From the NCBI RefSeq assembly GCF_037042905.1, contig NC_087250.1, positions 6,946,001-7,010,000 of the forward strand: a stretch of 64,000 bases of DNA, read 5' to 3'. Both the position numbers and the translations under genes were made by a program. This document shows positions 1 through 64,000 of the stretch, piece by piece. This DNA comes from Lytechinus pictus (lineage: Eukaryota). The notes under the pieces were generated by a model. The model saw only the letters and a program-made list of their open reading frames with translations, was not told the DNA's origin and made no database searches. Position 1 is the first letter of the stretch. Each line of letters begins with the position of its first letter.

Positions 1-692
1 AAATAGTATACCACTTTAAAAATAAAAGTATGGAAAAAAAACATTTATCAATTAAACACATCCATGCAAATTTACAACACACAATCCCATGCGGTGTTTT
101 GAAACAGGTTTTTTTTTTTTTTTTTTAATGGGTGTTTTAAAACACGTTTTAAAACATGTTTAAAAAACACCGTTTACAACGTGCCAACCCTGAAAGCGAG
201 GAATTTTTTTTTCTTTCCCTCTTTCTCTTTTTTTTTTTGCTTGTCAAATTTTCCTCCGGAAAATGTGTCTCCCCCTTTTGAAAAAAAATCCTGGATCCGC
301 CCCTGAAACTTGACAGTGTCAAAAATCAAGCATTTATCCCCAAGGACCGGAAATATGCCGAAGTAGCCTACCCCATTTCACCAAACATAGAGACAGTTTT
401 AACAGACGACAATCATTGTATGTAGGATGAGGGCCATCGGGTCAAGGTACAGGGTTATGATACAACCTTGACCGTATTCGACAGTTACCACAGGAACTGC
501 GCCCCTCAGCCAATTAAAACGTCAAGAAAAAGGGTCAGATCAGACAACTTGTCGGACAAAAATGTTTAGGAAACGCTCGCCTGAACTCGTAAGACATAAA
601 CAAATGCATCCTACTGAAAAGCCCTATGTGATGGGTCAAACAAGATAATTAATGGCAATGATATATCAAAACATGTTGATTTTAAATGCATA

Positions 693-972
693 CACTCTAA
701 AATATTTTTTTTAAAATAAAAATAGGGGGCCTATTGGATCAATTTTTTACCACCACTGGGGTAATTATGTGTCCAACCAATTTCTGGCAGTATTTTACCC
801 TATGCGGATAGCATATTGTCCAGTAATGTTGAAAGAATAAACAGCTATTACTTTAGAATGGGCAAAATTTTCATCACACTGGATGAATGAAAATGCTCAA
901 AAAAAATGCCCAATGTTCGGTGGACACATAATTACCCTCATGGAGCACTTTTACTCAATATTTTTTAGAGTG
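693..972. mobile_element. Non-autonomous EnSpm/CACTA-type MITE (CACTCTAAAA termini)
   Basis: Starts CACTCTAAAA and ends TTTTAGAGTG, with TA on both sides (691-692, 973-974); internal TTTTACC/GGTAA motifs. Confidence 0.7.
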
Positions 973-2304
973 TATAGTTCAGAAGAATTATGCAAAAGAT
1001 ATTATCATGGAATACTTTAGGATGAATACAATAAGATTTGAACAGATTGATTAGAATCATACAAACCAAACTCTGAAATTCATCGAAATCAGACTTTGAA
1101 TTACAAAGTTATGACTTTCTAAAATATTTTAATTACTTTTGATGATTTTGTGTGCAGATCTTCATGCAGATGGAGAAGAGGCTTGTATGATATTATTTTA
1201 TGAATATTATGTAAAAATCTATCACGAAATTGGATTTTTGTAATAAGAATTTTGAAAACAAATTCTTGATCGCTTAGCTTGCGTGAAGCATTTTATCAAT
1301 TTTGCCCGATATGCCATATCTGACCCTCTCCAGATCGTTGGCTCACTACGCCACTGTCTTCATGATTGTGCATTGAGGAAGCCCATGTTGTCATATCCCC
1401 TTTATTCTTTCGTATTTTATAATTTGACATAATGTTTGACCAATTTCTTTCCTCAAAAAGTGTAAAAACAAAATCAACTACTGCTTCATTTAATGTGTTC
1501 AAGATCATCGAAGCTGAAACCTGTTTTGTAACATGGGAGACTTTTGGTGTGGGAATAAGCCATAATTAAAGTTTCATATGATGGAAAATGAGGGTATCAC
1601 ATCTAAATCAACCGCGTAGCAAGGATTTAATTTTGGAGGGGGCAGTGAACACTTACAGAGAAGCGCGCTCCCTATAGGGGAGAGGGTGCAGGGAGGGGGA
1701 AGTCGTCTTGCATCCTCTCCCTTTGCGAAGTGCGATATCTAATCAAATTCAAATCAAAAGAAGACGTCTCTTGCGTCTCTAGTATACCCTTATAAACTCG
1801 CCTTAAATCGACTTGCTATGATAAAAAAACAGTTATGAAAGAAGAAATTATGAACGTCCAAAAAGGGGGAAAAGATTGAGCAATATGAAGAAAAAAATCC
1901 TGTTCCCGCGCAAAGCGCGGAAGCTAAAACGTTTTATAAAAATTGAGAACAGAAGTGGTCTACATTGGTCAGATCAGATTTGATGGCAAAAGCGTTCCTT
2001 TAACCACCAAAACAAAGTAGAAGACGGGTATGCAAGGAAAAAACATTCCTTCCCGCAAATAAAGCTGAAGCTCTAAAATTTCGAAATTTCTAATAGGAAA
2101 CCTTAACCTGCTCTAATTTTAATATTTTCTAAATTATACATACCTCGATTACCATGATTATGAAGAAAAAAGAGCTCAAAATGATGCAAGCTAGAAAGTT
2201 GATTTTTTTTCCGTTCTCATTTACGCCATTCAGGGAAAACTCGTTGGTTTATTTTGGAAGAAAATAATTTTACACATATTAAGCGCTTCCTTTTCTATGA
2301 TTAA

Positions 2305-2890
2305 AGGAGAATAAAACCCTTGAAACCAGCTGAATCCATATCAAAGAGAAAAATCAAAGAAACATATTGTTGAAAATTTGAGGAAGATTGAATAAATAAT
2401 AAGAAAGTTATGAGCATTTGAAAATTGAGATCATTAATGCCATGTAGATCCTCCCATTGACAATGCGACCAAGATCTGTGATGTCACACACGTACAACTC
2501 CCTCATTACTTTAGTACTTATTTTACTTAAATTTTCACTTTTACAGAGTTTATCACAAGGTGAGGTGTTCTCTTAATGAGAGGACAAGTACAGAGGGTTC
2601 ACAACATTATATCATTGATGAACATCGTTTGTCATATGATTAGAATGAGCAAAAAGAAATATTTTGGGGTATATTTTCAGTGTCCAAAAGGGGAGAGTTG
2701 TTCCTCTGTGACATCATAGATCTTGGTCGCATTGCCAACAGGAGGATCTCCATAGCATTAGTGATCTCGACATTCAAATGCTCATAACTCTTCTATTACT
2801 AGTCCTATTTTACTCAAACTTTTGTTGATCTTATTCTTTGATTTTTCTGCTTTCACAAAAGCTAACTTGCTCCAAGAGTTTCATTCTCCT
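2305..2890. mobile_element. Kolobok-type MITE
   Basis: TTAA|AGGAGAATAAAACCCTTG ... CAAGAGTTTCATTCTCCT|ATAA; long imperfect inverted arms; right TTAA mutated. Confidence 0.65.
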
Positions 2891-2980
2891 ATAAGAAACT
2901 TCAGTGATATTCATAATTTCAAATTAATGGCACAAAACAAGACAGCAGATGGATGTGCAGCGATATAGAATTATACAGAT

Positions 2981-3131
2981 ATTGACTGATGGGGTGTGTA
3001 GTCTAAACATTCTTTGGACCGCCGGATTTATATTTTTCCGATGGGATTCCCGAAGCGCGCAGCGCTAAGGGAAAATATAAATCCTTTAGGCGTTCCAAAG
3101 AAAGTTTATTTTACACACCCAATCAGTTAAT
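2981..3131. repeat. ~150-bp imperfect hairpin, probable 3' terminal structure of the Crypton element
   Basis: ATTGACTGATGGGGTGTGTA ... TACACACCCAATCAGTTAAT arms around a central GAAGCGCGCAGCGCT; lies just downstream of the minus-strand recombinase remnant. Confidence 0.55.
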
Positions 3132-3408
3132 GCCTGAAATGATTTATCTAGACTCTAATTTGTAGAGAAAGTAGACCTAGGCCTATAGATTAAACTAGAT
3201 CTAGACCTACATAGGTATTAGAACTAACAAAATATAAAATGTACTTACCAGATCCATTCCTTGCAAAAATGAGGAAAACAGTCCTAGTGGTAGTCTATAC
3301 ATTCCAATAAAATTCCAACTGTTCCAACTGTTCAACGTAAACAACAAACACGAACGCAACATATCTACATTGCATGGGTACGATGCAATATTCTACTTGT
3401 TTATCATG

Positions 3409-4965
3409 TTACAGTACACTGATGGAAGTGGTCCTGTACGACCCTTTTCTGGTCCACATCCAATTTCTTTGATACAATTTGAGAGGTGAGGACTGTGAGT
3501 CCGGTTCAGGTCCAGGACACGGGGCAGACCGAGATCCATATTGATTCTGAGCCGTAACATCAGATGCGCAAAATTGGGGATAAAATGCAACAGGACTAGA
3601 TGGCGGCCTACTAATTCTAAAAGGTTTTCCTGAGGCTGATCTCTCAGTTGTCGAACCAGGACTTGGTCCAGGGCCCAATGTGGATCTCCTTAGATCCTGA
3701 GGCTGAGCCATAACATAAGATGCAGATTCTGGTTGTGGATGAGATGAAACAGGACGACTAGGTAATGGCCTGCTGACCGTACATGGTGGTCCTGATCTTT
3801 CTTTTTCTGAACCAGATCCAGATGCAGGACCAAATCTAGCACTAACTTTAGACTTTGTACTATTTTGACTAGAAAGCATAAACCTTCGACTGACATTTCC
3901 GTGACAAGCATAAGCTCATTTGTTGTTTGTGTCCTTCGTCGACTCGAGAGTAATGTCTGCTCTCACTTTTATGTCCTAAAACCGTCATGATACGCCTGGA
4001 CTCAAATCCTTTTTCATCTAACGTAGTGATACTTTTTAGTTGTGGCTCAAATGCAGTGGTTCGTGTAGGCCTTGACGTGTTAGCTTCATGCTAATGCTTT
4101 TCATTTTGTTCCCCAAGCATTCTTACCAACAACCTGATGATCATACCATGGCACATTTTGTTGGTCTTGGATGTACTGGCCCTGGACCGCTTCCAAGTTT
4201 GACATTTTCTTGGGGCGCACTTGAATTTGGTCGTTGCCAAAAATACGGAAAATCACGATTAAGATGCAAAACCTATTCATAAAACGACTTGACGGGACAA
4301 TTTTCATCCTTCGTCTCATACATCCGACCATGTTGGCTCCTTGAGTCATCATCTTTGTCTCCTTTGTAATTTATAGTAAGCTTATCCTTCGCGAGATAAA
4401 CAGGTCTCCTGTTGCTCGAATCTGTAGCAAGTCGTCTGTCCTTATATAGATCCCTAAGATTCTCCCTGCTTCTGTTACACAGGTGTAACATTAGATTAAC
4501 AAGCACAGCATTCTGGAGATCTCTAGGAGTAGAACGGTCTAAGGCTCGCGAAGTCATTATTTTTTAAGTCGTATTTATAGGATCCTTGTGTGTTATTGAA
4601 CCTTTTCCTTCAGCTTTCGTTTTGTGGAGGACTGCAGCAAACATTTCGTTTGCACGTCAAAATTCAACGCTGCTCACAATGTCCATTGCCTTAATTTGTT
4701 TTTAGAAAGTGCCTCAGGAGACCGGCATAGCGTGTTGGGATAATGAATCTCTTTGCGTAACATTGGCCATTTCCCCTCCGCACCTCTGCGTAGAATGATC
4801 GAATGCACTCGCATAAAACTCTTACTCCGAATATTCCTTCTCCACTTTTCCAAAGTCAAGAGACTTTGCCCTACAATAGCAATGGCATATATCTATCGCC
4901 TGTTTTACAACATTTTTCGTAGATTTAGAATCCTTATTGCCCAAAGCTGATCCAAATTTCACCAT
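3409..4965 (-). pseudogene. Crypton-type (DUF3504/KCTD1-like) tyrosine recombinase, frameshifted
   Basis: Minus-strand frames give TPRDLQNAV..NLMLHLCNRSRENLRDL, GRMYETKDENCPVKSFYE, FPYFWQRP, YTNHCI*ATT, ITTLDEKGFESRRIMTVLGHKSESRHYSR (R..HxxR..H..Y set). The catalytic R codon is now TGA (4047-4049). Several frameshifts; Pro/Ser-rich repeated C-terminus (ORF 3409-3879). Start coordinate approximate. Confidence 0.85.
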
Positions 4966-6222
4966 TGCTCATTAGCACAAATCTAGGCTCCATTTTGACG
5001 TATTGTTGAATCAAACTAGGACTGGACCTGGACCGGACTCACTGCACTAAGTACTACACCGCTTTTAAATTACGCGGTACTCGGCCCGAAGATTTATTGC
5101 AATATTAATATCGAGTGTTGATCGATTGCAAACAATCGCTACTTTAGTCCCACATATGTTTTTTCCGTCACTTTGGTAACATCTAATCCAAGGGAGGGCA
5201 CCAGACACGTAGAAAAATATATTCATGGACAAGCTGGTCAATACATTAATCGAAGGTGGACCGGCTGGAAAAATACACTGATTTCGATCAAATCACGTGA
5301 CGTGCAGTTGACCAATCGCGCTTGGCTATCTGTCTTATTGGCTATCTAATATAGAGTTTTATCTGTATATACGTTTGCATATAGCACGGCACGAATTCAA
5401 TGCCCGCCCCCTTGAGCAGAAGCTTGCCAAAATTTCGCTGTTTACCCGCTCTGACCAGAAGAGCAGAATGTTGTGTGTCAATGCAATTTTTAAAAAAAAT
5501 ACATTTCATATTTTTCACTAACGTAAACTTTAAAACTTCTGGCAAGAAATACACGAGTCCCATGGCTATGTAGGGGGAAAACGAAGTAGAAAAAAACATG
5601 TGAAAAACAAAAGGGAAAAGGCTATTTCAATATTTTTCCCGATCAGAGCGCAAAAGCCAAATTTTGTACGAAGAGATAGAAAAACCTCTCATTGAGATTT
5701 ATTCGTATGGGAAAAATAAGGAAAAACAATGAAGCTATACCCTTCTTCCCTTTTATCCCTTCGCTTTTGCCTTTTCTCCTTTTTCTTTTTTCTGCTTGTT
5801 GAATATTATTCATTTCATTCAGATAGGCCTATTGTTATTTTCAGTTTTCAGCCTGGAGTTCCACTTTAAAAGACCTAAACGGACCACACAAGTCAGAAAT
5901 AATTTGTACAGAATGAATGTGGCAAGGAATATTTACCCTACATATACATATATATATATATATATACATTACCGATGCAATTAAGTAGCCACAAATGGGA
6001 AAAAAACTTATGTGATTACTGCAATAAAACAGTAATATGAGTGATGTAGCCATCACCATCATTATTGGACATTTTTTATCATCCATTTATAATCATGTCA
6101 ATCATATTTAAAGATACTTATTTTTTGTATACTGTATACTTAATTGTCCTGTGTTTCCAAGAATAAGGAAGCATGGGTCTCCTCCCGACCGCTAACTTTA
6201 GAATCCAATGCCAAAACTCTAC

Positions 6223-6626
6223 GGCTCGAATTCACAAAGGTGGTTTTGAAAACCCACGGTTGAGTCCATGGTTTATGCAGATTTCCTGTATAAATTACGC
6301 TAAATATAGCGCGTATCGGGCGCGAGTATAAAACATGTCCAATGCTGATGCGCGCATTTGTCACAGTTCGCCAAATTGACGCCTGTTACCATGGTTAGAT
6401 ACGCTATTTTATTCATGAGTCCACTGTTTGAAGAGTGGACTCATGAATAAAATAGCGTATCTAACCATGATAACAGGCGTCAATTTGTGACAAATGCGCG
6501 CATCAGCATTGGAAATGTTTTATACATGTCCGATACGCGCTAAATTAAGCGTAATTTATACAGGACATCTGCATAAACCATGGACTCAACCGTGGGTTTT
6601 CAAAACCACCTTTGTGAATTCGGGCC
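6223..6626. mobile_element. Palindromic PIF/Harbinger-type MITE
   Basis: ~200-bp inverted arms GGCTCGAATTCACAAAGGTGGTTTTGAAAACCCACGG ... CCACCTTTGTGAATTCGGGCC; absent from the homologous SINE copy at ~7190-7210. Confidence 0.75.
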
Positions 6627-6629
6627 TAT

Positions 6630-6764
6630 ACGTGACAATCAATCACATTGACGTTCACAATCCTACCGGGTACCCATTTAACACTTTAGCGCCGGGTGGG
6701 ATTCGAACCCTCGACCCTTGGTTTAAGAGTCAAGTGACTGAACCACGATACCTCCTTATGCCTT
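6630..6764 (-). mobile_element. tRNA-derived SINE head (left arm of an inverted pair)
   Basis: Reverse complement of 7079-7200; B-box GGTTCGAATCCC on the minus strand. Confidence 0.7.
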
Positions 6765-6825
6765 AAAGGGATAATTTCACTTTGTAAGCAATTTAGAAAA
6801 TAATTGCTCTTTAATAAAGGCATAA

Positions 6826-7320
6826 GGAGATGTCGTGGTGTATACCCAGTTGTTGTGTGTCCGGACAGGTTGTGTGTCCGGACGATCAGTTTTAGAAAGT
6901 CATTTGGAAAAATTTACAAGCGAAGTTTCATAAATGTTTAGTACAAATGTTAGGAAATATTATAGAGAACAAAATTGAAGATGATTACAACTATTGAATT
7001 CGTATTTTTAGTGTAATCCAAAGACAAAAAAGAAGGCTTCAAAAATATAAAGTGTCCGGACACCCGACCCCCATCCTAGTGGTTCAGTCACTTGGCTCTT
7101 TAATAAACCAAGGGTCGAGGGTTCGAATCCCACCCGGCGCTAAAGTGTTAAATGGGTACCCGGTAGGATTGTGAACGTCAATGTGATTGATTGTCACGAG
7201 TAGAGTTTTGGCAGGGCACTTATCGACGTTTGTTACTCTCCACCCAGGTGTCAAATGGGTACCCGGTAGGATGTGAACGTCCATGTCTTTGATTGACACG
7301 TGTGCACTTCTGTGGTCCGT
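6826..7320 (+). mobile_element. tRNA-derived SINE interrupted in its A-box
   Basis: GGAGATGTCGTGGTG[insert]TAGTGGTTCAG A-box, GGTTCGAATCCC B-box, CTCCACCCAGGTG..AAATGGGTACC core. Confidence 0.75.
6843..7076 (+). mobile_element. 234-bp TA-targeting insertion with asymmetric ends (copy 1)
   Basis: TA|TACCCAGTTG...CCCCATCC|TA; subterminal GTGTCCGGAC motifs; second copy inverted at 16950-17185. Confidence 0.8.
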
Positions 7321-7620
7321 TGCGGCGTTGGTTTGTTTATATTATATTACATTAATGAGTTTTTGTTCAACTTGCTACAATTTCTTGATTTGTCTGCATC
7401 AATATGGGGTCAAACGTCACCTAGTGATGAAAAGGTCAAATAGCATGAAAACTATTTTTATTGCAATCCGCGTGCATTGGATATTCAGCGTAATTAAAAC
7501 CAAATTAAATTCAATGTCTCGGTGTAACATAGAATTCATGTGAAAATTATACATGCATTTTTATCATAATATGTCATTTTGCATTATGATACAATTAAAA
7601 CGTGAAATATCTTATATGCT

Positions 7621-7977
7621 ACTCACACTGCATTTCCTTAACCCATACTATCTTCTTTTTTCGATTATGTCTTTCTTAACCCCATACTATTTGCTTAGCC
7701 GGGGTTAGGCCTGTAACCCCGGACTATCCCACAGCTCATGAATATTGATGATGTTACCAGACAGAGCGCGATTATTAATTTGCAATTTCGACTTCTGCGA
7801 TTGGCTAATGGGGCTAATGCTTAGCCCTACTTTTCCGTAGCCCTGTTTCGTTTCACACTGAATCTCTTAGCATCACAATTGCCGTGCCATCACCACAATA
7901 AGCCGGCTAACCCTGCTTTTTTGCAGGGCCAGATAGTACCGTACTATTTACCGTGCTAGCCCACTAGCAGTGTGACA
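7621..7977. repeat. Interspersed MITE-like repeat; diverged second copy at ~56222-56570
   Basis: CTCACACTGC...GCAGTGTGAC ends; shared CTTAACCCC, GCTCATGAATATTGATGAT and GTGCTAGCCCACT blocks in both copies. Confidence 0.55.
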
Positions 7978-8644
7978 ATTTAATCTACCCAATATGTAAT
8001 GAAGCATTCCGTAGGCAATTTTTTTTCCTGGATGGGGGATGACAATAAGAAAAAATTAAGAAATTCAAAAAGTGATCGAGCGAGCCTGTCATTCGTCCGC
8101 TTTTGTTTTTTCTAGAGTAAAATTTAACAATTTAATGCATATTTGTAGTAATTTTTTGTATTTTTTTTTGTAGTAACTTTTCGGCAAAAAATCCCACTGC
8201 GCATGGCCATGCAATGAAATGAGGATTCTACTTTCTTAAAAGGCGATCATGGACATCCTGCATGTCCAAATTAAATAATATTTTACAATAATACCCATTT
8301 AAAACCAGTATGTTTTTTAAACAAAATTGTTTTAAATCGACGAACTTTGAATTTGATAAAGGCGATAATTAAGGGCGCCCCCTACAATGGCATCTCGCTT
8401 CTTCAACTGAATAATTACAGTTTATGGATCAATACAATACAAGGGGCGGTCGGAAGGACGTCCCTTGGGTTGCTTTTCAGACATATTTTTTGTTTTATCC
8501 AACAATAAACATGATAACAATGCTACACAGTCAAACAAAATCAAGAAAAATTGGCAGATTTGACAGCTTTTTTTATAGAAATGTTGATGAAACGCTCCCG
8601 GATATCAAGATTAACACTCTTTTATTTTTCTTATCATTTCTTAA

Positions 8645-8895
8645 AGGACAAGTCCACCACAATAAAAAGTTGGGTTGAATAAAAAGAGAAAAATGCAACA
8701 AGTATAGTACTGCCATCATCAATTCTCTCATCTCCAAATAACTGAGTTGCGCATATAATTTGTGAAAAATAAGCAAGCTTTTAAACTTTCATAACTTTTT
8801 TAGTTTACATCCGATTTTGATGAAATTTTCAGCGTTATACTAGTTTGATTTTTCTTTATCATTTCCAATCAACAAATTTTCTGGGGTGGACTTGA
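8645..8895. mobile_element. Internally deleted Kolobok-type MITE
   Basis: TTAA|AGGACAAGTCCACC ... GGGGTGGACTTG; right end eroded. Confidence 0.5.
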
Positions 8896-9287
8896 ACTTC
8901 AATATCTTTTCCTCGCTTTTACACTACTCGAGAACAGGGTCGCACAGCGGTGCCCCTGTAAGGGTAACCAGACGTCCCGCATTTCAGCAATTCGTAACCC
9001 GCGTCCGGTACGAACCTTCCCTTCCGGGACGCCATTTTGTCCCGATTGATGCATGTGTCACTCTTTTATAATAATATTTGGGCCTACATTTACAAAAAGT
9101 ACACCAGTAAAAAAATATTCCCAGGGCCCTGAGAACAGGTAGTTATTATGTCAATTAAAATCCACTTTTTAACAAATTTGCAGCAATACAAGTCATTATA
9201 GACCTAAGTAACTGGAGTAGACCTAAATACGATTTTGCATTCATCATGTCGATTAAAATCATGCTCTTAAAAAACTTATAACAGATA

Positions 9288-9523
9288 CGCAGCAAAAACT
9301 GTGGTGTTAACCGGTGTACATAGGGGACCACACCAGTAATTTTATTCCGGTGTTAAATTGACAGTGTTAGTTTAACACCTATATGTGTTATTACAACACC
9401 TTTGGTTGTTATGTTTACACTCTTTGGTGTTATGTTCAATCTCTAGGGTGTAATTTTAACATCTCAGGGTGTGGTCCTCTATTAACACCAACTGGTGTCA
9501 GTTTTAACACCACAGTTTCAACA
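9288..9523. mobile_element. EnSpm-type palindromic MITE, copy 1
   Basis: TA|CGCAGCAAAAACTGTGGTGTTAA...TTAACACCACAGTTT; closely similar to 10226-10463. Confidence 0.7.
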
Positions 9524-10225
9524 AGCTGATCAATCACATAATGATGCAGTAAATCCAAACATGTCAACACTACTTAGATTTTTAACAAATACACTGTAAA
9601 AAAAACCTGATTTTACAGAAAAAAGAAGATTTGCAGAAAGCAATAACAGAATCATTCTGTAAATTCATAAAACAGGAATTGTTCAGGTCTGATTAAAAGG
9701 GGAAAGGGTGTTTTCTTCCGAGGATTTTTTTTATGATTAGAGTATGTGCAATTCCGCGCATTAAAAACGTCAGCACACAATTCGTTCATAACAATATCAT
9801 ATAGGTCTTAATAATTAGAGTACATACAATCAAACATGTCAAAACCACCAACACAGATTTTATATATATTGTACATAACTAACGATTCAAGTACTGCGAT
9901 ACTCGTATTCTATTGAGTGCCAAGCATAAGTTTCAGTTCCAAATGACACTTAAGAACAAGTCAATCATTGTCTTTCATTTTCAAGTGGCAGTCATGTACG
10001 TGCATTACATTTCTTATACAATACAAACGTGTAATTAAAAACCCCATTACATGCGTGTTATAAAAGTCCCTGATATGTATATTTCCTGTTGGAATGATTT
10101 ATGTGTTCCACCATAAAGCTATTTCAGCTCTATGGTTCCACAGTATGTGTCCCGAAGTGTGTTCACTATGTTGAACACGATGGCTAGGCATATCGTCACA
10201 CTGTTGAATTACAACTCAATACCTA

Positions 10226-10463
10226 CACAGCAAAAACTGTGGTGTTAACTGGTGTACATAGAGGACCACACCAGTTATTTTACACCGGTGTTAGGTTGGT
10301 GGGTTAGTTTTACACCTATAGGTGTTATTACAACACCTTTTGTTGTTACATTTACACTCTTTGGTGTTACGTTTAATCTCTAGGGTGTAATTTTAACACC
10401 TCAGGGTGTGGTCCTCTATTAACACCAATTGGTGTCAGTTTTAACACCACAGTTTTTACAGTG
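10226..10463. mobile_element. EnSpm-type palindromic MITE, copy 2
   Basis: TA|CACAGCAAAAACTGTGGTGTTAA...TTAACACCACAGTTTTTACAGTG|TA; repeated ACACC/GGTGT subterminal motifs. Confidence 0.78.
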
Positions 10464-11309
10464 TACAGTTAGGGGGTGTTGCAAGAAAATATTTGCGATC
10501 AATTACAAATATTCTGTTTCAATTTTACCACTGATAGATCAACGTTAGATGTAGCAAATCAGATTAAACTTCTTGTTTCAAGGAGCAGATTAGCAACAAA
10601 TCACTAATGTGCAATTAACTGCAGCAAGACATATGATTGATTTAGGGACCAAAAATTTATTGATCGCAAGTTTCTTGCAACAGACACCTAGACAGTGTGA
10701 CGGTTCACAGTGTGTTCACACGGCCGACTATGTGAATATGTCATGAAATGTTCAAATTTAACGGTGTGAAGGTGATTTCACAGATGTGTCCCACAGTGTG
10801 GCACAAACCATGGGACACTGTGTTCTTTTCATGTGTAGGGTCAGAGATATGGAGGGGACTTGAAAAGCGCCACCATGATCGCTCCCTCACTTTCAAGCTT
10901 CTTTACAAAAAAAAATACATATCTTGCCCTCCCCCCCCCCCCACCGGGAAAAAAATATGCGTTGGGCGATTTGTTGAGGTGTCCAGTGAGCTCACTCCAC
11001 ACCCTTGAGTTTATATATCTTCACACTATTTAAAATTTTAAATGTTGATCATTTTGAAAGTGTAACACATTTCCACATGATGTCAAATACATGAACGTTC
11101 ACACTCACACTAGCTGTTGAATTTGCGCATCCCCCTTTTTCATTCAAATTAACCACGGGGCCACCATCTTCATCACCCTTTAATCGCTCTCGATGGCGGT
11201 CTCTAGCATTCCTTTCAACTGTCATTCTCTTCAATCAATAATACATTTGAATGATATCATGGATATATTTTACTGTATATTTATTTTTATACTTAGATTG
11301 CGACTATTA

Positions 11310-11520
11310 TACTCTAAAAAAGTTTACTCAACATTGCCTAAAATAGGAACACGCATGTTGGTTGGGTAAAAAGACACTTGTAGATTTTACGCAATGTTGC
11401 GTTGAAATTTACCCTTAAACATGCATTTTGCCCAATATGAGTTAAAAAAAATACCCAGCAAACATGCATGTTACATATCTAACCAATATTGGGTAAGATT
11501 TACTCAGTGTTTTTAGAGTG
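11310..11520. mobile_element. EnSpm-type MITE with (C)ACTCTAAAAA termini
   Basis: TA|tACTCTAAAAA ... TTTTTAGAGTG|TA; same terminus type as 693-972. Confidence 0.6.
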
Positions 11521-11724
11521 TATTGATTTTTTCGAGTTTTATTTGTATTATATAACTGATTCATGTGAATGCAAAAATAAAATTGAATGAACAAATCCAT
11601 GTTGGTTAGACTTGATGTTTAAAATGTAAACTAATTTGTTTGTTTGGGGGGGCATTAAAACATATTTTTGTTTGTTTTTATTATGGGGTGCATTATTTAT
11701 ATTACCCCAAACTCTATCCCATCG

Positions 11725-12025
11725 CTTTCTATATCTCTCCCTCCTTTTCTTTCTTCCTTTCTTTGTTTCTTTCTTTCCCTCTTCCTTTTCTTTATGTCTT
11801 TCTTTTTTTCTCTCCGTTTCTTTCATTCCTTCTTCTTTCTGTCTGTCTTTTTATTCTTCATGTATCTCTTTCTTTCTTTTTTCTTTCTTTCTTTTATTCT
11901 TTCTTTTTCATTCATTTTTTCTTTCTCTCATTCTAATTTTTTTCTCTGATGCTCCCTCTCTTTCTTTCTTTATCTCTATTTTTATTTATTCCCTCTCTAT
12001 CTCTCTCACACTTATTTCTTTCTCT
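11725..12025. repeat. CT-rich low-complexity tract
   Basis: Almost pure C/T on the + strand. Confidence 0.9.
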
Positions 12026-13088
12026 GAAATAATTGGTAAAATAATGAGGAAACATAAGTCTTTACTAAAACCACTCTTTGTCTGCAGTTTTTCCTTCTAC
12101 ACGAAAACATTAACTAAATCACATACAGGTATAGGATTACATTTTGGTTTTAATGTGCAGCAATTTGTGAATGACGTAAACATAATAACCGATCCTGAAT
12201 ATAAATACAAACAGCAAAAAAGAAAATCTTGTTCAAATGCACTTAAGAATATTTCGAAAAGAGAACCATCGCCATATTATCAAGAAAGAAAATATTTTTA
12301 TACGGTTTTGCCGTTATTTTTACAGATTCAAGAACAACAAAAAAAGCAAACTACGACATTGTTTTAAACATAGTCAATAACCAGGACCCCGTTCCATAGA
12401 AGCAGTTATATATGGCAACTTTATGATTCGTTCGTGATTTCCATGGCAACGATGCTCAACAGCCAACCAAAATCGAGGATTCTTTGGAAAATACCATTGG
12501 ATGGCAAAGTTACCATGTTAGGAACTTCGATGCAAGGGATCCAACATGTCCAATGTAACACCCACTGAGAGAAAGCGCTTTACATGACATGTATTTTTAA
12601 AAAAATGATGACACGACATTTACTCCTCCGACAATTGCTCTTGGCTTTATTTCGCCTAAGTTGAGGGTGTAATTGCAATAGTATTTTATCTTAGGCTTCG
12701 GGTTAGGTTTAGGGTAGGATATAGTATACAAGTAATTCAAGTAAGCGCGTGCATGCAGGGCCAAATTATGAACGATGTGCGAGAAGAGCCAATGGCAGGA
12801 CCGAGTGTGGTATATCCATTTGGCGAGTCGAGCACAGAGTTCATTATTTAGGTCATCTATGCACAAGAATGCGTGTATTGTTTGTTTTATACGACCCCCC
12901 CCCCCTCCCATGTTACTGAATTGTTCCGAATGCTATATTTATACTCTGACGTCTGAGTGTAGGATAGTACATTTGGTATGACATCAGAGAGCAGGATAGC
13001 ACATTTTGGATGCAATAGTGCAATTCGCTGAATATCATGTGATCCGATTTGGACCAATCAGATTACAGAATAATCTAGTGTTGAAGTC

Positions 13089-13735
13089 GATTCTAGGACA
13101 TCTACCCCCTGGACATCCACCCCCCGGACATCTACCACCCGGACATCCACCCCCCGGACATCCACCCCCTTAGGACATCTACCCCCTAGGACAAGTACCC
13201 CCTAGGACATCTACCCCCCGGACATCTACCCCCGGACAAGTACCCCCCGGACATCTACCCCCCGGACATCTACCCCCCGGACAAGTACCCCCCGGACATC
13301 TACCCCCCGGACATCTACCCCCCCGGACATCTACCCCCCGGACATTTACCCCCCAGACATCTACCTCCCGGACATTTACCCCCCCCCCCCCCAGACAGGC
13401 TACCCCTGGGCATCTACTCACGGATATTTTGGATACGGGGGGTAAATGTCCACGGGGGGGGTAGATGTCCGGGGGGTACTTGTCCGGGGGGTAGATGTTC
13501 GGGGGGTACTTGTCCGGGGGGTAAATGTCCGGGGGGTAGATGTCCGGGGGGTAGATGTCCGGGGGGTAGATGTCCGGGGGGTACTTGTCTGGGGGGTACT
13601 TGTCCGGGGGGTAGATGTCCTAGGGGGTACTTGTCCTAGGGGGTAGATGTCCTAAGGGGGTGGATGTCCGGGGGTGGATGTCCGGGTGGTGGATGTCCGG
13701 GGGGTGGATGTCCAGGGGGTAGATGTCCGGATACG
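13089..13735. mobile_element. Foldback element with minisatellite TIRs (Mutator-like)
   Basis: Array of ~16-bp GGACATCTACCCCCC units facing its inverted array; direct repeat GTTGAAGTC at 13080-13088 and 13736-13744. Confidence 0.8.
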
Positions 13736-14015
13736 GTTGAAGTCAGTCATTCGATTAGTGCGTGGGATTTACAGCGGAGCAACTGTCGCCCGAGCAAATG
13801 TCATGGAATAAGTCAAAATCATGGGTAAACTTCGTTCAAGAATTATTATAGACCATAAATTCCAATATTATTGGAGTACTATACACCAGAATACACGTGC
13901 GTAGTAAAAAAAAAATCATAATCAATACATTACAAATACACACATTACTTCCATCACAGATATGTACACACATGCAAACATTGACTAGAAACAAAAGTTA
14001 TTCGCATTGCGTTAA

Positions 14016-14466
14016 AGGGGAAGTTCACCCTGACAAAAAGTTCATTGTAAAAATAGCAGAATGAATATTAAAAATTATTGGCGAAGGATTGAGGAAAATC
14101 CATCAAAGAATTAAAATGCAGCTTTCGTACATATCGTATGGTAAAAAATCAATAAAATGTCCTTTTTTCAGAAAATTGAAAATGATTCTCATTGTACCTT
14201 CAGTATATCAATACAATATACATTTCACACCCGCTCCTAAAAAGAAAAAAATCATAACGAACCACTAAAATATTGGAACTTATGCATTTTATATTACATA
14301 ACATAATCATGATAATATTAAGGGGCAGCTCCTCGTTTATGACGTCACAAATAAAAACTCAACATTCTAATAACTTTGTTAATCTTTGGTGGATTTTCCT
14401 TGAACCTTCACCACTATTTTTCGTTATTTTGTCTACAACAACCTTTCGTCAGGGTGAACTTTCCCT
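14016..14466. mobile_element. Kolobok-type MITE
   Basis: TTAA|AGGGGAAGTTCACCCTGAC ... GTCAGGGTGAACTTTCCCT|TTAA. Confidence 0.8.
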
Positions 14467-16949
14467 TTAAAGCAGAAGGAATGCATAGTTAAAAATACAA
14501 ATATTTTTCTCGGTATATAGCCCGCTTCCGCATACAGTATCGTGAATATATATATACACATAGAAATAGGGAAATTCCCGCTCTTGACGGGACTTTTTTT
14601 TGTAAGGGTAGTCATTTTACTTCTGATTTGTATAACTCCAAAGTGATTATTATGAAATATATCATTCGGTCTATAATAGTGTATAGAAACTAATGGTGTA
14701 CAAACAATATTACATATATCATGTCCAGAAGAATTGCACGATAGTTTATTTCAAAATTCATCTTCAAACATGTCAAATGGGAATAGATTACATATAGATA
14801 CAAAAAAATGAACACTATCCTAGCTGGCACAGACACATGATACAAAAATATAATAATGTAAAAGCTAAAGATTGTAAAAACATTTTATAACATGTTTATG
14901 CTTCCTTAGATACACAGTAGCAAGAGACATAAAATGTAGACATTTCCATGAAATAGTTTTCAACTTTCTAGACTAAAAAAATGTACAATATTGCATGAGT
15001 AATATACAAACAGTTTAAAACATGTGAAAAAAAAATCTGAGACATAAAGAAATGAAACATTATGCGACATGTCCAGCAAGCTAGCCCTATAAGGTCGGAA
15101 TGCGGGGGGGGGCTAAAAATATAATATGTATTGGCTAAAGATTATGAAAACATTTAATAACATGTTTATGCTTTCTTTGGAACGCTCTTAATAAAATGTA
15201 GAGGCATCACATGTGGACATTTTCATGAAATATTTCACAACTCTTTAAACTAAATATTTTACAATATTAGGAGACATGAGCGATGAGGAGTATAGTATAC
15301 AAATCATTTTAAGAAAATTTTTGTATTTATACATTATTCGAAATGTGTTCAGTAAAGTCGTATATGGCCGGAATGCCGGGGTGGTCTAGATCTACAGTTG
15401 ATAGACTCTGACAATTATGATAATCAGATCTGAACGGGATATTTTGAGAATGTTTGGTAAGAATCCACACCAATAAAAAAGAAAATCCCTTCCTTATAAC
15501 ATTGCAACAAAATATGCACATGCGATCCGTCTAAAATTATTTGGTACAATAACAAATTAGCGATAACAGATTAAAGCTACTGAAATCATTCCACATGATT
15601 GGTTCATAGTAAACTTGTTAAAACAAAAAAACTGTTCATTTTCATCTGAAGTCTTTATGACACGGTACCCAGATATTTAAAAATACATGCATATTATTAT
15701 AGGTTCACAACAAGGGTTTCTTCATTACAGAAACATAAATTTATCACAAATTTACTGAACAGTCTGACATTCTGCATACATGTATTTTACATATTCTACC
15801 CCCCACAAACACTTTTCTGTGTACGACAATACAAAACTTGCAAGACATTTATGTACAGTAATGTACATGTAGCCTACATTAATAATAATCTATTCTACAT
15901 TCACATAATACACATTCAAAAATATTTCCATTCACATCCGTGTTGATACGTATTGATTACATTCTGCGATGTGTGCGCAATTTTTCTGCACAAATAGTCA
16001 AACTTGCCCCGGGAGCTGGCCCAAACACCTGGGCCCGTATTCCATAAACGAGATAAGCTTTTTGCTTAAGTCTTAGCAATTTGTCTTAGCATTTTGCTTG
16101 TCTAAGAAATCTTCCCTAACGATATTCTATAAACTTTAAGACATTTGTCTCAAGTCAGACGATATGGCTAAGCCAAAGTCTCAAAGTCAAATTCTATGAC
16201 CTTCTCAACTGCTGCAGGGGTGACTGCAACAAAATAGCAAAAATGTCATTGAAGTTGTTTTTTCTTAACAAGTTTGATTTTATTGAAACTAATTACAACT
16301 ATTGTAGTAAAAGAAGAGCATTCATCACCCATATATGGTAAGAATTCTTTATTCAGATTATTCTATATTTTGTTAATTACCAAAACATTTCAATCCCAAA
16401 CCGAGTGACTTGCACAGTTTTTTATATATCAGTCCCATTCATTACTTTTCATGTATTGTTTGTCAAAATCTAAATGGAATAGGGTAGATTCCTCTCGACA
16501 TCTTTATTCTATTTCAGTTGAAGTAGACCAAGGGTCTAAGGGAAAACATTTGTAACTTTTGAGACTAGTCTTGGCCTGGGTCTAACATTAGGCCTAGATC
16601 TAGCCTAGGCCCAAGATCTACAACTAATATCCGTCTGTTTGGAGGAGAATTGAACATTGTTTTTAATTTTACTTTTTACTTTCCTGAAGGCTGAAGCAAA
16701 ACGTAACTTTGTTAGTCTAGTGCCGTAGTGGAGCAACTGAGACTGAAGCTACATAGGCCTAGATCTAACGATAGACCTATATTAGTATTGGTCTAGGCCT
16801 AGAACATGCAGGACTTAGCCTGGCTTAGCCTCAAGACAGGGATAGATCTATCTAGATCTACATGTAGGTCTAGAATAGATCTGACTTAGACCAAAAGCTT
16901 CAGTCTCCGACTGTATTTTGGTTGTTCCGCTATTTTAGTATTACGAGTA

Positions 16950-17185
16950 GGATGGGGGATCGGGTGTCCGGACACTTTATATTTTTGAAGCCTTCTTTTT
17001 TGTCATTGGATTACACTACAAATACGAAATCAATAGTTTTAATCATCTTCTATTTTGTTCTCTATAATATTTCCTGACATTTTGTACTAAAAATTGATAA
17101 AACTTTCCTTGTAAATTTTTCCAAATGACTTTCTAAAATTGATCGTCCGGACACACAACCTGTCCGGACACACAACAACTGGGTA
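16950..17185 (-). mobile_element. 236-bp TA-targeting insertion with asymmetric ends (copy 2)
   Basis: GAG-TA|GGATGGGGG...CAACTGGGTA|TA-CGAC; empty site GAGTACGAC in the paralogous element at ~20774-20782. Confidence 0.85.
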
Positions 17186-18279
17186 TACGACACTAAACAG
17201 TCTAACGTTACGTTGGCCTAGTCTCACCAATGTGATATGACAGTAATTGTCAGAAACTTTTAAATAAATCCCCAGAAACGACGGTTATTCCTGTCAACAG
17301 TGCTACTGCTAGATATATCGCTATGCATTGCTTGCCAACTTTGCCTAAAGTTAGATCTAGCCCTAGTAGTAGTCTAGACATCTATCTAGATCTACTCCTG
17401 CTTTAGGTCCATCTGTTTGTTTGGAGTTTTTATTTTATACATTTTGAGGACTTGTTTAGATCTAGGTTTCCAGGACTAGAAAACAGGCCTAAGGCTAAAC
17501 CTAGACCAACAATGGCAACAGCTCAGTCTAGACTAGGGCCTAGATTTATATAAGAATTTAGATCTAGGGCCTAGGCGGCCTAGCCTGTGCTTACTTCTAT
17601 TCATTCTAGATTTTATTTCTAGCCTATCCGGTAGCCCTAACGTTAGGACTTGCTGATCTAGTCTACTGTTTGATCTAGAAATCTCTAACCTAGGCCTAGA
17701 TCTAGACTAAATGACTTACTCACTTAGACTAAAAGTTAGACCCTATCTAGATCTAGAACTATACCAATCTAGGTGTAGATAGGGTCATAGTAATAGGTCT
17801 AGATCTAGAGACTTGTAGACTCTATCCCAATGTAGATTCTAGATCTAAAAATAGTAAATGTAGGCTAGATCTAGTCTAGTTCTACTCATCTAACGTTAGG
17901 CCTGAGAAAGGAAGTAGGCTAGGGATCTAGCATTGGATTATTTATAGGACTAAAGAATCTTGATCTAGGCTAACTAGGGGCTTTAGTTCGAAATCTTGAG
18001 GTCTAGCCCCCCCCCCCCAAAAAAAAAAAATAAAATAAAATAAAAAAAGAGAACTAAGCCCTCAGCTACATGTAGTTCTCTATGTAGCCAAACAAAAGTT
18101 AGCATTGACCATTGTCTTAATCTTTTTTGGCGTATACATGTAGTTATCATACAAACACATATTTTGATGAATGAGAAAATGTGTCTCGCAGATTATTTTA
18201 GCTCAAAACCTACATTTCATGGACATATAGGCCAATGTCATAAAATGAAGAAGTAGTTCAATACACATCATGCTGTTTA

Positions 18280-19360
18280 CACATTTATTGATCTGATATG
18301 CTGTTACCATGGCAACAAATTTTCAAATATATGTCTTAAAGATCTACACTTCAAAATCAATGTGTGAGCCAACTTTAATAAGAATTGGTAAAACTAATAA
18401 AGGGATTCAAACCACAGGATTTTCACCTAATTTCTTTATATAATATGTTGTTACCATAGCAACACGAATTCTGATACAGGCAAAAGTATATCTTAGACAT
18501 CTTCAACTCAAGACTATTGTGTGCGCCAACATTTTAGGAGAATTGACCAGTTGAAAACTGATAAAGTAATTCAAATTACAAGATTTTCATCTAGTTTTTG
18601 TTATTTTATTTGTTGCCATGGCAACGCAATTTTTTATAAAGGCATAAAATATACTTTGCACATCTTCACATCAAGACTAACGTTTGTGCCACATTTCATG
18701 AGAATCGATAAAAAACTGAAGAAGTCGTTGGAACTGCAAGAGTTTTACATAATTTTTGCCCTAATATATCGTTACCATGGCAACACAATTTCCGACACAT
18801 GCGAAAATGTGTCTTGCACATCTTTACCACAAGACTTATGTCTGTGGCAAACATCATGAGAAGTGGTTGAAATATTGTAAACTTGTTAAAACCACAAATT
18901 TTTCACCTAATTTTCGTTATTTAATATGTTGTTACCATGGCAACGCAATTTTTGTATATAGGCATAAAATATGTTTTGCACATCTTCACATCAAGACTAA
19001 TGTTTGTGCCACATTTCATGAGAATTGGTTAAAAACTGAGGAAGTAGTTGGAATAGCAAGATTTATACATAATTTTTGCCATAATATACTGTTACCATGG
19101 CAACACAATTTCCGACACATGCAAAATTGTGTCTTGCACATCTTTTCCTCAAATCCAATGTGTGAGCCAACTTTCATGAGAATTGGTAGAAAACCGATGA
19201 AGTAATTTAAATTTTAAATTTTGGCCATAATATACTGTTACCATGGCAACACAATTTCTGAAAAAGCAAAAAAAAAATTCTTACACCTCCTTACCTTAAG
19301 ACCAATGTGTGTTCCAAATTTCATGAAAATCGGTTAAAAACTGAGGAAGTAGCTCGAAAT
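18280..19360 (+). repeat. Diverged ~146-162-bp tandem array with a GTTACCATGGCAAC core (second array at ~21870-22950)
   Basis: Core motif at 18303, 18450, 18612, 18771, 18931, 19091 and 19237. Confidence 0.85.
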
Positions 19361-19714
19361 GCAATATAGGTATAAATTCTAAAAAAAAATTGGCCATGAT
19401 TTGTTGGATTTAAACGTTGTCTTAAAGCAATTAAGACAACTCACAACTGTCTTAAAGTTAGGGCAAAATTCTTAGCCATGTAGAATTTATGAAATACAGA
19501 CTCTGCATATTTAAGAAAAGTTACTTAGCCATTCATCCTAAATCTGTCTTAGTCGCGCAAAAATTCTTAGCCAAATTCTTAGACAAAATTCTTAACCAAT
19601 TCTTTATGGAATACGCGTTTTGGCTAAGAATTTTGTCTTAGACAGAAAACTAAGACAAAATGCTTAGATTTTTTACTTAAGCATGCTTATCTCGTTTATG
19701 GAATACGGGCCCTG

Positions 19715-19859
19715 GGGCCCGTTGGAGAAAGAGTTGCGTTTAAACGCAAGCCAAAAAATCAATCGCAAGTCTCAAATGCGCGTTGTTGATTGGTTGAAAA
19801 TCAAGTTGCGCATGATTTTTAGAGTTGCGATTGATTGCAACTCTTTCTGCAACAGGCCC
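19715..19859. mobile_element. 145-bp Harbinger-type MITE
   Basis: CTG|GGGCCCGTTGGAGAAAGAGTTGC ... GCAACTCTTTCTGCAACAGGCCC|CTG. Confidence 0.8.
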
Positions 19860-19862
19860 CTG

Positions 19863-22800
19863 GGCCCGTATTCCATAAACGAGATAAGCTTTTTGCTTAA
19901 GTCTTAGCAATTTATCTTAGCATTTTGCTTGTCTAAGAAATCTTCCCTAACGATATTCTATAAACTTTAAGACATTTGTCTCAAGTCAGACGATATGGCT
20001 AAGCCAAAGTCTCAAAGTCAAATTCTATGACCTTCTAAACTGCTGCAGGGGTGACTGCAACAAAATAGCAAAAATGTCATTGAAGTTGTTTTTTCTTAAC
20101 AAGTTTGATTTTATTGAAACTAATTACAACTATTGTAGTAAAAGAAGAGCATTCATCACCCATATATGGTAAGAATTCTTTATTCAGATTATTCTATATT
20201 TTGTTAATTACCAAAACATTTCAATCCCAAACCGAGTGACTTGCACAGTTTTTTATGTATCAGTCCCATTCATTACTTTTCATGTATTGTTTGTCAAAAT
20301 CTAAATGGGATAGGGTAGATTCCTCTCGACATCTTTATTCTACTTCAGTTGAAGTAGACCTAGGGTCTAAGGGAAAACATTTGTAACTTTTGAGACTAGT
20401 CTTGGGTTTAACATTAGGCCTAGATCTAGCCTAGGCCCAAGATCTACAACTAATATCCGTCTGTTTGGAGGAGAATTGAACATTGTTTTTACTTTTTACT
20501 TTCCTGAAGGCTGAAGCAAAACGTAACTTTGTTAGTCTAGTGCCGTAGTGGAGCAACTGAGACTGAAGCTACATACTAGGCCTAGATCTAACGATAGACC
20601 TATATTAGTATTGGTCTAGGCCTAGAACATGCAGGACTTAGCCTGGCTTAGCCTTAAGACAGGGATAGATCTATCTAGATTTACATGTAGGTCTAGAATA
20701 GATCTGACTTAGGCCTAGACCAAAAGCTTCAGTCTCCGACTGTATTTTGGTTGTTCCGCTATTTTAGTATTACGAGTACGACACTAAACAGTCTAACGTT
20801 ACGTTGGCCTAGTCTCACCAATGTGATATGACAGTAAATGTCAGAAACTTTTATATAAATCCCCAGAAACGATGGTTATTCCTGTCAACAGTGCTAGATA
20901 TATCGCTATGCATTGCTTGCCAACTATGCCTAAAGTTAGATCTAGTCCTAGTAGTAGTCTAGACATCTATCTAGATCTAGGCCTACTCCTGCTTTAGGTC
21001 CATCTGTTTGTTTTGGAGTTTTTATTTTATACATTTTGAGGACTTGTTTAGATCTAGGTTTCCAGGACTAGAAAACAGGCCTAAACCTAGACCAACACTG
21101 GCAACAGCTCAGTCTCGACTAGGGCCTAGATTTATATAAGAATTTAGATCTAGGGCCTAGGCGGCCTAGCCTGTGCTTTCTTCTATTCATTCTAGATTTT
21201 ATTTCTAGCCTATCCGGTAGCCCTAACGTTAGGACTGGCTGATCTAGTCTACTGTTTGATCTAGAAATCTCTAACCTAGGCCTAGATCTAGACTAAATGA
21301 CTTACTCACTTAGACTGAAAGTTAGACCCTATCTAGATCTAGAACTATACCAATCTAGGTGTACATAGGGTCATAGTAATAGGTGTAGATCTAGAGACTT
21401 GTAGACTCTATCTCAATGTAGATTCTAGATCTAAAAATAGTAAATGTAGGCTAGATCTAGTCTAGTTCTACTCATCTAACGTTAGGCCTGAGAAAGGAAG
21501 TAGGCTAGGGATCTAGCATTGGGTTATTTCTAGGACTAAAGAATCTTGATCTAGGCTTAGATCTAAACTAGGGGCTGTAGTTCGAAATCTTGAGGTCTAG
21601 CCCCCCCCCCCCCAAAAAAAAAAAAAAAAAAAAACTAGAACTAAGCCCTCAGCTACATGTAGTTCTCTATGTAGCCAAACAAAAGTTAGCATTGACCATT
21701 GTCTTAATCTTTTTTGGCGTATACATGTAGTTATCATACAAACACATATTTTGATGAATGAGAAAATGTGTCTTGCAGATTATTTTAGCTCAAAACCTAC
21801 ATTTCATGGACATATAGGCCAATGTCATAAAATGAAGAAGTAGTTCGATACACATCATGCTGTTTACACATTTATTGATCTGATATGCTGTTACCATGGC
21901 AACAAATTTTCAAATATATGTCTTGCAGATCTACACCTCAAAATCAATGTGTGAGCCAACTTTTATAAGAATTGGTAAAACTAATAAAGGGATTCAAACC
22001 ACAAGATTTTCACCTAATTTCTTTATATAATATGTTGTTACCATAGCAACACGAATTCTGATACAGGCAAAAGTATATCTTAGACATCTTCAACTCAAGA
22101 CTATTGTGTGCGCCAACATTTTAGGAGAATTGACCAGTTGAAAACTGATAAAGTAATTCAAATTACAAGATTTTCATCTAGTTTTTGTTATTTTATTTGT
22201 TGCCATGGCAACACAATTTTTTTATAAAGTATATTTTATATATACTTTGCACATCTTCACATCAAGACTAACGTTTGTGCCACATTTCATGAGAATTGAT
22301 TAAAAACTGAAGAAGTCGTTGGAACTGCAAGATTTTTACATAATTTTTGCCCTAATATACCGTTACCTTGGCAACACAATTTCCGACACATGCGAAAATG
22401 TGTCTTGCACATCTTTACCTCAAGACTTATGTCTGTGGCAAACATCATGAGAAGTGGTTGAAATATTGTAAACTTGTTAAAACCACAAATTTTTCACCTA
22501 ATTTTCGTTATTTAATATGTTGTTACCATGGCAACGCAATTTTTGTATATAGGCATAAAATATGTTTTGCACATCTTCACATCAAGACTAATGTTTGTGC
22601 CACATTTCATGAGAATTGGTTAAAAACTGAGGAAGTAGTTGGAATAGCAAGATTTATACATAATTTTTGCCATAATATACTGTTACCATGGCAACACAAT
22701 TTCCGACACATGCAAAATTATGTCTTGCACATCTTTTCCTCAAATCCAATGTGTGAGCCAACTTTCATGAGAATTGGTAGAAAACCGATGAAGTAATTTA

Positions 22801-23302
22801 AATTTTAAATTTTGGCCATAATATACTGTTACCATGGCAACACAATTTCTGAAAAAGCAAAAAAAAAACTCTTACACCTCCTTACCTTAAGACCAATGTG
22901 TGTTCCAAATTTCATGAAAATTGGTTAAAAACTGAGGAAGTAGCTCGAAATGCAATATAGGTATGAATTCTAAAAAAAAATTGGCCATGATTTGTTGGAT
23001 TTAAACGTTGTCTTAAAGCAATTAAGACAACTCACCACTGTCTTAAAGTTAGGGCAAAATTCTTAGCCATGTAGAATTTATGAAATACAGACTCTGCATA
23101 TTTAAGAAAAGTTACTTAGCCATTCATCCTAAATCTGTCTTAGTCGCGCAAAAATTCTTAGCCAAATTCTTAGACAAAATTCTTAGCCACTTCTTTATGG
23201 AATACGCGTTTTGGCTAAGAATTTTGTCTTAGACAGAAAACTAAGACAAAATGCTTAGATTTTTGACTTAAGCATGCTTATCTCGTTTATGGAATACGGG
23301 CC
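19863..23302 (+). mobile_element. Non-autonomous PIF/Harbinger-type element, 3.44 kb (copy 2)
   Basis: Near-identical to 16032-19711 minus the 236-bp insertion; same TIRs; flanked by CTG and CAG. Confidence 0.85.
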
Positions 23303-23999
23303 CAGGTCATTGTTTATTTGTTTGTTCAGGAAGACAAACCAAAGATTTACAAAAATGGGATCTTCTGCCTTCTTGTTTGGCGCCAAGCGTTTAGATTGGA
23401 GAATGGTAATAATAACATGAAGTATGTTAAATGTAGCTAGGGCCCGCTGGTAGAGCAGTTTTATAACTGAAGTGGCTAACCTGGGTAAATAAAACGCCAT
23501 TATCATCTTGATTCTCAAACAGCCATCACTTTTTTATTCGTTGCCTGATTTCTTTTTTAAAGCTTGCAATCTCTAATTTTTCTCTGATATTTATCTCATG
23601 TTGCACCTCAATACCCGTTGAACGTTTTCAACGGGGTCCTCTTACAATCCCAATGGTCCACGAGGCCGAGGGTCCACGAGCCCGAGGGTTCACGAGGACG
23701 AGACCAAATTTTCTCATATTTTTGGTGTATTGCCATTAACTACAACTGATTCGTCAAATTGTGTAGGGTTTAATTTACATTGAAGAATAGGTAGGTTACA
23801 TGTAAGTCGGAAGTCTTCAATTGACATAGACGATTAACATATTGATAGAATGAAATAAAAGATCAGAAAACCGCGGACGTTAACCTTTTCAACCACTGGC
23901 GTAAATCCATGTTGATGGGTGGGGGGATGACATAAATATTTTGGTATTTTTTTGCAATCATGTTTTTAGATATGCAAGGAATTGTCATTGATATGTCCA

Positions 24000-25112
24000 C
24001 AGTGGCGACCGTGGGTCACGGCATTGGCGGGGGGGGGCACCAGCAAAATTTTTGAATGACATAATAGAGACATTTTAAGGACAATGTCATTAAACGGATA
24101 TGTATCTCAGTGATCAAATAATGCGAGCGCGAAGCGCGAGCTGAAATTTTGTTATATTCACACCTAAAAAGGGACATTATAATCAAATTTGTGTAATCAT
24201 GATAGGTACCTGTCTCGCTTAACAATGCGAGCGCGAAGCGCGAGCTGAAAACTTAGATAATTCAGACCTGAAGTGGGGCATTCTAAGGTTTCTTTGTAGG
24301 AATTAACTAGGACCATACGTATTTCATTAACCAAATGATGCGAGCGCGAAGCGCGAGCTGAAAAATTTTGATGTTCAGATGAGAAGAAGGGGCATTTTAA
24401 GGACTGATTTTAGGAATTCATGAAGAGCAGACATATCTCACCAATCCACTAATGCGAACGTAATCACGGACAGGAAATGTTTCATATATACGAAGACCTT
24501 AACATGGGGCAATCACTTTTGAATCATGAAAAAGAAGCATATGTCACTACATAAAACAATGATAACTCAAGTGCTAGGAAATATATTTGGTTTATATTGA
24601 CTTGAAAACGGGATGTTTTAGTACAACAGGATTATGCAGGGGCCATGGAACGGGGGGGGGGGGCTGGGGGGGCTTCAGCCCCCCACTTTTTTCCAAAACC
24701 GTGTACAAAAACGCAAAAATGACCATACGATTGTGATTTTTTGCATGGTCAGCCCCCCCCCCCCCACTTTTGGCTCAGCCCCCCCCCCCACTTTGAAAAC
24801 CGTTCCGCGGCCCCTGTTATATATCTCGTTAAACAGACAATGCGAGCACCAGGAACAATGAAGACGTAGGCCCTGGGCAAATTATGTTTCATAAAGTTAT
24901 GATAAAAATGTTTCTTATGTAATGTAATTTAACATAGTTATAATATAACATTCTAATGAATAATATTTTCTTCTTTCCCACTACGTTTCTCTTCCGTTCT
25001 CCCTCTTTTCTCCTTTTCCCCCTTTCCCCTTTCCCCCCTTTCCCCGTTTTTTTTTGGTCAGCCGATAGGGGGGGGGGATGTGCCGCCCATGTCCCCCGTA
25101 GTTACGCCACTG
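24000..25112 (+). mobile_element. Inner hAT element of copy A
   Basis: CAGTGGCG...CGCCACTG with 8-bp TSD TATGTCCA (23992-23999, 25113-25120); repeated GCGAGCGCGAAGCGCGAGC motifs. Confidence 0.8.
24637..24816. mobile_element. CAGGGGCC-terminus MITE with apparent 5-bp TSD
   Basis: TTATG|CAGGGGCC...GGCCCCTG|TTATA; absent from copy B (~42785-42795). Confidence 0.7.
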
Positions 25113-26899
25113 TATGTCCATATGGCAAATACCCCTCCAATATTATTATCTTTTTTACCCCATGATGGTTTAATGGTTTTATTAGAGATTACATTCAACA
25201 AATTTTTGACATTCCATCTTAATCCCTTCCCAAAGACCCCAACATTGATGAATTGGAAGAAACGGGGTTTCTCTTCAATGCTATAATAAGGACATAAGTA
25301 TTTTGTTTGGAAATGGTGAACTGGCTCTTTAATTGCATTTTATGATTCAATAATATTATTTTATTTGTTAAGCGGTATTTTTGGAAGAATTTTCACCAAT
25401 AAAACAATTATCTCTTGTGATTTTTTTTTTCATTTTTTTCGTAAAAAGTGGGGGGATGTTTGTACAGGCCATCCCCCCTCCTCGAAAAGTGGGGGGATAT
25501 ATCCCCCCATCCCCCCCCCCCGGGATTTACGCTGTACACACACGCGACCACAGGTTTTACAAACCCACCCTGAACAAGTCTTATCCTTTGGTCAAATCTA
25601 TACCCTATTCAAGTAATTTCGCGTGCATTTTTGACAATTTTGCCTCCTAAACAAGTGTAACTCTTAAAGCAGATACGAACCAATGGCGCGCTCGAGTCCT
25701 CAACTACTCATACCTGGCCAGTTTCTTGACCCATATATAACGCCAGTGTATTCTAGTAATATATACCCACTTGAATGATAACATGCTAATTAATTTCTCA
25801 ATACATAATTTATACCGCAATAATTGTGTTACTAAGTAGCAAAACAATTACTTTTCCTCTCAAAACATTTTTATTTTTCTATACAAATACAATTATAGGT
25901 CAATCTATTCTCTGTAGCACTGGCGTAAATCCCGGGGGGGATGGGGGGATATATCCCCCCACTTTTCGAGGAGGGGGGGATGGCCTGTACAAACATCCCC
26001 CCCCCACTTTTTACGAAAGAAATAAAAAAAAAATCACAAGAGATAATTGTTTTATTGGTGAAAATTCTTCCTAAAATACCGCTTAACAAATAAAACAATA
26101 TTATTGAATCATAAAATGCAAATAAAGAGCCAGTTCACCATTTCCAAACGAAATACTTATGTCCTTATTATAACATTGAAGAGAAATCCCCGTTTCTTCC
26201 AATTCATCAATGTTGGGGTCTTTGGGAAGGGATTAAGATGGAATGTCAATTTTTTTTCAATGTAATCTCTAATAAAACAATTAAACCATCATGGGGTAAA
26301 AAGATAATAATATTGGAGGGGTATTTGCCATATGGACATACAGTGGCGTAACTACGGGGGGGGGGGGGGCATGGGGGGCACATGCTCCCCCCCCCCCCCC
26401 CCCCCCCCCATCGGCTGACCAAAACAAAAACGGGGAAATGGGGAAAAATAGAAAAGAGGGAGAAAGGAAGAGAAACGTAGTGGGAAAGAAGAAAATATTA
26501 TTCATTATAATTATAATTATGTTACACACAGAAAAATTAGGGTACATTTGGGGTACATTTCGAGACATTATCACCCACGCGATCATATTGTACCCTTGGG
26601 GTACTGGTTTTTAGCCAAGAACAGCGGATTCTTGCGAGGGGTATAATTTTGAACCTTTCTTGTGTTAAGATTAGTGTGGTTTCCAGACCCATACATAAGC
26701 TTTATATTACATAAATATTAGATAATTCAATTCCCAATGTATGATTAACGCATTAAACATGAATATATATTATTTACTATGCGATTTAGCCCTAAGATAG
26801 TGTCATTCTTGGTAGAATATTTAATACTGTTCAAATTAAAATAAGAATCATCCTTAAATGGGTTTTAAAGATAAGACCATGCCGTCAACTTTGCCGCCA

Positions 26900-27010
26900 A
26901 CTTTGAGCCGGCGTGCAAGACGCTCGTGCAAGCTGTGAACGGTGGACGCTCGTGCAAGCTGTGAACGGTGGTGCAATTTCTCTGGAAATCATTGTCAAAT
27001 CCGTCTAAAA
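26900..27010 (+). other. Predicted leader exon of EnSpm transcripts; supplies the A of the ORF2 ATG
   Basis: Consensus donor AAAA|GTGAGT at 27011; CpG-containing region near the left TIR; 5' boundary is a guess. Confidence 0.6.
26919..26970 (+). repeat. Perfect 26-bp tandem duplication in the presumed promoter/leader of the EnSpm element
   Basis: GACGCTCGTGCAAGCTGTGAACGGTG x2. Confidence 0.9.
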
Positions 27011-27470
27011 GTGAGTATTTTCAGCCGCTTAGCATCTATTCTCTATGTTATCATAATTTTGCCAGAATATTGATCTTTTACCTGCAAATTTTTCCAGTTA
27101 TGAGTAGCGAAACTGCCACGAACGGACGCTGGTTAGAAATTCTGACCAGTCCCACTCCTTCATTTTCGTTGTGGTGCGACTAACGTGAATCGAGACATAA
27201 AAATTACTAATTACCACTTTGACACTTATTTTTCAACTTCTTTAGTTAATTTCCTTCTGGCCAGAGCAGAGAAACTAAAAAATTGAGGAATTTAACAATG
27301 AGAGTGTGCATTTAACGTGGAATCTAAATAAATATGCTACATTATAACTTACATAGCCATATGGCATATGTGTAACTGCAACTGTTAGTCATTGGATGAT
27401 ACATTTTCATGATTTTATAATTTTCGTTCATCAGTTTGTTTATCATTTGACCAGAACGGTAATTATTGTC

Positions 27471-29945
27471 ATGTTTCCTCAACCTTTGCCATTTCGATGC
27501 CCATTGTGTGGTATCCATTTACGGTCTCTGCAAAGACTGCTAAGTCATGTAGGCGCAGTTCATCAGCATGAGCCCAACCTTTATATCACATGCAATATAC
27601 AGGGTTGCGTACAAGGGTTTAGCAAATTCCATTCCTATCGATCACATATGTATAGAAAGCATCGATTATTCCTTGATCTTGAAGAGAACCCTAACCACTT
27701 AGCCCAGGAAAATGATGAACAGCATTCTGGTGATGAACTTGAAAATTATGGTCACGTGCTTGATGATGTGCAACTGGGAGAAAGAGATCGTAGTTCAAAC
27801 AGGGAAATGCTACAAAAGCATTTGGCAATGTTTGCTCTTAAAACTAGGGAGAAATATAATCTCCCTAGAGTAGTTGTACAAGATATCATGAGTAGTGTAC
27901 GTTCTCTCGTGTCATTTGTAAATGAGTCCCATACAAGTACCACAGATCACGAAGGTCCTTATAATTTTCCTGCATGTCGAGAACCAGAAGATGAACTCAA
28001 TGATCTTACATGTGATACAATCTTTGAGTCGATTGGGTCCGATTTTCTTCTTGAGAAATATTGCAAGGCCAATTTAGGTTTGATAGAATCTCACGAAAAG
28101 ATCTTAGGTGAAGAATTGGTAAATGGTCGGCCGGTCAAACATACAATGCAGTATGTTCCCATTCTTGAGGTGTTAAAACAATACCTTGGCCAGGAAGATG
28201 TATGGGCTAGTATGAATGCCAACTTCATGGAGGTTTCTGATCCTGATATATTAGCAGGATATAAAGCTGGGGCTCATTTCCAGAGTAGTGAATTTTACTC
28301 TGCCCATCCACATGCATTGAGGATTGTGTTGTACACTGACGAGTTCGAAATTGTCAACCCATTGGGGGCAAAACGTGGTCAGCAAAAGTTGCTTGCAGTG
28401 TACTACATGGTGGAAAATATTGAGGCTCAATATCGATCAACCTTGTCAAATATCCATCTTGCTCTCCTTGTTAGGAACAAAATCGCTCAAAAATATGGAT
28501 ATGAAGGGATACTTAAACCCCTCATCACTGACCTAAAGATTCTGGAAAAAGATGGCATCTTCATAAATGTGAATGGCACAACGCATCACCGCCTTGGTTC
28601 TGTCATTGCAATGTGTGGTGACAATCTCTCGGCTCATGCTGTTGGTGGGTTTTCCAGTTGTTTCAATTCTGGGCGTATTTGTAGGCACTGTATGGCATTG
28701 AAACCTGAGATCTGCACAAAATTTGAAGAAAGTCAGTTTGTTCTCCGAACCACAGAAGTACATGCATATCATTTAAATGCCATTAAAGCAGACAGTCACA
28801 ATTGTTCTGTTTATGGTGTTTATCGTCCATGTGTTCTCGATGAATTGCGATATTTTGATGTTACAAAGTGTTTACCCCCTGATCCCATGCATGATCTGCT
28901 TGAGGGAGTTGTCCATCATGTGATAAGAGTTGTCCTCAAAGAGTTATTGACACAACGATGTTTGAATTTTTCCAGTAGTAAACTGCAGAAGAAAATGGAA
29001 GAATTTAAATATGGTAGAAATGATGCAATGAGCAAGCCCGTTGTAATTCAGGCCAAAAATGTGAAGCACAATGAGCCCAATATAGTTGGTTCTGCGTCAC
29101 AGAAACTATGCTTGTTCAGGCTATTGCCTTTTTTGATAGGTGAATTTGTGCCTGAAGATGCAGATATATGGGAGCTTTATCTTTCTTGCAGAGAGATTGT
29201 GGATATTTGCCTCTCACCCATTGTAAAGAAATCATGGCTTCCATATCTGCAGCAAGAGGTAATCGATCTAAGTGAATTGTTTGCAAAATATTCACAAGAT
29301 CAATATCCTTGCAAACTTCATTATTTGATCCATTACCACAGACATCTTTCAGACTTTGGACCTCTTAGAAACTTTTGGTGTATGAGATTTGAATCTAAGC
29401 ACCAATATTTCAAGAATCTATCGTCTGTGGTCCGTAACTTTAGAAATGTTGCCTTAACCCTGACAACACGTCATCAGTCTCTCCAATGTTGGCAAATGAA
29501 TGCAGGGTCATTTTTCCAGCAGCAAGAGAGTGCTCTTAGTAATTGCAGACAGATTTCAGTGCTTAAACTGCCTCGTGCTCTCCAAAGAGTTTTGACTGAA
29601 ATGAGTCTTGTCCACGAAGGCAATTTGTGGAAGACAAATTCTGTGCAAGTAAATTCCATGACTTATCAAGATGATGATGTTATCATCATAGATATAAAGC
29701 ATGAAGAAATTCCTGTCTTTGGGAAGGTTAAGCATATTTTACAATGTGACACACATTGGTATATATGCATCAAGGAGTTTGATACGTGCAGATTTAACAG
29801 GCATCTTCATGCATATGAAATTGGTGTAACAGAAAGATGGAGTGTGATGAAGGCAGGACCAAGAAGGGATTTCCAGAGTCTTAGTCTTTATGAGATAGAT
29901 GACAAGTGCATGGTATCGTTGAAACATAGACCTTTGTTGTTGTAA
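27471..29945 (+). CDS. EnSpm/CACTA-type DDE transposase with two N-terminal C2H2 zinc fingers (824 aa from the second Met; ORF open from 27396)
   Basis: CPLC..H...H and CNIQGC..H...H fingers; YTDEFEIVNPLG (D1), MCGDNL (D2), CRHC, DPMHDLLEG, KLHYLIH, WCMRFESKH (E) are CMC signature motifs; no stops or frameshifts. Confidence 0.92.
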   Translation: MFPQPLPFRCPLCGIHLRSLQRLLSHVGAVHQHEPNLYITCNIQGCVQGFSKFHSYRSHMYRKHRLFLDLEENPNHLAQENDEQHSGDELENYGHVLDDVQLGERDRSSNREMLQKHLAMFALKTREKYNLPRVVVQDIMSSVRSLVSFVNESHTSTTDHEGPYNFPACREPEDELNDLTCDTIFESIGSDFLLEKYCKANLGLIESHEKILGEELVNGRPVKHTMQYVPILEVLKQYLGQEDVWASMNANFMEVSDPDILAGYKAGAHFQSSEFYSAHPHALRIVLYTDEFEIVNPLGAKRGQQKLLAVYYMVENIEAQYRSTLSNIHLALLVRNKIAQKYGYEGILKPLITDLKILEKDGIFINVNGTTHHRLGSVIAMCGDNLSAHAVGGFSSCFNSGRICRHCMALKPEICTKFEESQFVLRTTEVHAYHLNAIKADSHNCSVYGVYRPCVLDELRYFDVTKCLPPDPMHDLLEGVVHHVIRVVLKELLTQRCLNFSSSKLQKKMEEFKYGRNDAMSKPVVIQAKNVKHNEPNIVGSASQKLCLFRLLPFLIGEFVPEDADIWELYLSCREIVDICLSPIVKKSWLPYLQQEVIDLSELFAKYSQDQYPCKLHYLIHYHRHLSDFGPLRNFWCMRFESKHQYFKNLSSVVRNFRNVALTLTTRHQSLQCWQMNAGSFFQQQESALSNCRQISVLKLPRALQRVLTEMSLVHEGNLWKTNSVQVNSMTYQDDDVIIIDIKHEEIPVFGKVKHILQCDTHWYICIKEFDTCRFNRHLHAYEIGVTERWSVMKAGPRRDFQSLSLYEIDDKCMVSLKHRPLLL

Positions 29946-31013
29946 GGAAAATTGAATCTTGCCCTCTATTAACCTATTTTCAGCATTTCATGCAATTATT
30001 GCTATTTTTGTGGTGTGTTCAGAAAACAGTAGAGGTCCTGTGCTGTCCAGTTTCTTTTTAGGTTTCTAGTAGTTTTTTTTTTCTCTCCTTCTTTATATAC
30101 TTTTTCGTTTATCTCATACATGTGTCATTTGTCTCTGACAAAGGTTCTGCTAGGACTGACTGCTCAGGCTCTTTTACTTCGTGTTTTTCCAATTAACATA
30201 TATTGTATTTTGTGGTTCTATAATGGCTACAATTTAAATGCTCATCTCACCTAGCAAAGAAGATTTTTTTTTAATAGTCTAGATACTGAGTCTGAATAAG
30301 TATCTAACATATTTTCCAATGCGTTCAAGTAGTTTTGCTACTCTCTAAATGGTAAATTAACAATTGAATGAATAAATTAATGTATATATAGAGAGAGATG
30401 TAGGTTGATTATACAGCCACTATCATGGCAATTTTGGGGTGAGAGTGCATCGACCCAGCTTGTCAGTTGGTCATCTCTAAGCCGGCTAAAAGGTATGTAT
30501 AATCCTCTCTGAATGTCAGTGTGATACGATTTTGATGTTGATAGTGTGAAATTCACAAATTTGTCATGAATAGTGGAGGTGTCGTGGTCTAGATGTGAAT
30601 TCCTGGGACTTTCTGGCAAGAAATTTTACTACATCTGCCACTTTCACCCAGGTGCTATTTGGGGACCAGAAAAAAACTTACCTGCACGGGCTTAAAGGCT
30701 CGCTCCGGCCAAGAAATATCTTGCTTTGATTAGAAGCAGAAAAATCATACGAATGGATTTTTTCTTCTGTCTCAAAGACGGGGGAAGGTGGGGGAAGGGG
30801 GAGTAGATAGAGGAAGTAGCATTTCATGAAATAACCCTTCTCATGGGATATTACATTCTATGGCAGATATTTCACAATCAACCATAGATACAATTCTTTT
30901 GCGTGGCAACAGAGATCACAATATTTCTGGTTATTTTCTCAAGTGGGCGAGACACAATATTGCTAATGCCTTGTTATTCTAATAATATTATAATAATAAT
31001 ATTGTTATTATTA

Positions 31014-31057
<44 letters not shown>

Positions 31058-31231
31058 GTTAGCAGTGTTATTTATTGATAATTACTGTCATTGTTCATGG
31101 CTACTCTATATAATAAGTGCAGTACAACAAACAATAATACTTCTCAGATATTTTGCGCACTGTTTTGCTTCAACAATACACCCAATCAAGACAATCAATG
31201 ACATATCGTGCATATTTCTTTCTTCCTTTAG

Positions 31232-31517
31232 TGTTGCAGTATCATGTTTCTTGTGGGACTTCAAAGAAGCAGGTTATCATTGAAGAAAATGCCACAATTG
31301 ATGACTTGAGGGTGAAGATTGCCTCCAAATTTAACATGAGGAGACCCGACAGCCTGCAGGTCTTCAATAAAGACTTTGGTGACTGGCTGGACCTGGAAGA
31401 AGAGGATGAACTTCCTCCAACAATGTCAAGGGTGAAGGTTTTGGATGACCCAAACGAGGACACAGAAGACAAAGCGAGTTCTGATATCCATGAAGACAGG
31501 GAGGTCCCATCAAGACA
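31232..31517 (+). CDS. EnSpm ORF2 (SAMD3-like accessory protein) exon 2, PB1/ubiquitin-like N-terminus
   Basis: Pyrimidine tract + AG at 31230-31231; LQYHVSCGTSKKQVII...LQVFNKDFGDWLDL; donor CA|GTAGGT, phase 2. Confidence 0.78.
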
Positions 31518-31814
31518 GTAGGTTATTTTTTGTCTGTTCTGTATGCATATTATGTTGACGTTATCCGCATATATTGTTCATCTTTTCCATTTTAATGCGT
31601 GAGGCAAACGCCTGGAGTAGTAAATGTCATAGACTTATATTTTTCCTCATGTTTCTTTTAATCGGATTGTAATTTATTCACTCAATGATTTATTTCTATT
31701 ATTGTAAATCAATTAAGCATTTGGCTGATTTTTATATACACGAGATGTTGTTATTGCCATTAATATTATTAGTATTATTATCATTATAATTGTTATCATC
31801 ATCTTTTTGCGCAG

Positions 31815-32012
31815 GACTTCAGTCGCTTCCACATGTCCTCAGACGCTGACATCTGAAGGAGCAAGGAGCAGCTTTTTTGTAAATTTTAAAGTGCCTGAAA
31901 TGCCCCACGATGTGCAAAAACTCTTAAATGACAACAACAAGGCTGTTCTGGAAAGGAAGTGGAGGAGAAAAATTGTGTCGCATCTGTATGACAACATGGT
32001 TCAAGTGGCAGT
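31815..32012 (+). CDS. EnSpm ORF2 exon 3
   Basis: TTTTTGCGCAG| acceptor, GT|GTAAGT donor; FKVPEMPHDV...RRKIVSHLYDNM; phases match neighbours. Confidence 0.8.
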
Positions 32013-32606
32013 GTAAGTTTGCGTTAAAATTTGTCTTTCTCCTCAGTGAGTTTTCATTATTAGGACATATATTGGCTCAATCAGCGCCCGAACCCTACAA
32101 TAATCTATAATAAACCATATAAAGCTTATTATAACCCTACAATATTAAGTCTGTATTGAACAAAATATATATTGCTTGGTTTGTGTACATATTCAAACAT
32201 TTGTATCATTATTATACATGTATACGGGCAATTCCGTAAACTGATCAACCTTTTGTACGTCCGACCTCACTTTTCTGCTATTTTACTTTGCTATTTCACT
32301 ATTTGGGCCATCATCATGAAAGACCATTACACCGAGTTTGCAAATCAGATATGAATGATGGAAAGTTAATTTATGAAGGCCCTGTATGCAGGGGATCAGC
32401 TGTACATAATTTATAGATTTACCAATTTTTTTGTATTGCTTTGATGTACCCTCAAAAATTTAATCGAATCTTGTGCATGTACATTATTATGTTTGGTTCC
32501 TCTCCTCTCTCCCTCTTTCTCTCTCTTTCTTTCTATCTGTGTGTGTGTTTCTGTCTTCTCTTCTTTCTTTCTCTCTCTCTCTCCCTCTCTCTCTCTTTAA
32601 CTACAG

Positions 32607-32700
32607 GTACCCTCATTCATGGGAGTACAATGCTGTGTGCAGTGCACTGATTAACAAGCACCCGATTTTGAAGGATCGAACCATAAATGGTTCGGGATAT
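32607..32700 (+). CDS. EnSpm ORF2 exon 4
   Basis: (CT)n..CTACAG| acceptor, |GTAAGT donor; YPHSWEYNAVCSALINKHPILKDRTINGSGY. Confidence 0.82.
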
Positions 32701-33013
32701 GTAAGTTTTACATGCGCGCATGTGTGTGAGAATAATGATAATGATTCTTGAGATGATAACATATAATAAGTAGTAAATTGTAGTGAACAAATATGCAATA
32801 TTGAAACATTTTTTGTTCTTTTTTTTTCCTTACACATCTTGTGTTTCCTTACACATCTTGTGTTTGCGAGTCTGATACCACTTCAAAATGGAGGAAAAAT
32901 ACCATGAAAAAGATCGATTTTGCACAGATTTGACTGGAACTTGATTGTGTATTATGTGTCAGAATATATAACTTGTTAAATACCTTTTCAATCATTCCAC
33001 TTCATTACGTTAA

Positions 33014-33522
33014 AGCCCAAGTATAGTTTTGGTAAGGATTAAGAAATGTGAATTTTTGGGATATCTACCATGACATATAGTTTTTATACACATTTTAAGA
33101 CCATAGCATTTTTTCTACGAGCTAATTCTTTTGGAAATTTGAATTTGACCGTTAAATCGTATTTAGCGCCCTCTATTGGTTGTAACAATAATTTGCTTCT
33201 TATCGGGCATATACAAAGTTATTTCCAAGACTTGATTAAAGCATGATAAAAAGGAATACACAAAGAATAAATTCTGAAATTTTCATCCAATTCTATGCAT
33301 GAGAAGTTGTCCTTTATCAAGAAAGAAAATATTGAATTCGCATCGGGGGACACGACGCTGAAATATTTTGCACATTTTAGGTTATAACTTTTCCAAAACT
33401 TGTTCATTTTTTGCACAATCTTTTGTACAACATGTTCATGATATCATGTTTCATTTTATACCGATTTGAAGTCAAAATTTGGTGATAAAAAATTTCGCTT
33501 TTACCAAAACTGTACTTGGCCT
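33014..33522. mobile_element. Kolobok-type MITE in an ORF2 intron
   Basis: TTAA|AGCCCAAGTATAGTTTTGGTAA ... TTACCAAAACTGTACTTGGCCT|TTAA. Confidence 0.75.
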
Positions 33523-33526
33523 TTAA

Positions 33527-34281
33527 CCCTAAATAGGCTGGGCTATTTTGAGAGTTCTCAGAGCCGGGGGGGGGGGGGCCTCCCAGGCCCCCCCCCCCCC
33601 CCCCTTCTGTTCTCGGCCGTCGATCGCGCTATCGCCGCGAAAATTTGCACGCGAGTAGAGCATCATGTAAACTACAAATTACCATCGTCAGATTTTCGAA
33701 AAAATACACCGTTTATTTTTAATTAATTAATTATGCTAATTTATGCATAAAAAGGCATTTTGTTCTCTAAATCACAAAATACTAGTGATAGCAAACTAAT
33801 TTTTGGTCTAAGTATTCCTGGTATCATATCTAACAATTCCACATAAAAAAAATTGCACTGACAAATTGAATTTCTTTTTTTTTTTTTTTTTTTCAATTTC
33901 TTGTGTATTTCATTGTTTTTTCGACCTTTTTTTTCTATTGTTTTTTGGGCACAATTTATTACAAATATTTTTTCAAGTATAATTATGCTAATATGAATTG
34001 ATTTCTGCCACTGAAAGCAAAAACATGAATTATTATGTGAATTAATTGAAAAAACACAATTTGCATTGACTTTGTACACAAAAACACGTTTTGGAGCAGT
34101 TTTGAGGCTGACATGCGTGTATAAAATGTTACGTAATTTCGTAACGGTAAGTCCGATTATCATGAAAACGGTTTTAAAAGTTGCGGGAAACTTGAAAGAA
34201 AAAAGTCAGCGAGCCGCGTTATCAGAAATTTTCGTGCAGCGAAACGATCGCGAAATCCGTCGGCCCCCGGCCTAGTTAGGG
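33527..34281. mobile_element. piggyBac-type MITE in an ORF2 intron
   Basis: TTAA|CCCTAAATAGGCTGGG ... CCCGGCCTAGTTAGGG|TTAA. Confidence 0.8.
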
Positions 34282-34369
34282 TTAATGCAGGGTTAATTAT
34301 TAAAATAACCAGGTTTTTTTTTTTAATATGCTGTTATGCTTCATGTCTCACATTATTTTTGCATTGTAG

Positions 34370-34549
34370 GATACAATAAAAGAGTCGCTGAGGACAAAGT
34401 TTAAACACGAGAGAGGGATTCGAACACCATCAACTGATGTAGCCAGGAGGAGGGAGTTGTATGGCCGCAATGGCCCCAGAAAGCGTGCTGAGGACAACGT
34501 GGAAAAGGCCCCATCTCCTGTTAAAAGGAAGAAGCGGGATAGCATTGAG
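34370..34549 (+). CDS. EnSpm ORF2 exon 5 (basic, NLS-like)
   Basis: TTGTAG| acceptor, GAG|GTAAAG donor; DTIKESLRTKFKHER...PVKRKKRDSIE; 180 bp, phase 0/0. Confidence 0.8.
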
Positions 34550-34782
34550 GTAAAGCAACCGTATACTTTTTTAGAGTTATCTGTAGCATCTATCTGGCAT
34601 TTCAATGTTATGACTTATTGTGAAAGAAGCCATCTATTAGATTGTTGGTTGTAATACATGTGTCGATTTATATATAGAAACAAATGAAATTTCAATCTTG
34701 TGTGCCGATGATTTTTCATGTATTCAAGAACTCATGTGACGTTTTGTTTAAAATTAATGTGCTCTTTTTTTTTTTTGTTTAG

Positions 34783-34983
34783 ACCTCACATGGGGGAGAA
34801 GACGAAGCCAGCATCCAAAGACACATCGCGTCATTAAAAGATCTGGCATCCAAGAGGGGCGCAGACCCGTCAATTATTCAGGACAAAATGAAGCGGACGC
34901 GAAGTCATAGACTTTGTTTTATTCAAGCCAATGCTTTGCAGGATGTTCTGAATGAATATCCGATACTGAGGTTTGAAAAACAG
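34783..34983 (+). CDS. EnSpm ORF2 exon 6
   Basis: T-tract..TTTAG| acceptor, CAG|GTTAGT donor; GEDEASIQRHI...KMKRTRSHRL...VLNEYPIL; 201 bp. Confidence 0.82.
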
Positions 34984-35515
34984 GTTAGTACTAAATGTAT
35001 TTCTTTCTTTGATAACATTAAAACTACTACGTACACATCAATCTCTTCGCGCACCAAATCAGATCTTAACGCAACATTGATTATTATTTACTATTAAAAT
35101 TGTACATGTACAAAAAAATATTGAAACTGCAGAGTTATAAATATCGGCTCCTATTTTTCGGAATAAATGGATGAAAATGCAATAGATTATAGATACTGCA
35201 CATCTTCGACCAAGTTAACTACTTTATTCATGTGTGATGTTCGGTTTTCATTTAAGAAATATGGAGGATATTTTGATGAAACTTAATGAAAATTAATCAG
35301 CGCGGATTAATCAAATGAAATCCATGAATTTGATTGGATAAAAAGCATCGTCTCTTACTCTTTAATAAATATTAGTGTCGGAGAATGAGGCTTGTATTGT
35401 TGCTGCAACAAGCCTCATGAAATGCCCTCCAGGCGCTAGTTATAAGTGCGCTATTGATTACCTTCTATGAACATTGGCTCATTTTGTTTAATTTGTGTCC
35501 ATCCATTCTTTTTAG

Positions 35516-35696
35516 CTAATACGTGAGCTTCAAAATACGTATGGGGCAAAGGAAATAGCAGCCGCTATTGCCGAATCGGTTACAGCTAGTGGAGAAGTGA
35601 TTCTCCGAGAAGGATTGAAGGTGCCAGCAGCACAAGAAGTGATCGAGCAATATCAGGACAAAGTTGATGGTGCGACTACAGACAAGCAGAAGAAAG
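35516..35696 (+). CDS. EnSpm ORF2 exon 7
   Basis: TTTTTAG| acceptor, AAG|GTATTT donor; LIRELQNTYG...TTDKQKK; open frame, phase 0/1. Confidence 0.75.
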
Positions 35697-36083
35697 GTAT
35701 TTTGTGCCTCATACCTCCAATTTATTTTATGGTGTAGAGCAGGGGTTCTCAAACTACGGCCCGCGGGCCGGATCCGGCCCGCAGAGCTTCTCTATCCGGC
35801 CCGCGAGACTCTGCTGGGTTTTTTTAATCACTAAAGTCACGATATGAAACAAAGCTCAATATGATTACATTGTGTATCCATGTAGACCTAACCGTAATAA
35901 AAGTAATGGCAGTCAAATTAATTTGACATTTAAACAAAGTTTAGTGGAGTCTTTTCTGTCTGTTCGATCTACTTATTAGATGACCAGCGCTGTTCTCACC
36001 ATGTTTGGATCTACATACAGGTGTGAAAGTGCATTTTCCACAAGGAACATTTTAAAGAACTAACTCATACCGAAGTACCTTGA

Positions 36084-36232
36084 CAGGGGCCGCGGAACGG
36101 TTTTCAAAGTGGGGGGGGGGCGCTGGCCATGCAAAAAATCACAATCTTATGGTCATTTTTACGTTTATATAAATGGTTTTGGAAAAATGTGGGGGGCTGA
36201 AGCCCCCCCCCCCCCCGCTTCCGCGGCCCCTG
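36084..36232. mobile_element. CAGGGGCC-terminus MITE with 5-bp TSD, nested
   Basis: CTTGA|CAGGGGCCGCGGAA...TTCCGCGGCCCCTG|CTTGA; same family as 24637-24816. Confidence 0.78.
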
Positions 36233-36318
36233 CTTGACAAGTGAACATTTGCACCCGTGCCTTCGTCTGGTAATTACACCTTTTGTGCCAAGGTTCAAGC
36301 AACTTATTGCTGACAGAC

Positions 36319-36589
36319 CACTAGCGTACCTACGGGGGGGGGGGGGGCAGGTCGGCACTCTGCCCCCCCTGACGAGCCACAACCCATACAAAAGACATAT
36401 ACCTGCCCCCCCCTGACGAGCTTAAAAGACCTTTTTTGCCCCCCTGACGAGCTTGAAGACCTTTATTGCCCCCCCCCCCCCTGATGAGCTTGAAGACCTT
36501 TTTTTTCTTTTTTTTTTTTTTTTTTTGCTTGTCAAATTTTTTGGCGGCCGATTTTGCCCCCCCTGTGGAAAATCCTAGGTACGCCACTG
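36319..36589. mobile_element. hAT MITE, nested
   Basis: CACTAGCGTACCTA...TAGGTACGCCACTG; 8-bp TSD TGACAGAC; internal GCCCCCCCTGACGAG repeats. Confidence 0.82.
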
Positions 36590-37429
36590 TGACAGACTGT
36601 CACTTTTCCCATATTGAAAGTGACTAGAAGACTGACATCATTGTTAGAGTCTACAACAGACGTACTCTATTATTCATTCTACTTTGACTGCAAAAATATT
36701 GATACTTCAAGACATAATCTGTCTTCCCAATACCAGTTATGTATAGGTAAAATCTAGATTCCTTCTAACAAAGTGCTGCAATTTTGTTATCATTAATATT
36801 GACTCTCGCTGTATTTTGAAATCTTTTCTAATTTTGCCTGCGTTCTGTATGAAACTGTTATAAATTTGTTGGAATAAAAGCTCCCAAAATAAGGGCCAGA
36901 TTATAGAGCATCTAGGACCCCGACCTCAAGGGTCTTTGCGCTTCGCGCACATTTTTGTCTAAGTATCCACTTCAGCCTGGCCCTTTTAGGTTTACTTGGA
37001 GTCTCATCTGGCCCTTCAAAGAAAAAGTTTGAGAACCCCTGGTGTAGAGGATAGTACCAAAAGCTATGGAATTATTTGCGATATTTACATTTATTTCGGC
37101 TTACATATAAAAAGGAATTGGTACTGCTAAAGTCACTGTCGTCCATGCCTTCAAAATCAGTTAATTGCATGAGGAGGAACATAACTATCCCACATTAGTT
37201 GTCATAGTCTTTGTTTATTATTCTTATCATAATTTATTATGGTGCTCAATTTCCCTGTCATCACCCTTTCAGAGAAGAGAAGAAAAAATGGACGTGTTTC
37301 CTTGACAATTAACATGGATATTTCGTTATCTTTCCTTCATGATTATGATCTAGAAGAAATAGCTTCCAAAAGCGTAAAACTGAAATACAATGTATTTACA
37401 TGTATCTATTTTGTTTGGTTTTGTTTTAG

Positions 37430-37506
37430 ATTTACTGGTGGCATTGTCATGCTTGCTGTTTCCTTTGATATTTGGGGAAAAGGACTCCATGTACACTATA
37501 AACAAG
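37430..37506 (+). CDS. EnSpm ORF2 exon 8
   Basis: TTTTAG| acceptor, AAG|GTAACA donor; (D)LLVALSCLLFPLIFGEKDSMYTINK; phase 1/0 bridges exons 7 and 9. Confidence 0.72.
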
Positions 37507-37973
37507 GTAACATTCAGATTCCGCATTTAGTATCTACTTTCCTTGGGATTGATTAAATTTTGCATTTGTCGGCTTTATCTAATTGTCATTCCAGGTCATT
37601 CCAGGCTATCATTTTTTTATGTTAACAATTCTAATTTAAGATAGACACCAATTGCAGGGACTGCAGAACCGGGGGCGGGGGGAGGGGGGGTGGGTGCTCG
37701 GGGCTGCAGCCACCACACTTTTTAAAAATTGCGTGCAAGCCTATGGCAATGTGTAAAAATCGTTATCCACAGGCCCCGCACTCTCAGCCCCCCCCCCCCC
37801 CCCACTCTTCAAAAACGTTCCATGGTGCCTGAAATGTACCATCAATAATACAGTTTAACCTCTTTATAAAGATCACTGATGCATGTATATTAAAGTAATG
37901 TTTTTGGTCAGAGTTCTTTGCATTGATTTGTTTTCCCTCCAAGGGAATAATGAATATCGAGAATCTTTTTTAA

Positions 37974-38717
37974 CCCTATTTTAACTGGGCTTTTTGAGAC
38001 CAAGTTTATACTTCAGATCTCGGCCGTGGATCGCGCAATCGCCGCAAAATTTTGCACACGGATAGAGCAAAGTGTAAACTACAAGACTGTATGGATTGAT
38101 TTTCCGAAAATTCCTAATTTCTATTTTTAAATAATTAATTATGCAAATTTATGCATGAAATCACACTTTCTGCTCTATTTCCCTCAATAAAGCACCTATA
38201 AGGCTAATTTTTGGTGTGAATATTCTTTATAATATCCCTCATGACACAACTTGAAAAAAATTTGGTATGACAATTTATTTCTTATGTTTTTTATTGATTT
38301 ATGAATTTCTTATGTATTTCTTTGTTTTTTAGACCTTGTGTTTTCTATTGTTTTTTCTATGAAATTTATTGCAGGACATTTTTGAAGCATTTTTGTGCTG
38401 AAATAAATTAGTTTCAGCCCATCAAACAAAAAATAACTACATCTTTATGGATTCTGACTGAAATCACAATTTACATTGACTTTGCACACAAAATCACGTT
38501 TTTGAGCCATTTTCGGTCTGACATGCATGTACAAAAAGTGGTGCGGCAACATAACCACATACCCGATTTTTGCGAAAACAGTCTTAAAAGTTGCGCAAGA
38601 CGTTAAAGAAAAAAGTCAGCGAGTCTCGTGGTGAAAAAATTTTGCGCGGCTGAGTGATCGCGAAATTTGTCGAGGGGGGGGTCAAATTGACCCCCCCCCT
38701 CCCCAGTTGGAATAGGG
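37974..38717. mobile_element. piggyBac-type MITE in an ORF2 intron (related to 33527-34281)
   Basis: TTAA|CCCTATTTTAACTGGG ... CCCAGTTGGAATAGGG|TTAA. Confidence 0.8.
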
Positions 38718-38775
38718 TTAAAGATTTATATGTTTTTATATTTCCGATTGGCTTTCTCTTTCTCAATTTTGTCAG

Positions 38776-39048
38776 GAACCCCAGAGCCCTACTCCTACCC
38801 TAGTGATATCAGGGAACCCCTTTGAATGTCGTGATTTAGCCATATTCATGGACGGGATAGAAGTTTGTCGAGCATCAGATCTCACATCCGGGTTTGTTGC
38901 AACATTCTCAAGTTTTTATGTGTTTGGGGTCCAGTACCCACAACGTGGAAAGAGGACCCTACAGCTATACCAGAAATTTTTTGCAGGACTGGATGATGGA
39001 AGTCCCCTACCACCCAGAGTCCAGCGATTTCTTAACAGCCTTGTTTAG
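38776..39048 (+). CDS. EnSpm ORF2 last exon (SAMD3-like C-terminus)
   Basis: TTTTGTCAG| acceptor; PTPTLVISG...IFMDG...FSSFYVFGVQYP...TLQLYQKFFAGL; TAG stop; joined CDS = 1491 nt (496 aa). Confidence 0.82.
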   Translation, partial: EPQSPTPTLVISGNPFECRDLAIFMDGIEVCRASDLTSGFVATFSSFYVFGVQYPQRGKRTLQLYQKFFAGLDDGSPLPPRVQRFLNSLV

Positions 39049-39159
39049 ACTGATTTATTTCTGGTTGGAAATTCCGCCGTAAATTTCTATTATTTTGCCC
39101 TAAAATTAAAGACTGTTCTGTGTACATGAGAAGATTTACACTCTCTTGCTACATTTGCT

Positions 39160-40735
39160 GAGATGAGGCAAAGTTTTGTATCAACTCAAACATTTTAATT
39201 TATTACGATTGCTTCATTTATTTTATGTGCTGAAATGAGGCCAAGTTTTGTTTCCTGTATCAACATGATCAACTCAAACTTTTTTTATTACACCTGCTTC
39301 ATTTATTTTATGTGCTGCAATGAGGCAAAGTTTTGTATCAACTCAAACATTTTAATTTATTACACCTGCTTAATTTATTTTATGTGCTGCAATGAGGCAA
39401 AGTTTTGTATCAACTCAAACATTTTAATTTATTACACTTGCTACATTAATGTGCTGAAATGAGGCAAAGTTTTGTATCAACTCAAACATTTTAATTTATT
39501 ACACTTGCTACATTAATGTGCTGAAATGAGGTCAAGTTTTGTTTTAAAGGGGTACTAGCCCCTGACATTATCGTGCTCTCATTGAATAAAGAAAAATCAG
39601 ATGAACAAACTGTAAAAAATTGATAAAAATCAGACAACTCGCTCAAAAGTTATGAATTTTCAAAGTCACCGAGATTTGACGATCACTGCCGCTCATGGGG
39701 ATCAGTGCGATCGGCAAAACCGACGGAATCTGTGACGTCATGTCGGACAACTCCTCATTCACTTTGTACATAGAATATTTAAAAATTGATCAATGTCAAA
39801 TTTAGAGTGAGGTTGCAGCATGAATCTTTTCAAAATACAAGCAAAAACAATATAGAAATGCTATACCGCAACCAAAAAATGGTATTTTGTTGACTTTTCC
39901 GAGAAAAAGGAGAAAATGTGAAGTTTGGTGTACAGAGTGAATGAGGAGTTGTCCGACGTGACGTCACAGATTCCGTCGAATTTGCCGATCGCACGGATGC
40001 CCATGAGCGGCAGTGATCGTCAAATCTCTGTGACTTTGAAAATTCATAACCTTTGAACGGGTTGTCCGATTTTGCCCAAATTTTCAGTTTGTTCATCTGG
40101 ATTTTCTTCATATCCTGAGGTGAGGATAATTCCAGGGGTTGGTTTCCCTTTAATTTATTACATTTGCTACATTTATTTCATGTTTTGTGTGCTGAAATGA
40201 GGCTAAGTTTTGTTTCCTACATCAACTCAAACGTTTTAATTTATTGTATGTGCTGAAATGAGGCCAAGTTTTGTTTCCTCTATCAACTCAAACATTTTAA
40301 TTTATTACGATTGCTTCATTTATTTTATGTGCTGAAATGAGGCCAAGTTTTGTTTCCTGTATCAACTCAAACATTTTAATTTATTACACCTCCTTCATTT
40401 ATTTTATGTGCTGCAATGAGGCAAAGTTTTTTATCAACTCAAACATTTTAATTCTTTACGATTGATTCATTTATTTTATGTGCTGAAATGAGGCCAAGTT
40501 TTGTTTCCTGTATCAACTCAAACATTTTAATTTATTACACCTCCTTCATTTATTTTATGTGCTGCAATGAGGCAAAGTTTTTTATCAACTCAAACATTTT
40601 AATTTTTTACGATTGATTCATTTATTTTATGTGCTGAAATGAAGTCAAGTTTTTTATCCTATATCAACTCAAAAGTATTAATTTGTTACATTTGCTACAT
40701 TTTAATGTGCTGAAACAAGGCAAAGTTTTGTTGCA
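39160..40735 (+). repeat. Tandem ~58-70-bp repeat array in the EnSpm 3' region
   Basis: Recurrent ATCAACTCAAACATTTTAATTTATTAC...GTGCTG(A/C)AATGAGGC(A/C)AAGTTTTG units, split by a MITE. Confidence 0.85.
39548..40149. mobile_element. Kolobok-type MITE
   Basis: TTAA|AGGGGTACTAGCCCCTG ... CAGGGGTTGGTTTCCCT|TTAA with long inverted arms. Confidence 0.8.
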
Positions 40736-42109
40736 AACGTCAATATAACTATTTAGTGGGTTCTTAAAATCGTTACAATATGAGTTTCTGGTCACATGGT
40801 CAAGGTCAAAGGTTACCAGAGGTCATCAAACTTTGGTATGTCAAGCCAAAAACATCAAAAACTTAACTTGGAGGTTATATTTTAGAAATGTCAACGTAGG
40901 TTTAAAAATTTTTTGTCTCTTTCCATGAAACTTTGTAATTAGGGTCATTAAGCATCACCAATCGTTCCGTATGCATTAGTAGTGTGGGTGGAGTCATTGT
41001 TGCCATGGTAACCATGGTTATATTGAAAAAAAATTAAGATTGTCTAGTAAGCATTCTACAGACCAAAATTTTCATCCAATCTTATTCAAATTTGGTGTGG
41101 ACGTGTATTATGGCAAGTGGAAGTAAGCTGTCGATTCTTGGATATGGGCAGGGTCATTGTTGCCATGGTAACAATTTTTATAAAGAAATAATGAAGATTT
41201 CAGGGTGAGCACTCTACAGGCCAGATGTTTCATCTGCTCATATTCTAATTTGGTGTTGATGTGTAATATTAAGAAGCCTATTGAATTAGGGTGTGGGCAT
41301 AATCATTATTGCCATGGTAATCATGGTTTTTCAGATTTCTTTTAGTCATTGTTTTTGTCCAGTCACATTCAAATTTGGTGTTGGGACTGTATTATGGTAG
41401 GAGTATCATGTGATATTTCCTGATTTCTTTGTAAAAGTGCTGCTGCCTGAAGCAGGCAAAACCACCAGAGGCACTCCACTTGTTTTTTCTTAGATTGTAC
41501 TTTTTAATATAAACTTTTGTCCATATATTTCCTCCAAAAACAGATACCAAAACTTTTAAGATACCGATGCGATTATTTTGTACCTTTTCAATGAATGAGA
41601 AAATATTTCTTTCTCATCATTTCTCGCAATAGGTGACACTTGGTTCAGCTGGTTTGTTATTTACATCACAATGTATAAGCTTATAGATATTCCACACGTC
41701 AGATTGCCTTGTATGTCCACAAAGAGTGTGAGGCTACATCCTTTTTGCTTTACATAATTATTATTGCTCGTCTGAAGGCATGTTTACAGATTTTGATTAA
41801 GTCTGTGCCAAGAAATGGTGTTTAATATGTATGATGTATTAAATGTGTTGAACTCCAAATGTATATTCACTACTCTCCTTTCTAGTACATGTACTGTAAT
41901 AGCTCCTCATTGGCATATACATATACATGTGTCACAATTAGGACCTATTGCAGCTCATTTGAAAATATTATTATAACTATTATTATTATTATTGTTGTTG
42001 TTGTTGTTTGTTAGTTGGTTTGTTTTTATTGTGTGTGTGTGTGTTGTGCGTGTTAGCGTGTGTGTGTGCTGTGGGTGGGTAGGTGGGTGTGTACGTGTGT
42101 GGTTGTGTG

Positions 42110-42660
42110 TATTATTTGTACCAGCAAGGGAATGAAATTGTACCAACGGGGTGAAAAATTGCACCCCAAACATATAAAATTGAACCAAAAAGGGTATAAA
42201 ATCGTACCACAAAGGGTATGAAAATGTACCTAAGGGGTCTGAAATTTGAACCCTACATGGAGGACATTGTACCAAAAGGGTGTAAAATTGTACAAAAGGG
42301 GTATAAAATTATACCGTAAAGGGTATAACATTGTCTCAAAAAGGGTGCAAAATTGTACCACATGGGTAAAAACTTGTACCAAATGGGGTATAAAATTATA
42401 CCAAAGGGGTATTATATTGCACCGGAAATGAATGAAAAAGTGTATAAATTGTACGAAAAGGGTAAAGATTTCTACCTAAGGGGTATACAATTTTACCAAA
42501 AGGGGTACAAATTTGTACCCCAGGAGTACCCGGGGGTACAATATTGTACCCCATCATGGGGTACAAACTTGTACCCCAACTTTGGGGTACAACTTTGAAC
42601 CCTATAGGGTGCAGCCGGTGTTGCATTGGATTGTACCCCTAGGGGTACAAATTTGTACCC
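42110..42660. repeat. Right subterminal repeat region of the EnSpm element
   Basis: Dense direct and inverted GGG(G)TA(C/T)AAA / TTGTACC motifs matching the TIR core. Confidence 0.85.
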
Positions 42661-43781
42661 TAATTTCTCTGTGTGTATGTTACATTACATAAGAAATATT
42701 TTTATCATAACAACTTCATGAAACATAATTTGCCCAGGGCCTGCGTCTTCATAGTTCCTGGTGCTCGCATTGTCTGTTTAACGAGATATATAATCCTGTT
42801 GTACTAAAACATCCCGTTTTCAAGTCAATATAAACTAAATATATTTCCTAGCACTTTCTTTTACATGATTAAAAAGGTGATTGCCCAATGTTAAGGTCTT
42901 CGTATATATAAAAACATTTCCTTCCGTGATTACGTTCGCATTAGTGGATTGGTGAGATATGTCTGCTCTTCATGAATTCCTAAAATCAGTCCTTGAAATG
43001 TCCCTTCTTCTGATCTGAATATCAAAAATTTTCAGCTCGCGCTTCGCGCTCGCATCATTTGGTTAATGAAATACGTATGGTCCTAGTTAATTCCTACAAA
43101 GAAACCTTAGAATGCCCCACTTCAGGTCTTAATTATCTAAATTATCTAAATTTTCAGCTTGCGCTTCACGCTCGCAATATTTGATTAGTGAGATGCGTAT
43201 GATACTCATGATTGCAATGAGTACAAAAAGTGTTTCATGTGTTCAGATGTAATTCTAATAAAATCAGCAAGCGCTTGGCACTTGCATTAGATGACTATGG
43301 TGAGATATGCATACTCTTAATGGATTCCTAAAATATATTCCTTAAAATCTCGCTGTTTGGGGTCAAAATATACGAAAATTTCAGCTCGCGCTTCGCGCTC
43401 GCATTGTTTAGCGAGACAGGTACCCATCATGATTACACAAATTTGATTATAATGTCCCTTCGCGCTCGCATTATTTGATCAGTGAGATACATATCCGTTC
43501 AATGACATTGTCCTTAAAATGTCTCTATTAGGTCAGAATAACTAGCAACCGAGCGCGCTTCGCGCGCTCACTCAGTGATTCGAAAATTTTGCTGGTGCCC
43601 CCACAATGCCGTGACCCACGGTATGCCACTGTGGACATATCAATTACAATTCATTGCATATCTAAAAACATGATAACAAAAAAAAAGCCAAAATATTTCA
43701 GTCATCCCCCCACCCCTCAACACGGATTTACGCCAGTGCTCTGTAGTATTAGTAGATATCTGAAAACGTATATTTTAAGAC

Positions 43782-44022
43782 TATGTATTTATAACACACA
43801 GTCAATGAGAGACCACATACAGTTCACTACCCCTTTAAGTTTTGCACGATCTCTTTTTGACAACCTAAACGCGTCACGAGAGTGATGTGGCATAATATTT
43901 TTTGCTTATCATGCCACATCACTCTCGTGACGCGTTTAGGGTGTCAAATAGAGATCGGGCAAAACTTAAAGGGGGAGTGAACTCTATGTGGTCTCTCATT
44001 GACTGTGTGTTATAAATACATA
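43782..44022. repeat. ~240-bp near-perfect hairpin (MITE-like)
   Basis: TATGTATTTATAACACACAGTCAATGAGAGACCAC ... GTGGTCTCTCATTGACTGTGTGTTATAAATACATA with a short loop. Confidence 0.85.
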
Positions 44023-47000
44023 ATGTGGTAGTAGTTGAGTGCCCCTGGGGCGATTTGTTTCCCACTTGACCTTTGACCTCAGGATCAATACAAAACAAAA
44101 TATATATTGCAATAGGCAATAATCATGAAGTGTTTATTTACTATCAATACATAATCTTTGAACAAGGAAGAGGAAGTTGGAGAAATAAATGAGATAGGCA
44201 ATTTGAATTGCTCTAGAGAAATGATATTCAAGAGGCTTGTTCACACGCAAGTTTAAATGCTTCGAATTTAAAATCCACTAATGCCTGTCACATCTAGTCT
44301 GCTCTGCAAACCCTTCACTGGAGTTAAAGGGTCTGAATGTGCAGCCTATAATGCCTTGTGTACTGAAGGCCCTCAACAGCAAGTTTCATATTAGTGCTAG
44401 TCTTTGCGTGGAGACCCAGTTGCAGTTCAAAGTCTCAATCAGGGTCTGTGGAGTCGCGTTTTTTAAATGCGTATACGCATTTCTCTACTGAGAACCGAGT
44501 CCATGGCAAGAGAAGAAATCTAACTTTCTGCTTTTTCACACGGTAAAAAGATCTGTATCTTTCCCCAATTACATATCAAGCCTCTCAATTTCTATATGTA
44601 TCATGTTTTATTATCTCATTAATATCAAAATCTGTAATATCTTATTGCAAGTATGATTTTTATTGATCATTGTCATTTATAATAATTACTATGATATTAT
44701 TGTTGTTGATGTTGTTTTTGTTGTTGTTATTATCATTATCATTATTGTTAATTAACATTACTATTTATTATTATCATTATTATTACGACTTGAGGTTTAA
44801 TCCTATAAAATTTTCTTCACAGCCTAAGTCGGTGTTTTGTATACTGATTGTGTGTTTTCCTGAATAAATTGAACAATGAACTTATATACTCGACTCACAT
44901 TTCAAGTCTTATATTGCTACATAAAAATTGTTGTGAATTCAATAAAAATGGTAAATAAAAATAAGATTGTGATGAGTGAAGATACTTTGTACAAAATTTT
45001 ACTTAATGGTGGTCTTGTGTGAACACAGCTTTCAAGTACATCAGTTTTACATTCCTCATAAAAGCCACTCATGTTGAGACTTGATCATATAACTGTTATT
45101 AGACTCCCTCCCTGGGAATGACTAATTCTCTTACACTGGGTCTTGGGGCATATTTGTCCTGAAAATGGCGCCAAAGCCCTGGAAGACAAAAGGAGCCCAA
45201 AAATTAAAACTGGGTCGAAGTAAACTCTAAACAATGCAACGAATTCTGGTTGAATGAACTTGAAAGGCACACCAAGAAAAAAAATTGTCACTGCCTCCTC
45301 TGGACTCTTTTGCATAAGACTTCCACAGATCAAATTTTGTCATACATCACCATAAAAATCCGGATTCTTTTGGGCTCAGGAACAATCATCTGCAATTGTA
45401 GATCTATGCATATTCAATAACTGAAAAATCTTGTCATTTTCAAAAAAGTGGTATCTGTGAGAACTGGTAGTACTTTGGGACTTACATGATATTTTGATCT
45501 GATTGTAAGGATGGAAGTATGGAGGTACATGAACATGTATTCCAATTGAAATCAGACATGGAATATTAAAAGGAACAAAAATGAGCTGAAAAATAAAATC
45601 ATTTTCAATGTTGCTGAGTTGCTGTTGAAACAAGCTTGGTTATTTGTCATTGAAATTCCATTATCAGCCATTTGACTCGTCATAACATGGATCCAATTTT
45701 CATGATGTATTAACTTTTTTTTTTCAATATGAAACTGGATAGAAAATTAAGAATGAACATTTGCCACTTTGATGAGAAAAACATATATTTAAAAGTCTTC
45801 ACCTAATGCTCTCTGTTTTAGTTTAATCTGTCGATATGCATAGACATCAGGGGGGCATTTCACAAAACAAATAGTCATTTTCACTGACATTTGTTACAAG
45901 CTTTCCTTGCATCTGATTGGCTCAGAGCAAATTTGTCAGTGGATAATCACTGAAAAGAAAATTCATGAAACACTACCCTGATGTCATCTCCAGACCTGAC
46001 AACCTTCTACAACAACAACAAAGTATTCTTAGAAGGAAAAAAAGTATTTTTTGACAAAAATAGAGTATTTTCAAAAATTTGTCTTGAGCAAACGAACAAT
46101 CGCCAGCCTGTTGTAGTGAGATCGGTGACAGAACATGTGAAATGACTCTACAGTTTGAAAACTTGATAATTCACCCTTTTAAACATGAGCTCGTAGGCAA
46201 GAACTTACTTGTTCCTTTCATGCAACAAGTTACTGGCCCGACAGTGATTTTTACCAGTCTAGGACTGTCGGACCGGCGCTAGTGTCACGCGCTGTGTATG
46301 ATACATACTCCCTGATCGGAAATCTTTTTAAAACGTAACAAATCATACAAAAAAGTATCGGTGTATTCATATCAATAAAGAGGAACAAATACTCTAAAAA
46401 GGGAACGGTTGGCATGTCTGCATCTGTCTGACTCAAAATCAAGATTTGATCTGTAAACATTAGATAAGTAGATCCTCTTCTAAAGAATTTAATCTCTTGT
46501 TTCTGTTTGCAGAACAAGAGATAATCTATCGATACTGTACTTTGGGAAATAGGGAGTTTTGCAATTATAAGAACATTGATCTACAAATCAAAAAAAGGAA
46601 AAAAGATGACTTTTGAAATTATATAGTCTTGTTAACAAAACCATTTTTAAAATCTTGATGAGTATTACCCGGTATTCATTGTAGGTGTCTGCAGTTTAGA
46701 ATACACATCTAGTTCAATATTATGGTTCATAAAAAAGAGGGAATTAACATTTAAACGGGACTTTTCATGAGTAAATCTATCATTGAAGACATTCCTCCTT
46801 ATAGAAGATAAATTACGGCTGGCTCATTAAACGAGCTTTCTTTTCTTCGCACTATTAATTTCTTCTTTCAAACCATCTAAAGTGCATGTAGGCACTTGAT
46901 AGTATCATTTTCATAATACCAGAATAGTTATTGTGCATTTCCTTTTTGGCGAGTTGATAAGAAAATAGCACGTAGTCAACATTCACGCGTTTTAATTAGC

Positions 47001-47102
47001 ACAGCCTCTGTAGAAACATGATTGTGTTTATTTCTTTATCTTCAAAATGGTTTTAAAATTAAAGTTAACAAAATGATACCAAGTCTTGAAAACACATTAA
47101 CA

Positions 47103-47507
47103 GGTAAACTGCCGATTTGTCTATTGCCAACTCGTCTGCTCATTAAAAGGTATACCTTCATTTAGTCTAATGCCATTCTGTCCATCAATAATTCATCTAA
47201 CAACCATTCCAATAACCATTTGGTCCAATAATCACTTTGTCTAATCACCAGTTCATCCATGACCATTTCTTCTAATAACCAGTTGGTCTTTTCTTTTCAT
47301 TCATTTCACCCAATTAACACTTATCCAATTAGACCAAATGGTTCATGGACTAAATGGATATTGGACCAACTGGTTATTAGACGAAAAGGTGAGTGGATGA
47401 AATGGCAATTAGACCAAGTGGATAGTGAACGAATTGATAATAGACCAAATTATAGTAGACGAGTTGGTAATTAGACGAATTGGCATTAGACCAATTGGAA
47501 ATAAACC
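47103..47507. repeat. Decayed foldback-type element with short tandem inverted motifs
   Basis: TTGTCTA/TGGTCTAA motifs on the left mirrored by TTAGACCA/TAGACGA on the right; no TSD recognised. Confidence 0.55.
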
Positions 47508-48060
47508 TGTGTACTAGGCTTGCTATGATATATGTGTGCAGGTACACCTATGATTTTATACACATCATGTTCATGTAGCTGTCTTATCTGGCAAGGTTTG
47601 GCACATGTATACTTTTTATTTCAAATGGAACCACTATCTTGTCCAGTTCAAGATGAATTCGATAGGATGGTTTATAGTTCATTAGTTTGTACACTGATCA
47701 TTGAATATGATTCCATATAATATAACCCAGTTTCTTGATACACTGGAGAATCCTTAGGAAAATATTCAATATCAATAACTGACACTTGAGAGATTAGCTG
47801 AATTACAATGTTACTCTATAATTAGCAGAGAATATAAGCCATTTGTTTGTAGTTGTGAATCCTCCACAACCCTAAAGAATACATCTTACACTAGACCCCT
47901 CTTCCCTATATATGGTTACTACTTTACCCAAATATCCGACCTTTCACTATTACAACTGGGCACCAGACGGCAAAGGGAACTAGGTCAGATTGTAGTACAA
48001 AAACAGTGTATATTTGAAATGGGGAGGATTTAGCCTACAACACACATTTTATTACTTACA

Positions 48061-49356
48061 TTAAAAACGCGTCATTGTATCAGATTTCTGACCTTTGACC
48101 TTCATGCTCGTCCGAGGAGGCGGTTCCAAGGCCTCGTCTTTGCCATCCAAGGATACATTCCCAGTGCTTCCATGGCCGGAATTCAGCGATGACTGCGACT
48201 TGCCACGTAGGACCCTGGGAGGTGCAGAAGGTCTGGATGGCTTGTGGCTCTGAGCGGGGGATTCCCCGTCGCTGTTTGGCATGGTGTCCAGCGGGGGTGG
48301 GCGTGGCGGCTTGGTACCAGTTGGTGTCCCCGGGGTGTCGGGTTGATCAACACTCTTTTGCCTGTCTCTGGGTTTCTTGGCGGACTTGTCAATGGTGCTG
48401 TAGACCGGTTCTGCGGTAGGAGGTGGTGGCGGCTTCTGATCGGGGCGTGGGCTTGCCACTGGCACGTTTGTCATCGATTCCGTAGGCAAGGGTTTGATGT
48501 CGATGGACTCGTAATCGAGAGAATGATCATCCTCCTTGTGATCGTTATACTCCTCAGCTGTTGGGAAATTATCATCATACGATGGAACCTTCTGACTTTG
48601 TGAGAATTCTTTAGATACCTTCTTGTCTTTGACCTTTGCGTATGCAACGTCAACCGCAACATGGGTTGGTTCGTCGCTAGAAGAACCGAGTCTAAGGTAC
48701 CCATCCTCATCCACAGTGAGCTTGCTCAAAGAGCTTTTGGGAAGCACTACATCCTGAACAAACCTCCGCTGCCTAATAAATTCATCAAAACACCCAGTCA
48801 CAAGGACTTCATATGCGCTGTTCTGTCTCGTGTATACAAGTGCATGAATGAATTCGGGAAAGGAATACCTTGTGATGCACAGGTCTATGAAATTCTTATT
48901 GCTGGGGTCCCTGCTTTGCAGTAGTTTTTTATAGTCCTTTCCCTCGGTCTCTTCTGCAGCGTTGTCCTTGTCCTTGGACTTTATCCACAGCGAGCAGACT
49001 TTACATGCAATGTCTTCGCGGATCTGCATTGTCATCACACTATCGCTTGTCAACTCGAAGACACTGACACGTGAAACACCGTTCTCATCATTCTGCGGGT
49101 TCTCTGCTATGATGTTGTGTAGGGTTTCAATGTTCATGGTATACACATGGATCGGTGCTGCTTTCAAAGGCATCAGGGCATATACCTTGGTGCCTTTCTT
49201 TAGCGTCTTGTATTTTATATCGATAAGATCGATACCAACGGCCTTTAGTGTCTGGGGATCCAAACCTCCCTCGCACCCTTTGATGAAGTCCTGAAAATGC
49301 AAGGCCTTTCTGCTGTTGAGTTCCTCGAGAATTTTCTTAAAGTCTTCGGCTGCCAT
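48061..49356 (-). CDS. Uncharacterised 431-aa protein: globular N-terminus plus Pro-rich/Tyr-motif C-terminus (signalling adaptor-like)
   Basis: Long GC-richer ORF; acceptor TTTCCATTTATTGACAG at 49389-49390, then ACA-ATG-G start (MAAEDF); DYESI, VYSTI, AYAKV, DGYLRL motifs; PxxP clusters. Confidence 0.8.
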   Translation of the reverse strand: MAAEDFKKILEELNSRKALHFQDFIKGCEGGLDPQTLKAVGIDLIDIKYKTLKKGTKVYALMPLKAAPIHVYTMNIETLHNIIAENPQNDENGVSRVSVFELTSDSVMTMQIREDIACKVCSLWIKSKDKDNAAEETEGKDYKKLLQSRDPSNKNFIDLCITRYSFPEFIHALVYTRQNSAYEVLVTGCFDEFIRQRRFVQDVVLPKSSLSKLTVDEDGYLRLGSSSDEPTHVAVDVAYAKVKDKKVSKEFSQSQKVPSYDDNFPTAEEYNDHKEDDHSLDYESIDIKPLPTESMTNVPVASPRPDQKPPPPPTAEPVYSTIDKSAKKPRDRQKSVDQPDTPGTPTGTKPPRPPPLDTMPNSDGESPAQSHKPSRPSAPPRVLRGKSQSSLNSGHGSTGNVSLDGKDEALEPPPRTSMKVKGQKSDTMTRF

Positions 49357-49574
49357 TGTGACGACCTCAACTGACCCACTGATGGTATCTGTCAATAAAT
49401 GGAAAGTTGACATAAAACAAATGAAGTTGGCCAAGAAGGACCAGGGGAGGATTTGCAGCAAGAGCTGTATCACAGTCATTTCCATAGGGTTCATTTTCAT
49501 GAGAAAGAACTTAGAGTCACAGATTGATGATAGAATCATAGATATTTTGAAAAGTAAAGAATCGATGACATTAA

Positions 49575-50143
49575 AGGGATGGTCCGGGCTGAATATATTT
49601 TTATCTCAATGTATAGAGTAAAATTCATAGAGCAAAATGCAGAAAATTTCATCAAAATTTTGAAGTTTATCTTGTGAAAACAGTCATAAGCACATCATCA
49701 TGAATATTCATTAGGTAGGCTGATGTCATATAATAAACTTTCCCTTTTCTTATCTTATTTATACATGAAATCATAATTGTTTAATTTGTTCATACTGTAC
49801 ATGTGTAAATAATCTGTCTCCATTATGATGAAATAAATTGCATCAATAAATGACTGATGCAAGTTATCAGGTGTCAATCGAATTGTTTTAGTTCTTGGTA
49901 GAAAAAATTTGAATAAACCTAATTTCATATAATAAAATTTTAAGAACAAGTACCAGTAGGGATATGACATGATCAGCCCACTTAATGAATATTCATGAAG
50001 ACATGCCTAGAACTGTTTAACCGGAATAATGCAAATCTTAAAAATTCAATAACTTTGTTATTTGTTATCCGATTTTGATCAAATTTTCAGCATTTTGTTC
50101 TGTGAATTTCATTCTATTTTATTGAGATTAAATATTTCCAGCC
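49575..50143. mobile_element. Kolobok-type MITE, right end eroded
   Basis: TTAA|AGGGATGGTCCGGGCTGAA; inverted AAAATGCAGAAAATTT / AAATTTTCAGCATTTT and ATGAATATTCAT blocks. Confidence 0.6.
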
Positions 50144-50391
50144 TTTTGTTTTACTTTAACAACTTAAATCATAGATTAGGAGTAAAATCAGAGACATTTC
50201 CTTGGGAGCCTTCATCATGTTTTTTTTTTAAATAAAGCCTCCATTTCTAGATTGCAAAATTTTGCCCCCAAGTCATTGAAACATGATAAATGACCATGGA
50301 CCCAGACAGCCCGTCGACTCCAAGACGGCCTGGGGCCCCGTTTCATGAAAATTTATTATTAACAAATTTGCAAGAACACTGGCCTTATCAT

Positions 50392-50851
50392 CAGTAGAGG
50401 CGCACGGCCAATATGGGAGACTCTCTCCAATGTGGGAGACAATCTCCCACATTGGAGACTTGCTTTGCAAAAGGACAAAAGAAACAACACCAACAAAAGC
50501 ATGATTTTTTCCACCCAAAATTTTGTCTCACTGAGGTCAGAAGCCCATTTGTTTTGTGTGTGATTGACAACAAAAATCCTTAAATCAAAACAAAAGTAGA
50601 TGGTGAATTTTTAAAGTAGACGGTGAAAAGGGGTAATTTTTCATGAGAAATCTGCTTATCACATTTTTATTTGCCGCCAAGGTAATCCTTTTGCAGCAAA
50701 TGTAAACAAAGGAAATTGGTCTCCAAAACTGGAGACTGTCTCTGAAATTGGATACCCAAATTCTTTACAAAAGTCTCTGATATTGGAGATAATCTCGGTA
50801 TAATCTCCCACATTGGAGACAGTCTCCAATATTGGCCGTGCGCCTCTACTG
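50392..50851. mobile_element. MITE with CAGTAGAGG TIRs and 5-bp TSD
   Basis: ATCAT|CAGTAGAGGCGCACGGCCAATAT ... ATATTGGCCGTGCGCCTCTACTG|ATCAT; GGAGAC/GTCTCC subterminal repeats. Confidence 0.85.
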
Positions 50852-52067
50852 ATCATGAAATTAGTCACCTCTCTTCTCGTGTGTGCACTCGTTGTGTACA
50901 AAGTCAATGGGAGTTGAAAGAAGTCACCAGCGCTGACGAAATAAACGGCAGTGAATGGACTGTTTACTTCAACCAGGATAATGCCATATACACTAACAGT
51001 TTTAAGCTACTGAAATTATTTGATTTGATTGGCTGATAGAGTGAACTTGTTACAGAATTTGTGCAATTGTTGTTAAATTGGAACAAGTCGCTATGAAACG
51101 GGACCCAGACCATGGTCATGGTTATGGAGCCGAGCCCAGTGTAATAACAAGGCAACTTCTCAGTCTTGGAGTTGGACTGAAATTTAGGGGGTGTGCAAGA
51201 ACTGAACTATCAAGACAAGACTTAGATCTAGTTAGATTATATTTGGACTCAGGTAGGGGCATCACAAAGCAAAGCTTTTTTGTCATTCAGCTATCTTAAG
51301 AGTATAGATCAAGTAGCTAGAAATATAGACCAAAAGCTTCCCCTGAACTCTGTTGGCTCCACTCACCAATTACAGAGACCGAAGTTCTAACTCAATCTGT
51401 AGAGGGACTCAATGGCCATATGTTTGTAGGCCTATAATAAGTTCGGATAAACCAGGGAGTGGGAGACTTTGCGCGACAGCCGAAGTCACTGTTTTTTTCC
51501 TATTGTGCATTTCAGGCCATAACGGAATAATAATCTTGATTTTGGGTCCAGTTCTTTTTGATATATATTTTCATGAAATAAAGAAAAAAATTGATGAGCC
51601 CCGTCGGGGGATCATTTTGCACAATCACGAGCCGTCGACTACGTCTACGAGGAGAAATAAACATTAAAAATGTTTAAAAACTCCTCGAAACAAACGGCTG
51701 CCAGCTGTCTACTAGAAATATAGATTAACACAGTTTGATTTTTGTACTTGATTTGGGCATTGCCCGTATAGTAGCAACAGGACAGTACAGTCTACGGAAA
51801 CCCTCATGCATGTCCACTCACACGTATTGCGAGGTTAGTATTAGTATATGTCCGCCGAAACTCTGCCGGTCAAGTTGATCTCTCACCCCGAGTCACACTA
51901 AAAATACTAGTAGTAAAGGAAGCAAGTGCAATTGCAAAGTGGCCAGAATATTACGCCACGATTGCAATTAGCAGATACACACGGTGGCCGGAGGTGATCA
52001 TTCGACGCGAAGATCATTACCGTACTACTGTCAAACTTTCACTGAATTAAAGTAGAAATTCACTCAC

Positions 52068-52170
52068 CAAATTAATTCCCGGGATAAATTCTCAGTGGCC
52101 AGATAGGTTTTCTAAGTTACTCGTCCAACGGTACGTGTCCTTGGCAATGCGCTAGTTGAGTTCTCTGTTT
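52068..52170 (-). other. Candidate non-coding first exon of the 431-aa gene
   Basis: Minus-strand donor TTG|GTGAGT (ACTCAC at 52062-52067) in a CpG-retaining region; 5' boundary is a guess. Confidence 0.4.
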
Positions 52171-53380
52171 GCGGAAGTAGATTGCGAGATAAATCCAACG
52201 TGGGCATCCCCCACATGCACAGTGCGTGTGATATATGTGTACAAATTCACATACATGTTGCATGTTGTTGTATGTGATCAAAGGTGGTGCGATGATTTGA
52301 TATGCCACGCCCCCTTTTCTTTGTAATGTGTGTAATGTATAACTTCTCTGGATGGGGCGGCGGTGATGGAGGGGGGGGGGGGAACGGAACGGGGTTGAAC
52401 CCATATAGACCAAATAAGTCTCTCCCTACCAAACGTGCAAATCTGTATTCAAAAGACACAAACTTGTTTTATTTGAAAGAAGATCTATAAGATAGATCTA
52501 GACCCATGGCCCTTGCATGTACTCTTTCCCAAAAGGGACAATAAAAATTCCAGAAGATTTCTAATATTTTTTTGTAGGCCGTTACTTGTTTCAGTAAATC
52601 TACCCCCCCCCCTTTTTTTTTCCTCGATCCCCTTCTCATTAATAGTCTGTGGCTGCCTTTATTCTGAAGTCGGACCATATCACTCTCTTGAAATTATAGG
52701 AAACCAACAGTTTCAAGATTGCATTTACAGTACACATTACATATTTCCTATCTTTAATACATTGACCGTTTCCTATCTTACATTGACCCTTTCCTCATGG
52801 TTTAATAATGGAGGGAACGTACCATTTGAGTAATTATTCCCAGACAGTTATGAATCATGTTCGAGTGTCAAATTAGCTGACAAATCAAACTTTTACATTT
52901 ACAGATACCTGACAGTCACAAATTGGCTTTCCATAGATAAACAGCAACTGCAGACCAGAGTTTGAATTAAACCAGAGTTCAAAATACAGGCCTTAGACCA
53001 AACCCAAACAATTATCCTGCATCGACCATGCTCAAAAGGTTCAAAGTGAAAACGTATGTAGTATACTTTTGGTTTGCCAGCTGCACCTTTTTTTTGTCAG
53101 TACTTGTGCACCAGACACAAGAGGGCAGTGGAAATACAATAGGCTGTTTTGGAGGCTTTGAATCAGAGTACATATCTTGGACTTGTGTTTTTTCAGAGTC
53201 TTGCCTCAATTTTTAATCTTAAAAAAATTCTTTGAAAATCATTCTAGGCAAGACTCGAACTTCAATCCATGAACTCGACTGCATGCAACATTGGCTTACC
53301 GATTGAGTCACACAAATCGAGCTGCTCGATGGATCGGATATCGTGTCACCATTGAATATTCGTGTGGCGTAGGCTGATTA

Positions 53381-53555
53381 AATAAATACTATTATTTCAT
53401 CATTCCCAGTTACCACAGCGTTCTTGCGCCAAGTGCACAAGTAGTCAAGTACTGACAAATAAAAATAATAATAAATCCTATTATTTCATCATTCCCAGTT
53501 CCCACAGCGTTCTTGCGCCAAGTGCACAAGTAGTCGAGTACCGACAAATAAAAAA
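53381..53555 (+). repeat. ~90-bp tandem duplication
   Basis: CTATTATTTCATCATTCCCAGTT.CCACAGCGTTCTTGCGCCAAGTGCACAAGTAGTC.AGTAC.GACAAATAAAAA x2. Confidence 0.85.
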
Positions 53556-54829
53556 AAGGCCTGGCTGGTTGGTCAGGATGATTTCATACAATACTTCTCC
53601 CCTAGACCCATTCTCCTCAGAAGTGGAACTTGGGGCAATAAACCATTGCACTTGGCATAGATTATTCTTGTATCAAACCTACACAAAGGACGGCCTCCTT
53701 CCCCATGACTTCTCATATTTTTCAACTTAAAACTAAATATTCTGAAGTCAGGTTTCATTTAACCTTTGGTATAAAATTGTGGTTTAACTATGGAGAGCCA
53801 ATAGTTGCATACATCCTCAACAGTAGAGTTTCAATGTATTAGATAATTTGAATGTCATATCAGTCGTAACTGTTTGTGAAAGATACATAAAGCAGTTGTC
53901 TTCACCATCAAAGAATTAGGAAAGTGCACAGTAAACAAAAACCTGTGTAAATAAACTTTGGACATATTTGGCTTCCCATGATTTTAGAACAGAGTTAAGT
54001 TAAACCCGACTTCAGAATATATAATAAACCACCACGAACTGAACGAGTCTGGTTTAAACGTGTTGTTTTTTATTATACCATAATACACCTGGCAAAGTAG
54101 CTTAATCAAGTAACACATAAACCATATACAGCAACAAAAAAACATGATTCTATTATGAACTACAATTACAATGTACATACATATATATGGGACTACCACG
54201 GTCTACGTAGACATGCTAGTCTAAAAACTACTCACATATTGCCCACAAAAAAAATGAGAAATAAAGAGAATGAGATAGTATTTACAGGATTATAAATACG
54301 TTAAAATTCAAATGAAATGAACACATTGACATATTTGGAGAGTAAAAAAATGTCAAAATAAACAAGCATTTGAACATGTACTGATCAGTGTATTATAGGA
54401 TGTCAGGGGAGAATTTTGTATAACAGAAAGTGATTTTCACTATTTGTTATAAGCTATTGAAATCCTTGCATATGATTGGATAAGAGCAAAATTGTTTTCT
54501 CAAAGTGAACAAAGTCTCATTCCCGATAGACCTTGAAGAAAGCATCACAATATAAAAAAGAGGAATACATACTTCACTTTCTTCACTTTTCTGGGATAGA
54601 CATGAATAGAAATAACTTTTTTAACATCATGAAATCAGGGGGGGTGTTTCACAAAAATTTTAATTGGACTGAAATTGAAAATCACAAATTAATCCATTTG
54701 GTGTAAAATGCATCACCGCACAAGTCAGATCATGGTCAAAGGACGCACTACAGAGCACTTTAATCAATGAGTACATTCTGTTTCTGTTTATGGTAACTCC
54801 CATAAGAACTCGACAGGACAGTGTTTTGC

Positions 54830-55025
54830 TGGTAAACGCCAAGCCGGTATATAACCAATTACCTAAGAAAAATTTTACGTCTAGGTTAATCAGTCATAGT
54901 GGCTGACCTTATAGACAGATATTACTCTTGGGCCTTTTTATCAAAGTGGAGACAATGGCAGAGTAGGGATTCGAACTCACATCCTTGCGATTATGAGTCC
55001 AATGCTCTAACCACTGGACCATACA
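54830..55025 (-). mobile_element. tRNA-derived SINE fragment
   Basis: Minus strand TGGTCCAGTGGTTAGAGC (A-box) and GAGTTCGAATCCC (B-box). Confidence 0.7.
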
Positions 55026-55572
55026 AACCACGTTGTGTGTGCGTTAGAACATAAAGCATGAATCTTAGATTGATTCTTTGTGAACCTCCCCCAAGCATTT
55101 AATTTTCTACCAAAAAATTATAAACGACAACAAAAGGGAATACCCGGGATGTCAGCTTTCTTAATTCAGGGGTCTGTTTCACAAAATTATTTACTCTACA
55201 AACAATTGCTACATGAAGAGTCATAAGAAATATACCAATATGTTTCATGAAAGTTGGACTGTGTTTTGAAAAAATGAATTTTTCATTAAAGCATTGTTAA
55301 AAGTAAGGATTTTATTGTTTAATAGCTCATAATGACTATTTCCATGTCCCCCACAAGCATTGTTCATCTTTTTAAAGATACCAATGTTCATCTAGATTCA
55401 TTATACTCAGACTTTTAGAGGGGACGCAATTTAAAACAATTGAGAATAACAATCTGCATGCCATACTTTTCTCAGGGAGCATTCACAATCCTACGTAATA
55501 CATGTTTGTCTACCTTAATATATATTCCAATGACAGCCTGGGGAGCATTTCAATCCACAAGTTGTCAGATCT

Positions 55573-55842
55573 GGGCCCCATCTTTAAGAGTTACGATTGA
55601 TCCAATCAGTCTCAACTCGATGGAAATCCATCAGTGTCATAATTTTTTCTGCAGAAAATTTGCAAAATGTACTTTGTAAACAAAGGAGAACGCACCAAAT
55701 TGTCAAGAAATCAATGAATTTATGGACATACATTCATATCTAGATATTCTTTTGAACAAACATGCATGTTATATGTAGACTTTGATGGCTTTCCATAGTT
55801 GCGATTGATCGGATCAACCGCAACTCTTTGTAAGATGGGCCC
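55573..55842. mobile_element. Harbinger-type MITE nested in an older small MITE
   Basis: CTG-GGCCCCATCTT..AAGAGTTACGATTGATCC ... GGATCAACCGCAACTCTTTGTAAGATGGGCCC-CTG; ends approximate. Confidence 0.65.
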
Positions 55843-58207
55843 CTGACATCTTTCCCTGATTCTGATTGGCTGAGAGGCACTGTTCCTATGGTAACTGTTG
55901 GACAAAATGGGACTTGTCGGCATGTGCTTTCATGAAACGCCCCCCCCCCCCTGATCTTCAAAGTATACTGAAATATACACTCTCAAAAACACTTTGGTCA
56001 TTTGAACCATGCAGAAGTCAACTATGCACATTCGGCGCATGTTTTGAAACTCAAAGCAAGGATTATAAGATACCGCTAAGCAGAAAATCATTTTTATGTA
56101 GACAAATGCAATCCTCAGCTTCGTGGACACTTGGCCTTGCAAGATCACAAGTTTCTTGCAGTGCCCCATAAGGATCTATCTATATGAAGATAGAAAATTG
56201 ATGTCCTGTACTGTGTATGCTTTTCATATCACAGTTTCTTAACCCCAGACTATCCTTAACCCCTACTATCTTTTTTTTTTTTAGGGGGGGGGGTTCAGCC
56301 TGTCTTTCTCAATGCCTTAATCCAGGACTGCAAAGCTCATGAATATTGATGATTTTGCCACACAGCACGCAATTAACGTGAAATTTTGACTTCTGTGATT
56401 GGCTAAAGCTTAGTCCCGCTTCTCCTATGAAGCCAGGTTTGGTTTCAGACTACTGCTCTTAGCACCGTAAATGCCCGGCTAGCAAGGCAATAAGCCAGCT
56501 ATCCCTGTTTTTGAGCTGAACCGGGTAGTACATACTATTTACTGTGCTAGCCCACTTTGTACAATGTAGTCTAAAACCATAATAGATCACCGAAGTTACG
56601 AACCAGGCCAATAATACATTGACTTCAATGTGGCTAAGTATGTATTCATGAGGTAATTAATATCTAAGGCCCCCATGGACCGATTCTCACCAAATTTTGG
56701 AAGTGGGGGTTTTATAAAAAATGCTGAAATGCAAAATAAGTTTTTTGTGACGTCATCACTTCGGTACTCTATAGGCTAAGCTTACACATGGAATATTTGT
56801 GGGACTAAGCTTCCCCTCTTAGCCTCACCTATTTCCTGGGATTAGGGAAATGTAGTCTGAAAAGCGTAACAGAGTACCATCATCAAAAACATTCCGTTCA
56901 CATTATGATTAAGTGGATCTATCAAGCATTCGAATGAACACAACCCAATTATATTTTCTTGAACCAAGTACTATGGCAATGTGAACTAGCTTAATGATGC
57001 CGAAAACGGTTTATGCATAGCCCATCAATGATTTCAACATCTATTAATTCTGGTCAACAGGTGAGACAAATATACATATACAGAATATTTGAATACAGAA
57101 TACATTTAAAAATAAACAAAGAAATTTTTAAAATCCATACTTTTGATCCATTTCCATGAGAAAATCAACACTCAAATATAACAAGAATATTCCATCAATC
57201 ATAAAGGATTGTATTGGATAGTACTACGGTATTGACGAAGATAAAACAAGCAAAAAAGTGTCGTACAAGGAATGTTTACACTGTTGCTTCAAGAATAGAA
57301 AACAGGAATATTTCAAAAGAACACAGGTCCATCCACAGGAAAACTCAATAAACCATGTTCAGTGTTCTGTAGAAGAACGTATCACTATTAGTCACAGAAT
57401 AATATTTGGATGATTAATTGTACACATATGTACGATCATTCACCAAGCCTTGTGCTAACTGGCCCTGGTTGGGAGATTGAACAATGGAAAATGTACGATT
57501 ATATATATTTTGGATTCACCCAAATATTCACATTTAAATTCTACTGTGCATTGAGTCACATGCACAGCAGACACAGATATGCATGGTGTGGGACTGAACA
57601 CAAATCTTCAGCCCTAATATTTCAGCTGTATTTTGTCACCTAGAACTGGAGGACATCAAAAGGGCAATTCTTTACTGCAGCATTTACCCCATAAAATATA
57701 CCTGTTTTACAAACTGAAAAGAATATTCAAGCTCACAATATTTTTTTATTTTTTAAGGGGGGGGGGGGATTTCCCTTAACAAGGCTTCTATAAATTTTTG
57801 GTCCAGCATTAAGTGAGTGAGACCCCTGCCATTTTTTTTTGTCCAATAGTAAAACTAATAAAGGACAATGATTTAATTTGAGCCCGTTAACGAAGATTAA
57901 CCATCAATAGATTGTCTCAAATACACACTCTAAAAAAACAGAAGAAAATTGCATTTGCAAGAGAAGCTTAAAAACATATCAGCCAAATACCTAACATTTA
58001 TCACTGTGAAATATTGATTTTGCTCATAATTAGGATAGAAACACTTTTTTTTCAGAAAAATGTGTAAAAAAAGTCATAAGAAATTGAGAATTCATAAAAC
58101 ACAGAGCTCTGAAAAGTCAAAATTCACAAATTTGCATTCTCTTGATTCATGTGAAAAGCTGAAGCAGAGGTTTCATTATTAGAATAATTATAATTGCTTA
58201 TAAAATA

Positions 58208-59163
58208 CACAGCGTCCCACAAAAAAGGAACCTGTTTTCAGAGATAAATTTCATGATTATTAAATATTTTTTTTACTATAAGACCCCATCACACTTATTC
58301 GGAATTAGCAGGAATCGAGCAGAAGCTGGAACGAAAAAAATATTCAAAAAATCTAGAAATTTTTGGAACTTATGAATTCACCAAACTGGAGATGTAATTC
58401 AGTAAATTTATCAGGTGAATCATCATACACTATTCAAAATGAACCGCAATGGAATCAGATTGATAATTCGTGCTACATTCTTGGACATTCTAGGCGCATT
58501 CTAAATATTCTGACTGCATTTGAAATATTTTTGTCAAATGTTTCTTTTGGCCGTCCCGAAGGTTTTGGTCATGTTCAAAACATTCAAGGGTTATTTTCGA
58601 ACGGTGTTCGAAGTAGATTTAAATGACCAACTGGTGGTCAAATAGTCCTTTCATTCCGGCCAATTCTGCTTGATTCGAAATAAGTGTGATGGGGGCTATA
58701 AATCTGATACTTATGGTAAGAGTGGGATCTCATCTTCAAATTGAGACCAACAGCTTAGCAAGTCATTCACCCATGGCAGGTTACAAACAATAAATATTAA
58801 GGCCTATCAGAAACGATTTGCGCAGGAATTCACATAAGAATCTGAATAGACTTTCATTTCAGGGATCAGCGAGAGAAACTTCACAAAGAATACAAAAGAA
58901 ATGCTGATGAGTCAATCGTCGAATAAGCACGGTTGTCGTACCACAAACCAATCTTGTCCAATTTGTCTGCGCAACCTCGTTTTGACATTAAAATTTCAGA
59001 CTCGTCTTGCTCATTAATGCGTGAAGTGTTTGTCTCAAATTAGGTATCCAAATAAATAGGAATAATTGAATTATATGATGATATAAATGCAACATCATGA
59101 TTAATTTGCCTTTGAAGAAAAAAGATGTGGGAAATCCGGTTTCCTTTTTTCTGGGACGCACTG
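58208..59163. mobile_element. Tc1/mariner-type MITE containing a nested inverted-repeat element (~58281-58697)
   Basis: TA|CACAGCGTCCCACAAAAAAGGAA ... TTCCTTTTTTCTGGGACGCACTG|TA; nested CCCCATCACACTTATT / AATAAGTGTGATGGGG. Confidence 0.65.
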
Positions 59164-59262
59164 TATTGCGCTGATCACTTGCTCATTAAAAGTCTCTACA
59201 GGCTCTACAATAATGCAGTATACTTACCTTGGCATTAGCAGAGCAGTTGGTACCCACATCTG

Positions 59263-59375
59263 CAGTGGCGGACTGTGACCCGGAGGAGATAATGCATTGG
59301 AGGGGCGCATCTTTGTTCTCAAACAATACAGTGCCCCTCCAATCATCAATTCTTCCGGGTCACGTTCCGCCACTG
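59263..59375. mobile_element. 113-bp hAT MITE inserted in a SINE
   Basis: CAGTGGCGGA...TCCGCCACTG with 8-bp TSD CACATCTG. Confidence 0.85.
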
Positions 59376-59383
59376 CACATCTG

Positions 59384-59546
59384 TGCTTTTAAAAAATAAC
59401 TTCTGCCAGGCCCCTATTTACTTCACCTGGCTTTAGTGCCGCAAAATGTGAATGAATTCTTGATGAAGGATGATGCCATGGCTGGGATTTGAACCCACAT
59501 CTCTCTGAGTAAAAGAGAGTCAGAACCATAAAACCACAACGCTCCC
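59384..59546 (-). mobile_element. Decayed tRNA-derived SINE
   Basis: Minus strand GGAGCGTTGTGG..., GGGTTCAAATCCCAGCCATGGC and CCAGGTGAAGTAAAT core. Confidence 0.65.
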
Positions 59547-60361
59547 ACTATAACATGAATTGTACTGGAGAACCGCTATCATTTAAACATTGAGAGCTCT
59601 GGGGGGCATTTCATGAAAATTTTTGTCAATTTTTTTACTGAAAGATGTTACAAGCTACTGAAAATCCTTACATCCGATTGGCCAAGAGCAAAGTAGTCGA
59701 TGAAAATCAATGACAAAACTTTTCATGAAAAGTTCCCCCGAACTGCAAGTTGGTCCATGGACATAAAATAGGCATAAGTAACCTTGTTATAAAAAACATT
59801 TTCAAGAATACCTCTTCAATTGAATTAAAACATTTTTAAACAATTCACAACTATTTTGTAATGAACAAATGAGGAACTTTTTTGAAGGACAAATAAACTT
59901 CAAGACCATGTTTATAAAAAAAACGACAAGCACAGTGTAAACATCCCTTTTAAACACATTTTCTACAACAGTCAAAACAGCCTTCTTATGTACTTATGTA
60001 ACACATATAACATATTTACAGGATTCTCTTTCTCTATACACGATTAGCCATTTTCACAAAATGTATTTACATTGGCATTTTACGATAACGTAGGGCATGA
60101 TCAAAGTCAATGCAATCTTGTCATTTTTTACAGGTAAATTCACAGAGTAAAATCAAATCATTACAAATTGAATGCAAAAAGTAGACATTATTCAAAATAA
60201 TTTGACACACAGAATTCTTTGTACTCCACTAGCAGATTTGTCCATTATTCGCTATATTGCATCACATACATGTACAACAGAAATGGCTTCTGCATCTGCA
60301 TGGGTTGCTTTTTCTCCAACACACGTATACGCGGCAAAGCGCTAAACGCAGTCGCGCACCT

Positions 60362-60527
60362 TACACCTCAGTCACATTTGCTCTACAGCGGCCGTACGGC
60401 GAGTCGAAATCAGCCGTTTCATTCCTTTATATTCAAACCAGGTACTTGTTGGCCACTACAAAAAATGTTAGCACTGCTGTTTTTGACTTGCCGTACGGCT
60501 GCCGTAGAGCAAATGTAATTGAGGTAT
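60362..60527. repeat. Palindromic MITE-like repeat
   Basis: ACCTCAGTCACATTTGCTCTAC..CCGTACGGC ... GCCGTACGGC..GTAGAGCAAATGTAATTGAGGT. Confidence 0.7.
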
Positions 60528-61569
60528 TACTTACATTACAGGCAAGATACGAGATAGGTCCCAATGTAATGTAACACATAAACACATTTTTTTTCTTAAA
60601 AAAAAAATAACATCCAACACAAAAAGAACAAATGAATAAATTTAGACTAATTTCTCAAGAGGTAGGGAGTTCACAATACTTTCCTATACGGGATACATAT
60701 ACACAATATAATACATTACTCGTCGTACATGATTTTGCTTTTGGCTCTGTAACACAAAAGGCTTGGGACTGATTGCAAATTTGAAAGAGGAATTCTCATT
60801 GGATACTGATCAAATGTTATCACAAAATGTGTATGAAGCAATGAACTTAATTGGCCATCATGAATTTGAGTTTGAGGGCAAACCATTACGTAACCTTGCC
60901 TGGTTTTTTAGATAGCAGCATGTATGAATACAACTGATAAGCCCACAAGTTCACAGAGGATACAAATCTGTTCATCGCATTTTCTAACCTTTGTTTAGGA
61001 TTTCTGGGAGCATTCTTCGACATCACACAATGATGTAAAATCTGTCAGCTTTCCTTGGTTTTGATTGGTGGAGAGCAGATGTGTCAGATGTGTAACTATG
61101 GTAACTGTAGGATAATAACACCTCTCACGCAATAGTCACCAGGACACCATTTTATGATTGGATGAAGGCGGCTCAACTATGGATGGCCAGCAATGCCAAG
61201 TATATGAGAGCATAGTAATCAAAAGGTGATACAGACTGAAGACGTATGCTTCCTCGATTAACTAGATTGATTTTACATTACGAGGAGTGTGCGATTGATT
61301 TGTAGATTGAAATCATGGTGTTGCTGGCTTTCAATGGGTGGGACTGAATGGAGTCAATACACTGCTTAGCCCATGATTGGGCACAATAGGAACTCACTTC
61401 CTGGTACAAGGGTTTCTGGGAAACTGCACCGAGGTCAGGACAACAGAGATGACAATGGGTTTTACAACAAAGAACTTGCATGAACTTGAAGACATGGTAG
61501 TAGGTTTCTTCTGAAAGAAGTGTGAATGCTGCTTCACCTATGACAGTAGGTGAAAGGCTATATGACTGT

Positions 61570-62147
61570 AACGGGTGCAGCCTAACGGTTCCGGTATATG
61601 AAACACCTTGCCTGGGTTCGGTGACAAGGTAGTTCCCAACAGTGTCTTGGATGCTGCTGTTTCTGGTGGCACAAGACTAGTTGTCAGGCCAGGAGTTGCG
61701 TAGTACAATCTACTCTCAATGAAACAATATTACAAACGATCTTGCCGGATTTTGTAACCAGGTAACTCCTGACGAAGTCTTTGATGTTGCTATTTCCGAT
61801 GGCACAAGACCAGTCCTCTGGACAAAAGCTGCAGAATGGAACCTACTCTCAACGTAAAAGTGCTTTTTACAAAAGACTTTGCCTAGATTTTACGCCAAGG
61901 TAGTTCCTATTCGTGTCTCGGATGCCTCTCTGTTTCCGATAGCACAAGACTTGTAATCTGGCCATGAGCTACACAGATATGAACCTAAAAATGAGAGAAA
62001 AAATGGTGCTATTACAAAAGACCTTGCATGGATTTGATGACAAGGTAATTCCTAATAAGTCTTTCGCATTGCTGTTCCCGATGGCACAAGACGAGGCGTC
62101 TGGACAAAAGCTGCAGATGAAACCTACTCTCAACGGAAAAGTGCTTT
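61570..62147 (-). repeat. Decaying tandem copies of the end of the adjacent coding exon
   Basis: About four diverged units, each with minus-strand CTTGTGCCA..GGAA..AGC, GGAA(T/C)TACCT(T/G)G and GCAAG(G/A)T. Confidence 0.75.
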
Positions 62148-62410
62148 CTACAAAAGACCTTGCCTGGATTTGGTGACAAGGTAATTCCTAATGAAGTCCT
62201 TGACGTTGCTCCACGTCCGATGTCCCAGGACAGGCTGCCGCGCCAGAAGCTGTTGAATGGGACCCTTGCCAGGGAGTTTGTTCTGCAGGATCTCATGTTG
62301 GAACATCTCAAAGACTGCCGCCTTCTCGTCGGGTGTCCAGGGGCGCTTCTGAGGCTTCTTGCGAGGGCTGTCAGATGACGAGGAGGACTTCGCCCGACTC
62401 TTCTTTGAAC
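62148..62410 (-). CDS. Last coding exon of a gene extending towards/beyond the right edge; C-terminal Myb/SANT-like motif
   Basis: Acceptor TTCTTTTTCCAACCAG at 62411-62412; SKKSRAKSSSSSDSPRKKPQKRPWTPDEKAAVFEMF..ILQNKLPGK...RTWSNVKDFIRNY; GC-richer than flanks. Confidence 0.75.
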
Positions 62411-64000
62411 CTGGTTGGAAAAAGAATGAAACGGATGTTAAAGTTTTGATCATCGACTCAAATTTACCTCTTGGCAGAGTGCTTGAATTCCATCCCACAA
62501 TGCATTGCCTTTAAGAACTATGAAGGTAAAGTCCCCAGTTTCTGTGATACTGAACACAGAAAAATCCCACTGAATTTCTAAGAACATGGAATTAACACAA
62601 TTTCAAGGAAAATGCCTTCTATCCGGCCAAAATAGTTAAATTTGGAAATTCACATTTAAAAAAGGTTGCAGTTTTTATTTGCATACTGTAATATGTAAAA
62701 TTATCTAAACCTCCAATTTCTATATTTGTAACAGCTTTATCATTATTTGTATTTGTCACTTAAGAAAAAAAATTATGTACAGGAAAACTGGGGGCTTTCC
62801 TACCTACCAACCCTGACTGCCGAGAAAATTACTAAGCAATCCCCAGATACAGACGCATTCTTACATTTCATTCAATACAACATTAAAAATATAACAAAAA
62901 TAGGGAAACATGGGTTAAAATTGCAATTTTCTTTTCCCTGAAATAGGAATGATCCAATTGGAAAACTTCGCAGACATGGGCTATAGTATGGTAAAGTCCC
63001 CAAAGTCTGTTTAGTGCCCCTAGTCTGCGTATGCGCCATTCTTATAAAAGACACACAACAACTAAACTCGACACCTGCAACACATAGACAGATAATCAAT
63101 AAAAAAATCTGACTCAAAATGGTGCGGAAAAAAAAAATCGAATTTGTGACGACCTCAAAATGCAGCCTTTTCTCGTCAAAATCTCAGACTTTGGAGTAAA
63201 GCGAATGGGTGCGCAGACATGGGGCACGGTTTTTTTTCTTCAATTTGAAGATGACTGGCCGAGGCTTTTTTACAAGAAAATATTATGCCTTTCAAATTAT
63301 CATGAGATGTTTGGCACACTTACTCATAAGATTATAAAGAACATATCGAGTGATTTTTTTTGTGTAATACAAATACTCGTGTTTCATCTGAATCTAAATT
63401 CTTAGGTGTGCAGACAGGCCCCCCCCCCCCCCCCCACCATCCCCTTCATACATAAAGTCAGCTACTCTCCGCTGGCTACCGCTGTAATCTCTGAACATAA
63501 AAGATTTTCAGTTTGTTAAACGTCTGTACCGTATCAATAGTTCAAATTACTCTTGTCAGTCTACAATACACTAAATAACTGGCTCTAGAGTACTTGAATA
63601 ACTGTGCAACTTAGCATAATAATACTAATAACAATATAAATAGACATTTATATAGCACCATCTATCTAGAAATATTCTATTCAGTAGAGAACTGTGGTCA
63701 GTCTCCAAATAGTGAGAATATGTTTGGTCACATGATGCTACAGGAAAACATTTTTTTTTTTTCCCCCAAATAATAATAATAATAATTAGACTTATATCGT
63801 GCCAAATCCACTCTGTAGAGAGCTCAAGGCTCTTTTTAGGTAATTATAATAAAGGAAATTAAGAAGAATTGAAGAGAAATGTGTTAAGGTATTGTTTGAA
63901 AGTTTCTGAGGTCAAGCACTGTTTAATGTTTCCAGGGAGGCTATTCCATAACTTGTAGGATGAGTGAACAAATGATCTTTTACCCAGGTTTTGGAAACTT

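Follow-up and report, generated by a model that had tools for sequence, protein, structure and literature searches.

The tnpA start codon of the maize transposon En/Spm lies whole within exon 2. The long RNA of the same element is the 5.8-kb tnpD transcript, according to the available part of its description (PMC2613891). An animal counterpart is SmTRC1, a CACTA transposon of Schistosoma mansoni (PMC1636069), and split start codons appear in the available portions of reports on the pflareA splicing reporter (PMC3668367) and on VAMP1 (TOGA2 preprint 10.64898/2026.06.30.735536). Here a 16,155-bp EnSpm/CACTA-like element of Lytechinus pictus is examined in a 64,000-nucleotide stretch of contig NC_087250.1 (the window). 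The preferred explanation, with a probability of about 0.6, is that positions 26523-42677 are one intact EnSpm/CACTA-type copy, whose 5' half is the region under study, and that it makes two products from one plus-strand unit organised like maize En/Spm. The original prediction held that the ATG of the accessory gene (ORF2) forms only when the whole transposase ORF is removed as an intron.

Element anatomy and the transposase gene

The element was delimited by terminal inverted repeats (TIRs), a TGT duplication and subterminal repeats. In the lists below a slash marks a splice junction.

26520-26522, no strand: left target-site duplication TGT; the flank ends in ATGT before TIR base 26523
26523-26545, plus: left TIR, TACACACAGAAAAATTAGGGTAC; a 27-nt run matches the right end with no more than 3 mismatches
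26541-26594, no strand: 5' subterminal GGTACA or TGTACC motifs, 3 copies
26919-26970, plus: 26-nt tandem duplication in the leader region, where the X1 contigs are interrupted
27471-29945, plus: intronless transposase ORF (P0001, 824 aa), inside the proposed intron and covered over its whole length by X1 record 2
30371-30376, plus: AATAAA, read past by assembled RNA
42117-42659, no strand: 3' subterminal array of GGTACA or TGTACC, 16 copies by motif count and reading
42655-42677, minus: right TIR
42678-42680, no strand: right target-site duplication TGT

The 23-nt TIRs have 1 mismatch between the ends, and the window contains exactly two copies of their 21-nt core, in inverted orientation, against a chance expectation of 0. 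X1 contig record 1 begins at 26523 and supports the left TIR start; given this start, a 3-bp TGT duplication flanks both ends. The termini read TACACACAG rather than CACTA or CACTG and have the CAC core alone in common with them. Outside the subterminal arrays of 3 and 16 copies, the remainder of 26000-43000 has 3 copies of GGTACA or TGTACC, and the 47 kb beyond that interval have 7. A flanking repeat, TATGTTA, makes other element boundaries formally possible.

The transposase ORF lies wholly within 27011-31231 (4221 nt) as predicted, but the first ATG of its frame is at 27396, upstream of 27471. P0001 has 79 relatives at E ≤ 1e-5 (best E 1e-177). PF02992 Transposase_21 (tnp2) is present in 5 of the 79, PF18759 in 2 and PF13960 in 1, and these Pfam-carrying relatives have E values from 1e-177 to 1e-65. 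P0001 itself matches only PF18759 (Plavaka) in Pfam and, with 17.7 bits, falls short of the 26.3 cut-off. The domains of its relatives thus indicate, indirectly, that P0001 is probably a transposase of the tnp2/Transposase_21 kind. The predicted AATAAA at 30371 is also present and is the sole AATAAA or ATTAAA within 29946-31231.

RNA structure of the locus

The X1 contigs were identified as RNA because they are spliced at GT..AG and have a depth of 0.39 over the intron bin 32760-33183. Record 1 ends at 26918 and record 2 begins at 26981. Record 2 (3999 nt) is colinear with 26981-30490 and then with 31230-31517, followed by about 200 further letters, and 2 letters are ambiguous at the joint. 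No splice interrupts it at 27010, anywhere in the transposase ORF or at the AATAAA. This shows a long tnpD-like RNA in which the transposase ORF is kept and ORF2 exons follow.

30487-30498, plus: second donor AAG/GTATGT, exon end 30492, spliced to 31232 with junction G/TG, from the record 2 alignment and the donor score
31232-31517, plus: ORF2 coding exon 1, whose TG completes the proposed ATG; ubiquitin-like/PB1-like N-terminal domain (conceptual splice and structure model)
31815-32012, plus: exon 2 (conceptual splice); ~200 letters at the end of X1 record 2 match its length and probably derive from it
32607-32700, plus: exon 3 (conceptual splice); joint 32700/34370, GT..AG, in X1 record 4
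34370-34549, plus: exon 4 (conceptual splice and X1)
34783-34983, plus: exon 5 (conceptual splice and X1)
35516-35696, plus: exon 6 (conceptual splice and X1)
37430-37506, plus: exon 7 (conceptual splice and X1)
38776-39048, plus: exon 8 (conceptual splice and X1), with stop TAG at 39046-39048

The joint 30492/31232 was read from the alignment pieces of record 2 and is absent from the listed 15 of 74 joints. As predicted, this one spliced contig joins at acceptor 31232 and not at the downstream CAG ending at 31239. Junction 27010/31232 was not found among the same 15 of 74 joints, with a raw RNA depth of 0-3.4 on the element, and at this depth every ORF2 joint stayed below the 3-read listing threshold in raw RNA. 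The unbroken passage of record 2 beyond 27010 and 31232 argues that any other path there was minor or absent in that sample, within the limit that assembled contigs lose rare variants. In raw RNA run X8, each of the 9 bins between 26824 and 30639 is covered, and on a single strand only.

The original prediction of a binary switch set by a single 3' splice-site or poly(A) choice is not supported in that form. Only one assembled RNA extends to the acceptor, and it is continuous at 27010, passes the AATAAA and uses donor 30492. This structure makes the choice one between two donors (or a retained transposase segment), and a binary switch is too simple. Transposase RNAs carry ORF2 exons behind the transposase. 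Record 4 joins ORF2 exons 3 to 8 at a depth of 52 versus 13.5 for the transposase-bearing contig, which is compatible with an additional ORF2 RNA species.

The start codon of the accessory gene

The sequence features described in the prediction are all present.

26981-27010, plus: leader exon 3' end, last base A27010 the A of the proposed ATG, donor AAA/GTGAGT; covered by X1 RNA, unspliced through the donor
27011-31231, plus: proposed intron 1 of the accessory gene (conceptual splice), 4221 nt, holding the transposase gene (824-codon ORF)
31198-31200, plus: in-frame intronic ATG, start of the 507-aa RefSeq form P0005, 34 nt before the acceptor
31210-31231, plus: polypyrimidine tract ending in acceptor TTTAG/, with a pyrimidine share of 0.84; X1 record 2 splices here

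Positions 27001-27016 read CCGTCTAAAA/GTGAGT with A27010 as the final exon base, and 31223-31245 read TTCCTTTAG/TGTTGCAGTATCATG with AG at 31230-31231 and the exon beginning at 31232. In silico, an ATG in the correct frame arises when A27010/GTGAGT is joined to TTTAG/TG. The eight-exon conceptual splice (27010 plus the exons from 31232 to 39048) is 1491 nt long, and its translation equals, letter for letter, the 496-aa P0002 (starting MLQYHV). P0002 is identical to L. pictus RefSeq XP_063952467.1 and XP_063959689.1, computed predictions that are assigned to two loci (LOC129267283 isoform X2 and LOC129258791 isoform X1). Because P0002 starts with M, it requires an upstream exon that ends in A. 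GT sites in 26523-31224 are preceded by A in 73 of 279 cases, and 27010 is the top-scoring donor of the 73 on a rough donor matrix of approximate base frequencies. The chance of a strong donor ending in A, an exon starting with TG and the right phase coinciding is estimated, to an order of magnitude, at less than 1 in 100. The candidate proximal acceptors TCATCAG/27435 and GACCAG/27455 are both present.

The prediction that no in-frame Met precedes the folded domain stands inside the exon, where the only in-frame ATGs are 31336 and 31423; it fails upstream, where the ATG at 31198 is open into the frame. An ORF2 promoter inside the "intron" could use this contiguous ATG to make the 507-aa RefSeq form MTYRAYFFLPLVLQYH, and the split codon would be unnecessary. 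The ATG is in frame, with A at -3 and no stop before the exon, and P0005 (XP_063952466.1 and XP_054753001.1) equals the window model from 31198. Against this, X1 depth is about 0 over 31064-31229 (the bin mean of 8.19 is wholly due to the record 2 piece from 31230), the 11 added residues are a translated polypyrimidine tract and acceptor, and the extension occurs in 0 of 23 relatives inspected. Such a start is very improbable.

The domain encoded at the junction bears on a second alternative. In the AlphaFold2 model of ORF2, strand 1 comprises residues 2-8 (pLDDT 93), and residues 1-40 have pLDDT values of 93-95. VIA-align matches ubiquitin-like and PB1 chains (talin F0F1, Dsk2 UBL, NBR1 PB1) to the model, starting at its residue 1 (Z 8.4-10.2, rmsd 1.6-2.5 over 65-79 residues), and in Foldseek ubiquitin and Cdc24p PB1 reach a TMt of 0.55-0.66. 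Residues 1-75 are confidently modelled as a beta-beta-alpha-beta-beta-beta grasp of the ubiquitin-like/PB1 kind, which agrees with the prediction of a fold beginning at the junction. In 17 of 23 relatives, judged by eye, the start lies 1-10 residues ahead of strand 1; P0133 (MATYHV) and P0219 (MNQYHV), both among the 17, start at the position of the junction Met. ORF2 has 368 representative relatives at E ≤ 1e-3, with the database name SAMD3-like. In the 496-aa protein, the N-terminal ubiquitin/PB1-like domain would be accompanied by a helical "SAMD3-like" core. Its sole Pfam match is a weak one to Crinkler-N (E 0.014), and no TNPA-like family was found for it in Pfam.

If only the 30492/31232 splice is real, ORF2 would be a downstream cistron or be driven by an internal promoter in 29946-30492; it would be translated, if at all, from Met36 (ATG 31336) as 461 aa without half of the N-terminal domain, and the 496-aa RefSeq form would be a computational extension. 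This splice is the sole junction into 31232 seen in RNA, and there is no in-frame ATG from the stop at 30378 to 30492. RefSeq lists 461-aa forms (two accessions, starting MRRPDS), which the window reproduces exactly, and a 377-aa form. A Met36 start would, however, remove strands 1-2 and helix 1 of the confident beta-grasp, and residues 2-35 are conserved in relatives (P0007, for example, has 57% identity over residues 6-84). Further points against it are the 824-codon ORF that precedes ORF2 on the long RNA, the 10 ATGs within 29946-30494 and an out-of-frame ATG at 31244. The Met36 start is considered unlikely.

The 30492/31232 junction reads GTG in the ORF2 frame, not ATG. The GUG, with A at -3, stands exactly at the family start position in a frame that is open upstream, and as a near-cognate start it would yield the full-length protein without the 27010 splice. 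Near-cognate initiation is weak and many ATGs lie upstream, and this purely conjectural route has hardly any likelihood.

In the preferred two-product explanation, the long tnpD-like RNA is the one shown by record 2, which keeps the 824-aa transposase ORF, passes the AATAAA and splices donor 30492 to 31232 with the ORF2 exons behind. ORF2 lacks an AUG start on this RNA because the junction is GUG and no in-frame AUG lies upstream. A short tnpA-like RNA would join the leader donor 27010 to the same acceptor and remove the transposase, so that the leader's final A and the exon's TG form the AUG of the 496-aa accessory protein. A transcription start upstream of 26879 would place as many as 6 ATGs before this junction AUG. 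The two donors, CTAAAA/GT and CTAAAAG/GT, differ by one base, and this base would set whether ORF2 gets an AUG. The accessory protein would be made solely from RNA in which the transposase is skipped and, by analogy with TNPA, may act at the GGTACA subterminal repeats. A start codon gated in this way in a DNA transposon, with donors A/ at 27010 and AG/ at 30492 and one acceptor giving AUG only if the transposase is skipped and GUG if it is kept, is proposed tentatively, at slightly less than even odds.

Comparison with maize En/Spm and other systems

For annotators, the 496-, 507- and 461-aa forms are a concrete case of differing 5' structures behind three database N-termini of a single multi-copy gene. 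The SAMD3-like accessory family is large, animal and uncharacterised. Since the accessory protein falls in this family, an intact expressed transposon copy is a handle on the family's origin and function. If the short RNA is confirmed, a single nucleotide lets the transposon link accessory translation strictly to one splice choice, and the maize En/Spm expression plan is extended to an echinoderm with RNA evidence.

The predicted analogy to En/Spm is supported by the available parts of PMC2613891 and PMC1636069. Arrays of subterminal repeats and a target duplication of 3 bp are common to both elements, and the proposed splice would give L. pictus the same single transcription unit with the transposase ORF within the accessory gene's first intron. 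X1 record 2 matches the 5.8-kb tnpD RNA in carrying the transposase ORF and accessory exons, as far as the consulted part of PMC2613891 describes it. The L. pictus element differs in its animal (echinoderm) host, its TACACACAG termini in place of CACTA, its intronless transposase, an accessory protein without a detectable TNPA link as judged by Pfam and the SAMD3-like name, and an accessory start codon that would be splice-assembled.

SmTRC1 is likewise an animal element with a Transposase_21 ORF. The available text (PMC1636069) describes several alternatively spliced RNAs, of which shorter ones without the transposase domain are more abundant, and a tandem two-ORF arrangement in one clone. 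That text reports no split start codon, and the SmTRC1 accessory proteins are reported to be without detectable relatives, in contrast to the 368 found for ORF2.

Literature searches found no paper describing a split start codon in a transposon; split start codons as such are already known. In the consulted part of the TOGA2 preprint (10.64898/2026.06.30.735536), VAMP1 is a natural gene with an intron that interrupts the ATG, but as AT/G rather than A/TG, constitutively and with no tie to a two-product choice. The pflareA reporter, in the available part of PMC3668367, has the same split-ATG logic as proposed here but is engineered, uses exon skipping instead of alternative donors and involves no mobile element. 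The splice-made start is a plausible and partly supported variant of En/Spm-style splicing, not a categorically new one. If true, the splice-gated start would be the naturally occurring equivalent of the engineered pflare split-ATG reporter and could be general in the widespread animal EnSpm family with a "SAMD3-like" accessory gene.

A proposed splice-made ATG and the ORF2 gene models

Joining the A at 27010 to the T at 31232 creates ATG TTG CAG TAT CAT, in frame with the open stretch 31138-31521. The letters of this split ATG are present as originally predicted: 27001-27016 reads CCGTCTAAAA/GTGAGT and 31223-31245 reads TTCCTTTAG/TGTTGCAGTATCATG, where the slash marks the splice site. A scripted join of 27010 to the eight coding exons of the accessory gene ORF2 is 1491 nt long, and its translation is identical to the 496-aa product P0002.

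Conceptual ORF2 join and intron 1
27010, + strand, last leader nucleotide (A)
27011-31231, + strand, proposed intron 1 (4221 nt)
27471-29945, intronless transposase ORF (824 codons, product P0001)
31232-31517, + strand, coding exon 1
31815-32012, + strand, coding exon 2
32607-32700, + strand, coding exon 3
34370-34549, + strand, coding exon 4
34783-34983, + strand, coding exon 5
35516-35696, + strand, coding exon 6
37430-37506, + strand, coding exon 7
38776-39048, + strand, coding exon 8

The transposase ORF lies wholly inside the proposed intron, as had been claimed, but the first ATG in its frame is at 27396. A-preceded GT sites make up 73 of the 279 between 26523 and 31224, and 27010 scores best among them with a rough donor matrix. 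A 10-nt likeness between the two donor regions (CCGTCTAAAA and CCGGCTAAAA) was rejected as a sign of duplication, being at about chance level for a 4-kb stretch (estimated at roughly 0.1). Just 5' of the donor, the leader region holds a perfect 26-nt tandem duplication (26919-26970) at which the RNA contigs break and which may matter for the promoter or leader.

A search with the exon-1 peptide returned one cluster of Lytechinus pictus RefSeq proteins, which are computed models.

Table. RefSeq forms of the ORF2 protein
496 aa, MLQYHVSCG.., XP_063952467.1 and XP_063959689.1 (two loci), from the 27010 splice
507 aa, MTYRAYFFLPLVLQYH.., XP_063952466.1 and XP_054753001.1, from ATG 31198
461 aa, MRRPDS.., XP_063959695.1 and XP_063968816.1, from ATG 31336
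377 and 227 aa, shorter forms

The 496-, 507- and 461-aa forms are all reproduced exactly by the window sequence. A 496-aa form starting with Met needs an upstream exon ending in A. The original prediction that exon 1 has no in-frame Met ahead of the folded N-terminal domain has to be qualified, since the in-frame ATG at 31198 lies 34 nt upstream of the acceptor with no stop between. Exon-1 protein searches returned the RefSeq cluster only ('longer') or the ORF2 relative P0007 only ('near'), and no transcript-derived protein with either junction peptide was found in them.

RNA across the transposase and ORF2

Of four runs aligned to the window, the one with assembled contigs, X1, represents RNA, with GT..AG splicing in its contigs and a depth of 0.39 in the intron bin 32760-33183. 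Record 4 (1150 nt, depth 52) joins exons 3-8 exactly at the model boundaries. Record 2 (3999 nt, depth 13.5) is colinear with 26981-30490 and is then joined to 31230-31517, with about 200 further letters fitting exon 2. It therefore stays unspliced at the 27010 donor and continues across the leader 'intron', all of the transposase ORF and the 30371 AATAAA. With two shared letters allowed for, its joint runs from the donor AAG/GTATGT at 30492 to the acceptor at 31232. The acceptor at 31232 is thus real, and the CAG at 31239, the downstream alternative raised with the original prediction, is not the one used. The junction reads G/TG, and upstream of it the frame holds no ATG as far back as the 30378 stop. 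ATG 31198 is absent from this RNA, and record 2 starting at 31230 accounts in full for the 8.19 bin mean.

Raw RNA runs X7-X9 have depths of 0-3.4 over the unique parts of the element. X8 covers all nine bins between 26824 and 30639 on a single strand (depth 0.16-3.39); X7 covers four of the nine and X9 one. No ORF2 joint was seen in three or more reads in these runs, and the 27010/31232 joint is not among the 15 joints listed of 74, at a raw-run depth of at most 3.4. X7 has a depth of 0.91 in the leader bin, 1.61 in the exon-1 bin and zero in 29792-30639, a pattern that fits a short RNA in reads too few to count. The unbroken contig suggests that 27010/31232 is a minor path at most in X1, and the greater depth of record 4 suggests that ORF2 RNA exists beyond record 2.

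X1 record 3 spans 31986-32499, from exon 2 into intron 2, which indicates that some of the RNA retains intron 2. ORF2 introns also carry repeat insertions with poly-G/poly-C tracts (33530-34290, 35740-37040 and 37970-38710), two of which look like copies of one family. Read and contig depth over these insertions is very high, reaching 2557, and they yield false joints such as 33604/37788.

The ORF2 N-terminus and family

ORF2 has 368 representative relatives at E<=1e-3. N-termini were compared by eye in 23 of them, picked because the match reaches the first residues. Seventeen start 1-10 residues before strand 1, five have longer extensions, and one (P0007, with a gene-caller start) begins inside strand 1. 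The relatives P0133 (MATYHV) and P0219 (MNQYHV) start exactly at the position of the junction-made Met. An AlphaFold model of the protein (27 sequences, mean pLDDT 86.3) predicts strands at 2-8, 11-17, 41-46, 51-55 and 67-71 and a helix at 23-34, and its alignments with ubiquitin-like and PB1 chains begin at model residue 1 (Z 8.4-10.2; Foldseek TMt 0.55-0.66). A start at Met36 would delete two strands and the helix of this predicted domain, and the 11 extra residues of the 507-aa form are a translated polypyrimidine tract. On the family starts, the modeled domain and these faults of the other two starts, the predicted 496-aa N-terminus is the form that fits the family.

The helical core (residues 107-496) had no Foldseek match at E<=0.001; the VIA-wide match list for the model was filled by the N-domain, and a profile search found only weak BILBO1 N-domain matches among PDB sequences. 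The relatives form a large animal family, named 'sterile alpha motif domain-containing protein 3-like' in sea cucumber, Diadema and Ciona. Among 36 scanned relatives, two carry an N-terminal SAM in place of the ubiquitin/PB1-like domain, one has Myb_DNA-bind_4 and one has BTB; in an arthropod cluster, 21% of members have CIDE-N. These domain matches hint at a core of ~360 aa, with swapped N-terminal modules, that is common to this transposon gene and SAMD3-type host genes. Literature searches found nothing linking SAMD3 to transposons or describing such module swapping.

The host element and its probable expression plan

The transposase and ORF2 sit in one 16,155-bp element, the only copy in the window.

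Element and surroundings
26523-42677, element with 23-nt TIRs (TACACACAGARAAATTAGGGTAC)
23894-43738, unrelated foldback-type element with CACTGGCG termini, in which it is nested

The window holds just two copies of the 21-nt TIR core, in opposite orientations; TGT flanks the element on both sides, and GGTACA/TGTACC motifs cluster under its ends (3 copies and 16 copies). A direct Pfam scan of the transposase gave only a sub-threshold Plavaka match. At E<=1e-5 the transposase has 79 relatives, including ones from fish, ticks and mosquitoes; five of the 79 carry PF02992 (tnp2/Transposase_21), two PF18759 and one PF13960. On the TIRs, flanks, subterminal motifs and PF02992-type relatives, the element is filed as a member of the EnSpm/CACTA superfamily with atypical termini.

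The foldback arms are ~1 kb, inverted and 90-99% complementary (23894-24908 and 42702-43738; termini CACTGGCGTAAATCC). The foldback center is the insertion site of the EnSpm element and also of a second palindromic element (24950-26511). Tandem arrays of 72-151-nt units lie 3' of the ORF2 stop (39127-40733), and an inverted-repeat insertion splits them at 39544-40153. Elsewhere in the window, a segmental tandem duplication (15600-19400 and 19800-22960; ~3.6-3.8 kb, 98-99% identity) holds arrays of ~158-nt repeats, and a long palindromic array at 13066-13750 consists of a 15-nt minisatellite (GGACATCTACCCCCC-like) and, immediately after it, the reverse complement.

An En/Spm-like two-RNA expression plan is the favored reading, with a probability of roughly 0.6. 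The long, tnpD-like RNA keeps the transposase and uses the 30492/31232 joint, as seen in record 2. The short, tnpA-like RNA would use 27010/31232, which is suggested by the RefSeq model, by the strength of the donor and by the N-terminus of the family. Because the two donors are one base apart in register, the acceptor at 31232 would give AUG in the transposase-skipping RNA and GUG in the transposase-keeping RNA. The binary 3' splice-site/poly(A) switch originally proposed does not stand as worded, since the choice would lie between donors and the transposase RNA runs beyond the AATAAA.

Split start codons are already known, both natural and engineered. VAMP1 is given as a natural split-start-codon gene in a passage of the TOGA2 preprint (10.64898/2026.06.30.735536). 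In the engineered pflareA reporter, as outlined in part of PMC3668367, the GFP ATG is split and the ORF opens in one splice form only, the same logic as proposed for ORF2. Literature searches found no report of a transposon whose start codon is split or made by splicing. For maize Spm, passages of PMC2613891 describe a 2.5-kb tnpA RNA that is abundant and a 5.8-kb tnpD RNA that is rare and contains both the ORF of intron 1 and the exons of tnpA. According to an excerpt of PMC1636069, TnpD has two tandem ORFs, and a schistosome CACTA element, SmTRC1, behaves in a similar way. X1 record 2 is the counterpart here of the maize tnpD RNA.

What the first reader, a model, noticed from the sequence alone, without database searches (positions are those of the whole stretch)
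31232..39048. Intact 9-exon SAMD3-like accessory gene inside an animal CACTA transposon
Seen: eight GT-AG introns with fully compatible phases give an uninterrupted 496-aa protein, which the ORF track shows only as fragments. It has an N-terminal PB1/ubiquitin-like segment (LQVFNKDFGDWLDL), a helical YP...Y..V..ALI.KHP.LKD..G.GY block, a basic NLS-like patch (KRKKR) and a C-terminal FYVFGVQYP...TL...Q motif. From recollection these motifs match the 'sterile alpha motif domain-containing protein 3-like' models common in fish and invertebrate genomes. Inference: this is the TnpA-equivalent (end-binding or anti-silencing partner), and host SAMD3-like genes may derive from such transposon ORF2s. 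Its function is not established.
Basis: partly seen in the sequence, partly recalled or inferred. Interest (0 to 1): 0.7.

Follow-up and report, generated by a model that had tools for sequence, protein, structure and literature searches.

The report
Sea-urchin transposon carries SAMD3-like gene
A young jumping gene of a sea urchin carries, besides its cut-and-paste enzyme, a spliced and transcribed second gene whose protein is a clear relative of SAMD3, a mammalian immune-cell protein of unknown function, which hints that SAMD3 began as a transposon helper gene.

Summary
A spliced contig in a public run and an identical 496-aa NCBI model ("uncharacterized protein", Lytechinus pictus) confirm the gene. 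Two corrections: only 8 exons and 7 introns lie in 31232-39048, and the ninth exon is an upstream 5' exon. The ATG is split (A|TG), and the exon that supplies the A was not seen.

The gene lies inside a 16.15-kb DNA transposon (window 26523-42677). There are four copies at 99.3-99.9% identity, with 24-bp inverted ends, TA flanks and GGGTACA repeats at both ends. An intronless 824-aa transposase of a distant CACTA/Plavaka type lies upstream.

Residues 119-489 align with human SAMD3 residues 146-507 (BLASTP 2e-26). The N-terminus is a ubiquitin-like beta-grasp, not a SAM domain. The 370-aa core matches no solved fold.

All six divergent transposase loci examined (26-31% identity) carry the same gene downstream on the same strand, so it is an integral accessory gene and not cargo.

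Not shown: that it works like TnpA by binding the end repeats as an oligomer, and that vertebrate SAMD3 descends from such a gene. My paper searches found no link between SAMD3 and transposons.

The parts
26523..42677 (+). Whole transposon, 16,155 bp. It is the stretch shared by four genomic copies (C1, C2, C3, C6).
   Evidence: Megablast pieces are 99.34-99.92% identical and stop at these ends in all three other copies. The 5' terminus has exactly 4 matches in the assembly.
26523..26546 (+). Left terminal inverted repeat TACACACAGAAAAATTAGGGTACA. It may be TA plus CACACAG..., with TA as a 2-bp target duplication.
   Evidence: 24 bp with one mismatch to the right end. All four copies have TA at both ends and no longer direct repeat outside.
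42654..42677 (-). Right terminal inverted repeat.
26540..26645 (.). Left subterminal GGGTACA-type repeats (3 exact, 4 with the looser pattern).
42116..42660 (.). Right subterminal repeat array. It holds 10 exact GGGTACA, mostly as inverted pairs 11 bp apart, within a degenerate 21-25-bp tandem array.
   Evidence: 13 of 14 window matches lie in the two element ends, and 0 of 100 shuffles reach 14.
26900..27010 (+). Candidate non-coding first exon ending ...CTAAAA|gtgagt. If joined to 31232 it would complete the ATG. This is inferred only, and its 5' limit is unknown.
   Evidence: Best of all A|GT donors between 26523 and 31231 (score 4.87, next 2.1). Sequence. No read evidence.
27471..29945 (+). 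Intronless transposase gene, 824 aa. It has two N-terminal C2H2-like zinc fingers, a candidate D289/D383/E477 acidic triad read off the invariant columns of alignment A3, and a C-terminal PKHH...YWCMRFE.KH block.
   Evidence: ORF. Intact in 3 of 4 copies. At least 55 matches in the genome. Conserved columns. Sub-threshold Plavaka, Transposase_21 and DUF4218 matches. Nearest named Atlas clusters are Plavaka.
30084..30492 (+). 5' non-coding exon of the transcript seen in run X1. The contig starts here, so the true 5' end is unknown.
   Evidence: joint 30490>31230 (GT..AG with the cut 2 further right). Stops in all frames.
31232..31517 (+). Coding exon 1: the TG of the split start codon plus the ubiquitin-like domain.
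31815..32012 (+). Coding exon 2.
32607..32700 (+). Coding exon 3 (the YP..Y..V..ALI.KHP.LKD block).
   Evidence: The joint 32700>34370 is listed.
34370..34549 (+). Coding exon 4 (the KFKHER block with invariant R208, and the basic KRKKR patch).
34783..34983 (+). Coding exon 5.
35516..35696 (+). Coding exon 6.
37430..37506 (+). Coding exon 7.
38776..39048 (+). Coding exon 8 with the stop codon. The 3' UTR runs to about 39192.

Best explanation
Window 26523-42677 is a young, probably still mobile cut-and-paste DNA transposon of a sea urchin. It belongs to a distant animal branch of the CACTA/Plavaka (CMC) group.

It has two genes on one strand. The first is an intronless 824-aa zinc-finger DDE transposase. 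The second, downstream, is a multi-exon gene for a 496-aa protein.

The protein has four parts:
- a ubiquitin/PB1-like beta-grasp (residues 1-77);
- a basic helical domain (110-225, pI 9.8) followed by a KRKKR patch;
- a second helical domain (261-395);
- a small alpha/beta domain (396-496).
Residues 119-489 are homologous to the whole non-SAM part of vertebrate SAMD3.

The gene is an ancestral, integral part of this transposon group, not cargo.

Mechanism, by inference: the protein enters the nucleus and oligomerises head to tail through its N-terminal module. That module is replaced in relatives by SAM or PB1, which also polymerise. The basic helical domain binds the arrays of GGGTACA palindromes at the element's ends. 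This brings the ends together and recruits or regulates the transposase, as TnpA does for maize En/Spm.

Vertebrate SAMD3 would then be a domesticated descendant that swapped the N-terminal module for SAM.

My odds: integral accessory gene about 0.9; SAMD3 homology about 0.98; DNA or end binding about 0.35; descent from transposon to host about 0.5.
For: SHOWN
- Four copies share 26523-42677 at 99.3-99.9% identity and all contain the gene.
- The coding sequence is whole in all four, with 0-1 base differences.
- A spliced contig covers all exons. No intronless copy exists in the assembly, so the contig comes from RNA.
- The translation equals NCBI model P0001.
- Exhaustive phmmer found 368 representatives at E<=1e-3, among them bat SAMD3 at 3.6e-19. 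BLASTP to a human SAMD3 sequence gave 2e-26 over 386 columns.
- A family HMM finds collinear exons downstream and on the strand of the transposase in 6 of 6 loci fetched around transposases only 26-31% identical. That is 12 hits, with none upstream or on the other strand, and none elsewhere in the 64-kb window.
- In two of those families, perfect 21- and 26-bp TIRs (TA|CACTC...) enclose both genes.
- 6 of the 150 listed accessory-family representatives are gene-model chimeras, always in the order transposase then accessory.
- The AF2 model scores pLDDT 87.5, and its N-terminal beta-grasp matches at VIA Z 9.7-8.2.
- 13 of 14 GGGTACA sites in the window lie in the element's two ends.

INFERRED
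- N-terminal modules vary across the family: SAM in 9 of 141 representatives, weak PB1 in 2, and CIDE-N in 21% of one Atlas cluster.
- The only invariant residue is an arginine and no catalytic-looking column is conserved. This fits a binding protein, not an enzyme.
- The helical-1 domain is basic.
Against: - No DNA-binding fold was recognised. The core's best Foldseek E is 0.31 and its best VIA Z is 5.3, below the tool's chance level; a BEN domain scores only Z 3.9.
- The core has no Pfam family and no detected similarity to plant TnpA-type families.
- The transposase has its own N-terminal zinc fingers, which could bind the repeats instead.
- The transcript I saw lacks the ATG of the 496-aa form. 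If only that form is made, translation would start within the beta-grasp.
- RNA raw reads are sparse, at depth 3 or less with about 6% of each run read.
- The four copies are too alike for their intact frames to show selection.
- The species of the chimeric models and of most family members are unknown (unavailable). Linkage outside this genome is therefore only suggested.
- The tree is unrooted, and the branch joining SAMD3 to the window's group has only 83% SH-aLRT.
Confidence: 0.5

Rival explanations
1. The accessory protein is integral to the element but acts on the host, not on the element's DNA. It could be an adaptor or anti-silencing factor that uses its ubiquitin/PB1-like head and helical body to engage host chromatin, ubiquitin-type or signalling proteins. 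The transposase zinc fingers would then read the subterminal repeats.
For: - No DNA-binding fold was found in the core.
- The transposase has two conserved C2H2-like fingers.
- The N-terminal exon has a weak match to the Crinkler header Ubl (E 8.9e-4).
- Passages I read in bioRxiv 10.1101/2025.02.11.637652 describe Plavaka and VANDAL accessory genes as chromatin-directed.
- Mammalian SAMD3 is studied as an immune-cell marker (PMC11787060: search listing and two passages).
Against: - No catalytic signature and no known interaction motif.
- A basic helical domain with an NLS-like patch, together with dense palindromic end repeats, fits DNA binding at least as well.
Confidence: 0.27
2. The gene is a host gene of the SAMD3 family, captured long ago by an ancestor of these elements. 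It is carried as a passenger with no role in transposition.
For: - SAMD3 is a conserved single-lineage gene from turtle and platypus to human.
- Transposons of the CACTA type are known to capture host genes (recalled).
- The tree has no root.
Against: - The gene is kept in the same place and orientation in 7 of 7 transposase lineages that are only 26-31% identical. A functionless passenger would not survive that long.
- Transposase-linked chimeric models fall in two major clades of the family tree.
Confidence: 0.08
3. The gene is an ordinary host gene into which, or around which, transposon sequence happens to lie. It is not part of any mobile unit.
For: NCBI annotates it as a normal protein-coding locus.
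Against: All four genomic copies of the gene lie inside the same TIR-bounded 16-kb unit at unrelated sites on four chromosomes-scale contigs.
Confidence: 0.01

Closest known systems
[quoted passage not shown]
   Same: The whole region after the N-terminal module is homologous. P0001 residues 119-489 align with human residues 146-507 at 24% identity, BLASTP 2e-26. The lengths are similar (496 against 520 aa), and both have an N-terminal protein-protein module followed by the core.
   Different: The N-terminal module here is a ubiquitin/PB1-like beta-grasp, not SAM. The gene is multicopy and sits inside a transposon, and is not a single conserved host locus.
TnpA of maize En/Spm (the second protein of CACTA elements). 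This comparison is recalled from the literature and not tested by sequence.
   Same: It is a many-exon second gene on the same strand as the transposase, in an element with short TIRs and arrays of short subterminal repeats in direct and inverted order. A shared 5' exon with the transposase is possible (donor at 27010).
   Different: No sequence or Pfam similarity was found. The gene lies downstream of the transposase ORF instead of enclosing it. Termini are CACACAG with TA flanks, not CACTA with 3-bp duplications. Binding to the repeats is untested.
Plavaka (EnSpm/CACTA-superfamily) elements with accessory genes: TET/JBP in basidiomycetes and PAG1-3 in red algae (bioRxiv 10.1101/2025.02.11.637652; abstract and passages read)
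   Same: They are large elements (17-19 kb there, 16 kb here) with a DDE transposase plus conserved accessory genes and nearby inverted-repeat arrays. The transposase's nearest named relatives are Plavaka clusters.
   Different: The accessory protein family is different: no methylase, SET, ParB-like or oxygenase domain. The host is an animal.
Crinkler (CR) effector N-terminal header domain, Pfam PF20147
   Same: It is a ubiquitin-like beta-grasp at the N-terminus of a modular protein. The match is weak: 20.4 bits, E 8.9e-4, for the exon alone.
   Different: The score is below the curated cut-off of 24.6 bits, and only 16.6 bits in the full protein. There is no signal peptide or toxin domain, and the C-terminal part is the SAMD3 core.

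Membership tests
SAMD3 family (core homology) | Sequence homology across the roughly 370-aa region that follows the N-terminal module | tested here: met
   phmmer E 3.6e-19 to bat SAMD3 P0033. BLASTP 2e-26 over 386 columns to the human sequence P0177.
SAMD3 proper (orthologue) | N-terminal SAM domain | tested here: not met
   No SAM match in Pfam at E<=5. The model shows a beta-grasp at residues 1-77. SAM is present in 9 of 141 other family representatives.
SAMD3 proper (orthologue) | Single conserved host locus | tested here: not met
   Four near-identical copies lie inside a transposon on four contigs.
CACTA/EnSpm-Mirage-Chapaev (CMC) transposons, including Plavaka | Transposase of the Transposase_21 / DUF4218 / Plavaka type | tested here: inconclusive
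   All matches are below Pfam's cut-offs: Plavaka E 0.0022; Transposase_21 in 2 of 7 family members (best 5.1e-4); DUF4218 in 2 of 7 and in chimera P0085 (2.8e-5). Atlas feature search: Plavaka clusters score 0.96 and 0.92.
CACTA/EnSpm-Mirage-Chapaev (CMC) transposons, including Plavaka | Termini 5'-CACTA/CACTG... | tested here: inconclusive
   The window family has (TA)CACACAG. Two sister families have (TA)CACTC.
CACTA/EnSpm-Mirage-Chapaev (CMC) transposons, including Plavaka | Target-site duplication of 2-3 bp (the lengths are recalled) | tested here: inconclusive
   TA lies on both sides in 4 of 4 copies and in the two sister families, with no longer direct repeat. No empty site was seen, so TA may belong to the TIR.
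CACTA/EnSpm-Mirage-Chapaev (CMC) transposons, including Plavaka | Arrays of short subterminal repeats | tested here: met
TnpA-like end-binding accessory proteins | Sequence-specific binding to the element's subterminal repeats | not testable with these tools
   This needs EMSA or DAP-seq. The only indirect pointers are a basic helical domain and palindromic repeat arrays.
TnpA-like end-binding accessory proteins | Produced with the transposase from one transcription unit by alternative splicing | tested here: inconclusive
   The contig seen starts at 30084, downstream of the transposase. The 496-aa model needs another 5' exon ending in A; the candidate is at 27010 and is not confirmed.
Ubiquitin-like / PB1 beta-grasp fold | Beta-grasp topology | tested here: met
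   The model has pLDDT above 88 over residues 1-70. VIA Z is 9.7 (talin F0F1), 9.4 (ISG15) and 9.0-9.1 (NBR1, PKC-iota/Par6 PB1), at rmsd 1.9-2.3 over 67-78 residues. Foldseek E is only 0.04.
Crinkler N-terminal domain PF20147 | Score at or above Pfam's gathering cut-off (24.6 bits) | tested here: not met
   20.4 bits for the exon alone and 16.6 bits for the full protein.

The most novel reading that the evidence does not exclude
Vertebrate SAMD3, a conserved NK- and T-cell gene with no known molecular function, is a domesticated copy of the accessory ('second') protein of an ancient metazoan CACTA/Plavaka-like transposon. The family is a modular end-binding or chromatin-binding factor whose N-terminal polymerising head (Ubl/PB1, SAM, CIDE-N) is interchangeable. 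SAMD3 would then be expected to bind specific DNA or chromatin as an oligomer.
Probability: 0.4. Interest if true: 0.78.

Novelty: new variant of a known kind. Interest (0 to 1): 0.62.

Why it matters
Two-gene CACTA-type transposons are well known from plants, but their second proteins are poorly understood and differ between lineages. This one shows that an animal branch of the group has kept a single accessory gene through deep divergence, and that this gene is homologous to SAMD3.

In the papers I saw, SAMD3 is used only as a marker of NK and CD8 T cells, and its 370-aa core has no assigned domain or fold. A transposon origin gives SAMD3 a concrete, testable biochemical hypothesis: oligomeric binding to nucleic acid or chromatin. 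It would also add a case of domestication of a non-transposase transposon gene.

The four near-identical copies, with intact genes and defined ends, offer a complete two-component system for testing what such accessory proteins do.

Tried and rejected
- The long inverted repeats 23894-24908 / 42702-43738 (CACTG...CAGTG) looked like the element's ends. They lie outside the stretch shared by the four copies and belong to other repeats.
- The in-frame ATG at 31198 and the out-of-frame ATG at 31244 were considered as starts. Both were rejected because the acceptor at 31232 is used.
- Word-based protein searches with the last exon and with P0001 found only the protein itself.
- The look-up of sequencing runs listed no holder on record as RNA. 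Only X1's spliced contig and sparse raw reads were usable.
- Folding two copies of the protein together gave 'no answer', so nothing follows from it.
- Fold searches of the core gave nothing convincing. Foldseek on the PDB gave a best E of 0.31. VIA over 48,161 chains gave a best Z of 5.3. The second look gave a best Z of 5.3, with BEND3 BEN domain at Z 3.9 and homeodomains at Z 3.7-4.3. The core was searched only as a whole 414-residue model, from homologue P0009 and not the window's own protein. Single domains remain untested.
- Pfam on the single exons gave only chance-level matches apart from the Ubl-type ones.
Among them is the C8 locus, where a divergent transposase (8047996-8050410, minus strand) and accessory-like exons (8055992-8062160, minus strand) lie in the opposite order. 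That locus remains unexplained.
- Earlier notes of this scan held nothing on this place or on SAMD3.
- Paper searches: 'SAMD3'+'transposon' gave 6 papers, none relevant by title or abstract. 'SAMD3-like' gave 1 irrelevant paper. 'CACTA'+'sea urchin'+'transposase' and 'EnSpm'+'Strongylocentrotus' gave nothing on this element. Repbase could not be consulted, so an EnSpm entry with this second ORF may exist there.

Full report
WHAT IS THERE

The window is animal DNA. It is G000:C6:6946001-7010000 of an 812-Mb assembly. An identical protein in the database is named as from Lytechinus pictus.

Laying public runs on 27000-39150 gave one 2043-nt contig of run X1 (record 3, depth 25) that skips eight stretches. 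Seven joints are listed: 30490>31230, 31517>31815, 32700>34370, 34547>34781, 34981>35514, 35694>37428 and 37504>38774. All have GT..AG ends. The eighth (32012>32607) was not among the rows shown. I infer it because the nine exons add up to exactly 2043 nt, its borders are GT and AG, and the translation matches the database protein.

X1 is only guessed to be RNA. However, the assembly holds no intronless copy: protein P0001 matches it exon by exon at four places only. A spliced contig therefore has to come from RNA.

Raw RNA reads of three further runs (X13-X15, about 6% of each read) cover exons and transposase thinly, at depth 3 or less and on one strand only.

THE PROTEIN AND ITS START

From 31232 the frame is open to the stop at 39046-39048. 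A search with the last exon returned one protein, P0001: 496 aa, 'uncharacterized protein LOC129258791 isoform X1'. The joined window exons with one A in front translate to it exactly.

But 31232 is a splice acceptor and the start codon is split (A|TG). The X1 contig's upstream exon (30084-30492) ends in G. That transcript reads GTG there, and its first in-frame ATG is at 31336, giving 461 aa that begin inside the N-terminal domain.

The best A|GT donor inside the element lies at 27010, upstream of the transposase (score 4.87 against 2.1 for the next). If used, it would give AAAATG. Together with a good acceptor near 27434, it would mean both genes share a first exon, as in maize En/Spm (recalled). 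No read confirmed this.

Inside 31232-39048 there are 8 exons and 7 introns. The ninth exon is upstream.

THE MOBILE UNIT

The last exon has four 100%-identical matches, on contigs C1, C2, C3 and C6. Megablast of about 28 kb around the three other copies against the window gives pieces of 99.34-99.92% identity. These pieces begin at 26523 and end at 42677/8 in every copy.

The ends are 24-bp inverted repeats (TACACACAGAAAAATTAGGGTACA, one mismatch). All four copies have TA at both borders and no longer direct repeat. TA is therefore either a 2-bp target duplication or part of the repeat.

The first 178 bp occur exactly four times in the assembly, so the family has four full-length copies and no detected short derivatives.

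GGGTACA occurs 14 times in the window, and 13 of those are within 26540-26595 and 42503-42660. The shuffled mean is 5.5, and 0 of 100 shuffles reach 14. At the right end the sites form inverted pairs 11 bp apart inside a degenerate 21-25-bp array from 42116.

The window copy alone has a 1.3-kb insert at 35740-37039, with CAGGGGTTCTCAAAC inverted ends and an 8-bp duplication. It is a hAT-type MITE in an intron.

The accessory coding sequence is whole in all four copies, with 0, 0, 1 and 1 base differences. The transposase ORF is whole in three copies and interrupted by a 435-bp insert in the C1 copy.

The long CACTG...CAGTG inverted repeats at 23894/43738 lie outside the shared unit.

THE TRANSPOSASE

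An 824-aa intronless ORF (27471-29945) has at least 55 matches in the genome. Many are open 840-860-aa frames only 26-32% identical to it.

An alignment of seven members shows two invariant C2H2-like fingers. It also shows invariant acidic residues in the blocks LYxDDFE, GDNLG and MHDxLEG, which I read as a candidate DDE triad, and a PKHH...YWCMRFE.KH block.

Pfam gives only sub-threshold matches, but all point the same way: Plavaka (E 0.0022), Transposase_21 (2 of 7, best 5.1e-4), and DUF4218 (2 of 7; also 2.8e-5 in chimera P0085). The Atlas feature search puts Plavaka-bearing clusters at 0.96 and 0.92, after unnamed chordate and arthropod clusters at 0.99.

Two sister families have perfect 21- and 26-bp TIRs beginning TA|CACTC.

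I file the element as a distant CACTA/Plavaka-like (CMC) transposon, with membership not proven.

IS THE SECOND GENE PART OF THE TRANSPOSON?

I fetched 30 kb around six divergent transposases (C20, C9, C11, C31, C7, C4). I searched all six frames with an HMM built from 46 family members.

All six loci have collinear accessory exons downstream of the transposase and on its strand. There were 12 hits, with i-E from 1e-10 to 2e-3; the three C4 hits are the weakest. None lies upstream or on the other strand, and none lies elsewhere in the 64-kb window.

In C11 and C31 the TIRs enclose both genes, with spans of 13,995 and 21,208 bp.

Among the 150 listed accessory-family representatives, six are gene models whose N-terminal part matches the transposase HMM (E 4e-9 to 4e-65) and whose C-terminal part matches the accessory family. 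The order is always transposase then accessory. Their species are unknown because one search was unavailable.

One locus does not fit simply. On C8 a divergent transposase lies downstream of accessory-like exons. I could not fetch it.

WHAT THE PROTEIN IS

Exhaustive phmmer found 368 cluster representatives at E<=1e-3 and 100 at E<=1e-10. One of them, P0033 (E 3.6e-19), is bat SAMD3. Its relatives run from human to platypus and turtle.

BLASTP of P0001 against a human SAMD3 sequence gave 99 bits, E 2e-26, 24% identity, with residues 119-489 aligned to 146-507. That is all of SAMD3 except its SAM domain and linker. The Atlas independently names the nearest clusters 'SAMD3-like' (0.97).

Pfam finds nothing in P0001 except a sub-threshold Crinkler-header match.

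AlphaFold2 with 46 sequences gave pLDDT 87.5. The model has a beta-grasp (1-77), a disordered acidic linker, a helical domain (110-225), a basic linker with KRKKR, a second helical domain (261-395) and a small alpha/beta domain (396-496). The beta-grasp matches ubiquitin-like and PB1 domains at VIA Z 8.2-9.7.

A second model, of homologue P0009, which lacks the head (pLDDT 87.4), found no convincing solved relative. Foldseek's best E was 0.31 and VIA's best Z was 5.3.

In the 46-sequence alignment the only invariant residue is R208. The near-invariant ones are L, P and R, with no catalytic pattern. Helical domain 1 and the linker are basic (pI 9.8).

Heads differ across the family. SAM occurs in 9 of 141 representatives scanned, and weak PB1 in 2. 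CIDE-N occurs in 21% of one arthropod Atlas cluster. At least 20 of the 150 listed representatives align from the beta-grasp onward.

HOW IT PROBABLY WORKS

Shown: the gene is an integral, transcribed second gene of a transposon lineage, and it is homologous to the SAMD3 core.

Inferred: SAM, PB1 and CIDE-N are all head-to-tail polymerising modules (established knowledge). A head of this kind, plus a basic helical body, an NLS-like patch and dense palindromic repeats at both ends, is the layout expected of a TnpA-like factor. Such a factor would coat the subterminal repeats, pair the ends and recruit or gate the transposase. I give this about 0.35.

The main rival, at about 0.27, is a host-directed adaptor or anti-silencing role, with the transposase fingers reading the repeats. 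Ancient capture of a host gene as a mere passenger is unlikely (0.08), given its retention across lineages only 26-31% identical.

RELATION TO SAMD3

I built a quick maximum-likelihood tree of the core from 75 rows. Another 79 of the 154 candidates were dropped for covering under 260 model positions. The tree puts amniote SAMD3 as one long-branched clade (100%) inside a weakly supported group (83%) that also holds the window protein. Transposase-linked chimeras fall in two major clades.

This fits descent of SAMD3 from the transposon gene family. But the tree is unrooted and most taxa are unknown, so I put the direction at about even odds.

NOVELTY

The gene is annotated but unnamed. My searches of the paper library found nothing linking SAMD3 to transposons, and nothing on this element. 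Repbase could not be checked.

Two-gene CACTA/Plavaka elements are known: En/Spm (recalled) and red-algal PAG genes (passages read). This is therefore a new variant of a known kind, with an unexpected link to a mammalian gene of unknown function.

Noticed in passing
window 35740-37039: A 1.3-kb non-autonomous hAT-like element sits in an intron of the accessory gene. It has inverted ends CAGGGGTTCTCAAAC and an 8-bp duplication GTGTAGAG. It is present only in the window's copy of the transposon.
   Followed up: partly
window 23894-24908 with 42702-43738; also 24950-26511: About 1 kb of inverted repeats (90-99% complementary, outer ends CACTGGCG...) flank the transposon at unequal distances. A separate palindromic stretch (arms 24950-25517 / 25934-26511) lies between them. 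This looks like older foldback or MITE-type repeats into which the 16-kb element inserted.
   Followed up: no
window 33496-33901 and 37556-37961: Two intronic repeat copies in opposite orientation carry long C/G runs. They are by far the most covered places in the RNA runs (depth 50-85 against 3 or less on the exons), with poly-C loose ends and cross-joints between the two copies. This is probably an abundant expressed repeat from elsewhere in the genome.
   Followed up: no
window 39268-40732: Tandem arrays of 61-79-bp units and an inverted pair (39615-39770 / 39929-40084) fill the 3.6 kb between the accessory gene's stop and the right end of the element. No ORF of note was seen there.
   Followed up: partly
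G000:C1:43.01-43.27 Mb and G000:C31:0.21-0.39 Mb: Many copies of different lineages of this transposase family are crowded into two short regions. One is near the end of contig C1, and the C1 copy of the window's element also lies there.
   Followed up: no
G000:C8:8047996-8062160 (minus strand): A divergent transposase (28% identity, open 859-aa frame) lies downstream of accessory-like exons. This is the reverse of the usual order, or it is two adjacent elements. I could not fetch it.
   Followed up: no
G000:C14:4178854-4179660 and G000:C1:39632163-39632345: Accessory-like exons (41-56% identity) have no transposase match nearby in the list. They may be solo or decayed copies, or host-retained genes.
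   Followed up: no
window 48061-49605 (minus strand): A 514-aa open frame with a proline-rich tail lies outside the transposon. It is presumably an exon of a host gene and was not examined.
   Followed up: no
window 13179-13639: A tandem repeat is open in both strands and reads as DIYPP/DKYPP-type pentapeptide repeats on one strand and GGxCPG repeats on the other.
   Followed up: no
protein P0034 (1877 aa): One unnamed relative matches the beta-grasp head of P0001 in six separate stretches, so it is a protein with repeated Ubl heads.
   Followed up: no
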